Positions 1 to 43,315 of a DNA stretch of 43,315 nucleotides are shown here, in pieces. The notes under the pieces are model-generated. The model was not told where the DNA came from. It did not search any database and saw only the letters and a list, made by a program, of their open reading frames with translations. Both the position numbers and the translations under genes were made by a program. The stretch lies in sequence record SRR22947725_1621. The stretch is one strand, 5' to 3'. The number at the start of each line of letters is the position of its first letter. The first letter of the stretch is position 1.

Positions 1-2
1 AA

Positions 3-1043
3 ATTGAAGTTGGGCCGAACCTTTTGGGTCGTGTAATTGATGGGCTGGGTCACCCACTTGATGGACAAGGGTCAATTGATGCGCAGGAGCGTTACCCAGT
101 AGAAGGAAAAACTGTTAATCCATTTGATCGAGGGGAAATTACAGAAATCTTTGATGTTGGGATTAAAAGTATTAATGCTGTAACATCCATTGGCCGTGGA
201 CAAAGAATGGGCATTATCGCTGGCTCTGGCGTTGGTAAGTCGGTTCTTTTGAGTATGATTACTAGATGCGCAGAAGCGGATGTTATTGTAGTTGGTCTAA
301 TTGGAGAGAGAGGAAGGGAATTAGCTTCGTTTTCAAAAGAAATTACAAGCTCGCATTCAAAGCACAAGGTTATCATTGTTGCAGTGCCTGCAGACCGATC
401 TGCGCTTCTCCGGTTACAGGGGGCTAAAAGGGCTACAAGCATTGCAGAGTACTTTCGCGACCAAGGTAAAAATGTTTTGCTGATTCTAGACTCGCTAACC
501 CGCGTAGCTCATGCTCAAAGAGAAATTGGATTGTCTTTGGGAGAGCAACCGACGGCTAGAGGGTATCCTCCATCTGTAATTTCATTAATACCTGAACTGA
601 TTGAGCGAACTGGAGCTGGTATATATTCAGTGGGTTCAATCACCTCTATCTACACCATTCTTGCTGATGGCGATGATACTGTTGCAGACCCAATCGTTGA
701 CAATGCTCGGGCAATTTTGGACGGTCATATAGTTTTGTCAAGAAAGCTGGCTCAGCAGGGAGTTTATCCAGCGATTGATGTTGGTAATTCTGTGAGTAGA
801 TTGATGGATGAATTGTGTAGTGAAAAACATTTACAAAATGCACGTAAGTTAAGGAAATTGGTATCTATATATCAAGAAAACCAAGATCTTCTCTTAATGG
901 GGGGATACGTCCAAGGTCAGGATTCAGACCTTGATTTGGCAGTCCAATTATGGCCGAAAATCGTCGGCTTTTTGCACCAAAACCAGGCTGAAAATTTTTC
1001 ATTCGTACAAACTGAGCGCTTGCTCTCAACGTTATTCGAGTAA
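3..1043 (+). CDS. fliI: Flagellar export ATPase FliI (5' end outside window)
   Basis: Walker A AGSGVGKS, LIGERGRE, DSLTR, GYPPSV, RAILDGHIVLSR motifs; reading frame open from position 3; flagellar context. Confidence 0.95.
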   Translation: MEVGPNLLGRVIDGLGHPLDGQGSIDAQERYPVEGKTVNPFDRGEITEIFDVGIKSINAVTSIGRGQRMGIIAGSGVGKSVLLSMITRCAEADVIVVGLIGERGRELASFSKEITSSHSKHKVIIVAVPADRSALLRLQGAKRATSIAEYFRDQGKNVLLILDSLTRVAHAQREIGLSLGEQPTARGYPPSVISLIPELIERTGAGIYSVGSITSIYTILADGDDTVADPIVDNARAILDGHIVLSRKLAQQGVYPAIDVGNSVSRLMDELCSEKHLQNARKLRKLVSIYQENQDLLLMGGYVQGQDSDLDLAVQLWPKIVGFLHQNQAENFSFVQTERLLSTLFE

Positions 1044-1050
1044 TTGTAGC

Positions 1051-1458
1051 ATGGCTAAGTATAAGATCTTTGACTTAATTTACCGGCACGGTAAAGCTAA
1101 AAAATTAAAAACTCAGTTTGAATTGAGTAGTATGAATGAAAATATCGAGAAAATTCGTAAACTAGAAACTGATTTAACCTTTAATATCGACGAGACAGTA
1201 GAGCCCGGTGTCGTGCAAACTAGTCACCGAATTTTGATTAATAGTAAACTTCGTGAAAAAATGATTAGCCAGAAAGAAATCGTGGGAAACAAAATTGAAT
1301 TTCTTATGACTGAAAAAATACATTTGCAAAAATTAGTATCTTCACACGAACGTAAAAATAGAAAAATTTTAGAAAAATTGAATGAATTGAACGCAGAAGA
1401 GCGTAGAGAAAAAGAATTAAAAGAGTTTGATCGAGATATACTCTTTCAAAAAAAGTAA
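1051..1458 (+). CDS. fliJ: Probable FliJ export chaperone (divergent coiled-coil)
   Basis: ~135 aa charged helical protein between fliI and fliK; ATG 7 nt after fliI stop; mainly a positional call. Confidence 0.65.
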   Translation: MAKYKIFDLIYRHGKAKKLKTQFELSSMNENIEKIRKLETDLTFNIDETVEPGVVQTSHRILINSKLREKMISQKEIVGNKIEFLMTEKIHLQKLVSSHERKNRKILEKLNELNAEERREKELKEFDRDILFQKK

Positions 1459-1459
1459 T

Positions 1460-1475
1460 TGGTACAAAATTTGCA
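1460..1475 (+). promoter_or_regulatory. Sigma54 -24/-12 promoter for fliKLMN
   Basis: TGGTAC-AAAAT-TTGCA with GG-N10-GC spacing in the fliJ-fliK gap. Confidence 0.75.
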
Positions 1476-1507
1476 GCTCCACCACCAATAGGTTTGGAGT
1501 CTTTCGG

Positions 1508-3877
1508 ATGAGTATTGCTTTTAGTGGTGGTGTTGGGTCAGCCCATGGCGATTTACAATTAGGGTCGAAAAATGCTTCAGGTGGGCAGGGCGAGGGTCTC
1601 TTTGAAAATTTCTCTATGATGCTAGCTTCTTTAAATGATGAGCAATCCGATGAGTTGTTTGACAATAAACAGATTAATATCAGCCTTGGTGAACTAGGCG
1701 GGAAGCTTGGCAGCGAACTGTCACCACAAGGTCTTCTCTCTCAAGTAATCGATAATGAGTTCATAAAATTTGATAATACTGTGGAAAGCCTTGTTGAGGA
1801 ACATGGATTAGACGGACTTATTGGCCATCTAGAAAACGGTGGGAATATATTAGCTAACCTTGATTTAAGCGCGACAGCCTCGTTTGTAGATTCTAGACTT
1901 AATTTGGTTACTAACGATATTGTCACTAATGATATTAAGCACCCCCAAAACTATTCTGGCTTCAATTTATCATCTTTGGAAAAACTCTTAGTTGCGATTG
2001 ATCTGGCCGATGGAGAGACAACTGGTGTGGAATTGAGTGGTGATACATTTAAAGACTATAAAATTGAGCCAGCTCTTAACGAGATGATACCCGGAGCTGC
2101 CATATCATCAGAAGAGAGCTTGACAGCTTTGACCGATCTACCGCTGGGTGCGGCTGTCCCACCTGAGCTAGATAATTCCCAGACCAAGAGTTTGATGGCG
2201 TTGACGGATCCACTGCAGGGTGCAGCTGTTCCACTTGAGTTGGATAGTTCCCAGGACAAGAGTTTGAGGGCGTTGACGGATCTACTGCAGGTTGCAGCTG
2301 TTCCACTTGAGCTCGATGTTTCCCAAGCGTCTTCGATATTTTTTGATATCAGAGACTTGAAGGCAAGTTTACAGGGCGATGATTTAAACGGCACCTTAAA
2401 AAATTCTGAAGCAATAGCTTCTGGCGAAATTCTGGTACCACAAGTGGTGCCTATTGAGATTGAGAATACGCAAGTGCGGCCAGAGACTTTTGATAAGTTT
2501 ATTTCTGTAAAAGTTGATTTGTTGGATGCTCAAGGCGGTTTAGGGCCCGTTGAAGTATACGATTTTAATTTACAAAAAGACGAATTTTCCTCACCAGGTT
2601 TGATTGGTGTTACACGTACTGTTGAGATCGACCCTAGCGTTGACCCACGATCCAAATTGCTTGTAGTTATGGCCATACCTGAAGAAACTAATCTAGAAAA
2701 TTTGCCAGACTTTGTAAGGTTCCAAATTAGTTTAGCTAGAGAAAACTATAGTGGCGTTGTGCAAGATCACGGTATGGCCCTACAGAAGCAAGCGTTACTG
2801 CCGGATGCTTCGATCAACGAAGTAGATGACACTGTCCATTCCATTAGGGAGCTCGTTCGAACGCTGAACGAAATGTCGACAGCCTCCTCCCATACTACTC
2901 AAATAGTTTTGCAAACTAATGCTGTAGGAAGGGAGGCAGCGAGTTATGTATCTAATGTTGTGGCAGCTCAGAAAGATAACTTTGTGGAACTGCAATCAAT
3001 TGATATCCAAAATAAGTTTAATAATTTGACTCAAAATAAGTTAATTTTAGATCAAGAAATCCAACATATCTCTAGGATGGTTGATAGAAAGTATGACAAT
3101 ATAGCTACTAGTATTTTCGCGATAGAACGTGAAGTAAAATCGTCTTTAGATTCTAAAAATGACAAAATAGTTTTTTTAAATGAGGGAGTGGATGAAAATT
3201 TAAGTGACTTTAAAAATACGTCTAAGCCTTTCAATCCGAAATCTTTTCTTGAAGCCGCAGAGGCTCTGAGAGTGACATCTGTTGCAAGGGTACAGTTTGA
3301 AGCGCCTACTGGAGCATCGGCCAGACTGGGTTTGATTTCTGGCGAAGGTATCAACCTAATTACTTCCTCAAATGAAAAACTTAGCTATCAGGTTGCGTCT
3401 CAAACTGGATCTTCAGCCGGTCCAAGCGGATCAGCGCCAAACCTAACTAATAATATTTCATTGTATGATGCCCAATATGCCTCCAAAATAAGTATGCTGG
3501 TCGTTGACAAGGTTCTTAGTGGAAATGAAAATTTTGAGATTAACCTTGAGCCGGAGAGCTTTGGAAAAATTAAGGTCAATATTTCAATGGATAAGCAGTC
3601 GATTGATATTCGAATGTTTGCTGAAACCCAGGCTGCAGCAAGTATTTTACGCGCGAACGAAGACTCTTTGTTACAAATTACAAGTCAAAATGGTATGAAA
3701 CTTGCGGGGTTCTCAGTTGGAATGCAAAGCGGCGCTGACCAGCAAAAACAGAGTGCAAATCATAGCCGAAACAAGGCTGCAGGCAAAGTAAACAGCGCTC
3801 TAGAGCGTACCACCAAACTAAACACCCAGACTGCTAGTTCTTATAGAACACCAACCGGTTTGAACCTGATTGCTTAG
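1508..3877 (+). CDS. fliK: Hook-length control protein FliK (789 aa)
   Basis: C-terminal INLEPESFGKIKVNISM...IRMFAE...L FliK domain, long low-complexity N-region, GGAG RBS before ATG 1508, upstream of fliL. Confidence 0.85.
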   Translation: MSIAFSGGVGSAHGDLQLGSKNASGGQGEGLFENFSMMLASLNDEQSDELFDNKQINISLGELGGKLGSELSPQGLLSQVIDNEFIKFDNTVESLVEEHGLDGLIGHLENGGNILANLDLSATASFVDSRLNLVTNDIVTNDIKHPQNYSGFNLSSLEKLLVAIDLADGETTGVELSGDTFKDYKIEPALNEMIPGAAISSEESLTALTDLPLGAAVPPELDNSQTKSLMALTDPLQGAAVPLELDSSQDKSLRALTDLLQVAAVPLELDVSQASSIFFDIRDLKASLQGDDLNGTLKNSEAIASGEILVPQVVPIEIENTQVRPETFDKFISVKVDLLDAQGGLGPVEVYDFNLQKDEFSSPGLIGVTRTVEIDPSVDPRSKLLVVMAIPEETNLENLPDFVRFQISLARENYSGVVQDHGMALQKQALLPDASINEVDDTVHSIRELVRTLNEMSTASSHTTQIVLQTNAVGREAASYVSNVVAAQKDNFVELQSIDIQNKFNNLTQNKLILDQEIQHISRMVDRKYDNIATSIFAIEREVKSSLDSKNDKIVFLNEGVDENLSDFKNTSKPFNPKSFLEAAEALRVTSVARVQFEAPTGASARLGLISGEGINLITSSNEKLSYQVASQTGSSAGPSGSAPNLTNNISLYDAQYASKISMLVVDKVLSGNENFEINLEPESFGKIKVNISMDKQSIDIRMFAETQAAASILRANEDSLLQITSQNGMKLAGFSVGMQSGADQQKQSANHSRNKAAGKVNSALERTTKLNTQTASSYRTPTGLNLIA
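2117..2327 (+). repeat. About three in-frame tandem copies of a 72-nt (24 aa) unit inside fliK
   Basis: Units start at 2117, 2189, 2261: SLTALTDLPLGAAVPPELDNSQTK / SLMALTDPLQGAAVPLELDSSQDK / SLRALTDLLQVAAVPLELDVSQ. Confidence 0.95.
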
Positions 3878-3886
3878 GATGAGATA

Positions 3887-4462
3887 ATGGCTGAAGAAGC
3901 TCCAAAACCAAAAATTAACTTCACAAAAATTGCCATGTTTGGATTAGGTCCAGTTTTATTACTGGGACTAGGTGTTGGTGTGGGCGCTTTTTTATTCATG
4001 CCCACTCAAACGCCTGTTGAACAGGTGGAAGAACTGATTGAGAAGAAACTTAAGCAAGCGGGACAATTACCCAGTGCTGATGGGCTTGACGAAGAAAATC
4101 TAGAGCCTCAAAAGGTTTCAAAAGAGACGCCCGTAAATGAGACATTTGTGACCAGTTACTATACTTTTGCTGATAACTTTACGACTAACTTAAATAAATC
4201 AAAGCAGTTTTTGCAAGTTAGTGTAGGAGTATCTACACAATATGATGAAACAGTAATTGAAAATGTTGAAAAACACCAAATGGCTCTTCGGTCTGAAGTT
4301 CTGGGCGTTATAGGTACGTATTCTGTCGATGATATTGATGGTAAAATTGGTAGGGATAATCTTGCCAATAGCATTAAGGACGCAATAAATGTTAAGTTGC
4401 TGGATCTTGAGGGCTTTGGCGGTGTCGAAGGAGTTCACTTCACGTCCTTTGTGCTCCAATAA
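3887..4462 (+). CDS. fliL: Flagellar basal body-associated protein FliL
   Basis: N-terminal TM; FTTNL...FLQVSV...V.FTSFVLQ signature; precedes fliM. Confidence 0.92.
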   Translation: MAEEAPKPKINFTKIAMFGLGPVLLLGLGVGVGAFLFMPTQTPVEQVEELIEKKLKQAGQLPSADGLDEENLEPQKVSKETPVNETFVTSYYTFADNFTTNLNKSKQFLQVSVGVSTQYDETVIENVEKHQMALRSEVLGVIGTYSVDDIDGKIGRDNLANSIKDAINVKLLDLEGFGGVEGVHFTSFVLQ

Positions 4463-4476
4463 GAGGCCAAATTTAA

Positions 4477-5475
4477 ATGGTTGGTTCTAGAAAACTTTCA
4501 AATGATGAAGTTGAAGCTCTCCTTGGTGGGCTTGATGCAACTGATAAACAGGAAGATACGCCTGCGGTTTTTGATTCAACTGCGGTTAGAGAATTTGATT
4601 TTGGTTCAGAAGATCTGTCGCTTCTTGGTGACTATTACGCACTTAGAATGGTCAACGAAAAAATCTGCAGATTTACACGCTCAGTATTTTTGCCAATGTT
4701 GCGAATTATGCCTCGGATCTCGTCGTTTCCTCCGGAAGTGAAGTCGTTTGATGAGTATGTTGAAAGCTGTGACAACTTTGTAAGTGTGACAACTAATAGA
4801 CTAGACGAGTTGAGAGGTAACTCGCTTTTGGTAGTGCAGTCTTCATTTATCTCCATTTTGACTAATTCATATTATGGTGGTTCAAAAATTAAAGCTTTGC
4901 ACCAAGCTAAAGGAGAATTTACGGCGACTGAACAGCGCATTATCCAAATAATTACTGATGGAATGAACCGGGCCATGGAGAACGCATGGAAGGACCTCTT
5001 TGTCACGAGTTTTGAGCCATTGTCTCGAGAAGAAAATATCCAATTTGTCTCGTTTGTTGATGGTGCAGATACTGTTATTGTGTGTTCATTTATGGTACAA
5101 ATGCCAGACGCTGAACCGGCGAGTTTTGACGTTTTATATCCTCTACAAACTTTAAAACCAATATCTTCGCAATTAAGATCACGAGTTCAAAATGAATTTG
5201 CACAAGACGATCGCACTTGGAAAGAAAAATTAGAGCAGGCCGTTTTATCCATAAACCTACCTTTGTCAGCTGAATTGACTAATAGTAAAGCGAATTTAGG
5301 ACGTCTCCTGAAAAGTACTGTGGGTGATGAGTTTCCTATTTCCATGCCCGAAAACATTACGATAAAGGTATCTGGTGAACCCGTCTACAAAGCAGAAATT
5401 GGGAAACTGGGCGCCAATGCTGCTGTTTCAATGACTAAAAGAATTTCACTTAAAAAGGACAAGGAAAATGGCTGA
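4477..5475 (+). CDS. fliM: Motor switch protein FliM
   Basis: N-terminal LSNDEVEALL CheY-binding peptide, YYGG, EFTATEQRI, C-terminal SpoA domain. Confidence 0.95.
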   Translation: MVGSRKLSNDEVEALLGGLDATDKQEDTPAVFDSTAVREFDFGSEDLSLLGDYYALRMVNEKICRFTRSVFLPMLRIMPRISSFPPEVKSFDEYVESCDNFVSVTTNRLDELRGNSLLVVQSSFISILTNSYYGGSKIKALHQAKGEFTATEQRIIQIITDGMNRAMENAWKDLFVTSFEPLSREENIQFVSFVDGADTVIVCSFMVQMPDAEPASFDVLYPLQTLKPISSQLRSRVQNEFAQDDRTWKEKLEQAVLSINLPLSAELTNSKANLGRLLKSTVGDEFPISMPENITIKVSGEPVYKAEIGKLGANAAVSMTKRISLKKDKENG

Positions 5476-5773
5476 AGATATAAAGGCTGATGACGCTGAT
5501 AAAAAACACGTTGGTATCGAAAACTTAAAGGTATTAGAAAATATCGATGTGGAATTGACTGTAGAGGTCGGACGTACTGAAATTACGATCCGTGACTTGC
5601 TGAGATTAAATGAAGGTTCGGTTGTTGAATTGGACAGATTAGCCGGGGATCCTCTCGATATATTGGTAAATAATACCAAAATTGCGAAGGGTGAAGTTGT
5701 TATGATCGGAGAACGGTTTGGAATCCGTTTCGGTGAAATTGTGGATCCGGAAAAAAGAATGGAAAGTATTTAA
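5468..5773 (+). CDS. fliN: Motor switch protein FliN
   Basis: LTVEVGRT...GSVVELD...GEVV...FGIR SpoA motif. Confidence 0.97.
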   Translation: MAEDIKADDADKKHVGIENLKVLENIDVELTVEVGRTEITIRDLLRLNEGSVVELDRLAGDPLDILVNNTKIAKGEVVMIGERFGIRFGEIVDPEKRMESI

Positions 5774-5785
5774 CACTCTTCTGGG

Positions 5786-5799
5786 TTCAAAGAAATGAC
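5786..5799 (+). promoter_or_regulatory. Possible FleQ-type activator box upstream of fliO promoter
   Basis: TTCA-AAGAAA-TGAC, one mismatch to GTCA-N6-TGAC, ~50 bp upstream of a sigma54 site across an AT-rich spacer. Confidence 0.4.
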
Positions 5800-5849
5800 A
5801 CCCAAAGTTTTATATTTTAAATATATGATATAATTATATATTTTTAGGA

Positions 5850-5865
5850 TGGTATCTATTTTGCT
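5850..5865 (+). promoter_or_regulatory. Sigma54 promoter for the fliOPQR-flhB operon
   Basis: TGGTAT-CTATT-TTGCT, GG-N10-GC. Confidence 0.75.
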
Positions 5866-5888
5866 ACGATTGGGTAGGGAGTAGGTAA

Positions 5889-6197
5889 ATGCCAGATTTT
5901 GACTTAAGTAAAATTGCTGTGGTACTGATATTTTTGTCCATACTTGTAGCTATACAAGTTGTGGTGAAGCGTTCAAATTTTTTCCGAGTAAAATTGGATA
6001 AGTCTAACAACAGCGCAATTAAAATAGTTAACACTATAGCGGTATCAAAATTTTCTTCAGCTGCAGTTATAGAGTGTGCGGGTTCATTGTTCCTTGTGGT
6101 TTCGAATAGAAATGGATCCCCGGCGATAGCCGAATTACCCAAGATACAACAAAATACGCTTAATTCTGAGCTTCAACCGGAGCTCGTGGGTAAATGA
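5889..6197 (+). CDS. fliO: FliO export apparatus protein
   Basis: Single N-terminal TM then IKIVNTIAV..AAVIEC..LFLVV beta region; ATGA overlap with fliP. Confidence 0.75.
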   Translation: MPDFDLSKIAVVLIFLSILVAIQVVVKRSNFFRVKLDKSNNSAIKIVNTIAVSKFSSAAVIECAGSLFLVVSNRNGSPAIAELPKIQQNTLNSELQPELVGK

Positions 6198-6958
6198 AAT
6201 TTTTTTCTCTCAAGATCATTCTCCATCTCGTTTTTAGCTTAATAGCATCATCTGCATTTGGGCAGGATGGTAGCGTGTTAGGTATGCCAGCTTTGACCTC
6301 AAGTATTGGCGAAAATGGTGAATCGACTTATTCTCTTTCTCTGCAAATTCTTGTTTTAATGACTGTACTGACTGTTGTTCCGTCAATTGTTTTGGGAATG
6401 ACTGCATTTACCAGGGTAATAATAGTATTATCTATTTTAAGGCAGGCGTTGGGTACTCAACAAACGCCACCGAACCAAGTCCTAATTGCGATTGCACTTT
6501 TTATTACTTTTTATGTCATGAGCCCAATTTTTGAGGTGATTTATGAGACTGCGTTGAACCCCTACCTAGAGGGTACAAAATCTGCCCAGTTAGCTTTGGC
6601 TTCGGCCACTGACCTATTAAAGGAATTCATGGTTGCTAATACCCGCTCAGATACCATGAATATGTTTGCCGAAATGGCGGGTGAGGGGCCTTTTGAAAAC
6701 ACTCAAGCTATTCCGCTTTCTATTGTTTTACCATCATTCATTACATCTGAGTTGAAAACAGCTTTTGAGATTGGGTTTTTAATTTTCTTACCATTTCTGG
6801 TAATCGATATCGTTATTGCATCCATTCTTATGTCCCTAGGTATGATGATGTTGTCGCCTATGTTGATTTCCTTGCCATTCAAGTTGTTGCTGTTTGTATT
6901 GGTTGACGGGTGGGCCATGACGATTGGATCACTTTCATCAACATTTGTTGTAGGCTAG
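6194..6958 (+). CDS. fliP: Export apparatus protein FliP
   Basis: MTAFTR..LRQALGTQQTPPNQVL, SELKTAF.IGF, MGM-like MMMLSP, FKLLLFVLVDGW. Confidence 0.98.
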   Translation: MKFFSLKIILHLVFSLIASSAFGQDGSVLGMPALTSSIGENGESTYSLSLQILVLMTVLTVVPSIVLGMTAFTRVIIVLSILRQALGTQQTPPNQVLIAIALFITFYVMSPIFEVIYETALNPYLEGTKSAQLALASATDLLKEFMVANTRSDTMNMFAEMAGEGPFENTQAIPLSIVLPSFITSELKTAFEIGFLIFLPFLVIDIVIASILMSLGMMMLSPMLISLPFKLLLFVLVDGWAMTIGSLSSTFVVG

Positions 6959-6962
6959 CGAT

Positions 6963-7232
6963 ATGGTTTTTGATCAGAATGTTCAGTATCTTAGTATGGC
7001 CTTTTGGCAAATTGTTGTGGTTGCTGGTCCTATCTTGCTCGTGGCGCTATCAGTTGGTCTATTCATAGGCTTAATTCAAGCAGCTACGTCCATTAATGAA
7101 ATGACTCTTAGTTTTGTGCCTAAACTTTTTATCGTGTTAATGGCTATGTCTTTAATGGCTACTTTCACAATTACTCAAATGACCGATTATTTCAGTTATA
7201 TTTTTGACGAAATATCCAGGAAAGGTCTCTAG
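6963..7232 (+). CDS. fliQ: Export apparatus protein FliQ
   Basis: QAATSINEMTLSFVPK. Confidence 0.97.
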   Translation: MVFDQNVQYLSMAFWQIVVVAGPILLVALSVGLFIGLIQAATSINEMTLSFVPKLFIVLMAMSLMATFTITQMTDYFSYIFDEISRKGL

Positions 7233-7233
7233 T

Positions 7234-8052
7234 TTGTTACCAATAGTTAATGAATTAGGGGCTCTTCCTGGACTGGAGTTACAAGAGCTTTTTACTTTTT
7301 TGGTTTTAATACTGATAGCCTCGTTACGAGTTGGTGCTTTCTTGATTTCGGCGCCGTTTTTTGGTGGTAGAATGGTGCCACTGCAAATCAGAATTGTATT
7401 TTCATTTTGCTTGGGCTTTTGGATACTAGGGACTCTTCAATTTCCGCAGCAGAGTGTTTTAGTGGGTCCTAAATTAATTTTGATTGTAATGCAGGAGATA
7501 TTCATTGGCCTTACAGTCGGCTTAGTTTTAAATATCTGCTTTGCTGCTGTGAGCTTGGCTGGTGAAAAAATTGCTGCAACTTCTGGTTTGGCCTTTGCGT
7601 CTCAAGTTGATCCAACTGGCGGCGGACAGTCTCCGGTCATAAGCCAAATTTTCATGTTGTTTCTTATAGTAGTATTTTTCTCAGTTAATGGGCATTTGAT
7701 AGTTTTAGGATTAATATATAAAAGCTTTGCGCTTTATCCATTGGGCCAATTAGTAAATTATGCTGACTTGATCGCTGCTGGTCTGTCGGCAAGCGATATA
7801 TTGTTTCGGTCGGCTGCAATCATTGTGTTGCCCATTGTCATCGTCTTGCTGTTTGTGAATATAGCAATTGGTTTTATTACAAAATCTGCACCCCAGCTTA
7901 ACCTATTTTCCTTTGGGTTTCCAATGACCCTCATTGGCGCTTTTTTGATATTATTCTATTCAGTAGATGCGATTTCTTTCGCGTTTAAGGACTTAATTCA
8001 GTTAATCATTGACCTTTTGATGTCGTTTCTTCTCGAGAAAACTGATGGCTGA
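7234..8052 (+). CDS. fliR: Export apparatus protein FliR (TTG start inferred)
   Basis: Polytopic membrane protein, APFF, GL.FAS.VDP, NGHL, APQLNLFSFGFP. Confidence 0.95.
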   Translation: MLPIVNELGALPGLELQELFTFLVLILIASLRVGAFLISAPFFGGRMVPLQIRIVFSFCLGFWILGTLQFPQQSVLVGPKLILIVMQEIFIGLTVGLVLNICFAAVSLAGEKIAATSGLAFASQVDPTGGGQSPVISQIFMLFLIVVFFSVNGHLIVLGLIYKSFALYPLGQLVNYADLIAAGLSASDILFRSAAIIVLPIVIVLLFVNIAIGFITKSAPQLNLFSFGFPMTLIGAFLILFYSVDAISFAFKDLIQLIIDLLMSFLLEKTDG

Positions 8053-9190
8053 ACAAGATAATAGCCAAGAAAAGACGTTAGATCCAACTCAAAAGCGTTT
8101 GGAAAAAGCTAGGGAGGATGGTGACATCCTCTCATCAAAAGAAATGTTTGTCTTTGGTTCAAGTTTTATGGGTTTGATTATTTTATTTTGTTTGGGAATG
8201 GTGGCTAGGAACGTTCTTTCGAATTGGGCGTCTTTGTTTCGCTGGAACCATTCCGAACACTTGAGCGTTCTGCGCATATTTAACTCTGAAGCTGCATTTG
8301 GTCTAGCATTGGGTGGCGCAGCTATTTTTGCCTTTCCCATCTTTACTGCCGTAATTCTCACTCAATTTTTTGTTGCTGGATCCATCAATTTTTCTACTAA
8401 GGCAATGTCATTTAAGCCGAGTCGAATTAATCCCCTTAGTGGATTGAAACGGATCTTTTCAGTCAAAGGTCTAGTCGAGCTCACTAAGTCAATAATGAAG
8501 ATTATATTTCTGATATCAGTGACGGGGGCTATAATTTGGGTGTCTTTGCCAAAATTATTATACTTGAGTAGTTCATCCTTAAGCGATGGTCTTACTGTAT
8601 TTCATCAAACGTTGATGTCTTTAGTTGGTGGTTTGGTCGTCGTGCTGGCTTTTATTGCCTTGGGCGATTTCCTCTGGAGTCGTCATGAGTGGATGCAGAA
8701 GTTGCGTATGAACCGACAAGATATGAAAGATGAATCAAAAGATAGTGAAGGGTCACCGGAAGTTAAATCTCGAATAAGGCGACTTCAGATGGAGGCTAGC
8801 CAAAAAGCGTCTGAGAGAGCTCAGGCAATCGAAAATGTAAGTGATGCTACGGTAATTATTACGAACCCTACCCATTTCGCAGTTGCATTAAAATATCAAC
8901 CAGAAAACCGGGACACTCCCTATATAATTGCGATGGGTAAAGGGCCGATGGCGCTACGCATTATAGATGAAGCTGATAAAGCGAATATCAGCCGTGTGCG
9001 TAGCCCATTATTGGCTAGAGCTCTCTTTTTTACTGGTGATATTGGAGTAGATGTAGCGGAAGATCTGTTCTCAGCTGTTGCGTCCGTTTTAGCTTATGTG
9101 CTTCAGTTAGAACGTGGCACAAACCCATCCTTCGAAGATCCAAATATACCTACCGATCTTATGTTTGATGAATTTGGTTCAAAAATTTGA
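8045..9190 (+). CDS. flhB: Export switch protein FlhB
   Basis: QEKTLDPTQKRLEKAREDG, SEGSPEVKSRIR, NPTH autocleavage motif. Confidence 0.98.
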   Translation: MAEQDNSQEKTLDPTQKRLEKAREDGDILSSKEMFVFGSSFMGLIILFCLGMVARNVLSNWASLFRWNHSEHLSVLRIFNSEAAFGLALGGAAIFAFPIFTAVILTQFFVAGSINFSTKAMSFKPSRINPLSGLKRIFSVKGLVELTKSIMKIIFLISVTGAIIWVSLPKLLYLSSSSLSDGLTVFHQTLMSLVGGLVVVLAFIALGDFLWSRHEWMQKLRMNRQDMKDESKDSEGSPEVKSRIRRLQMEASQKASERAQAIENVSDATVIITNPTHFAVALKYQPENRDTPYIIAMGKGPMALRIIDEADKANISRVRSPLLARALFFTGDIGVDVAEDLFSAVASVLAYVLQLERGTNPSFEDPNIPTDLMFDEFGSKI

Positions 9191-9206
9191 AGTCGAGGAA
9201 GAAATT

Positions 9207-9428
9207 ATGGCGCAGCGTAAAAGATCTACCGGTGAATTAATATCCTCAGTCACTTTTTTTGGAGCAGCTATTTGGTTGGTTTTTGAGGCGAAGCTGTTCT
9301 TAGAGGGGGGCGAGACCCTCAAAGGCGTAGTTGTATACGTTGGAGCCTTTTTATCATTTTTGGCATCTTTTAGATTTAAGATACAGAGACTAATACTTCG
9401 ATTGCGAGATGCGATATGGCCAAAATGA
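9207..9428 (+). CDS. Small two-TM membrane protein, unknown function
   Basis: GAGG RBS and ATG 9207; 73 aa with two hydrophobic helices; follows flhB in operon. Confidence 0.6.
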   Translation: MAQRKRSTGELISSVTFFGAAIWLVFEAKLFLEGGETLKGVVVYVGAFLSFLASFRFKIQRLILRLRDAIWPK

Positions 9429-9604
9429 CATGTTCCAACTGCCTTTACTTTTTTGTGACCCACGACAAAAAACGACCGTGGGGTTGTAAAAAGTTCAATT
9501 TTAAGTCGAAATCTCTACCCAGCCAGTCAGTTCTCATAACTACTGGCACAGATTGTGCTTACCATAGTCTGAAATCCAGTGCAGCACTGACCAAAAGGCT
9601 TTGA
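9425..9604 (+). CDS. Small four-cysteine protein (putative metal-binding)
   Basis: CSNC..F.VT.D...PWGC..FNFKS..LPS..V...TG.DC; ATGA overlap with the upstream gene (alternative start 9416). Confidence 0.7.
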   Translation: MTCSNCLYFFVTHDKKRPWGCKKFNFKSKSLPSQSVLITTGTDCAYHSLKSSAALTKRL

Positions 9605-9607
9605 GAG

Positions 9608-10417
9608 ATGGCAGCTAAAACAACAGAAAAAGATAATATTCAGGATAGTATTCAAGTTGCATTGGACGCTGCGGATACTGCGGCTGGAGTAACTGAAGAG
9701 TTTCATAACCTCAGAGAGCAATTTGAGGTTGTAAATATCCAAGCCAAAAGAATCTATAATTCAGTAATGATTGTTTTTATAAGTTCAATTGTAGCTGGGC
9801 TTGTGTCTCTGGGCGCGGCCTCATTGATGTACTACAAGGCCCTCGGAACATTGAAAACTAATTCCAATGTTTCGATCGAAGCATTAGCTATCTTTACTGA
9901 GAATGTTGCTAAATTAGATAAATCTATTCAGCTAATTGAATCCAATACTGAAAATCAAGAACAGATTAAGTCCACTCTTGTTGACCTCGAGACAGCTGCG
10001 AAGCAATCCATAGACGACATCACAGGTGCTGAAGTGAAATATTCCAAGGCGGTGAAGCTCACCATTCAGGAAGTTCAGGGACTGATACAGCAATTTGCGA
10101 CGACCACATTGGAGAGTATTGAAGCTCGAACCCAGCAAACCCAAGGCCAGCTGGCGCAACAGATGTCAAACATGGAGAAATTTTTTGTTCAGGCAGATAC
10201 TGCAGAAGAGGGTGACGATAAGGCGGGTGATAGTATTGTAACTTACAAACAGTTTCAGGCTCTTGAAAACAAAGTTGATCAATTAATCATGTTACAAAAA
10301 GACCTTGTAGCCAAAATTTTTGAGATGAACCAAGCCGCGAAAGTTGCAGCTAAGAAAAAAGCAGTTGCTAAAAAAGTGACGCGGAAGCCTGCTCCTAATC
10401 CACTTAAATTCCCATGA
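9608..10417 (+). CDS. Bitopic coiled-coil membrane protein, MotF-like
   Basis: One TM at ~aa 52-76, long coiled-coil, Lys/Pro-rich C-terminus KPAPNPLKFP; position after flhB resembles R. sphaeroides motF (recalled, not aligned). Confidence 0.55.
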   Translation: MAAKTTEKDNIQDSIQVALDAADTAAGVTEEFHNLREQFEVVNIQAKRIYNSVMIVFISSIVAGLVSLGAASLMYYKALGTLKTNSNVSIEALAIFTENVAKLDKSIQLIESNTENQEQIKSTLVDLETAAKQSIDDITGAEVKYSKAVKLTIQEVQGLIQQFATTTLESIEARTQQTQGQLAQQMSNMEKFFVQADTAEEGDDKAGDSIVTYKQFQALENKVDQLIMLQKDLVAKIFEMNQAAKVAAKKKAVAKKVTRKPAPNPLKFP

Positions 10418-11232
10418 GTGAGGAGGTAAATAGCGACGGTGAGCGGATTGATGACACTGAGGAGGTTGTAGTAAATGAGGCAGATCAGCAGGGCTTCCTG
10501 CTCAAGATTGCAACTGGTGGAATAACTGTCCAAGATTATGTCAAACGTTTAGAAGAAAATGATATTCTAATTGCGATTGATGGCAAGCCATACTTGGATG
10601 GTCCGCAGCGATTGAGAAATACTTTTCTTCAAGAGCATGGTGAAGAATCTAAGTGGCTTTTGACGTTCTATCGTGACGGCATAGTGTTCGATATTCTTAT
10701 TGATCACCCTATTAAAAGTGCATTTGGATACGCCACTGAAGAAGAAACAAAATTTGTGCTGGAAGCGTTCAAAAAACATACGTTCGGCGATTTTCAGAGC
10801 TATGAAAACTATGAAATTTACAGGGACCGAAGAGGGAAATGCGATATTTTAAGTTTCTCCCCAGATCCGCTGGCTTGGATGATCCCACCACTATGGTTGC
10901 TGAAGTATAGACTTTTTCCACCACTTGCTGCTGTGTCAGTGGTATATCTGATCACCTTTGTTATAAATATCTACTTGTTTATTGCTACTGCGATAGTTCT
11001 AGCAATTTATATTAACCGTGCTCAAAATAATTTGATGCGTTCATTTACTATGTTTGACGATAAATACCATTATATGACTATTGCTGGCACCAATGAGCAA
11101 GAGGTCAGTTTGTTGGTCAAAAGAATAGACCCGAAAAACAAGATTAGGTATGAAAAGAACGTCATAAAAAAACGTGTCGACGTTAAGAAAACTATTGAAA
11201 AAACGATTGAACACTCGCGTTCTGAAAATTGA
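10414..11232 (+). CDS. Membrane protein with PDZ-like N-domain and DUF2628-like TM region
   Basis: LEENDILIAIDGKP...LTFYRDG is PDZ-like; AWMIPPLWLLKYRL plus TM helices; ATGA overlap. Confidence 0.55.
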   Translation: MSEEVNSDGERIDDTEEVVVNEADQQGFLLKIATGGITVQDYVKRLEENDILIAIDGKPYLDGPQRLRNTFLQEHGEESKWLLTFYRDGIVFDILIDHPIKSAFGYATEEETKFVLEAFKKHTFGDFQSYENYEIYRDRRGKCDILSFSPDPLAWMIPPLWLLKYRLFPPLAAVSVVYLITFVINIYLFIATAIVLAIYINRAQNNLMRSFTMFDDKYHYMTIAGTNEQEVSLLVKRIDPKNKIRYEKNVIKKRVDVKKTIEKTIEHSRSEN

Positions 11233-11445
11233 CGAATTGAAATGTAGTTCTTCAGGTGTTTAATTTAAGTGATAGAGGATACCTGTCTGCTGATTAGTGA
11301 ATTGATTGTTAGCTCATTAATTACGATGTATCTCTTTTATTTTAGATATTAGTTTAGCAGCCCAGTGATTTATAAAACGGTTTCATAATCGACCTTAGCG
11401 TGTTTAGACTGCGCATTAAGCTAGGCGGAGTGAAGGGATAAATAA

Positions 11446-12210
11446 TTGCAAGCTGTTATTTTTGCTGGTGGACTCGGGACTAGAATTAGCGAAGAGTCTC
11501 ACTTGAGGCCTAAGGTCATGACTGAAATTGCGGGAATGCCGATACTGTGGCACGTTATGAAAATATATAGTAATTTTGGAATTAATGATTTTATTATTTG
11601 CTGTGGATACAAAGGATTTGTAATCAAAGAATATTTCAAAAACTATTCTCTGCATATGTCCGACGTTACTATTAGCCTTGTGCAAAATGATATAACGGTT
11701 CACCGGGATACCTCTGAGCCCTGGAACATCACTTTGATAAATACGGGCGAATTTACTATGACTGGTGGCCGGCTTAAGCGGGTGGAAAAATATATTGATG
11801 GTACATTTTTTTTGACATACGGAGATGGATTATCAGACATTAATATCAATAATTTACTAGAGGAACATCAGCGTCAGGCCCGTGAGGTAACGGTTACAGC
11901 TGTGCAGCCCGAAGGTAGGTTTGGCGCGCTAGGATTGAATAATAACAATGTTGTCTCTTTTAATGAAAAACCGGATGGTGATGGACAGTGGGTTAATGGT
12001 GGCTTTTTTGTTTGTGAGCCAACTGTTTTTGAGAGAATCTCTGGTGATGACATTGCATGGGAAAATGAACCTTTACAGTCATTGGTGAGGGACAAACAGC
12101 TTTCCGTTTATCAGCATAATGGGTTTTGGGCTCCTTTGGACACTTTGCGCGATAAAGTACGACTCGAAAAACTGTGGGCTGATCAGGCAGCTCCATGGAA
12201 AGTTTGGTAA
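11446..12210 (+). CDS. rfbF: Glucose-1-phosphate cytidylyltransferase
   Basis: AGGLGTRISEES..RPK, TMTGGRLKR, LTYGDG, GFW..LDTLRDK, APWKVW. Confidence 0.96.
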   Translation: MQAVIFAGGLGTRISEESHLRPKVMTEIAGMPILWHVMKIYSNFGINDFIICCGYKGFVIKEYFKNYSLHMSDVTISLVQNDITVHRDTSEPWNITLINTGEFTMTGGRLKRVEKYIDGTFFLTYGDGLSDININNLLEEHQRQAREVTVTAVQPEGRFGALGLNNNNVVSFNEKPDGDGQWVNGGFFVCEPTVFERISGDDIAWENEPLQSLVRDKQLSVYQHNGFWAPLDTLRDKVRLEKLWADQAAPWKVW

Positions 12211-12211
12211 T

Positions 12212-13249
12212 TTGGGTTTCTGGAAAAATAGACACGTACTTATTACGGGCCATACTGGCTTTAAAGGTTCCTGGATGTGCGAGTTGCTTCTTAGTAAAGG
12301 AGCCATCTTACACGGATTAGCGTTGGCGCCCACTGAAAAATTGAGTCTTTTTGATCAGTTGAAATTAGCCGATCGTTTGGATCATGCTATCGTTGATTTA
12401 TGTGATGAAACGGCAGTCACCGAAAGGGTAAATTCGTGCAAGCCAAGCGTTGTATTTCATCTGGCAGCACAATCGCTTGTAAAAAAATCCTATAAAGATC
12501 CTGTAGCAACCTGGATGGTCAATGTTATGGGATCGATGCATCTGATGTCCGCAGTTAGCCAATTAAAACGCCCAGTATCTGTAGTAATGGTTACTACGGA
12601 TAAAGTTTATGAAAATTTAGAAAGCCACCATTCCTATTGCGAGACTGACCGCCTAGGTGGGTGGGATCCTTATGCTGCTTCTAAAGCCGCAGTAGAGATA
12701 GCGGTGAGTAGTTGGCGACGAAGTTTTTCTGGCATAAATATAGCAACTGTACGGGCAGGGAACGTTATTGGTGGAGGCGACTGGGCCGAAAATAGAATTG
12801 TGCCAGATCTAGCCAGGAGCTTCGCAAAAAAAGAAGTGTTGCTAGTTAGGAATCCAGAATCAACGCGGCCTTTTCAGCATGTCTTGGATCCGTTAGCTGG
12901 ATACCTGCTGTTGGGGGAGAAACTTTCTACTGGAGACCGGTCTTGGCAATGTGCGTTTAATTTCGGCCCTAATTTAGCTGAGGTTTGTTCTGTAAAAAAT
13001 CTTGTTGAAACTGCTATCAAAATTTGGCCAGGAAAGTGGAGCGAGGTTTTGACTTTAGACGTCTATCAAGAGTCCGATCATCTATCACTAGATTCCCGCA
13101 AGGCAAATCAAGAACTTGGTTGGTACCCACATTGGAACATGCACCGTAGTATCGCCGAAACGGTGAGATGGTATAAGGAGTTCAGTGAGGGGGCTGATCC
13201 GTCTGATCTTATACAGTCGCAACTCTACAGCCATACAACAAAATCATAA
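12212..13249 (+). CDS. rfbG: CDP-glucose 4,6-dehydratase (TTG start inferred)
   Basis: FW.NR.VLITGHTGFKGSW, HLAAQ, TTDKVY, DPYAASK, RAGNVIGGGDW. Confidence 0.95.
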   Translation: MGFWKNRHVLITGHTGFKGSWMCELLLSKGAILHGLALAPTEKLSLFDQLKLADRLDHAIVDLCDETAVTERVNSCKPSVVFHLAAQSLVKKSYKDPVATWMVNVMGSMHLMSAVSQLKRPVSVVMVTTDKVYENLESHHSYCETDRLGGWDPYAASKAAVEIAVSSWRRSFSGINIATVRAGNVIGGGDWAENRIVPDLARSFAKKEVLLVRNPESTRPFQHVLDPLAGYLLLGEKLSTGDRSWQCAFNFGPNLAEVCSVKNLVETAIKIWPGKWSEVLTLDVYQESDHLSLDSRKANQELGWYPHWNMHRSIAETVRWYKEFSEGADPSDLIQSQLYSHTTKS

Positions 13250-13443
13250 TATTGGAACGAAAGCTAGTATATCAATTTGCACTAATTCCGATTGTTGTAA
13301 TTTGCTATGCTTCTTTAGCTGTTTGGATTGATGTTGGTGAATAAATTTTTATGAAGCTTCGCTGTTAGGTGGAGACAAATATTTTGTTACATTTGTGCTG
13401 CGTTTCAGTTAAACTTTGATAACAAAAGGTTGGTTGCTTGTTT

Positions 13444-14004
13444 ATGGAAATAATAGAAACCTTAATTGCTGATCTAAAGTTAGTTAGGTCAAGGGAATAT
13501 GAAGACTCGAGAGGGACGTTTAGTCGCTCTTACTGCATGCGGGATTTTGAAATATTAATAGGCAGCCGTACACTCAAACAAATTAACCTATCTTTGACTC
13601 ATAAAATAGGAGCAATTCGTGGATTACATTTACAATTGCCGCCTCATTCCGAATTGAAGTTGGTACGGTGTCTAAAAGGAACAGTTTGGGACGTTGCGGT
13701 GGATCTTCGGCAGGGTTCATCGACTTTCTTGCAGTGGCATGCAGAAGAGCTCTCAGAGAAAAATAAACGAGTATTAGTCATACCAGAAGGTTTTGCACAT
13801 GGATTTCAAGTTATGGCGTCAGGGAGCCAACTTTTGTACATGCATACTAACTTTTACGCTCCAGATTTTGAAACTGGTTTCCGCTATGACGATCCACTAC
13901 TAGATATTTCTTGGCCGCTCACTCCATCTGATATTTCGGAAAGAGATCAATCACATTCCTTACTTGATCAAAATTTTAAAGGAATAAATATTGAATTGCC
14001 GTAA
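13444..14004 (+). CDS. NDP-4-keto-6-deoxyhexose 3,5-epimerase (RmlC/RfbC family)
   Basis: DSRG.F, RGLH.Q, DVAVDLR.GS.TF, IPEGFAHGFQ. Confidence 0.93.
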   Translation: MEIIETLIADLKLVRSREYEDSRGTFSRSYCMRDFEILIGSRTLKQINLSLTHKIGAIRGLHLQLPPHSELKLVRCLKGTVWDVAVDLRQGSSTFLQWHAEELSEKNKRVLVIPEGFAHGFQVMASGSQLLYMHTNFYAPDFETGFRYDDPLLDISWPLTPSDISERDQSHSLLDQNFKGINIELP

Positions 14005-15223
14005 TTGTGATAAAATTTTAACTCAAACTGTTTTAGATTTTGGCTGTGCACCACTATCAAATACCTATTTGAATGAGGGCGAACTATCAAAACCCGAGAT
14101 TTATTTCCCACTTAAGATCAGGTTGTGTGATCACTGCTGGCTTGTACAGACAGAAGATTATGTTCAAAAAGAGGCCCTTTTTAATTCTGGTTATGCTTAT
14201 TTCTCCAGCACTTCAAAAAGTTGGCTTGAACATGCTAAGTTGTATGTAAGAAAAATGATATATTTGTTAGAGCTAGATAGTAATAGTTATGTGCTCGAAA
14301 TTGCTTGTAATGACGGTTATTTACTTAAAAATTTCGTTGAAAATGGAATACCATGTTTGGGAGTGGAGCCAACGCAAAGTACTGCTTTAGCCGCTGAGCA
14401 GTTAGGTATCACAGTTGTGAAAGATTTTTTTGATGAAGCGATGGGCGCGCGGTTAGCTAGCGAAACAAGTAAATTTGATCTTGTGATTGGTAAAAATGTT
14501 TTTGCCCATGTGCCCAATATTAGGGATTTTACACGGGGCCTAAAAATAGTATTGAAGCAAGGTGGAGTAATTACTCTTGAATTCCCCCATTTGCTGAAAA
14601 TTTTTGAAAAAAATCAATTTGATACTATTTACCATGAGCATTTTTCATACTTAACTTTGCATGCTGCTCAAACTATTTTTAATCAAGCAGGATTGAAAAT
14701 ATGGAATGTGGAAGAGGTGGAGACTCACGGAGGCAGTCTACGCATCTATGGTTGCCACCAAGAGGATAGTCGGACTATTGATCTGGCTGTCTCAAGGGTG
14801 CTGTCTAATGAAGCACAGATTGGACTTCAAACGAGTTCTGGTTATGAGATGCTTCAAGAAAAAGCCAATAAGTTAAAAAATAATTTTTTAGAATTTCTTT
14901 TAACTCAAAAAAGAAAAGGCAAATTTGTAGTAGGCTATGGAGCCGCCGCCAAAGGAAATACCTTGCTAAATTATGCTGGGATCAAACATGATTTGATAAG
15001 TTGTGTTTTGGACGGCGCCGAAGCAAAGCAAGGAATGTATCTTCCGGGTAGTCATATACCTGTATTTGATCCGCAACATTACGATTGGTCAAAAGTAGAC
15101 AGCGTGATTATTTTTCCTTGGAATATTCGTGACGAAATAGTTCAATTAATTAGACAAAATTTTTCTTCCAAAGCGCGCTTATATACTTTTATACCTGAGT
15201 TTCAGGAGCTTGGAGTTGACTAG
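13991..15223 (+). CDS. SAM-dependent NDP-hexose C-methyltransferase
   Basis: N-terminal Zn motif CRNC...CDHC, EIACNDG, FDTIYHEH, HGGSLR, YGAAAKG. Confidence 0.92.
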   Translation: MNCRNCDKILTQTVLDFGCAPLSNTYLNEGELSKPEIYFPLKIRLCDHCWLVQTEDYVQKEALFNSGYAYFSSTSKSWLEHAKLYVRKMIYLLELDSNSYVLEIACNDGYLLKNFVENGIPCLGVEPTQSTALAAEQLGITVVKDFFDEAMGARLASETSKFDLVIGKNVFAHVPNIRDFTRGLKIVLKQGGVITLEFPHLLKIFEKNQFDTIYHEHFSYLTLHAAQTIFNQAGLKIWNVEEVETHGGSLRIYGCHQEDSRTIDLAVSRVLSNEAQIGLQTSSGYEMLQEKANKLKNNFLEFLLTQKRKGKFVVGYGAAAKGNTLLNYAGIKHDLISCVLDGAEAKQGMYLPGSHIPVFDPQHYDWSKVDSVIIFPWNIRDEIVQLIRQNFSSKARLYTFIPEFQELGVD

Positions 15224-16010
15224 ATTTGTTTTAATTGGTGGTGCTGGCTATATTGGATCGAAGCTTTCAAAAAATCTCGTGCATCATGGTGAAGTAATAA
15301 TTGTCGATCATCGTCCATACGATGATTTGAATGTAGAGCAATTTAAGTTTGATGAATTACTAAGAAACGATCAGCTTCAGCGCTACTTATTTACATCTGA
15401 AACTACTGTGATTAACCTTAAATGGTATACAAATCCCGATGACTATCTTAACAGTAATAAAAACTTAAATTCATTACAAAACTTTATTATAATATCTCTT
15501 TTAACTTATAAAATGAATATTAAAAAAGATATCGGTATAGGTAGCTGTGCTGAATACTCTGTTGAGGGAACAGACAGGAGCGGGCTTTCAACCCAATTAA
15601 AGTCAGAAACATTATATGGATCGGCAAAAATTATCGCCTATCGGTTGTCAAAGCAAATATATGAAGAACGGTCTGAAAAATTTTGTTGGTTGAGGCTGTT
15701 CCACGTATACGAATATGGTCTAAGGAACAGTAAACTTCATGGGGTTATAGAGCGTAGTGTTGAAAAAAATAACCCTATTGAAATCAAACGACCAGAAGAC
15801 ATCTTAGATTTCATTCATGTTCGTGATGCTATCTCATTAATATCTAGCCATATAAGAGGGGCATCTTTTGGGGCACACAATGTCTGCACCGGTATCGGCC
15901 AAAATGTTTTAACCGTAGCAACAACGTACGCGAAAAGTTTAGGTTTTTCTGGTGAGATAGTATGCTTGGAACAACCGTCCAAGCCAATAATAATTGTTGG
16001 AGATTTATAG
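15210..16010 (+). CDS. NAD-dependent epimerase/dehydratase family protein (probable 4-ketoreductase)
   Basis: GGAGYIGS Rossmann motif, GSCAEY, YGSAK (YxxxK), WLRLF.VY, DFIHV.D. Confidence 0.85.
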   Translation: MELTRFVLIGGAGYIGSKLSKNLVHHGEVIIVDHRPYDDLNVEQFKFDELLRNDQLQRYLFTSETTVINLKWYTNPDDYLNSNKNLNSLQNFIIISLLTYKMNIKKDIGIGSCAEYSVEGTDRSGLSTQLKSETLYGSAKIIAYRLSKQIYEERSEKFCWLRLFHVYEYGLRNSKLHGVIERSVEKNNPIEIKRPEDILDFIHVRDAISLISSHIRGASFGAHNVCTGIGQNVLTVATTYAKSLGFSGEIVCLEQPSKPIIIVGDL

Positions 16011-16635
16011 TTTGTATTCAAATTTTTTATCGCAACAGATTACCAATCTTCTTCCTTATTTTAATATAAATGAAGACATTTTGAAAAAATATGAAGCTAA
16101 CGCGGTAACAAGATCGGATAGTTTAATAAAGCGTCTTAAAACAAGAGATAATACTAAATTTAATATTAAGATTTCATGGCATTTAGCTACATTTATTTAT
16201 TGGCTCTCAAGAGAAATTTGGGAAAATGAAGGAAGTATTGATGAATGTGCAGCATTATTTTGTTTAAATAAACTTCTTAACTCAATTGATCTATTTTATG
16301 AAATTGACATGCCAGAAGCCTTTTTCTTAGGGGGGCACACTTCTGGACAAGTCTTTGCCAAAGCTAATTATAAAAATTTTCTTGTTACATATCAAAATTG
16401 TACTATTGGTCGAAATTTAAATGACGCTCCGACATTGGGTAAGTATAATGTTTTCTACCCAGGTTCTTCAGTAATTGGAAATTGCTCGCTAGGAGATAAT
16501 GTAATTTTAGGACCCGGAGTTCAGGTAGTGGATAGGGACGTAGAAGATAATACTATGCTGAAGCTAAATGACAATCACTGCATAGAGAATTATAAATTAC
16601 ACAAAATTCATGCTTTACGGTTTTTTCAGATTTAG
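15994..16635 (+). CDS. Left-handed beta-helix (serine acetyltransferase-like) acyltransferase
   Basis: LFCLNK.LN.IDLFYEI.MP..F...H..G, YQNCTIG, hexapeptide repeats SSVIGNCSLGDNVILG. Confidence 0.8.
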   Translation: MLEIYSLYSNFLSQQITNLLPYFNINEDILKKYEANAVTRSDSLIKRLKTRDNTKFNIKISWHLATFIYWLSREIWENEGSIDECAALFCLNKLLNSIDLFYEIDMPEAFFLGGHTSGQVFAKANYKNFLVTYQNCTIGRNLNDAPTLGKYNVFYPGSSVIGNCSLGDNVILGPGVQVVDRDVEDNTMLKLNDNHCIENYKLHKIHALRFFQI

Positions 16636-16745
16636 TAAATAGATGCCTTACTTTTGGGTTAAAACTAATATAGCCGAACGTACTGTTATGATGATTATAT
16701 TTTTAACTAAATGTTTGGCAGACCACTTGGTTCAGGAAAACACTC

Positions 16746-17000
16746 TGAGCAGCCCCACTTGACTGGTACAATATGGAAGTCATTAGTGTATGACTGGCCT
16801 TTAGTACATCGGTATGATCACCTCTGTTGCCGGTGGTGGACGACTAGGCGTTTTTCGTTCGCACGGCCTTGCGGCAACCGCCGTTATGTGTGGATACTTG
16901 ACTAAAACGTGGCAACCTGGTCGCTCATGTACCTTCACCTGGCTGTTTATATGATTAATGCAGGCGTGTCGACGTTATGGGCTAAGAAGTTTTCCGATGC
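16746..17000 (+). pseudogene. Possible highly degraded IS3-family OrfB fragment
   Basis: GC-richer patch translating as RRFSFARP...VWILD*NVATWSLMYLHLAVYM, reminiscent of the W..D.TYVATW.GF.Y.AFV first-Asp region. Confidence 0.35.
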
Positions 17001-17007
17001 GGCCTCC

Positions 17008-18261
17008 TGAAGTGGTCCTGCTTTTTCGGACAGGTTTGCGGCTTAGCTTGCATCTGGTGTGTGTTCATGCCGCTCTTCGTATCTCTGCGTGGCCGAAGTA
17101 TGCGATGTCTGGTGTTCGCTTATCAAGGGCCGTGTGAGGTCGCTCCGAGTTGTAGAACTCAATTCAGTTATCAATGATCCGTTTTGCTTGGAATCCGTCA
17201 GTAATTTCATTCAGGTAGACGGCCTCCTGTTTCAGCGACCGCCACAACCGCTCAATTAAGATATTGTCGAGGCATCGCCCCCGACCGTCCATTGATATTT
17301 TTATGTCAGCTTTGGTCAAAGTCGTGATCCATCCAGCGACTGTATATTGGCAGCCTTGGTCCATATTCATTATTGCTGGCTTGCCATATCGGGCGGTTGC
17401 ATCCTCCAACGGCTCAACGCAAAAGCTGGCATCCAACGTATTGGAAAGCCGTCAGGTCAAAACCTTACGGGTCGCCCAATCCATGATTGCCACCAGATAC
17501 AGAAAGCCTTTCTTGACAGGGATATAGGTGATGTCGCTGCACCAAACCTAATTGGGTCGCATGATTGCGAGCTTCCTCAGCAGGTATGGATAAATACGGT
17601 GCTGTGGGGGCTTCTTGCTGGTGTTCGGCCCTTTGTAGATGGCCTACAATCCCATGATGTTCATCAGGCAACGAACGCGGTGTCGTCCGGCTGAGAAGCC
17701 AGACTAAGGAAGTTAAGCAGCAATCTGGCGGCTGCCAAAGAACGGGTATTTTGTGAACACCTTATCAATCTCATGCATCAGCTTAAGTGTCTCAGCATTC
17801 ACCCCGACTGGTGCGTAATAGATCGACGAACGGCTGATCTTGAGCCGTTTACACTGACGCGTCAGGCTTAGCTTTGTGTTCTCTTTACGGATCATCTCGC
17901 GGTGTTCAGACGGGCTCATCGCTTTAGCCCTTGTGACAAAAAATCATTCTCCACCGCAAGCTGGCCAATCTTGGCGTGAAGCTCGTTGATCTCGCCGTCT
18001 TTATTCTCGGCCTTTTTGACCTTGTCAGAAAAAACCCCCGCCATACCTTCAATAGCCTGCCGTTTCCACGTGCTCACCTGCGTTGGGTGGAGTTGTCGCT
18101 TGGCTGCGATCTCTTGCACCCGTCTTGTCACCACGCAGCGCCTCAAGCGCCACTGCAGCCTTAAACTGGTCTTAAAAGTTCCGTCGTTTTGTCATTCTCG
18201 TATCCATTCGTTCGGATTGGATATATCTCAACACGCTGTCCGAATTTACCGGACCACTTCA
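17008..18261 (-). mobile_element. Inactive IS3-family insertion sequence (1254 bp)
   Basis: TG...CA ends with IRs TGAAGTGGTCCTGCTTTTTCGGACAG / TGAAGTGGTCCGGTAAATTCGGACAG; OrfA from ATG 18195 has a stop and a frameshift; OrfB broken into several frames; flanks CTCC/CTCT. Confidence 0.92.
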
Positions 18262-18276
18262 CTCTACCTTACACGT

Positions 18277-20835
18277 TTAATTTGGTACTATAATCACTTC
18301 GGGAGGGCGCCCCTTACGATACGTTTCAAAAGCCTGTTCGTACGCGGTTTCTAAATGGTTTGTGTACTTTTGGGTATCGAAAAGTGGTTTTGATAAAAGA
18401 TTATCCGCAAGCTTTCTCTTTATTTCGTCTAACCTTTTAGGGTTTGTAGATAAATCCAAGATAAGAGCTTCATAATCGCTTTCATTTTCAGTAATTAATT
18501 CGGGTAAACCAACAGCATTAAGTAAACTTCCCGCCACTCTGGCAGCAAAATTTTCACCCAACTTTGTAATGATAGGTAAGCCAGCCCATAGAGCATCGCT
18601 TGCCGTGGTATGTGCATTAACATTAAACGTGTCTAAAAACAAATCTGCAAGTCTGTGCCTTGCCAAGTGTTCCGCATGAGGCATTTTTTCAGCAAAAACC
18701 AATCTCTCTGCGTCAATACCTCGTGCAACAGCTTCCCTCTTCATGTTCATCTCTGCCGAACTGTTAGACCTTAATAACCACAAAACACTTCCCTCCACTT
18801 TGTTAAGCAAGCGCATCCAAATATCAAATTCTTTTGGAGTTATTTTATAATTATCATTGAAGCAACAAAAAACAAAACTATCGATCGGCAGCTCAGCTTC
18901 TTCGCGGGTAATTGCCTTATCTGATATGAATCTTTTATTATCATTTGGCTGATAGGAATTGGGCAGGTATATTATTTTCTCGCTATAGTAGTCCCTTTTG
19001 TCTTCAGGTATTAAAACGGGATCAGCGATAAAGTAGTCAATAAACTTTGTACCCAAAGTTCCTGGATACCCAAGATGACTAATCTGCACTGGCGCTAAGC
19101 CATATGCAAAGAGCTCTAATCGATTATCCTCCGTATAACCTTTTAAATCTATTGCCAAATCCAATTTTTCAGATCTAGCCATTTCGACGATTTGTCTATC
19201 GGTCATTTCAGAAACATCGTGAAAAATATTCACATTATTCATTAATTTTTCAGTTATTTCTTTATCTTTATGTACTCCATACGAATAAATAATCACCTCA
19301 AAACGTGCTTTATCGTGTAGTGCAAAAACCTGCGACATTAAAGCCATTGTAGCATGGTCGTAAAAATCTGAGCTGAAGTAACCAACTCGAATGCGTGCGG
19401 TTTTTTGTGATGGCTTATGTTCTAGTTTTAACGCCGTTTGATTAAACCGGAACTTTGCATATAATTCAGCTCGCAAGCGATGTCGTTTTGGTGCGTCCTC
19501 TAAAGGACTAAGCGTGAACGGTGCGATAGTTTCTTTCGAAATTCCCAAATTGGGTAACAGGTGTCTATCTTTTGTGATAGCTCTCCAGTCACAGATCTGG
19601 GCTTGATAAAAAAGCCTTCGCGCTCTGACCATTTCGAGTTCAGGTTTTAGGCGCAATAAGTTCTCAAGATTTTCAATGGCAAGATCATATCTATTTTGGA
19701 TAACATAAATTTCACTTAGGTTGACATAAGCTGCTGTGTAGTCTGATTGAATTTCAATAGCCTTTGAATAAGCGCTAATAGCATCACAAAAATTATCTTG
19801 TTTTCTTAATACATTACCGATGTATTCGTACGCTTGTTGGCAGTCATTCTTGATGAAAATAGCTTTCCTATAATATGAAATAGCCTCGTCTAACTTTAGT
19901 TGGATTTCGAAAGCCTTGCCCATAGTTATATATGCTTCAGCATAATCAGGCTTAATTGCGAGCACTTGTTTGCTGTAGGCTACTGCCTTATCAGCTTTGC
20001 CCAGTTCGAGTTCCAAAAGGCCCAGTGCAAAATATGCTGGGGCAAAATTTGGCCTAAGTTTTATAGTGTTTTTAAAACATTTTATTGCAGCGTCAAAAGA
20101 GCATTTTTCATATAATTCCATCCCTATTTCAAAATATATCTCATATTCGTTTGGTTTAAGTCTAATCGCTTTATTTAGATTTTCTATTGCCTTATCGGTG
20201 TCTCCGTTCGACGTGTATGCCCTGCTTAACATAAGAAAATTTATAGCGGATTTTGGCATATATTTTGTTGCCTTGGTATAATTAGCTATTGCCATTTCCA
20301 TTTGGTCTAATGCGCAATAGCATTGCCCCAAGGCAAAGTGTAATAATGCAGATTTTGGATACGTAACAAGTAAATCTTTGCATTTATCGATCGCAGAAAA
20401 AACCCTTTTTTGATTAATTAATTCATCAATTTCAGAGGTTGTTTGAGGCGAAGGCTCTCTATGCTCTTTATCGATTTTTAGAGATAAGGCTTTCATATCT
20501 TTGCAAAATAAACCAGAGGTTTTGGACGCCACGATTAGTGCTTTCGCTTCGGCAATTCTGTCTAAACCAACGAGTGTCTTTATATAATTTATCCAATACA
20601 AGCCAACGTTTGGGTTTAAATTTAATGCACCTTCGAAAGCTTTAAGAGCATCTATCAGTTCGTTTTGCAAAACAAGCACGCACGCTTTATTGTGAAGAGA
20701 CTTACAATGATCGGGTTTTATGTTTATAATTTCGTCATAAATTTTTATTGCAGTATCAAGGTTCCCAGTTTTCTGTTCTTCGATACCTTTGTTGAAAAGT
20801 GCGGTTACATCGATATCTGTTGTATGCATGTTCAT
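18277..20835 (-). CDS. TPR-repeat GT41 (O-GlcNAc transferase/SPINDLY-like) glycosyltransferase
   Basis: Roughly ten TPR-like units, then RVGYFSSDF.DH, DL.GYT, APVQ..LGYPGT, FCCFN..YKI, DLFLDT...NAHTTASDALWAG. Confidence 0.93.
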   Translation of the reverse strand: MNMHTTDIDVTALFNKGIEEQKTGNLDTAIKIYDEIINIKPDHCKSLHNKACVLVLQNELIDALKAFEGALNLNPNVGLYWINYIKTLVGLDRIAEAKALIVASKTSGLFCKDMKALSLKIDKEHREPSPQTTSEIDELINQKRVFSAIDKCKDLLVTYPKSALLHFALGQCYCALDQMEMAIANYTKATKYMPKSAINFLMLSRAYTSNGDTDKAIENLNKAIRLKPNEYEIYFEIGMELYEKCSFDAAIKCFKNTIKLRPNFAPAYFALGLLELELGKADKAVAYSKQVLAIKPDYAEAYITMGKAFEIQLKLDEAISYYRKAIFIKNDCQQAYEYIGNVLRKQDNFCDAISAYSKAIEIQSDYTAAYVNLSEIYVIQNRYDLAIENLENLLRLKPELEMVRARRLFYQAQICDWRAITKDRHLLPNLGISKETIAPFTLSPLEDAPKRHRLRAELYAKFRFNQTALKLEHKPSQKTARIRVGYFSSDFYDHATMALMSQVFALHDKARFEVIIYSYGVHKDKEITEKLMNNVNIFHDVSEMTDRQIVEMARSEKLDLAIDLKGYTEDNRLELFAYGLAPVQISHLGYPGTLGTKFIDYFIADPVLIPEDKRDYYSEKIIYLPNSYQPNDNKRFISDKAITREEAELPIDSFVFCCFNDNYKITPKEFDIWMRLLNKVEGSVLWLLRSNSSAEMNMKREAVARGIDAERLVFAEKMPHAEHLARHRLADLFLDTFNVNAHTTASDALWAGLPIITKLGENFAARVAGSLLNAVGLPELITENESDYEALILDLSTNPKRLDEIKRKLADNLLSKPLFDTQKYTNHLETAYEQAFETYRKGRPPEVIIVPN

Positions 20836-21092
20836 GATTCAACCCTAAGCTATGTGCATTAATGAGCTCGGAGCAAATTTTACGCCAACTGGTCTAGGGC
20901 CAGTCCTGAAAACTTTATATTTTTAAATTAACTATCTAAAAAAATATTTAAATTTTTTTGTTCTGAAGCTAGTTAGTGTTTGGGCTATCAATGAGAGCGA
21001 AATAATTTAGAGAAATGTAAGAAGCATAGATAAACTAATCTTTAGCTAAAAATTGGCGCTGTGAATTTGGTAAAACTTTTTTTAGGGAGGCA

Positions 21093-21229
21093 ACGGCAAG
21101 GTAACGAAGAAATAGAGTGAAGAGGACATCCTGAGGTTACTGCGCAAAATTGATATTCATTCTAATGCAGTTATGGATATGTTAAGTGTCTGCCGGACTG
21201 CGGATATTTCTGACAAGATGTATCTATGA
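21093..21229 (+). pseudogene. IS3-family (IS407-group-like) OrfA 5' remnant
   Basis: GGAGG RBS, decayed start (ACG GCA AGG TAA CGA) then SEEDILRLLRKIDIH...DMLSVCRTADISDKMY, an HTH-like OrfA start. Confidence 0.65.
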
Positions 21230-21358
21230 GCATTTCCACAAATGTAAATTTGAGTTTGAGTAATTCTTGAAATATCAGTATTTTTATCCAAATTTATTTC
21301 CAGCCTAGAGTACTTACAAATGCGTTTTCCAGATTTAAAATCTTAAACACATCTTTAC

Positions 21359-22582
21359 CTAAAGGAATTTGTTTAAAAGACGGGTTTCATTCCAAACCTC
21401 GTTATCTCGCATCTTTTCTATCTTAAAATCCACATTGTTAAAATCACCTTGAAACAGTAAAATAGCATGATTGTGTATTCCTTTAGAATACGTTTTATTA
21501 ATGACAATCTTCAAACCAGAATTTTCTTTGACTTTCAATACGAATTCTTCTTCGAACTCACCCACTAAAACAATACTGCTTTTGTTATTCAAAACACGTT
21601 CGTTATTACAAAGATACCATATAGCAGCTTCTGTCCGGATGTAGTCGTAGCTTACGGGCAGTTGTTCTTTTTTCCCTAGACCGCATAGACGTGCAGCTAA
21701 ATAGTAATTCTCAATTGGATTGCGATTATTAAGAATTCTCATTTTAAGTCCAACGATCATTCTATCAGCGACAAACTCTTGAATTCTGTTTTTAAAGTTT
21801 GAAAATTCCTCTTCATCGCAGGTGGCTAAAGCGCGCCCTAATAGATATTCCATTCCCCCCCTGTAAACGTCCCACGCATGCTCAACCTCCAAGTTCCCCG
21901 CCTGCTCAAGTTTTTCATCTTCAAAATATTGTATGGATGCATAATAAAAGGGCTTTCTCATAATCAAAACTTGTCCAACAGAGATCCATTCTGCGGGTAT
22001 AGTAAAAGACCAGTACGCAATTTCGCTATATCCCCTTCGGAGTTCCTGGTAATAGCTATTCCGGAAAATACTGATCTCTAAAAAAATATGATGATTTAGG
22101 ATTGTGCTCAATAGATTTTTGTAATCTCCTTGATCGAATACCAAGTCCGTAGGAACTTCATAAAATTGTTGGTTAGACGCTTTATTTTGCAATCTAATAA
22201 GCTTCCATGGCGCATAAAGGACTGCTGCTTCTGGATTGCGTATTAACATTAAAATTGCATCAGCTAAGCCATCGCAATCTAAAAAATCATCATCAGCAAG
22301 ATACATTGAAAATATGCCTGATGCGTTTGCGAATGCATCTTCTAAACTTCTTGCAGAGCCTATGTTATTTGCTTGTTTTATATATAAAATAGGGAGTTTT
22401 TTTGACCACGACTCAACCACTGCGTCGGTGTCATCACTTGAAGCGTTATTTGAAATAATCAGCTCATAACTGAAAGGAAAATTTGAAAACTCATTATAAA
22501 TATCGTTTAGTAAAATTTGAAGACATTTAGCCCTATTGTAAGTCGGGATACAAATAGAGATTACTAATGGCTTGTTCTGCAA
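21359..22582 (-). CDS. GT2-family glycosyltransferase with long C-terminal extension
   Basis: SICIPTYNRA, ELIISNNASSDDT, NIG, LADDD. Confidence 0.9.
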   Translation of the reverse strand: MQNKPLVISICIPTYNRAKCLQILLNDIYNEFSNFPFSYELIISNNASSDDTDAVVESWSKKLPILYIKQANNIGSARSLEDAFANASGIFSMYLADDDFLDCDGLADAILMLIRNPEAAVLYAPWKLIRLQNKASNQQFYEVPTDLVFDQGDYKNLLSTILNHHIFLEISIFRNSYYQELRRGYSEIAYWSFTIPAEWISVGQVLIMRKPFYYASIQYFEDEKLEQAGNLEVEHAWDVYRGGMEYLLGRALATCDEEEFSNFKNRIQEFVADRMIVGLKMRILNNRNPIENYYLAARLCGLGKKEQLPVSYDYIRTEAAIWYLCNNERVLNNKSSIVLVGEFEEEFVLKVKENSGLKIVINKTYSKGIHNHAILLFQGDFNNVDFKIEKMRDNEVWNETRLLNKFL

Positions 22583-22817
22583 TATTTCATTCTCCGCCGG
22601 TCGAAACTTGACTATGATATTGAGCTGACGTTAAACCTTTGTTACTCTTGACTTCAACAACATTCTTAATTTGGTTCCAAAGCTTTTATCTCGCTAGATA
22701 AAATTTGCGTGAGGCTGCCATGACTACTTGTAACCCAGAATAATAACTACACTTGTCATTTAACACTCTAAGATTAGCACACAGGTACTCTGTTAATAGT
22801 GATGCCATATTATCCCT

Positions 22818-22947
22818 ATTTCCCTGAAGCCTTAGTACTATTATTTTTCGAGTATAAGATCAGATACAGTCCGTTTCAAACGCGCGTTATCAGCCTTAAA
22901 GAGCTCTAATCTGTTTCACTGACGGCGTTTGATCTTGCGCTACTCTT
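22818..22947 (-). pseudogene. 3' half of an old IS3-family OrfA split by the adjacent IS
   Basis: Minus strand reads E*RKIKRRQ*NRLELFKADNARLKRTVSDLILEK*, the leucine-zipper end of an IS407-group OrfA. Confidence 0.7.
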
Positions 22948-24207
22948 AGAGGTGGTCCTAGTTTTTCGACCACTTTGCAGCCTAGCTAAGGTGGATCAGG
23001 GTTTCATGTCAGGCTGCTAATCTCATGGGTTCTGTTTTTCTGGCGTAGGCCTCATCGGGGGTCAAGATGCCGTGTGTCGAGTGTGGTCGCTCGGCATTGT
23101 AGTATTCCAGCCATTTGCGGATACCAGCCTTTGCCTCTGAACCTCTTTCAAAAGCGTGAAGGTAGACGCATTCGTACTTCAGAGATCGCCAAAGACGCTC
23201 GATCATGCGGTTGTCGATTCAGCGCCCCTTGCCATCCATGCTGATTTTGACCTTCGCGTCCGCCAGCACGTCGATCCAGACGCCACTGGTAAACTGGCTA
23301 CCCTGATCGGTGTTGAATATCTCTGGCGTGCCGTGTTTTGCCAGCGCATCTTTCAAGGCCTCAACGCAGAACTCCGCGTCCATGCTGTTGGACAGCCGCC
23401 ACGCCAAGATCTTGCGACTGTACCAGTCCATGATTGCCACGAGATACAGGAAGCCACGCCGCATCGGGATATAAGTGATATCCGCGCACCAGACCTGGTT
23501 CGGCCGGTCGATCACCACATTCCTCAGCAGATAGGGCCAGATCTTATGCTGCGGGTGCTTCTTGCTGGTGTTGGGTTCCTGATAGATCGGCACCAACCGC
23601 ATGAGGCGCATCAATCGCCGGACACGATGACGACCGCATTTGTGATCGTTTCGCTTCATGTATCGGGCCATCTGTCTTGACCCGTACCACGGCGTCTCCA
23701 GGAACTGCTTATCGATGATCTCCATGAACCGCAGGTTCTCTGCACTCTCGCCCTTCGGCTGATAATACAGGTTCGAACGGGACAACGTGAGCAGCGCGCA
23801 TTGACGACGCACGCTCAGCTTGTGATCCTTACTCACCATTTTTTGCCTCGCGTCCCGAGCAACTAGTGCGAGGCATCGGCCAAAAAATCTCGCTCCACCA
23901 CCAGCTGGCCAATCTTCGAATGCAGCTTCTCGATATCGGCAGCGCTCGGTGTGTCTGGCGCGCGACCTCGTCGCTCAAACGCGGACGACATGTTATCAAG
24001 CGCAGCACGCTTCCAAGTACTGATCTGATTGGCATGTACGCCATACTTCTTCGCCAACTCCGAAAGGGTCAGCTCTTCGCGGATCGCTTCAACCGCTACT
24101 CGCGCCTTGAAATCCGCAGAATGGTTCTTTCGCTTCTTCATCTTGGATCGTCTTTCTCTTCAGTCGATCCACCTTAACAACTGGTCCGAAATCCCGCGAC
24201 CACCTCT
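22948..24207 (-). mobile_element. Full-length IS3-family IS (1260 bp) with nonsense mutations
   Basis: IRs AGAGGTGGTCCTAGTTTTTCGACCA / AGAGGTGGTCGCGGGATTTCGGACCA; 4-bp direct repeat TCTT at 22944-22947 and 24208-24211; OrfA from 24141, OrfB 23839-23009 DDE interrupted by TGA at 23219-23221. Confidence 0.95.
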
Positions 24208-24351
24208 TCTTTATGCCTATTACAAGACGTCTGAATTGCGATACCAATTTGATGATCTGCACCCGTTAGTGGCCCATCTTGACCTTGCAGTACTTCAGTA
24301 GCGCAACTTTTAAGCACTATATCGTGGGGTTATTTTTGTTTTCAACCGCAT
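24208..24351 (-). pseudogene. 5' half of the old IS3-family OrfA split by the adjacent IS
   Basis: Minus strand reads DIVLKSCATEVLQGQDGPLTGADHQIGIAIQTSCNRHKE and joins in frame with 22947 after removing the IS and one TCTT copy. Confidence 0.7.
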
Positions 24352-24536
24352 GCATAAGCCATCCTGCAATGGGGATCTACCTGTCCCATTTAGTTGTTCA
24401 ATGAAAAAAGTTTTTCTAATGGATTAAAGTCTCATTAAAATGTCTGCCTCTTCACCAATACATGAGTTTTTATATTTATTACAGTAATTTAAGATTTATG
24501 ATTGAAGATTTAAACTCCCTGTAGTTAGTAACTCTA

Positions 24537-26000
24537 TTAAAGTATTCCTGACAGTTTACTTTGGCGCTTTCGCATGAAAGATGCAGGGATATTTTGCACT
24601 TTCCGATATTTTGCTACCGTGCGGCGTGCAACGTTAATTCCTTTAGACTTCAAGGTCTCCACGATTTCATCATCGCTTATCGGGTTTTGTGGCTGTTCGC
24701 TTTCAATCAATTTTTTGATTTTGAATTTTACTGCCGCAGAAGATTGTATAGTTTGGTCATCATTTAGTGCCAAACTTACACTAAAAAAAGATTTGAGCTC
24801 CAAGGTTCCCTGCGGTGTTTCCATCAAAGAGCCCGTCGTTACTCTGCTTATTGTACTTTCGTGCAAATCCACCGCATCAGCGACATCGCGGAGTATCATT
24901 GGTTGAATATAATTTGGCCCTTTTTCTAGAAACGCTGTTTGCCTCTTAGCAATCTCAGCGCCCACACGAAGCATCGTGTCGTTTCGCTTCTGCAGAGCAT
25001 TTTTTAACCAGTTTGCTTCAGCAATTTTTTCTTTTATGAATTCTTTTTGTTCATCGTCCATTTTGGATTTTCGAACAGTTTTTGCATATGTCTTGTTAAT
25101 TGAAATACTCGGCAGTGTAGACCTGTTCAGGGTCACCAGCCAGCCGTCATCTTTTTTTGTAATTTTCAAGTCAGGCTCTCTTATATTGATTGCTTCTGAA
25201 GAGAATTGAAGGCCGGGCTTGGGATCGAAACTTTTAATTATTTTTAATTTTTCGGCAAGCTCTAGGTCACAACAACCGCAGCGGCGTTTAAGTAAATCAA
25301 ATTTACCACTGCCCAGTAGATGCAAATTGTCTAAAATATTTTCGAGTGTTTGGTCTAACATTGTCCTATCTTTGGCCTGCAGCTTCAAGCATTCCGCCAA
25401 AGTTCCTGCAAACAATCCGGCAGGCTCAATCATCTGTAGTTTCTCTAGAACATTCTCCGCGACTTTCAGGTCCACCGAAGTCTGGTCAGCCACATTTTTT
25501 GCGGTCACACCCACCCAGCCAGTGGGCTCCAATTCCTCTAAAAATTTGTAGGCCACGATTTGTTCTTGCTGAGTGAAGTCTAGGCTAGCTATGTAGTCTC
25601 CGCAGTGTACATAAAGTGATTTATCATGTGATTTTAATAATTGAACAGGATCAAAATCGGTTTGTTCTCTTGACACTGTACTCTTAGTTTTGAAGCTATC
25701 TCCAGTTTCAAACTGGTTCTCTATTTCGGTTTTTGTTTTTTGTTTTTCTGTGCCGAATGGTTTTTCTTCTAGGGTTTTTGTAATTGAAAGAGTTTCAGTA
25801 TGTGCATCATTCGCACGTGAGTTTTTCTCGAGAGTATTTTTATCATTCAATTCGATAAAAGGATTAACAGTAAAGGTATCTTCTATGTATTCGTTGACCT
25901 CTAGGTTCGTCATTTGTAGCAACTTAATCGCTTGCTGTACTTGAGCTGTAAGCAGCAACCCTTGACGCTGTCCTATGCTAATGCTGAAATCAAGTTTCAT
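24537..26000 (-). CDS. rpoN: RNA polymerase sigma-54 factor
   Basis: QQAIKLLQM region I, HESTISR HTH, ARRTVAKYR RpoN box; GGAG RBS before ATG 26000. Confidence 0.97.
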   Translation of the reverse strand: MKLDFSISIGQRQGLLLTAQVQQAIKLLQMTNLEVNEYIEDTFTVNPFIELNDKNTLEKNSRANDAHTETLSITKTLEEKPFGTEKQKTKTEIENQFETGDSFKTKSTVSREQTDFDPVQLLKSHDKSLYVHCGDYIASLDFTQQEQIVAYKFLEELEPTGWVGVTAKNVADQTSVDLKVAENVLEKLQMIEPAGLFAGTLAECLKLQAKDRTMLDQTLENILDNLHLLGSGKFDLLKRRCGCCDLELAEKLKIIKSFDPKPGLQFSSEAINIREPDLKITKKDDGWLVTLNRSTLPSISINKTYAKTVRKSKMDDEQKEFIKEKIAEANWLKNALQKRNDTMLRVGAEIAKRQTAFLEKGPNYIQPMILRDVADAVDLHESTISRVTTGSLMETPQGTLELKSFFSVSLALNDDQTIQSSAAVKFKIKKLIESEQPQNPISDDEIVETLKSKGINVARRTVAKYRKVQNIPASFMRKRQSKLSGIL

Positions 26001-26075
26001 TGGATTCTCCCTCCATGAAGTATTTTTAGCCGTTAACTGAACGGTTGCCAAAAAATATAATTGACAGGTTGGTTG

Positions 26076-26091
26076 TGTCAGAATTTTGACA
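26076..26091. promoter_or_regulatory. Palindromic FleQ-type box between divergent rpoN and flagellin
   Basis: TGTCA-GAATTT-TGACA perfect inverted arms with a 6-nt AT-rich spacer. Confidence 0.6.
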
Positions 26092-26119
26092 ACAATTTAG
26101 AATAGGAAAATTTAATTTC

Positions 26120-26145
26120 TAAACTTTTCTAATTTGAGACGTTTT
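26120..26145 (+). promoter_or_regulatory. Sigma28-like promoter of flagellin
   Basis: TAAA-N14-GACGTTTT; shares a CGTT -10 core with the fliD and flgM upstream sites. Confidence 0.5.
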
Positions 26146-26186
26146 GATTTGTGATGGTTATACATATTCAGTAAAAGGAGAAACAA

Positions 26187-26975
26187 ATGACAAGTATTAA
26201 CGCTGGTGGTGCATTCTACAGAGTTCAAAATGCCATAAATGAAAATTCAGAAAGAGTATCGGCAAGCATGCAGCGTCTGTCGTCTGGTTTACAAAACGTC
26301 GCACCAGGTGATCGGGTAGCTTCTTCGGCTGTGGCTTATGGACAGAAGGCGGAGCTAGCTTCGGTTAAAATTGGTGTTCAAAATGCTACTGAAGCATTGC
26401 AAGCTCTGGAGATGGCGAATAACGCGATATCAAAAATGAGTGAAATGGTTGTTCGGCTTGAAGAGTTAAATGCGCTCGGTAGCAATACATTTAATAGTGC
26501 CGACGACAAAGCTGCAATTGCAGCTGAAGCTGCAAAAATCGTTACTGAGATTTCAAGTACCCAGACTGGAGCCAAGTACAAGGGCATAGCTCTTTTTGGC
26601 ACTTCCACTTCGGTTGGAACAGGTAAAAATAATACCGCTCTATCCGTGACGGCTGGGACTACAATGACAGCAACTATCACAGCAGCGAGTATTCAGGTTG
26701 GTACTTGTGGCGCCGACATTTCTACAACTAAACAGGCCGTTGATGCTTTGCAAATTACTGCTGGAGCTAATTACAATAGAGCAGCGAACGCATTGTCGCA
26801 GTTGAGCAGTTTGCGTGCCGGTTACGCGATTGATGTTGCCTCCAAACTGGACGTAGACTTTGCCGGCGAAACAACTGAGCTCGCTAAAGGTCAAATATTG
26901 GCACAAGCTGGCACTGCGATGTTGGCACAGGCAAACGCTCAGGGACAGGGCATGCTCGCTTTAATCCAGTCGTAG
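26187..26975 (+). CDS. fliC: Flagellin (short, 262 aa)
   Basis: SMQRLSSGL N-terminal D0/D1; DVDFAGETTELAKGQILAQAGTAMLAQAN C-terminus; strong AAGGAG RBS. Confidence 0.93.
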   Translation: MTSINAGGAFYRVQNAINENSERVSASMQRLSSGLQNVAPGDRVASSAVAYGQKAELASVKIGVQNATEALQALEMANNAISKMSEMVVRLEELNALGSNTFNSADDKAAIAAEAAKIVTEISSTQTGAKYKGIALFGTSTSVGTGKNNTALSVTAGTTMTATITAASIQVGTCGADISTTKQAVDALQITAGANYNRAANALSQLSSLRAGYAIDVASKLDVDFAGETTELAKGQILAQAGTAMLAQANAQGQGMLALIQS

Positions 26976-27012
26976 GATTATTGATTCTAGTGCATTAGAC
27001 CAAACCAGGTTG

Positions 27013-27049
27013 AAGTAGCCAAAATAGTGCTTTTGGCTACTTTTTTTTT
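27013..27049 (+). terminator. Rho-independent terminator of flagellin
   Basis: AAGTAGCCAAAA-TAGTGC-TTTTGGCTACTT hairpin followed by a T run. Confidence 0.9.
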
Positions 27050-27093
27050 GGTAAACTTAATATAGAGTAGGGTTTAAGCGGGAGGGGGACTCT

Positions 27094-27672
27094 ATGGCTG
27101 AAGATACAAATCAACCCGTCGATGGCTTGGAAGACGCGGATCCAGTTGAAGGTGAAGTTGAAATTCGCTCAGAGCAGGAGCAACAAAAATTTGAATCTGA
27201 TTTCGCTATAAAGATGGTAGACACTCTAGTTGCTATCAACGAACAACAGATTTCTAGTTATGAATTACCAAATAGATTTTTTACAAGTGACGAGATAATT
27301 TGTTTTGGTTTTTTTTCTAATTCAGTTCCAATAAACCCTCTGCCAGCAGTTTATCCTGAAAATGGGTTTCTCTTATTTAGGGGAGTGCCAGTGCCTAAGT
27401 CTGTGAATCTCACGTCTTCAAGTTTAGAAGAAATTGAGCATATCATAAAGTCTTCTGTAACCGAAGATGTGCAACGCCAGCAGTTATCAGACCTAGGCTC
27501 AGACATGATAAATGCTTACCAAATTGCAACTCAAATATATAATGATAGGGTAGAGAAAATTCGAATCTCGTATTTGGCAAATGTTAAAAACGCTAAGTCA
27601 CAAGTGATGGAAATATCAGCGGCAGTTGTCTGTGCATTTGTAATTATTTTGACTTTATTAAACCTTACATAA
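27094..27672 (+). CDS. Hypothetical protein with acidic N-terminus and C-terminal TM anchor
   Basis: 192-aa ORF with GGAGG RBS; hydrophobic terminal helix. Confidence 0.75.
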   Translation: MAEDTNQPVDGLEDADPVEGEVEIRSEQEQQKFESDFAIKMVDTLVAINEQQISSYELPNRFFTSDEIICFGFFSNSVPINPLPAVYPENGFLLFRGVPVPKSVNLTSSSLEEIEHIIKSSVTEDVQRQQLSDLGSDMINAYQIATQIYNDRVEKIRISYLANVKNAKSQVMEISAAVVCAFVIILTLLNLT

Positions 27673-27692
27673 AAACAATCAAAAGGCCATAA

Positions 27693-28166
27693 TTAGTCTG
27701 CTGACACTAGCAGAACTGGCAAAGATTGGTATGGGAAAAATCTTGAGTATGAGTGGCCAGTCATAAAATTTACTGACCAGAACGTTTTGGGGTTGAGTGT
27801 ATTTTTATCGCTAGTCCAGTAAGCTTCAGGAGATATTTTTGGGAAATATTTTGAATTTATTTTGGGTGCAGTGCACTCTTCACATATGAGGCTCTCCAGC
27901 TCTTGCCGGGTCGGCAGCCTCCAGTTGCCTCCAAGTTGTCGTTTTGCTTCGCTTATGGCATACTCGACTTGGGCATGGTCAAGTTTAACGATATCGCCAG
28001 TACAGGTGTCGAGTGCTGGATCCCATGCTTGTCCAACCGAGCAGCGCAGCCACGTTGTGCCTGATTGCAGATCTTTTACAGTGTGTTGCCTCGCCATGAA
28101 TTGAGCTGAAGCTTGGCTGGTGAGGTAAATTGTAAAAACAACGAACCCAATAAAACCTCTGTACAT
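27693..28166 (-). CDS. Secreted DUF1566 (Lcl C-terminal) domain protein
   Basis: Signal peptide; TV.D..SG..W.RCS.GQ.W, WRLPT..EL.SL, YWTS, W.VNF. Confidence 0.88.
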   Translation of the reverse strand: MYRGFIGFVVFTIYLTSQASAQFMARQHTVKDLQSGTTWLRCSVGQAWDPALDTCTGDIVKLDHAQVEYAISEAKRQLGGNWRLPTRQELESLICEECTAPKINSKYFPKISPEAYWTSDKNTLNPKTFWSVNFMTGHSYSRFFPYQSLPVLLVSAD

Positions 28167-28240
28167 GGCTATACTTTCTAATCTGAATTTGAGAACCCAA
28201 CAGGTGACTGGTGATTTATTTTAATAAGACTTATATAGAA

Positions 28241-28256
28241 TGGTACAAATCTTGTA
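28241..28256 (+). promoter_or_regulatory. Probable sigma54 promoter of motAB
   Basis: TGGTAC-AAATC-TTGTA (GT instead of GC at -12), nearly identical to the fliK site. Confidence 0.55.
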
Positions 28257-28285
28257 TACTCATATGAGCATAGGGAGACATTAAC

Positions 28286-29050
28286 ATGGATATTGCAGCA
28301 TTACTTGGCTTTATCGGTGCCGTTGGGATGATACTTGCTGCGATGATTGCAGGTGGAGGTGTCGCTCCTTTTGTGGACAATCAATCTATTTTGATCGTGT
28401 TTGGTGGCTCCTTCTTCGCTGTCATGTACACCGCACCGATGCCGACCTTTTTAGCTAGTTTTAAAGCCATGGGAAAATGCTTCAAACCCGGCTTGCCTAA
28501 GCTCGATGAGACGGTTGAGCGTATGGTTGAGCTTGCAGGTATGGCGAGAAAGGACGGAATGATGGCTCTAGAAGGCCAACCAGTTCCGGATAAATTTTTC
28601 GAAAAAGGAATGCAAATGCTGGTGGATGGGGCCGACGAGCAGAAACTGATTAAACAAATGAATTCTGAGATCGCATCCATGAAGGGCAGGCACGCCGAAA
28701 CTACCGGTTGCATAACAAGCTGGGTTGATATCGCGCCAGCGATGGGCATGATCGGTACGCTTATTGGTCTAGTTCTGATGTTGGGGAATATGGGGGATCC
28801 AAAATCGATTGGCCCAGCTATGGCTGTTGCTCTTTTGACAACACTCTATGGAGCCTTTGTTGCTAACGTAATGTTTATGCCAATGGCAAAGAAATTAGAG
28901 GGTTTTACCGAATTCGAAGTTAATTATCGTAAGTTTGTATTGGAGGGTTTGCGTGGAATTGCTCGGAGCGATAGCCCTAGAAATATTCAAGATCAAATGG
29001 CCGCAACATTACCACCTAAACTTCAAGCCAAATTTGAAGTTGCGGCATAG
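28286..29050 (+). CDS. motA: Stator A subunit, PomA-like MotA
   Basis: MDIA.LLG, ARKDG..ALE, APAMGMIGTLIGLV, IGPAMAVALLTTLYG; 254 aa. Confidence 0.96.
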   Translation: MDIAALLGFIGAVGMILAAMIAGGGVAPFVDNQSILIVFGGSFFAVMYTAPMPTFLASFKAMGKCFKPGLPKLDETVERMVELAGMARKDGMMALEGQPVPDKFFEKGMQMLVDGADEQKLIKQMNSEIASMKGRHAETTGCITSWVDIAPAMGMIGTLIGLVLMLGNMGDPKSIGPAMAVALLTTLYGAFVANVMFMPMAKKLEGFTEFEVNYRKFVLEGLRGIARSDSPRNIQDQMAATLPPKLQAKFEVAA

Positions 29051-29071
29051 ATGAAGGCGGATTAACGAGTC

Positions 29072-30271
29072 ATGGCTGAAGAAGCTCTTAACGAAGAAGA
29101 TCAGGACGAACCGGATTGCCCTAAGTGCCCTCCACCAGGTGCACCTGCGTGGATGGCAACATTTGCTGATATGGCAACATTGTTGATGGCTTTCTTTGTT
29201 TTGATCCTGTCATTTGCTGAATTTAATGTTCCAAAATTTAAACAGATTTCAGGCTCACTTCGTGAGGCATTTGGTGTACAGAAAGTGGTTCCTGTTGTGG
29301 AACAACCAAAAGGTACGACCGTAATTTCTCTGAACTTTAGTCCCAACCCCACTCCAGCTGTAACTGAAACTCTCCGCCAACAGACGACCGAACTTCAAAA
29401 GCCTGAATTGGAGTTGCAAACCAAATTAGAAGACTCCCCTGAGGGTGGCGAAGCAGATAAGAAAAAAGACTCTGACTTTGATGGCGCTGGCGGCGAAAGT
29501 GATGCTTCCCTTGATGCTACAGAATTGGCCAAACAGTTAAAGAAAGCTATTGATAGCGGGGAGGTGCAAATAGAAACTCTCGGCGAAAATGTTGTGATTA
29601 ATTTTCCAAAGGAAGAGTTGGATCCAGAAGAAATTAAAAGTACGATCCAAGAGACAATGAATGCACTTGCTGAGGCCCGACAGGCTGCTGGGGCCTCGGA
29701 AAGTGAAGTCCTCTTTGGAGGTTTAGAGGCCGAACTCCAGGAATTAGCAGCATCTCTTGAGGAGAGCTTTCCCGAGAATGGAACTGATCAGGGTGGATCA
29801 TCTGACCAAGAGAGCGAAAAGCGACAGAATGCTTCGAAGGCTACAGAAGAGTTAACTGTGGCTCTACAAGAGCAAATCGACCAGGGATTGATTGATATAG
29901 AGCAGCGCGAGGGCAGCGTCTTTATATCCGTTGGTGCTGGCGGTGCATTCCCATCTGGAACTGCAGACTTAACTGAAGACGCACAGGCTATTTTGGATCG
30001 TATTGCGCTTACAGCAATGAGTCCTGAGAGTAAAATTACCGTTACAGGCCACACGGACGATATACCAATTTCCAATGGAAAGTTCCGCGATAATTGGGAC
30101 TTGGCTGCGGCGCGGGCTGCAAGCGTGGTCCAAACGATTGAAGAAACAGGTTTAGTGTCGGGTGGTCGGATGTCTGCAGTCAGTAAAGGTGAAACAGATC
30201 CTGTTGCCGATAACGTCACTGCAGAAGGCCGTGAAGAAAATCGCAGGATTGAAATTGAAATTACATATTAA
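29072..30271 (+). CDS. motB: Stator B subunit, PomB-like MotB
   Basis: WMATFADMATLLMAFFVLILSF TM with Asp; OmpA-like GHTD, NWDL..ARA, NRRIEI. Confidence 0.96.
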   Translation: MAEEALNEEDQDEPDCPKCPPPGAPAWMATFADMATLLMAFFVLILSFAEFNVPKFKQISGSLREAFGVQKVVPVVEQPKGTTVISLNFSPNPTPAVTETLRQQTTELQKPELELQTKLEDSPEGGEADKKKDSDFDGAGGESDASLDATELAKQLKKAIDSGEVQIETLGENVVINFPKEELDPEEIKSTIQETMNALAEARQAAGASESEVLFGGLEAELQELAASLEESFPENGTDQGGSSDQESEKRQNASKATEELTVALQEQIDQGLIDIEQREGSVFISVGAGGAFPSGTADLTEDAQAILDRIALTAMSPESKITVTGHTDDIPISNGKFRDNWDLAAARAASVVQTIEETGLVSGGRMSAVSKGETDPVADNVTAEGREENRRIEIEITY

Positions 30272-30273
30272 TC

Positions 30274-30300
30274 TAAGATTTCCGTTGAATTGGTCGTTTA
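30274..30300 (+). promoter_or_regulatory. Sigma28-like promoter of fliD
   Basis: TAAG-N15-GTCGTTTA in the motB-fliD gap. Confidence 0.55.
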
Positions 30301-30318
30301 GAAATTTGGAGTGTTTTG

Positions 30319-31959
30319 ATGAGCCAATCGATTAGCAACGACTATGTGAGCATGATTAACAAGAGAGGCTCAGGGTATAATATTCCTGAAATTGTTGATG
30401 CAATTGTTGAAGCCGAAATCGTGCCAGTGAAGGAAATTGTTACTGCACAAAAAGAGCAGGTAGACGCATCTCTTTCAGGTATGAGTATTCTTAAGTCGAG
30501 CATGTTGGCGACGCAGACGCTTGTAAATTCCATGAGTTCAGATTCTCTATTTACCTCAAAACACTCACCGAATTCCAATTTTATGCGTTCCACTATTGTG
30601 GACCAAGCATCCCTTAAAGCAGGCCTTAATACATTTGAAGACGTAGTAACTGCTAAGCCACAGATATGGCGCTTAGATGGAGAAACTGACTTAAATAGGT
30701 CTATTACTGATCAAACAATAACCATAGAATTTGGAACGAATGGTGCAGATGACAGTGGATGGACGCCATCGAACCCCGTTCGTTCTGCACAAGTTGTTCT
30801 GTCAGGCGACACTTTGTCTTCGGCAGTCGTTAAGTTAAACAATATAACAGGAATAAAAGCTGAATTTTTGCAGCTTAACTCTAACACGAATGAGTATTCA
30901 GTGGTTTTGACTAGTGAGACTGGGACAAAAAATGGTTTTAAGATGACGAATAATGGATCTACAGAATGGAAGACTGCAGCTGGTGGGGCGGATGACTTCT
31001 TCCAGCAGGCTGTAGACGCCACCTTTAAGTTAAACGGCCAAAGCTATTCGCGTTCAAGTAATAAAATAACAGATATTATTCCTGGTTTAGAGGTTGAAAT
31101 TTTATCTAGCAGAACGGCCGTCCAGTCAATCACGTTAGAAAGGTCTTCAGCGAGTATTCAAAAAACAGTAGAAACGCTGATTGGAGATCTTAATGCATAT
31201 AAATCCGATTTAAATGCGCTTGGCTTTATTGATGAGGTGGGCGATGAAAATGGCGAATTGGCAAACAGTTCATTTCTTAGGAGTGCAAAGCGACACTTAA
31301 CTCAATTCATGACGGCACCTATTACGGGTTTTGGTGATAGCAACATATACTTTGTAGACTTTGGAATTAAAACGGCAAAGGATGGATCTTATGTATTTGA
31401 TCAAAAATCATTTAACCGAACTTTCATTAACACGCCTGAAAAGTTTGATGCCTTAACGCAAGATACGGTGTACTCAAGCGACCCGTTTTCAACCCCTTAT
31501 TCTGTATCTGACGCCGGCTTGCCTCCAGGTAAATATGAATACCGTCAGGCTGATCAAAAATTAGTCTCAAATACCACTTCAGACGTCTTAGCCACAACGT
31601 TATCTGGTTCAGCAACAGATTATACCAGAACTGCTGATGGATATTCCGGCTTCTTAATAAAAAGTTACTGGCCTAATCCATCGGATTACAATATCTACGT
31701 CGGCCACAGCGCGAAAACCAAAATAAATAATTTTTTTGCTAATTCTCTTTCAGCTACTGGACAGCTTGATGCGACGGTTGATTTATACAAAGATCGGGCT
31801 TCTGGCATCGATGCTAGGTTAATCAAAATTGATAAACGAGAGGCTCTACTTCAGGCGCAGTATACAAAGCAATTCTCTGACATGGAGAAAGCGGTCAATT
31901 CATCAACTTCGTCAGCGGATTACATCACTCAGTTGGTAGACGGCTGGAACAAATCTTGA
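30319..31959 (+). CDS. fliD: Filament cap protein FliD
   Basis: GSGYNI.EIVDAIVEAE..P, LTS.TG, DA.F.LNG...R.SN.I.D.IPG, QY..QFS.ME C-terminus. Confidence 0.92.
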   Translation: MSQSISNDYVSMINKRGSGYNIPEIVDAIVEAEIVPVKEIVTAQKEQVDASLSGMSILKSSMLATQTLVNSMSSDSLFTSKHSPNSNFMRSTIVDQASLKAGLNTFEDVVTAKPQIWRLDGETDLNRSITDQTITIEFGTNGADDSGWTPSNPVRSAQVVLSGDTLSSAVVKLNNITGIKAEFLQLNSNTNEYSVVLTSETGTKNGFKMTNNGSTEWKTAAGGADDFFQQAVDATFKLNGQSYSRSSNKITDIIPGLEVEILSSRTAVQSITLERSSASIQKTVETLIGDLNAYKSDLNALGFIDEVGDENGELANSSFLRSAKRHLTQFMTAPITGFGDSNIYFVDFGIKTAKDGSYVFDQKSFNRTFINTPEKFDALTQDTVYSSDPFSTPYSVSDAGLPPGKYEYRQADQKLVSNTTSDVLATTLSGSATDYTRTADGYSGFLIKSYWPNPSDYNIYVGHSAKTKINNFFANSLSATGQLDATVDLYKDRASGIDARLIKIDKREALLQAQYTKQFSDMEKAVNSSTSSADYITQLVDGWNKS

Positions 31960-31964
31960 ATAAA

Positions 31965-33035
31965 TTAGAGACCGTATTTCTTGATTTTTTCTATTAAGGT
32001 CGTGCGCTGTAGGTGAAGATCTTTTGCAGCTTCACTCGTATTACCTGCATTCCTCTCGAGCGCTTTTTCAATTAGAACTATCTCGATATCTCTGAGAAGT
32101 CTTCTAACATCAACACTGTTGGAGATATCAAACAGCCGCGAGAAATCTTTTGCTGTTGGTGGCGCACCTTGGTCAGCTTCATGGCCGCGATCCGCACCAC
32201 CTAATTGGTCAAGTACGCTCCAAACATTTTCGGTTTCTTCAACGTGGTCAAAAAACGCATTTTGATCAAAACCAAGTAGGGTCTGGGTAACTTGTTCTCG
32301 ATTGATGTTTTGACCAGGAAAGAAGACTTTTGCTCGCTCCAAAATATTTTTTAGTTCTCTAATATTGCCTGGCCACTCATATGTGGTGAGCGCTTCAAGC
32401 CCACTCTTGTCAAAGCCAAAAGGGGCTTCGTTTGCATTGACATATGAATTGTCTTTAAGAAGGTGGGTCACTATTTCTGGTATGTCATCTGAGCGTTCTC
32501 GCAGGGTTGGCACTTGGATCGGAAAGACATTCAGTCGAAATAGCAAATCTTCACGGAATTTATTTTGTTTAACTAATTCTTCCAAGTCTTTATGCGTCGC
32601 GCATACCACTCTTACATCTAATTGTATCTCTGCTCGTCCACCCACTCTTGTAACAATAGAATTTTCTAGCACTCGGAGCAATTTGGACTGTAAGTCGAGG
32701 TTCATGTCTCCTATTTCATCAAGAAACAGTGTTCCCTTATTTGCTTGTTCAAATTTTCCAGGTGTTGTTTTGACTGCTCCCGTGAAGGCACCTTTTTCGT
32801 AACCAAATAACTCAGCTTCCATTAAATCACGAGGTATGGCGGCGCAATTGACGGCTACAAATTTACCTTTTCGACGGCTCGAAACGTGCAAGCTTTCTGC
32901 TACTAATTCTTTGCCTACGCCGGTTTGGCCTTGAATTATAGCAGCATAGTCTGAGGGTCCGACCATCGAGATTAGTTTTTTGAGGCGCATAGCCGCCTCT
33001 GAGCTACCAACCAATTTCGAATACATTACATTCAT
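31965..33035 (-). CDS. fleQ: Sigma54 enhancer-binding flagellar master regulator without N-terminal domain
   Basis: GQTGVGKE, GAFTGA, FLDEIG, WPGNIREL, C-terminal HTH RTTLIEKIKKY typical of FleQ/FlrA. Confidence 0.85.
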   Translation of the reverse strand: MNVMYSKLVGSSEAAMRLKKLISMVGPSDYAAIIQGQTGVGKELVAESLHVSSRRKGKFVAVNCAAIPRDLMEAELFGYEKGAFTGAVKTTPGKFEQANKGTLFLDEIGDMNLDLQSKLLRVLENSIVTRVGGRAEIQLDVRVVCATHKDLEELVKQNKFREDLLFRLNVFPIQVPTLRERSDDIPEIVTHLLKDNSYVNANEAPFGFDKSGLEALTTYEWPGNIRELKNILERAKVFFPGQNINREQVTQTLLGFDQNAFFDHVEETENVWSVLDQLGGADRGHEADQGAPPTAKDFSRLFDISNSVDVRRLLRDIEIVLIEKALERNAGNTSEAAKDLHLQRTTLIEKIKKYGL

Positions 33036-33223
33036 TCAGTACACCGCGAATTTGGGCAATCCCTATGATTATGCATAACATGATTACAGCGTTCTTTGTA
33101 ATACCTACAACGATTAAAACAAGTTCTATCGTATTTACAAAACACTTTATTCATAAATGCTAATGAGATACAGTATAGGTGAGTTAAATTGCGTGTGTTT
33201 TGTAACAATTAAAGGGCTGTCAA

Positions 33224-33613
33224 TTGAAACGATTATTGGCCTCTATTGCACCTGCAAAAATTAAGCGAGCATTTTCGAAGAAAAAGAAAAATATGCCATT
33301 GCTTGATTATGATTTAACACGGTTCGATGAGCAGGATATAATTTTAGAGAGCGAAGCGCAAATTCAAGAATTTTTACCGGATATTCTGGGACAGGCACTG
33401 GCGCGAACTTGGGTTGATAAGAGATTTTTAAACGCGTTTTATGATCAACCCAAGGAGATTCTAGAGAGGGCAGGCGTTTTCCTTCCCAAATCTATTTCTG
33501 TGGAGTTTATTAAAATAGATAAAGAAAGGCCTAAGGTGATAGTTTATCAAAAAAAGGGATCGAAAAGTATACGGCTTCTAGAATTGAAATTAGTTATGGT
33601 TGCAGCGACATGA
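33224..33613 (+). CDS. Hypothetical protein with nitrile-hydratase-alpha/NHLP-leader-like segment
   Basis: ALARTWVDKRFLNAFYDQPKEILERAGVFLPKSISVEF; ATGA overlap with next gene; start uncertain (TTG 33224 or a later ATG). Confidence 0.6.
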   Translation: MKRLLASIAPAKIKRAFSKKKKNMPLLDYDLTRFDEQDIILESEAQIQEFLPDILGQALARTWVDKRFLNAFYDQPKEILERAGVFLPKSISVEFIKIDKERPKVIVYQKKGSKSIRLLELKLVMVAAT

Positions 33614-34224
33614 TACGTATAGTTTGTGGTTTAGCCCTTCTGATGATGATTGTTGTGACTACTGCGCGTGCGCAAACAGAAACAATTGAAGCCAATCCTG
33701 ATATCTTTGTGAATGCAATCAATGCAATTGAAAACAAAGACTTTCAAACAGCAGTAGAACTTTTCACCATTCTTGCTAGTGAGGGTGAGCCTACATCTCA
33801 ACATAACTTATCCATATTGTACTCTAAGGGTCTTGGTAGCCCTGTGAGTTATAAGCGGGCTCTGTATTGGGCGTGGCGTGCATCCTTAGGCGGTAATGAG
33901 CAGGCAATGGGTGTAGTCGATAATTTACGAGATATGGTGACTGAGGACTTGATAGGGGTTGTATCTGAAGAAATAGTTAGCGAGTTGACCGCTAAGGCTA
34001 TGGATGGTGACACGAATGCTGCAGAAAGGTTAGGAAAGACCTACTATAAACTATTTGTGGAGCCTGACCTGAAAATGGCTTACACATGGTTTCTGATTTC
34101 GCAGGCCTTTGGAAATGAACGTGTGAGTGACATGATAACGGAGATCGAAGATTTAATCCCAATTGAAGATAGAATTACATACCAGGAAGAGGCGACTGAA
34201 ATTTTTATTAAAATACCTAAGTAA
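33610..34224 (+). CDS. Exported Sel1-repeat protein
   Basis: Signal peptide (ARA-Q); SQHNLSILYSKGLG.P..YKRALYW..RA...G; second degenerate repeat with AYTWF. Confidence 0.85.
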   Translation: MIRIVCGLALLMMIVVTTARAQTETIEANPDIFVNAINAIENKDFQTAVELFTILASEGEPTSQHNLSILYSKGLGSPVSYKRALYWAWRASLGGNEQAMGVVDNLRDMVTEDLIGVVSEEIVSELTAKAMDGDTNAAERLGKTYYKLFVEPDLKMAYTWFLISQAFGNERVSDMITEIEDLIPIEDRITYQEEATEIFIKIPK

Positions 34225-34524
34225 TTAATTTTTTGGGGTTACTTTGGATAGAAAACTTAGTTTATTTTCTTCAAGAGTAACGTGTTGTTCAATAGTATCT
34301 ATTTTTGATGTTAATTGACTTAAAATTTCTTTTATTTTTTCCGGATCTTCAGGTGCGTCAACGTCAGGGCTTTGAGCAACAGCATATTCGTCGATAAGCG
34401 AGTAGAATTCTTTAATTGCTTGAGTCAAAAAGGTTTCGTCAGTCCGAGACGCAATGTCTGGACTTGATAGTAATTCTCTCATTTGTTCCAGTGTATCCAG
34501 GAGCAAATGGTTGTCTATATTCAT
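34225..34524 (-). CDS. Small helical protein downstream of flgM (FlgN position)
   Basis: ~99 aa acidic helical ORF starting 4 nt after the flgM stop; function positional only. Confidence 0.6.
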   Translation of the reverse strand: MNIDNHLLLDTLEQMRELLSSPDIASRTDETFLTQAIKEFYSLIDEYAVAQSPDVDAPEDPEKIKEILSQLTSKIDTIEQHVTLEENKLSFLSKVTPKN

Positions 34525-34528
34525 GCTA

Positions 34529-34828
34529 TCAGCTTCCAGCTTCTCTAAAGCTTTCAAACATTTTTTCAGTCACGATATCCAGGTCTATCGGATAGCGTCC
34601 CTGTTCGACTTTAGTCTTTATTTCGTTGACTAGTGAGCGATCCACGGGTGGCCCATCGGCAAGTTTAGCAACCTGATCCTTAATTTTAAGGTCTTGGCTG
34701 TCTAACTTATTTACTATTTCCTTAGGCGCCAAATCTGAGACTTTTTTGTCAATTTGGACATTCGCTTTGTTACTATCGCTAAGCTGTACGCTCGCACTTG
34801 GCACGTTATTGCTAACTGAATTGATCAT
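34529..34828 (-). CDS. flgM: Anti-sigma28 factor FlgM
   Basis: PVDRSLVNEIKTKVEQGRYPID..IVTEKM C-terminal motif; follows flgA. Confidence 0.9.
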   Translation of the reverse strand: MINSVSNNVPSASVQLSDSNKANVQIDKKVSDLAPKEIVNKLDSQDLKIKDQVAKLADGPPVDRSLVNEIKTKVEQGRYPIDLDIVTEKMFESFREAGS

Positions 34829-34851
34829 GTTATGCACTCCTCTCGAGTCTT

Positions 34852-34878
34852 CTAACGACGAGATTTTAGTTTATGTTA
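34852..34878 (-). promoter_or_regulatory. Sigma28-like promoter of flgM
   Basis: TAAC-N15-GTCGTTAG overlapping the flgA 3' end. Confidence 0.45.
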
Positions 34879-35585
34879 GTTAGTGGCGAAACTTTTTTTT
34901 CTGCGATCACTTTGGCTTTTAGTTGTTTCAATGACGATGAGTTTCTGACTAAGACCATGTCACCTACTTTCCCGTCGGAAAGCGCTTCGCCATAGGTTAC
35001 AATTCTTATTGCTTTGGAGCCAGATATTATTAGAACAGATTCATTTTTATTGACTGCGTTTTTTGCCAATATGTGCCGCGGCTTTATCACGGTGTCCCTA
35101 GACAAATTTCTTTTTGCTTTTTGACCGACGATATTGTTAAGCGTCACGTAAGCGCCTCGTGCAGTTCGATAATCAGCCCATTTCATCACCAAATCAGCTG
35201 GTTCAATCACCTTTCCTTTTGGGATATTTGATTTTGTGAACACTATCTGCACAGTATTTGAAAGATTATTATGTCCCAATTGCTCACTTTTCGATGCCCT
35301 GTCTTGCGTTCTAAGGGAAATAGACCATCGAGCCGGCTTGCCGCATGACGCTTTAAGCGTGTGCCAGCTACTAGGGTGTTTTTGTGTTATCAATATCTTT
35401 TCATTACACGGAAAATAGGCGCGCTGCTCTGACACCAAAATTTCATTGTATATACCGTTCTCAGCCAAATAGCTTTGGGCAATCTTTTTGATGTCAGCAC
35501 CAAAAATCAACCTCTCCTCAGCACAAAGCATTTGAGTACTCGTAGTAATCAGAAAAACGGTAAATATCTTGATAAATATTTGCAT
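34866..35585 (-). CDS. flgA: P-ring formation chaperone FlgA
   Basis: Signal peptide, SAF domain I..G..I...DL, VG...KR.L, GEAL.DG..GD.V.VRN.SS. Confidence 0.92.
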   Translation of the reverse strand: MQIFIKIFTVFLITTSTQMLCAEERLIFGADIKKIAQSYLAENGIYNEILVSEQRAYFPCNEKILITQKHPSSWHTLKASCGKPARWSISLRTQDRASKSEQLGHNNLSNTVQIVFTKSNIPKGKVIEPADLVMKWADYRTARGAYVTLNNIVGQKAKRNLSRDTVIKPRHILAKNAVNKNESVLIISGSKAIRIVTYGEALSDGKVGDMVLVRNSSSLKQLKAKVIAEKKVSPLTNIN

Positions 35586-36685
35586 TAGTAACGTTCCAGC
35601 AATTTAATGCTTAATCCGTCAAAAGACTTTCCAGCTTTACCCTGTGTAAGTGCGTGCAGAGTTGTTGAAGTATTATTCATCTGCTTAACGGTAAAGTAGT
35701 ATTGTTGAGTGCCAGACTGTACCGAGCTAAAGATATCATCCGGCGACAGCCCATCTTGCAGGCCATAATCGATCTCCAAATTTTTGTTTTTAAGTTTTAT
35801 TTTCCCACTAAAATTCATACATTCTAGGTGGTGCAAAGTTTGAGTGATTGACTCCACTGCCAATTTAAAGACCGCCTCCTGAATACTATCCAAGTCTCGT
35901 CGCCTAGAATTGGAGCCGCCAACAAACATACCGCTTTTCTCAATTTCCATCTCTGTTTTGGTTTCTGTTCCATTCAAAGCTTTAGATTTTCGAAATAATT
36001 CAGATTTAGCTTTCACCAACAAAACCTTTTTCCGTTGAATAACGTTCGATGTCTTCACGTCTAGATCTAGTGAAAGTGTAAGCAAATAGTTTGGTATCGA
36101 CCTTTTAGGCGTATTTTCATTTTCATATAGTGAATAGCTCGATGAGGTCGTGGACCGGTCAGAATTATTTTCTTGGAAGTTGAATTTGGGGTTGGCAGCC
36201 ATCATCGCTTCTATTGTCTGCGTTAATGACAGTTCATCGAATTGCACCCAGAATGGTAGTGATTTCTTGATGGATAACCCCTGCCATTTAAAAGCCAGGT
36301 CAAGGTTATTTGGCTGACGACAGCTAATTTGGGTTTCATTTTGATTTTCTGGCAGAAGTAGTATCTCAAGACGCGCTGAAACCTTATCTCCATGGTCTTT
36401 GGTTGACAGCACCCGATAGCCCGCAATTTGTACATTCGATTGTGCAGAGATTTGATCAAATAACACTTTACCATTTTCTACTAGAGAAAAACTATCCAAC
36501 GATTGAGCACCTGTTTGCAAAACTAACTGTAATGCGTTGGAAATGGCGCGAGCTTCGTAAACACTATATGGAAGCTCCGCAGTCTTGAGTGCAGTACCCT
36601 CCGACTCGACTACAAACCGTTCAGCTTGCAGCGAAGTCGAAAGTGCCATTAGCACAAAACAAAAAAGTATTCGAAGGTTGTCCAT
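35585..36685 (-). CDS. flgT: FlgT-like flagellar assembly protein T
   Basis: Signal peptide; G.A...ARAI.NAL..V..GA.S..S...NG N-domain; paired Cys; I.YG..DGL..DD.F C-domain; adjacent to flgP and flgA. Confidence 0.75.
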   Translation of the reverse strand: MDNLRILFCFVLMALSTSLQAERFVVESEGTALKTAELPYSVYEARAISNALQLVLQTGAQSLDSFSLVENGKVLFDQISAQSNVQIAGYRVLSTKDHGDKVSARLEILLLPENQNETQISCRQPNNLDLAFKWQGLSIKKSLPFWVQFDELSLTQTIEAMMAANPKFNFQENNSDRSTTSSSYSLYENENTPKRSIPNYLLTLSLDLDVKTSNVIQRKKVLLVKAKSELFRKSKALNGTETKTEMEIEKSGMFVGGSNSRRRDLDSIQEAVFKLAVESITQTLHHLECMNFSGKIKLKNKNLEIDYGLQDGLSPDDIFSSVQSGTQQYYFTVKQMNNTSTTLHALTQGKAGKSFDGLSIKLLERY

Positions 36686-36704
36686 CAAATCATCATACCG
36701 CTCA

Positions 36705-37247
36705 CTACAGTAGACCGCGTTTGTACAGTTTAATCAGACGATCCACATGAGTTTGACTAATTGATAGCTCCACGGAGTAGGTGTCTTGACCTGACGGCTC
36801 AATTTTAACGGTTTCTGCTCCCATGATAGTGCCTCGAACTGCTGCGCTCATTACGTCTGATGTTAGAATTGCTTCCGCAACAGTTGTTTGGCCATCTAAT
36901 TGCACGCCATGGATCTGTTCGGTCAGTACGCGATAAGCATCTAGTCTGGCCGCACGAATTGCCATTAGCCTGCGTTGGTTCAAATTTTTTGATTGTTGTA
37001 CAGCGATTGATGAGAAGCCAACCGCTTTAATTGTCGGGGCAACGTAAGTTGGAGCGCTTGCAAGTGTACTCTCTGCAAGGATCATTTGGGTGTTTTGAAG
37101 GCCAATCCTTTTTGACTTCAAAGTAGCCCTGGAGTGTTGCGAGCTATCTGGTGATTGTAAAAAGGGGATCCCTGCTGTGTCACAAGCCGATACGAATACA
37201 CTGGTGGCCATGATACCAACAGTCAGTGGGATAGATACTGAGCGCAT
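36705..37247 (-). CDS. flgP: FlgP (LPP20-family) lipoprotein
   Basis: Lipobox VSAC; RLMAIRAARLDAYRVLTEQIHGVQLDGQTTV. Confidence 0.85.
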   Translation of the reverse strand: MRSVSIPLTVGIMATSVFVSACDTAGIPFLQSPDSSQHSRATLKSKRIGLQNTQMILAESTLASAPTYVAPTIKAVGFSSIAVQQSKNLNQRRLMAIRAARLDAYRVLTEQIHGVQLDGQTTVAEAILTSDVMSAAVRGTIMGAETVKIEPSGQDTYSVELSISQTHVDRLIKLYKRGLL

Positions 37248-37284
37248 GATGCGTTCCTTTCAATAATAGTCATCTGCGGAATCT

Positions 37285-37300
37285 AGCAATAACTATGCCA
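37285..37300 (-). promoter_or_regulatory. Sigma54 promoter of flgP-flgT-flgA-flgM
   Basis: Minus strand TGGCAT-AGTTA-TTGCT. Confidence 0.82.
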
Positions 37301-37373
37301 GAAACAAACTTCAAAAATTAAACCTGTCATTAGAGATTACCAAGCGCATGATTTTAAGTGAAAAATATAAGTA

Positions 37374-37389
37374 TGGCACGCTTTGTGCA
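37374..37389 (+). promoter_or_regulatory. Sigma54 promoter of flhA-flhF-flhG-fliA
   Basis: TGGCAC-GCTTT-GTGCA, GG-N10-GC. Confidence 0.8.
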
Positions 37390-37458
37390 TACATCTAAAC
37401 TAAGAGCTGTTAACGTTCATTAATCCAGAATTAATGTTTATTATCAGTATTTTAATTT

Positions 37459-37472
37459 GTCATTAATTTGAC
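37459..37472. promoter_or_regulatory. FleQ-type box in the flhA leader
   Basis: GTCA-TTAATT-TGAC, ~70 bp downstream of the flhA sigma54 site. Confidence 0.6.
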
Positions 37473-37491
37473 GCAAGTGAGGGAACTACGC

Positions 37492-39591
37492 ATGCAGCAG
37501 AGCCAGGCCATAGGGTTTTCCATGGGAGACATTAAAAAAATGTCTGGCTCATTGCTTCCTGTTGGCATTCTTGCTTTGGTTGGAATGCTAGTATTACCAT
37601 TGCCGGTGATTTTGTTAGACATGTTCTTTGTTTTTAACATCACAATTTCCCTACTCATCTTAATGGTGGCCCTGCACACCCATCGCCCGCTTGATTTCTC
37701 TTCTTTTCCAAATTTATTACTATTAGCAACAGTCTTGAGGCTAGGTTTAAACGTAGCCTCAACAAGGATAGTTTTGTCAGAGGGTCATAATGGGGCTGAT
37801 GCGGCCGGTAAAGTTATCCAGGCTTTTGGAGAGTTCATTGTGGCGGGCAATTATGCTGTTGGCCTGTTTGTATTTGCTATTCTGGTTATCATTAACCTAG
37901 TGGTGATCACAAAAGGTGCTGGGAGGGTGTCCGAAGTTTCAGCAAGGTTCACGCTTGATGCAATGCCAGGAAAACAAATGGCGATTGATGCTGATCTAAA
38001 TGCTGGAGTCCTGACTCCAGAAGAAGCGACAGATCGTAGGGCTGATGTATCGAAAGAGGCAGATTTTTACGGCTCAATGGACGGCGCCTCAAAGTTTGTA
38101 AAAGGCGATGCAATTGCCGGTATACTGATCTTAGCAATTAATGTGATTGGTGGCCTGATAATTGGAATTGCTCAACACGACTTGAACGTTACCCAAGCAG
38201 CGGAATTTTATGTTCTGCTTTCAATAGGAGACGGGCTGGTAGCACAAATCCCGTCATTGTTACTTTCGATAGCGACAGCCATTATAGTCACGCGTGTGTC
38301 TTCGTCAGAAAACATGTCGGAACACATAAAACGTCAGGTGAACCTTTCCGCGGCTTGGCTACCGACTTCTTTGGTAATGCTTGCATTAGGTTTGGTACCA
38401 GGTATGCCTAATATCCTTTTTATTGGCTTCGCTGCAATCACTGGAATTCTTGCGTGGAATTCTCGAAGAAATGAAGTTTCTGCATTATCCGGTGAAGTGA
38501 TTGCCGAAGGCGGCGAGGATTTAACGGAAGAGGTCGAATTTGGATTAGTAGATGTAAAAGATGCATCAAAGATTTCTGTCAACATTGGTTATGGGCTGGT
38601 ACCGCTAGTGGATGAAGGAAAAGCAGATAATTTGGTCCCTAAAGTTACTCGCTTGAGGAAGGAAATTTCTAAGGCACTGGGGTTCATCGTTCCGGGGGTG
38701 CGAATTCGTGATGATCTAAATTTAGAGGCGTCTCAGTATCAGATAAAGATTGGCCAAAAAATTGTGGCGGATGACCTTATTTATGCGGATAAAAAATTAG
38801 CAATAGCCAGCGACAGTACTAACCTCGAGTTATCTGGTCTAAAAGTTAAGGAGCCAGCTTTTGGTGTTGATGCTTATTGGATTGATAAAGAACTTCAGGC
38901 CGATGCCGAAGCCAAAGGCTATGTGATTGTTGAGCCTGATGATGTTTTAACAACGCACCTGAACCAGATTATTAATAGTTATGCATCAGATTTGTTGGGC
39001 CAAGAAGAAGTCCAAGAATTATTGGATAATCTGAAAGTATCATATCCTAATTTAGTGGATACAGTAGTTCCAAAAGTGATGCCCCTTAATCAGGTAACTT
39101 CAGTCATGAAGTGCATACTTGAGGAAGGCGTACCAATATCTGATCTGAGATTAATTCTTGAAAGCTTAAGCTCAATGAATATCCAGAAGATGGATAGTGA
39201 TGACATAGCTGAGCGCATCCGCCCTAAGTTGGTGCCGCTGTTAATTCAAAAACTTCTGAAATTCAAGGATACTATCCCGTTAATCACATTTTCTCCTGAG
39301 CTTGAACAAATGATTTTGACTACCGTTAGGCAAAACCCTGACGAAAAAATGCTTCTAATTGAGGGAACCCTTGCTAAAAAAATACTTTCGAACCTTAATG
39401 ATGCGTCGGAAAAATTTAACAGTGAAGGAAAGCCCGTGTTTCTTATTGTTGCGCCGCAAATTCGTAAGCATGTGGCAAGGTTTGTTAGATCTCAATTGCC
39501 CTCGATAAATGTTTTGAGTTTCTTAGAATTACCTGAAGACCGAAGTGTAGAAATAGCATTCACAGTTGGAGGTTTCGATGCAATTGAGTAA
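37492..39591 (+). CDS. flhA: Export gate protein FlhA
   Basis: RLGLNVASTR, ITKGAGRVSEVSARFTLDAMPGKQMAIDADL, FYGSMDGASKFVKGDA; GAGG RBS before ATG 37492. Confidence 0.98.
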   Translation: MQQSQAIGFSMGDIKKMSGSLLPVGILALVGMLVLPLPVILLDMFFVFNITISLLILMVALHTHRPLDFSSFPNLLLLATVLRLGLNVASTRIVLSEGHNGADAAGKVIQAFGEFIVAGNYAVGLFVFAILVIINLVVITKGAGRVSEVSARFTLDAMPGKQMAIDADLNAGVLTPEEATDRRADVSKEADFYGSMDGASKFVKGDAIAGILILAINVIGGLIIGIAQHDLNVTQAAEFYVLLSIGDGLVAQIPSLLLSIATAIIVTRVSSSENMSEHIKRQVNLSAAWLPTSLVMLALGLVPGMPNILFIGFAAITGILAWNSRRNEVSALSGEVIAEGGEDLTEEVEFGLVDVKDASKISVNIGYGLVPLVDEGKADNLVPKVTRLRKEISKALGFIVPGVRIRDDLNLEASQYQIKIGQKIVADDLIYADKKLAIASDSTNLELSGLKVKEPAFGVDAYWIDKELQADAEAKGYVIVEPDDVLTTHLNQIINSYASDLLGQEEVQELLDNLKVSYPNLVDTVVPKVMPLNQVTSVMKCILEEGVPISDLRLILESLSSMNIQKMDSDDIAERIRPKLVPLLIQKLLKFKDTIPLITFSPELEQMILTTVRQNPDEKMLLIEGTLAKKILSNLNDASEKFNSEGKPVFLIVAPQIRKHVARFVRSQLPSINVLSFLELPEDRSVEIAFTVGGFDAIE

Positions 39592-39621
39592 GAGAGATAA
39601 TATTATGTTGGAGTGTTCCTC

Positions 39622-40890
39622 ATGCCAGAAGTGAAAATTACCGCCGTGGATACCTCACTAGCAATGGATGAAGTGGAAAAGAAGCTCGGGCCTGATGCCC
39701 TTATTCTGTCTACTACACGCCGTGATGGAATGATAGAGATATTGGCGACAAATGAGCCAGACCAAATAGATGCGGCAAACTTAAAAGCCAAAGAAAAGGC
39801 GAAGGCTCGTCTGGAAAGTAGGCTATTATCTGAAGAGCAAATCGATGCTGCGAACTTAAGAGCCAAAGAAAAGGCTAAGGCGCGTCAGGATAGTAAGTTA
39901 TTATTGAAGCTGCCCTATAGTAATACTACTGAAAAATTTTCTGAACTCGTTGATGCTGAAGTATCTAAATATGAGAATAAATCAGATAACCAAGCGCCAT
40001 TTGATTCTAATGAACCAAACCGGTCTGCATTTGGTTATAACAGGTCTGAAAAATCAAATCTTGCTATTGCATTCGAACAAAAGCTTAGTGAGCTACAGTT
40101 TTTGGTGGACGAAACGATCGCTCTTGGTCAGCAAAGAGACACTTCATTATCAATTAATGCAAAAACGAAAATGCTTGGCTTCAGCAATAAAACTGCAACT
40201 ACCCTGATAGATAAAAACGAGCCAAACCTTGAATTACATGACCTGATGCGTCAATTCACTAGGCAAATTGTCCAAGGGAAAAGTAAAGATTTTGATGCGA
40301 GCCAAATTATTTTAGTTTGCGGTGCTGAGCGATCTGGAAAAACTTTATTTTCTAAAAAGCTCGCTAAATTTTTGCCAACGCATACAGCTGCGCAGAATAG
40401 TACGCTTATTTTGCAAAATAATAGGGTCATCGCTGATCCTCTTTCAGGTGACCTAAATTCATTGTTCAAGTCTAGTTCGGATGCAAACGTCACTTCACTG
40501 TTTAGGAAAAGGCAAGATATTGCCTTAGATGGTAGTAGGTTAATAGTGGATTATGAGGGGCCGATGGATCTTTTAAATTCAGTTTTAATGAGGTTAGAAG
40601 CGCTGGAACATAAGCCGCAGGTGAGCGTGATATACACACTTGAAGTGGGCAAAAGTTATGATGCAGTACGACAAGCTTTAGAATTACTGCAAATACCTAA
40701 TTTGAGTGTCGCGCTCACAAAAATGGATTTGCTTGAAGTTTCAATTTCTGAACTGTCGGCGGTCTTTGATTTGGGAAGAAAAATTCAATTTTTTTCTGGA
40801 TTGAAGACTCTGGAAGATGGCCTTGATTTCGCGAAAATTTCTGTTGTCGAGGATTTTTTGCTGGATATTGTCAGACAGGACGGTTTGTAA
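39622..40890 (+). CDS. flhF: Divergent FlhF (SRP-family GTPase)
   Basis: AM..V.KKLGPDALILST N-terminal motif; GAERSGKT, DYEG, TKMD; sits between flhA and flhG. Confidence 0.75.
   Translation: MPEVKITAVDTSLAMDEVEKKLGPDALILSTTRRDGMIEILATNEPDQIDAANLKAKEKAKARLESRLLSEEQIDAANLRAKEKAKARQDSKLLLKLPYSNTTEKFSELVDAEVSKYENKSDNQAPFDSNEPNRSAFGYNRSEKSNLAIAFEQKLSELQFLVDETIALGQQRDTSLSINAKTKMLGFSNKTATTLIDKNEPNLELHDLMRQFTRQIVQGKSKDFDASQIILVCGAERSGKTLFSKKLAKFLPTHTAAQNSTLILQNNRVIADPLSGDLNSLFKSSSDANVTSLFRKRQDIALDGSRLIVDYEGPMDLLNSVLMRLEALEHKPQVSVIYTLEVGKSYDAVRQALELLQIPNLSVALTKMDLLEVSISELSAVFDLGRKIQFFSGLKTLEDGLDFAKISVVEDFLLDIVRQDGL
39760..39906 (+). repeat. Two in-frame tandem copies of a 75-nt (25 aa) unit in flhF
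   Basis: DQIDAANLKAKEKAKARLESRLL (39760) / EQIDAANLRAKEKAKARQDSKLL (39835). Confidence 0.92.
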
Positions 40891-40894
40891 TCCA

Positions 40895-41686
40895 ATGGTG
40901 AAGTCATTAGCTTTTGTCAGTGGTAAAGGAGGGGTGGGTAAGACCTGTCTTGCAGTAAATTCTGCTATAAATTTAGCTCTCATGGGGTTTAGGGTGGCGG
41001 TTTTGGACACTGACTTTGGATTATCAAATGCCAACATTATGATGGGTGTGAAGGCGGATAATACCATTTCTGACTTTTTATCAGGCAGTAATTCATTTGA
41101 TGATATAATTTGTAATTCACATGGTGGCGTGAAACTTATTCCGGGTGGTTCTGGTACACTTGAGACATTAAACCTTGATACAGAGCAGCGTTGGAAAATT
41201 ATTAGGTCTCTTGATGTGCTGGAAAATGATCTTGATTATTTGATTGTGGATACGCCTGCTGGCGCGTCAAATTCTAGCATTGAATTTGCTGCAGCAGTAG
41301 ATCAGGTCGTGATAACCGTGGTTGGTGAGCCAACCAGCTTTATGGATGCATATGCCTTTTTGAAAGCGCTACATATTGAGAAAGGGGTCAGCCGCTTTTC
41401 AATAATTGTTAATATGGCAAAAAATGAAACATCTGCATTCAGAGATTTTAAAAGTTTTGAGAAAATAGTACTCAAATTTTTCCCGGTGCAGTTAGCTTTC
41501 GCAGGTTGGATGCCTGGATCAAACGACGTTGTGCAGTCCATCATTGCGCGTAAACCGTTCATTCTTGATAAGAAGACCAAAAAACAAGTTGGAACATGCT
41601 TAGATGTAATTACAAATAATCTTAATAAGGTCCCAAAACAAAAGAAGTCTGGCATTCATTTTTTTAGTTCAGAAACTGGATATTAA
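40895..41686 (+). CDS. flhG: MinD-like ATPase FlhG/FleN
   Basis: SGKGGVGKT, DTDFGLSN, DTPAG, EPTS..DAYA..K, IVNM. Confidence 0.93.
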   Translation: MVKSLAFVSGKGGVGKTCLAVNSAINLALMGFRVAVLDTDFGLSNANIMMGVKADNTISDFLSGSNSFDDIICNSHGGVKLIPGGSGTLETLNLDTEQRWKIIRSLDVLENDLDYLIVDTPAGASNSSIEFAAAVDQVVITVVGEPTSFMDAYAFLKALHIEKGVSRFSIIVNMAKNETSAFRDFKSFEKIVLKFFPVQLAFAGWMPGSNDVVQSIIARKPFILDKKTKKQVGTCLDVITNNLNKVPKQKKSGIHFFSSETGY

Positions 41687-41688
41687 AA

Positions 41689-42393
41689 ATGTCAAACCCG
41701 TATAATACCAAAGTTCCAATTGACCGCCTGATTGAAAAAAATACTGGGCTAGTCAAAAAATACGCCTATTTTTATGCCGGGCGGGTTCAAAAGGCTGCTG
41801 AAGTTGAGGATCTTTTGCAAGTGGGAATGATGGGTCTAATTGAGGCTGCTCACAAGTACGAGAATAGAGAAGGCGTTGCTTTCGAAAGCTACGCTCGGAT
41901 GCGTATTAAAGGTTCGATAGTGGATTATCTTCGTAAGATATCTAACCTTTGCCGAACAACGGTCAAGCAAAAGCAAAATACTGATAAAGCGAAACGCATA
42001 TTGGAACTAAAACTTGGCCGTATTCCTGATGCAGCCGAAGTTGCTAAAGAACTAAAAATTACATCTGTTGAGTTGTCACGGTGGGAGCAAAATTTTGCAG
42101 CAAACCAGAACCAGAGTATTGACGAGGTAACAGAATTATACGGTGATTTTATTTTTTCTGTGGAGCCAAATGTTGAGGATAAAATATTCAATGGCGAACT
42201 TAAGAAATATTTACGACAAGCGATTGGACAGTTAACTAAACAACAGATTTTAGTTATCGAGCTTTATTATGTGAAAGAGTTAAATGTCTATGAAATTGCG
42301 GAAATCTTGTCTGTCAGTACCGGCCGAGTTTCTCAGATTAAATCGGCGGCTATAGCCGCACTGCGTGAAAAAATAGAATTGGAACTAATTTGA
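41689..42393 (+). CDS. fliA: Flagellar sigma factor sigma28
   Basis: EDLLQVG.MGLIEA, FESYA.MRIKG.IVD.LR, LYY..ELN..EIA.IL.VS.GRVSQI. Confidence 0.95.
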   Translation: MSNPYNTKVPIDRLIEKNTGLVKKYAYFYAGRVQKAAEVEDLLQVGMMGLIEAAHKYENREGVAFESYARMRIKGSIVDYLRKISNLCRTTVKQKQNTDKAKRILELKLGRIPDAAEVAKELKITSVELSRWEQNFAANQNQSIDEVTELYGDFIFSVEPNVEDKIFNGELKKYLRQAIGQLTKQQILVIELYYVKELNVYEIAEILSVSTGRVSQIKSAAIAALREKIELELI

Positions 42394-42809
42394 TGACGGT
42401 TGTTCCCCTAACGTCAGTTTTTGAAGAATTGCAATTAACTGTCGCAAGCGCAGAAGTCGTGTTGTCGAGTCTGAAAAACGGTGTGGAGATAATGCTCTCA
42501 TGTGAAATATCTTCATTACCGACACATAACTGTAATATGGTTTTTAAGAAGTCGGGTTCAAATGACGCCATGATTGGACAAATGTGTTTTCGCTCTCTTC
42601 GACCTTTGGTTACGGCAGAAATATTTATAAATCATAAAAATTTCGAAACATTAGAAAAAATATGCAGTGGTGGGGAACCCGTCAGGCCGATTTCTTTATA
42701 CTTGAAAATTGCAAAGATAGGAGAAATTAAGAACGGAGAGATTATAATCGGAAACGAAGACTTTACTGTAGATATTTTTGACATTTCCTGGCGGCGTCCA
42801 CTATTTTAG
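42393..42809 (+). CDS. Hypothetical protein
   Basis: 138-aa ORF coupled to fliA by a TGATG overlap. Confidence 0.65.
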   Translation: MTVVPLTSVFEELQLTVASAEVVLSSLKNGVEIMLSCEISSLPTHNCNMVFKKSGSNDAMIGQMCFRSLRPLVTAEIFINHKNFETLEKICSGGEPVRPISLYLKIAKIGEIKNGEIIIGNEDFTVDIFDISWRRPLF

Positions 42810-43157
42810 TCACATTTTGAAGCTTTTAAATGCACATTTGTAGATTAATTTTTCTCCACTGCGAGTTTCGATCGCAGTTTTTTCCCCTAAGTTTATTATA
42901 AATTTTGATTGCTGGTGCTCAAAGTGTAAATTCTCGCCCTCTAAATTTTTAGTTTTAAGTGTCGTAATTTCTTCATCAGGTTTTTCAAAATTCACGAACA
43001 TATCGCTCTTTAATTTTTTATAAGTAATCTGGAAACTAATCTGCCCGTTTGCGCAGCTTATCAAATTACTTTCGAAGCGCGTATTTTGCATCATAAAAAT
43101 AAAGATATAAGCCAGCCCAACTACCGTCAATAATATGAAGGTGACGTCTTTGCGCAT
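42810..43157 (-). CDS. Hypothetical protein with N-terminal TM
   Basis: 115 aa, N-terminal hydrophobic helix, two Cys; TAATG overlap with upstream ORF. Confidence 0.65.
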   Translation of the reverse strand: MRKDVTFILLTVVGLAYIFIFMMQNTRFESNLISCANGQISFQITYKKLKSDMFVNFEKPDEEITTLKTKNLEGENLHFEHQQSKFIINLGEKTAIETRSGEKLIYKCAFKSFKM

Positions 43158-43315
43158 TATTCAAAATACTTTGCTTTTTTATCTGAAACTAATTTATCAG
43201 CATCATCTTTGCTAACCGAAACTACCATGTCTTTTATTAATTTTACACCGTTATGAGTTGTTGTTTTGGTTATTGTTACCTGAATATCGCCATCGCCATC
43301 GCCATCGCCATCGCC
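43157..43315 (-). CDS. 3' end of a protein with a Gly-Asp repeat (runs off window)
   Basis: Open frame GDGDGDGDGDIQVTITKTTTHNGVKLIKDMVVSVSKDDADKLVSDKKAKYFE*, stop overlaps the next ATG. Confidence 0.65.
   Translation of the reverse strand, partial: GDGDGDGDGDIQVTITKTTTHNGVKLIKDMVVSVSKDDADKLVSDKKAKYFE
43286..43315. repeat. Hexanucleotide tandem repeat (ATCGCC)5, truncated by window end
   Basis: Five perfect copies reaching the last base. Confidence 0.97.

Follow-up and report, generated by a model that had tools for sequence, protein, structure and literature searches.

Characterised GT41 glycosyltransferases use UDP-GlcNAc, UDP-Glc or GDP-fucose as donors, and the Fgt enzymes of Pseudomonas are flagellin glycosyltransferases of the GT2 type. 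The sugars of Fgt/FlmQ-type systems are dTDP- or UDP-derived, for example rhamnose and viosamine derivatives. A CDP-activated branched sugar, CDP-vinelose (a 6-deoxy-3-C-methyl-2-O-methyl hexose), was reportedly found in Azotobacter vinelandii in the 1960s; we know of no gene cluster or acceptor for vinelose, and a literature search for the word gave no paper. Our literature search also found no report of a CDP carrier, or of a sugar of the C-3-branched 6-deoxyhexose class, on the flagellum.

The flagellin glycosylation islands of enterobacteria, compared by sequence analysis only (De Maayer & Cowan 2016, PMC4875605), are variable inserts at the flagellin locus that carry glycosyltransferases and sugar genes and bear the hallmarks of horizontal transfer, as does the locus described here. 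GT41 is present in 14 or 15 of their 42 island types (passages of the paper differ), and glucose-1-phosphate cytidylyltransferase and CDP-glucose 4,6-dehydratase occur in island type 23, from four Erwinia/Pantoea strains. Since GT41 and CDP-glucose genes had thus been noted bioinformatically in such islands, the statement in a preliminary description of our locus that neither of its proposed transfer routes was known to have been described was too strong. According to the same paper each enterobacterial island has glycosyltransferases of a single family and nearly all the GT41s are fused to a methyltransferase domain; the term C-methyltransferase does not occur in its supplementary table. By contrast, the present locus pairs an unfused TPR-GT41 with a GT2, in a marine alphaproteobacterial host.

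Single transferases from other systems are also comparable. FlmG of Caulobacter crescentus is a cytoplasmic flagellin O-glycosyltransferase with an N-terminal TPR and a C-terminal GT-B domain, associated with the NeuB (pseudaminic acid) pathway (PMC7591256). By domain description our GT41 protein is similarly bipartite, with a TPR domain followed by a transferase domain; unlike the FlmG system, however, the window has no Maf-type family and no pseudaminic, legionaminic or other nonulosonic acid gene among its Pfam and NCBIfam matches. FlmQ of Burkholderia is described as a dedicated cytoplasmic transferase encoded beside flagellin and adding 6-deoxy or dideoxy sugars (PMC4462625), an arrangement resembling the present one. 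In Synechococcus elongatus the OGT homologue Ogt is required to glycosylate pilin, the subunit of a surface filament, rather than a flagellin (bioRxiv 10.1101/2021.07.06.449578); the abstract of that preprint makes no mention of linked CDP-sugar genes.

The window analysed is a stretch of 43,315 nucleotides (sequence record SRR22947725_1621), and its features are collected in Table 1. The host is a marine alphaproteobacterium of the Roseobacter group, and close protein matches carry the label of the Planktomarina (RCA Roseobacter) group, which counts among the most common bacteria in temperate seas. From the left the window passes through flagellar genes from fliI to flhB, and two conserved ORFs (269 and 272 aa) that have no Pfam or NCBIfam match. 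The island begins just past the second of these. It comprises six sugar enzymes and two transferases (11446–22582) together with two decayed IS3 copies, and is followed on the right by rpoN, fliC, motAB, fliD, flgM, flgA, flhA, flhG and fliA. All eight sugar genes are intact ORFs at the positions first reported. No match to flippase, polymerase or ABC exporter families was found among the 46 window ORFs scanned, and a Pfam and NCBIfam profile search found no initiating transferase in the island. The initial observation of eight sugar genes set within a flagellar cluster without export genes is thus borne out.

Table 1. Features of the island and its flanks, in window coordinates.
Feature	Position	Strand	Evidence
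Two conserved left-flank ORFs (269, 272 aa), family unassigned, 3′ of flhB	9608..11232	+	94–98% identical in G001
Strain-variable island	11230..24524	.	13.3 kb; absent from nearest genome G001
rfbF, glucose-1-phosphate cytidylyltransferase (to CDP-glucose)	11446..12210	+	TIGR02623 412.5 bits, cut-off 300.25
rfbG, CDP-glucose 4,6-dehydratase	12119..13249	+	TIGR02622 417 bits, cut-off 278.45
RmlC-like 3,5-epimerase of 4-keto-6-deoxyhexose	13438..14004	+	PF00908 185.8 bits; TIGR01221 162.3 bits, cut-off 155.75
SAM-dependent sugar 3-C-methyltransferase (C-3 predicted)	13991..15223	+	PF08421, PF13489, PF08484
Short-chain NAD-dependent reductase/epimerase	15210..16010	+	PF01370 62 bits
Hexapeptide-repeat acyltransferase	15994..16635	+	PF00132 29 bits
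Decayed IS3-family element 1	17008..18261 (about)	-	26-nt inverted repeats; transposase frames broken
TPR-GT41 protein glycosyltransferase, 852 aa	18277..20835	-	PF13844 293.6 bits (cut-off 25) and many TPR families
Sigma-54-type -24/-12 motif, about 38 nt 5′ of GT41 start codon	20873..20887	-	two consensus mismatches; GG and GC kept
GT2-family glycosyltransferase, 407 aa	21359..22582	-	PF00535 57 bits
Decayed IS3-family element 2, between rpoN and GT2 gene	22948..24207 (about)	-	NF033516 200 bits; 21-nt inverted repeats
rpoN, sigma-54 gene of flagellar cluster, right flank	24537..26051	-	TIGR02395 369.7 bits
fliC, 262-aa flagellin, presumed acceptor	26187..26975	+	PF00669 and PF00700
Ser/Thr-rich central flagellin segment, residues 134–183	26586..26735	+	18/50 (36%) Ser/Thr vs 14% elsewhere

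By blastn the nearest genome (G001) is collinear with the window at 96% identity up to 11229 and again from 24525, with some 200 bp in place of the island, and RNA-library contigs of co-occurring strains diverge from the window at 11196 and 24525. The site is without the island in G001, G611, G613, G618 and G198, and four other species of the genus have rpoN immediately after the left-flank gene. The site also accepts IS elements and other genes. A variant island (L157) has GT2 and GT41 genes 71–74% identical to those of the window and a sugar cassette that has been swapped. Four of five close genomes (91–99% complete) have rfbF below the cut-off and no match to the C-methyltransferase, so the C-methyl sugar is not a core product.

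The variability extends to the filament genes. Compared with the G001 protein, the flagellin is only 62% identical in its first 148 residues and 53% in the C-terminal segment, and FliD is 64–80% identical across fragments, whereas the proteins flanking FliC and FliD are 97–99% identical. In this comparison fliC and fliD therefore co-vary with the presence of the island. The central segment of the flagellin is the most variable part of a 34-sequence alignment, and its serine and threonine residues are candidate O-glycosylation sites.

Both RfbF and RfbG reach equivalog-level matches, the level that we take to denote a CDP-hexose pathway. The match of RfbG begins at residue 34, and its true start is probably near 12218. 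The C-methyltransferase has a zinc-binding N-domain, a SAM domain and a C-terminal domain, and is matched over its full length by three solved 3-C-methyltransferases (E values from 4e-66 to 1e-58; 4rv9 at 4.4e-66, TcaB9/3ndi at 4.7e-59, and 5t64). By this measure it is of the TylC3/TcaB9/KijD1 type, with predicted C-3 regiochemistry. Homologues of the reductase come after the C-methyltransferase and the GT2 in three other loci (G294, L167 and L265), and it would act as a 4-ketoreductase. Homologues of the acyltransferase occupy the equivalent place in L167 (123 bits) and in L267 (136 bits); the enzyme presumably O-acylates the sugar. A pathway to CDP-3,6-dideoxyhexoses (abequose, tyvelose or paratose) was considered and rejected: no RfbH/E1-type or PLP-dependent DegT/E1 protein is present in the island, which carries the C-methyltransferase instead. 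In G294, L159 and L265 the cassette is a variant that includes a CmcI-type O-methyltransferase, and these would be expected to yield a CDP-activated 6-deoxy-3-C-methyl-2-O-methyl hexose, as in CDP-vinelose; where these have the O-methyltransferase, the window has the acyltransferase.

The GT41 protein matches human OGT (E = 1.6e-119), SPINDLY (3e-77) and XcOGT (3.5e-72). In alignment with human OGT, using what we take to be its residue numbers, the equivalents of K842, H558, T560, H901, R904, H920, T921, T922 and D925 are conserved. Like OGT, SPINDLY and NGT, the protein thus retains the catalytic lysine and the His-Thr-Thr/Asp nucleotide-binding motif, but at the positions of K898, C917 and Q839 of OGT it has His, Val and Asp. 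Among the matches listed, the catalytic domain is 64–66% identical to those of marine GT41 proteins. More distant relatives whose genomic context can be inspected mostly have no CDP genes nearby. Because of this, and because the OGT-type nucleotide-binding residues are retained, it seems unlikely that the GT41 draws on the CDP-sugar directly, which was one of the two routes first proposed. Over its head (the first 130 residues) the protein shares 50–52% identity with the corresponding part of two TPR-sulfotransferase genes found at this locus in G620, and only 27–31% with that of the three closest catalytic relatives whose heads align collinearly.

The GT2 has an invariant DDD motif (D97-D98-D99) and is conserved over its full length across 11 homologues. 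Its model has a GT-A fold (pLDDT 88.5) and resembles TarS, RmlT, SpsA and CgT (Foldseek E values from 5e-13 to 1e-10). Comparison of sequences and gene neighbourhoods places it in a separate subfamily, marked by a conserved C-terminal region, whose genes accompany CDP-sugar genes and frequently adjoin flagellin genes. Among 18 near-full-length metagenome loci, two of which (L161 and L162) seem to be duplicate entries of a single sequence, CDP-pathway genes are present at nine, flagellar genes at six and GT41 at three; among 18 loci fetched from a sample of the phylum, six have CDP-pathway genes and four have flagellin. The GT2 and the CDP-C-methyl-sugar genes occur together without GT41, and away from flagellar genes, in G294, G089, G852 and L159. 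The proposed association of the GT2 with a CDP-derived sugar is therefore supported genetically.

The complete set recurs at flagellin genes in a distant alphaproteobacterial lineage. L167 has flagellin, GT41, fliP, GT2, rfbF, rfbG, rmlC, C-methyltransferase, reductase and acyltransferase. G971 (L265) has the same set with an O-methyltransferase replacing the acyltransferase, alongside four flagellin ORFs, of which three are complete and one is represented by its start. The adjoining flagellin ORFs of the distant system are about 420–440 aa in length, so the minimal flagellin that had been thought part of the system is not essential to it. In another lineage TPR, GT41 and GT2 are found in one ORF of 1,299–1,364 aa in all five large ORFs examined, with both the GT41 and GT2 domains detected by Pfam in two of the three that were scanned. 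From the existence of these fusions we infer that GT41 and GT2 are functionally coupled.

The block adjoins flagellin, combines transferases and sugar enzymes without export genes, and varies between strains with signs of exchange, which are the features of a flagellin-glycosylation island. On balance we favour, with some confidence, a horizontally exchanged flagellin O-glycosylation island in which a dedicated GT2 transfers the CDP-sugar and the GT41 is its protein-directed partner. Its likely effect is a coat of an unusual branched sugar on the flagellum. Starting from glucose-1-phosphate, the six enzymes would make this sugar in CDP-activated form: RfbF would give CDP-glucose and RfbG CDP-4-keto-6-deoxyglucose, from which the epimerase, C-methyltransferase, reductase and acyltransferase would form a 3-C-methyl-6-deoxyhexose, probably O-acylated. 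The TPR head of the GT41 may recruit flagellin in the cytoplasm, where the OGT-like domain would place a common UDP-sugar on serine or threonine of the exposed central segment. The soluble GT2, as the dedicated transferase for the CDP-activated sugar, would then extend the first sugar. A broader proposal is possible, if doubtful. It would have a two-enzyme cytoplasmic O-glycosylation machine (TPR-GT41 as primer, GT2 as extender) that places a CDP-activated, vinelose-type C-3-branched 6-deoxyhexose on flagellin, is spread across the Alphaproteobacteria and is fused (1,300 aa) in another lineage, with the TPR head as an exchangeable flagellin-targeting module that in a sister species drives sulfotransferases instead.

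The roles of the two transferases might instead be reversed or parallel, with the GT2 placing the CDP-derived sugar directly on serine or threonine of flagellin, while the GT41 adds a separate O-linked sugar elsewhere or has a regulatory or chaperone-like function. At least five flagellin-linked GT2 loci (L160, L170, L270, L274 and L275) have no GT41 in the 20 kb read at each, so the GT2 family does not always require priming by GT41; some members of the family, of 986–1,033 aa, also have long N-terminal extensions of their own. Yet a GT41 could stand beyond the stretch read at these loci, L170 encodes a further GT2 that might do the priming, and the fused proteins suggest that the two enzymes act in succession on a single substrate. 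We consider this arrangement rather unlikely. The flagellin glycosylation system first proposed is upheld in part, as to the strain-variable island at the flagellin locus, the recurrence of the set, the linkage of GT2 to the CDP genes and its coupling to GT41, but not as to the order in which the two transferases act.

A target other than flagellin is improbable. The CDP-sugar would then be destined for lipopolysaccharide, capsule or a different surface protein, and the location would reflect an insertion hot spot only, in keeping with the other genes and IS elements that the site takes. The GT2 and CDP cassette are not exclusive to flagella, being found outside flagellar loci in several genomes, and relatives of the GT41 mostly lie away from flagellin, adjoining it at 1 of 79 loci in representative genomes and at 1 of 12 loci in nine genomes of the same family. 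Against this, flagellar genes are found at 10 of the 36 GT2 loci, where our rough estimate of chance is about 1 in 100. The lack of initiating transferase, flippase, polymerase and exporter in the island, the co-variation of fliC and fliD, and the return of the full set beside flagellin in a distant lineage likewise speak for the flagellum. It is very improbable that the genes are decaying cargo whose function has been lost, as might be supposed from the degenerate IS3 elements that bracket the GT41-GT2 pair, one of them 5′ of the GT2 gene. The eight ORFs are all intact, and dN/dS relative to L157 is 0.19 for GT2 and 0.24 for GT41. Near-identical island DNA is present in 13 DNA runs from 11 studies, and pieces of it in RNA-library contigs of four runs from four studies, although these contigs also span IS copies and intergenic DNA and may derive from carried-over DNA.

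Flagellin glycans influence filament assembly, recognition by phage and grazers, and immune detection, and variation of the locus from strain to strain is the pattern expected where a surface is subject to diversifying selection. If the favoured reading is correct, a CDP-linked C-branched sugar would for the first time have a known acceptor and known transferases, and GT41 action on flagellin would have its first worked example. The split and fused forms would be a natural pair in which to study the coupling of two glycosyltransferases that act on the same protein. The TPR head that GT41 and sulfotransferases have in common may point to a targeting module of general use among flagellin-modifying enzymes.

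The sigma-54-type motif upstream of the GT41 gene is present at the same distance in the 74%-identical orthologous locus L157, while the surrounding sequence differs. Sites of this kind are also found ahead of fliO, the left-flank ORFs (9544–9558) and flhA. The pattern has 55 matches in the window, with 36.6 expected by chance, and thus a lone site is weak evidence. The IS3 elements differ from their surroundings in GC content (0.51 for element 1 and 0.55 for element 2, compared with 0.35–0.44). Element 2 has an in-frame stop at 23219; as it separates rpoN from the GT2 gene, its insertion may have changed the expression of GT2.

The 43 kb of the window form a single flagellar gene cluster, as judged by a family search of its ORFs. 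The left part carries fliI, fliK, fliL, fliM, fliN, fliP, fliR and flhB, and the right part rpoN, fliC (encoding 262 aa), motA, motB, fliD, a sigma-54 activator, flgM, flgA, flhA, flhG and fliA; the cluster is thus of the rpoN / FlhG / FliA type. Between the left-flank ORFs and rpoN lie the eight sugar or transfer genes listed in the preliminary description, all present with intact reading frames: rfbF, rfbG, and those for an RmlC-like epimerase, a C-methyltransferase, a short-chain reductase, a hexapeptide acyltransferase, the TPR-GT41 and the GT2. Both CDP enzymes score well above the NCBIfam equivalog cut-offs (412 against 300 bits, and 417 against 278 bits), and the methyltransferase aligns along its entire length with sugar 3-C-methyltransferases of solved structure (E 4e-66 to 1e-58). 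The reported lack of export machinery holds, in that exporter, flippase and polymerase families found no match among the 46 window ORFs scanned. By gene content and position the sugar-gene island inside the flagellar cluster is real. By comparative genomics, its assignment as a flagellin glycosylation system is well supported; the detailed mechanism is a proposal. Proteins 98–99% identical to the window FlhA carry the NCBI name Planktomarina temperata, and two flagellins of that name are 60–80% identical to that of the window. From these names the host is read as a marine member of the Rhodobacteraceae, in the Planktomarina genus-level group. Elsewhere in the cluster, a Pfam search at E 0.001 finds no match for the 425-aa ORF at the position expected for flhF, and the interval from fliC to motA contains the gene of a small Lcl_C-domain protein.

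Coordinates of features in the window and in the compared loci
Sequence	Feature	Coordinates	Strand
Window	Two conserved ORFs, family unassigned, left neighbour of the sugar genes	9608-11232	
Window	Island	11230-24524	
Window	Decayed IS3-family element	~17008-18261	
Window	TPR-GT41 (852 aa)	18277-20835	minus
Window	Sigma-54-type motif	20873-20887	
Window	GT2 (407 aa)	21359-22582	minus
Window	Decayed IS3-family element	22948-24207	
Window	Lcl_C-domain protein	27693-28166	
Window	ORF at expected flhF position	39613-40890	
L006 (G001:C4)	Locus of nearest genome with apparent frameshifts	4709-12169	
L152 (G620:C8)	Tandem TPR-sulfotransferase genes	13864-18774	
L157	Variant island	151-12631	
L024 (G031:C22)	Flagellin gene and GT41 homologue	5707-11505	
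L282 (G604:C203)	TPR protein	1486-2871	
L275 (G723:C155)	rfbF, GT2 and flagellin locus	6198-17690	
L037	Double-length GT41 and GT2 locus	9554-21869	

The gene set is best called a variant of already known flagellin glycosylation islands. PMC4875605, a study by sequence analysis only, describes in Enterobacteriaceae such islands that carry GT41 enzymes, and also one island type that has CDP-glucose pathway genes. In those islands the glycosyltransferase families are mutually exclusive within one island, whereas GT41 and GT2 occur together in that of the window. The statement that no description was known therefore stands in part: islands with GT41 enzymes and one type with CDP-glucose genes had been described, and a literature search outside whose coverage most subscription journals lie found no relevant paper joining flagellin with 3-C-methyl sugars, as judged by title and abstract. 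Within the same coverage nothing was found that joins flagellin glycosylation with glucose-1-phosphate cytidylyltransferase, nor on flagellin with a C-methyltransferase in a glycosylation island, nor on vinelose.

The island is a variable segment among strains. The nearest genome, G001, is collinear with the window at 96% nucleotide identity up to 11229 and again from 24525, with ~200 bp in place of the 13.3 kb of the window. Proteins flanking the island are 94–99% identical between the two; FliC is 62% identical (N-terminal part only), FliD 64–80% across fragments and the RpoN N-terminus 64%. RNA-library contigs of co-occurring strains depart from the window sequence at 11196 and 24525, at or near both edges of the island. 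Of 23 species examined in the genus, 8 have the left-flank gene, and in four genomes (G611, G613, G618 and G198) rpoN follows it directly. In G001, G611, G613 and the sister species G620, rfbF falls below cut-off and the C-methyltransferase is unmatched, so the branched sugar would be a product of the island and not a component of the core envelope. Among the close genomes several copies occur solely in G618, which is fragmented and 8% contaminated; its short contigs hold four copies of rfbF and three or four of the C-methyltransferase, and mixed strains may have contributed several variants of the island. In G001 and G620 the genes fliC, rpoN and fliD look frameshifted, which may reflect assembly indel errors or, alternatively, decay of motility genes.

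Two decayed IS3-family elements, absent from the preliminary description, stand out by GC content (0.51–0.55, against 0.35–0.44 around them). They differ from each other, have the same orientation and flank the GT41–GT2 pair on both sides. A composite transposon was considered; the sole common stretch found measures 58 nt (78% identity), each copy is decayed, and joint mobility is unsupported.

The most informative gene of the island is that of the GT2. Its product falls in a distinct subfamily whose conservation extends along the full 407-residue length and includes an invariant DDD motif. Its structure model has a pLDDT of 88.5, and a fold search with this model returned generic GT-A enzymes only, the C-terminal region being without an informative match. 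A class-wide sample of 401 genomes contains one full-length relative, in G294, where the genes run rfbF, rmlC, C-methyltransferase, GT2, reductase, O-methyltransferase and neither GT41 nor a flagellar gene is nearby. A metagenome scan with the GT2 alignment gave 80 loci, 18 of them matching along most of the length; CDP-pathway genes accompany the GT2 in nine of these, flagellar genes in six and GT41 in three, where eight of the 18 are contigs of <9 kb and two (L161 and L162) look like a single sequence entered twice. In a phylum-wide sample relatives occur in 25 of 401 genomes, at 34 places, and the 18 places inspected include six with CDP-pathway genes and four with flagellin. Flagellar or flagellin genes are found at 10/36 GT2 loci. 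This is far above the frequency of ~1/100 that we estimate roughly for flagellin in 20 kb taken at random from a 4-Mb genome that has one to three flagellin loci. One locus (L275) brings together rfbF, a thiamine-diphosphate enzyme, a GT2 of this type and a 288-aa flagellin, a set resembling that for a yersiniose-type, two-carbon branched CDP-sugar. Another, from a Pseudomonadota MAG (L037), encodes a double-length GT41, a reductase, a CmcI-type methyltransferase, a radical SAM enzyme, a GT1, an FkbM methyltransferase and the GT2, with no flagellar genes in 22 kb.

The full gene set recurs in a distant lineage, at L167 and at L265 of genome G971. At L167 (GC 0.61) the order is flagellin, GT41, fliP, GT2, rfbF, rfbG, rmlC, C-methyltransferase, reductase, acyltransferase; from rfbF onwards these six sugar genes keep the order of the window. 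The N-terminus of its flagellin is presumably of alphaproteobacterial type. L265 runs flgI, an unassigned ORF, CmcI-type O-methyltransferase, reductase, C-methyltransferase, rmlC, rfbG, rfbF, GT2, fliP, GT41, and then three flagellin ORFs of ~420–440 aa plus the start of a fourth. Flagellins of this length separate the system from the minimal flagellin that had been proposed as part of it. Since the GT41 enzymes of both loci are distant from that of the window (~250 bits, against 500–650 for the marine group), the association would be old or would have been built more than once.

Several observations indicate coupling of GT41 with GT2. The GT2 profile matches at 11 places inside open frames of 1,248–1,400 aa in one genus, which belongs to another class. 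All five large ORFs inspected (L271, L272 and L276–L278; 1,299–1,364 aa) have a GT41 match in the same frame, and Pfam places TPR, GT41 and GT2 in one protein in two of three scanned. Within 10 kb of these five there is no flagellin, nor any CDP-pathway gene except an rmlC-like hit in L276. In the closer variant island L157 (GC 0.42) GT41 and GT2 are 74% and 71% identical to those of the window, with dN/dS of 0.24 and 0.19 respectively, and its sugar genes merely 52–54%. A DegT aminotransferase takes the position of the reductase, the acyltransferase is different and a different (DDE) transposase is inserted; the product would be the branched sugar in an amino form. Because L157 keeps both transferases while its sugar genes diverge or change, the pair is the stable core around which the sugar cassette is swapped. 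By a scan with profiles built from 10 diverse flagellins, GT41 homologues lie near flagellin in 1 of 79 loci; a narrower search with one query and a 3-sequence profile, which overlooked diverged flagellins (that of L160 among them), gave the same count. At L024, in a genome from the family of the window's host, 2.6 kb separate a flagellin gene from a GT41 homologue (40% identical), and a fliI-like ATPase is near.

The catalytic domain of the window GT41 is 64–66% identical to the marine TPR-GT41 proteins among the matches listed. In the alignment it keeps the residues with which human OGT binds the nucleotide diphosphate and differs at three positions near the sugar. The retained residues, with the fact that more distant GT41 relatives of inspectable context mostly have no CDP genes nearby, point to a common UDP-sugar as the putative GT41 donor. 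The CDP-sugar is left to the GT2, which accompanies CDP genes even where GT41 is absent. The preliminary description had GT41 priming the flagellin before the GT2 acts, or else using the CDP-sugar itself. A reversed or parallel order of the two enzymes is a serious rival to priming, and is retained because five flagellin-linked loci have this GT2 with GT41 absent from the stretch read, which argues against obligatory priming by GT41.

Residues 1–130 of the GT41 are 50–52% identical to, and collinear from residue 1 with, the heads of two TPR-sulfotransferases of G620, and merely 27–31% identical to the heads of its three closest catalytic relatives with a collinear head alignment. The two sulfotransferase genes (PF13469), a tandem pair in the equivalent interval from the left-flank gene to rpoN, have broken frames, possibly through assembly errors; they hint at sulfation of flagellin, or of a flagellin glycan, in G620. 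In a third species (G604) the gene directly downstream of the flagellar rpoN encodes a TPR protein whose head is related (33% identity); its contig ends ahead of the catalytic part. FlmQ of Burkholderia, which reportedly has TPR repeats, is left out of the argument. We infer that the TPR head may be a lineage-specific module through which different enzymes reach a common local substrate. This would resemble the role proposed in PMC7591256 for the TPR domain of FlmG in bringing that enzyme to its substrate. A predicted complex of the GT41 TPR region (residues 1–420) with flagellin scored 0.10 (mark 0.34), which lends no support and does not count against binding.

The GT41–GT2 stretch is nearly whole in 13 DNA runs from 11 studies of marine, estuarine and salt-marsh water, and present in part in six RNA-library runs from five studies. 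Four RNA runs, each from a different study, have contigs that cover 23–27 of 30 bins across 9500–27200 with few differences from the window; uncovered parts of the island in single runs were given no weight. The contigs also cover IS copies and intergenic DNA, and the cover is compatible with transcription of the island, short of proof. The sigma-28 promoter pattern has 8 matches in the window against 14.8 expected, none of them ahead of fliC or of the island genes. Simple scans for sigma-70 promoters and for terminators gave results at chance level, except for a strong terminator after fliC. A sigma-54-type motif is located 38 nt ahead of the GT41 start, at the same distance as in L157 where the surrounding sequence is different, and similar sites lie upstream of fliO, the left-flank ORFs and flhA.
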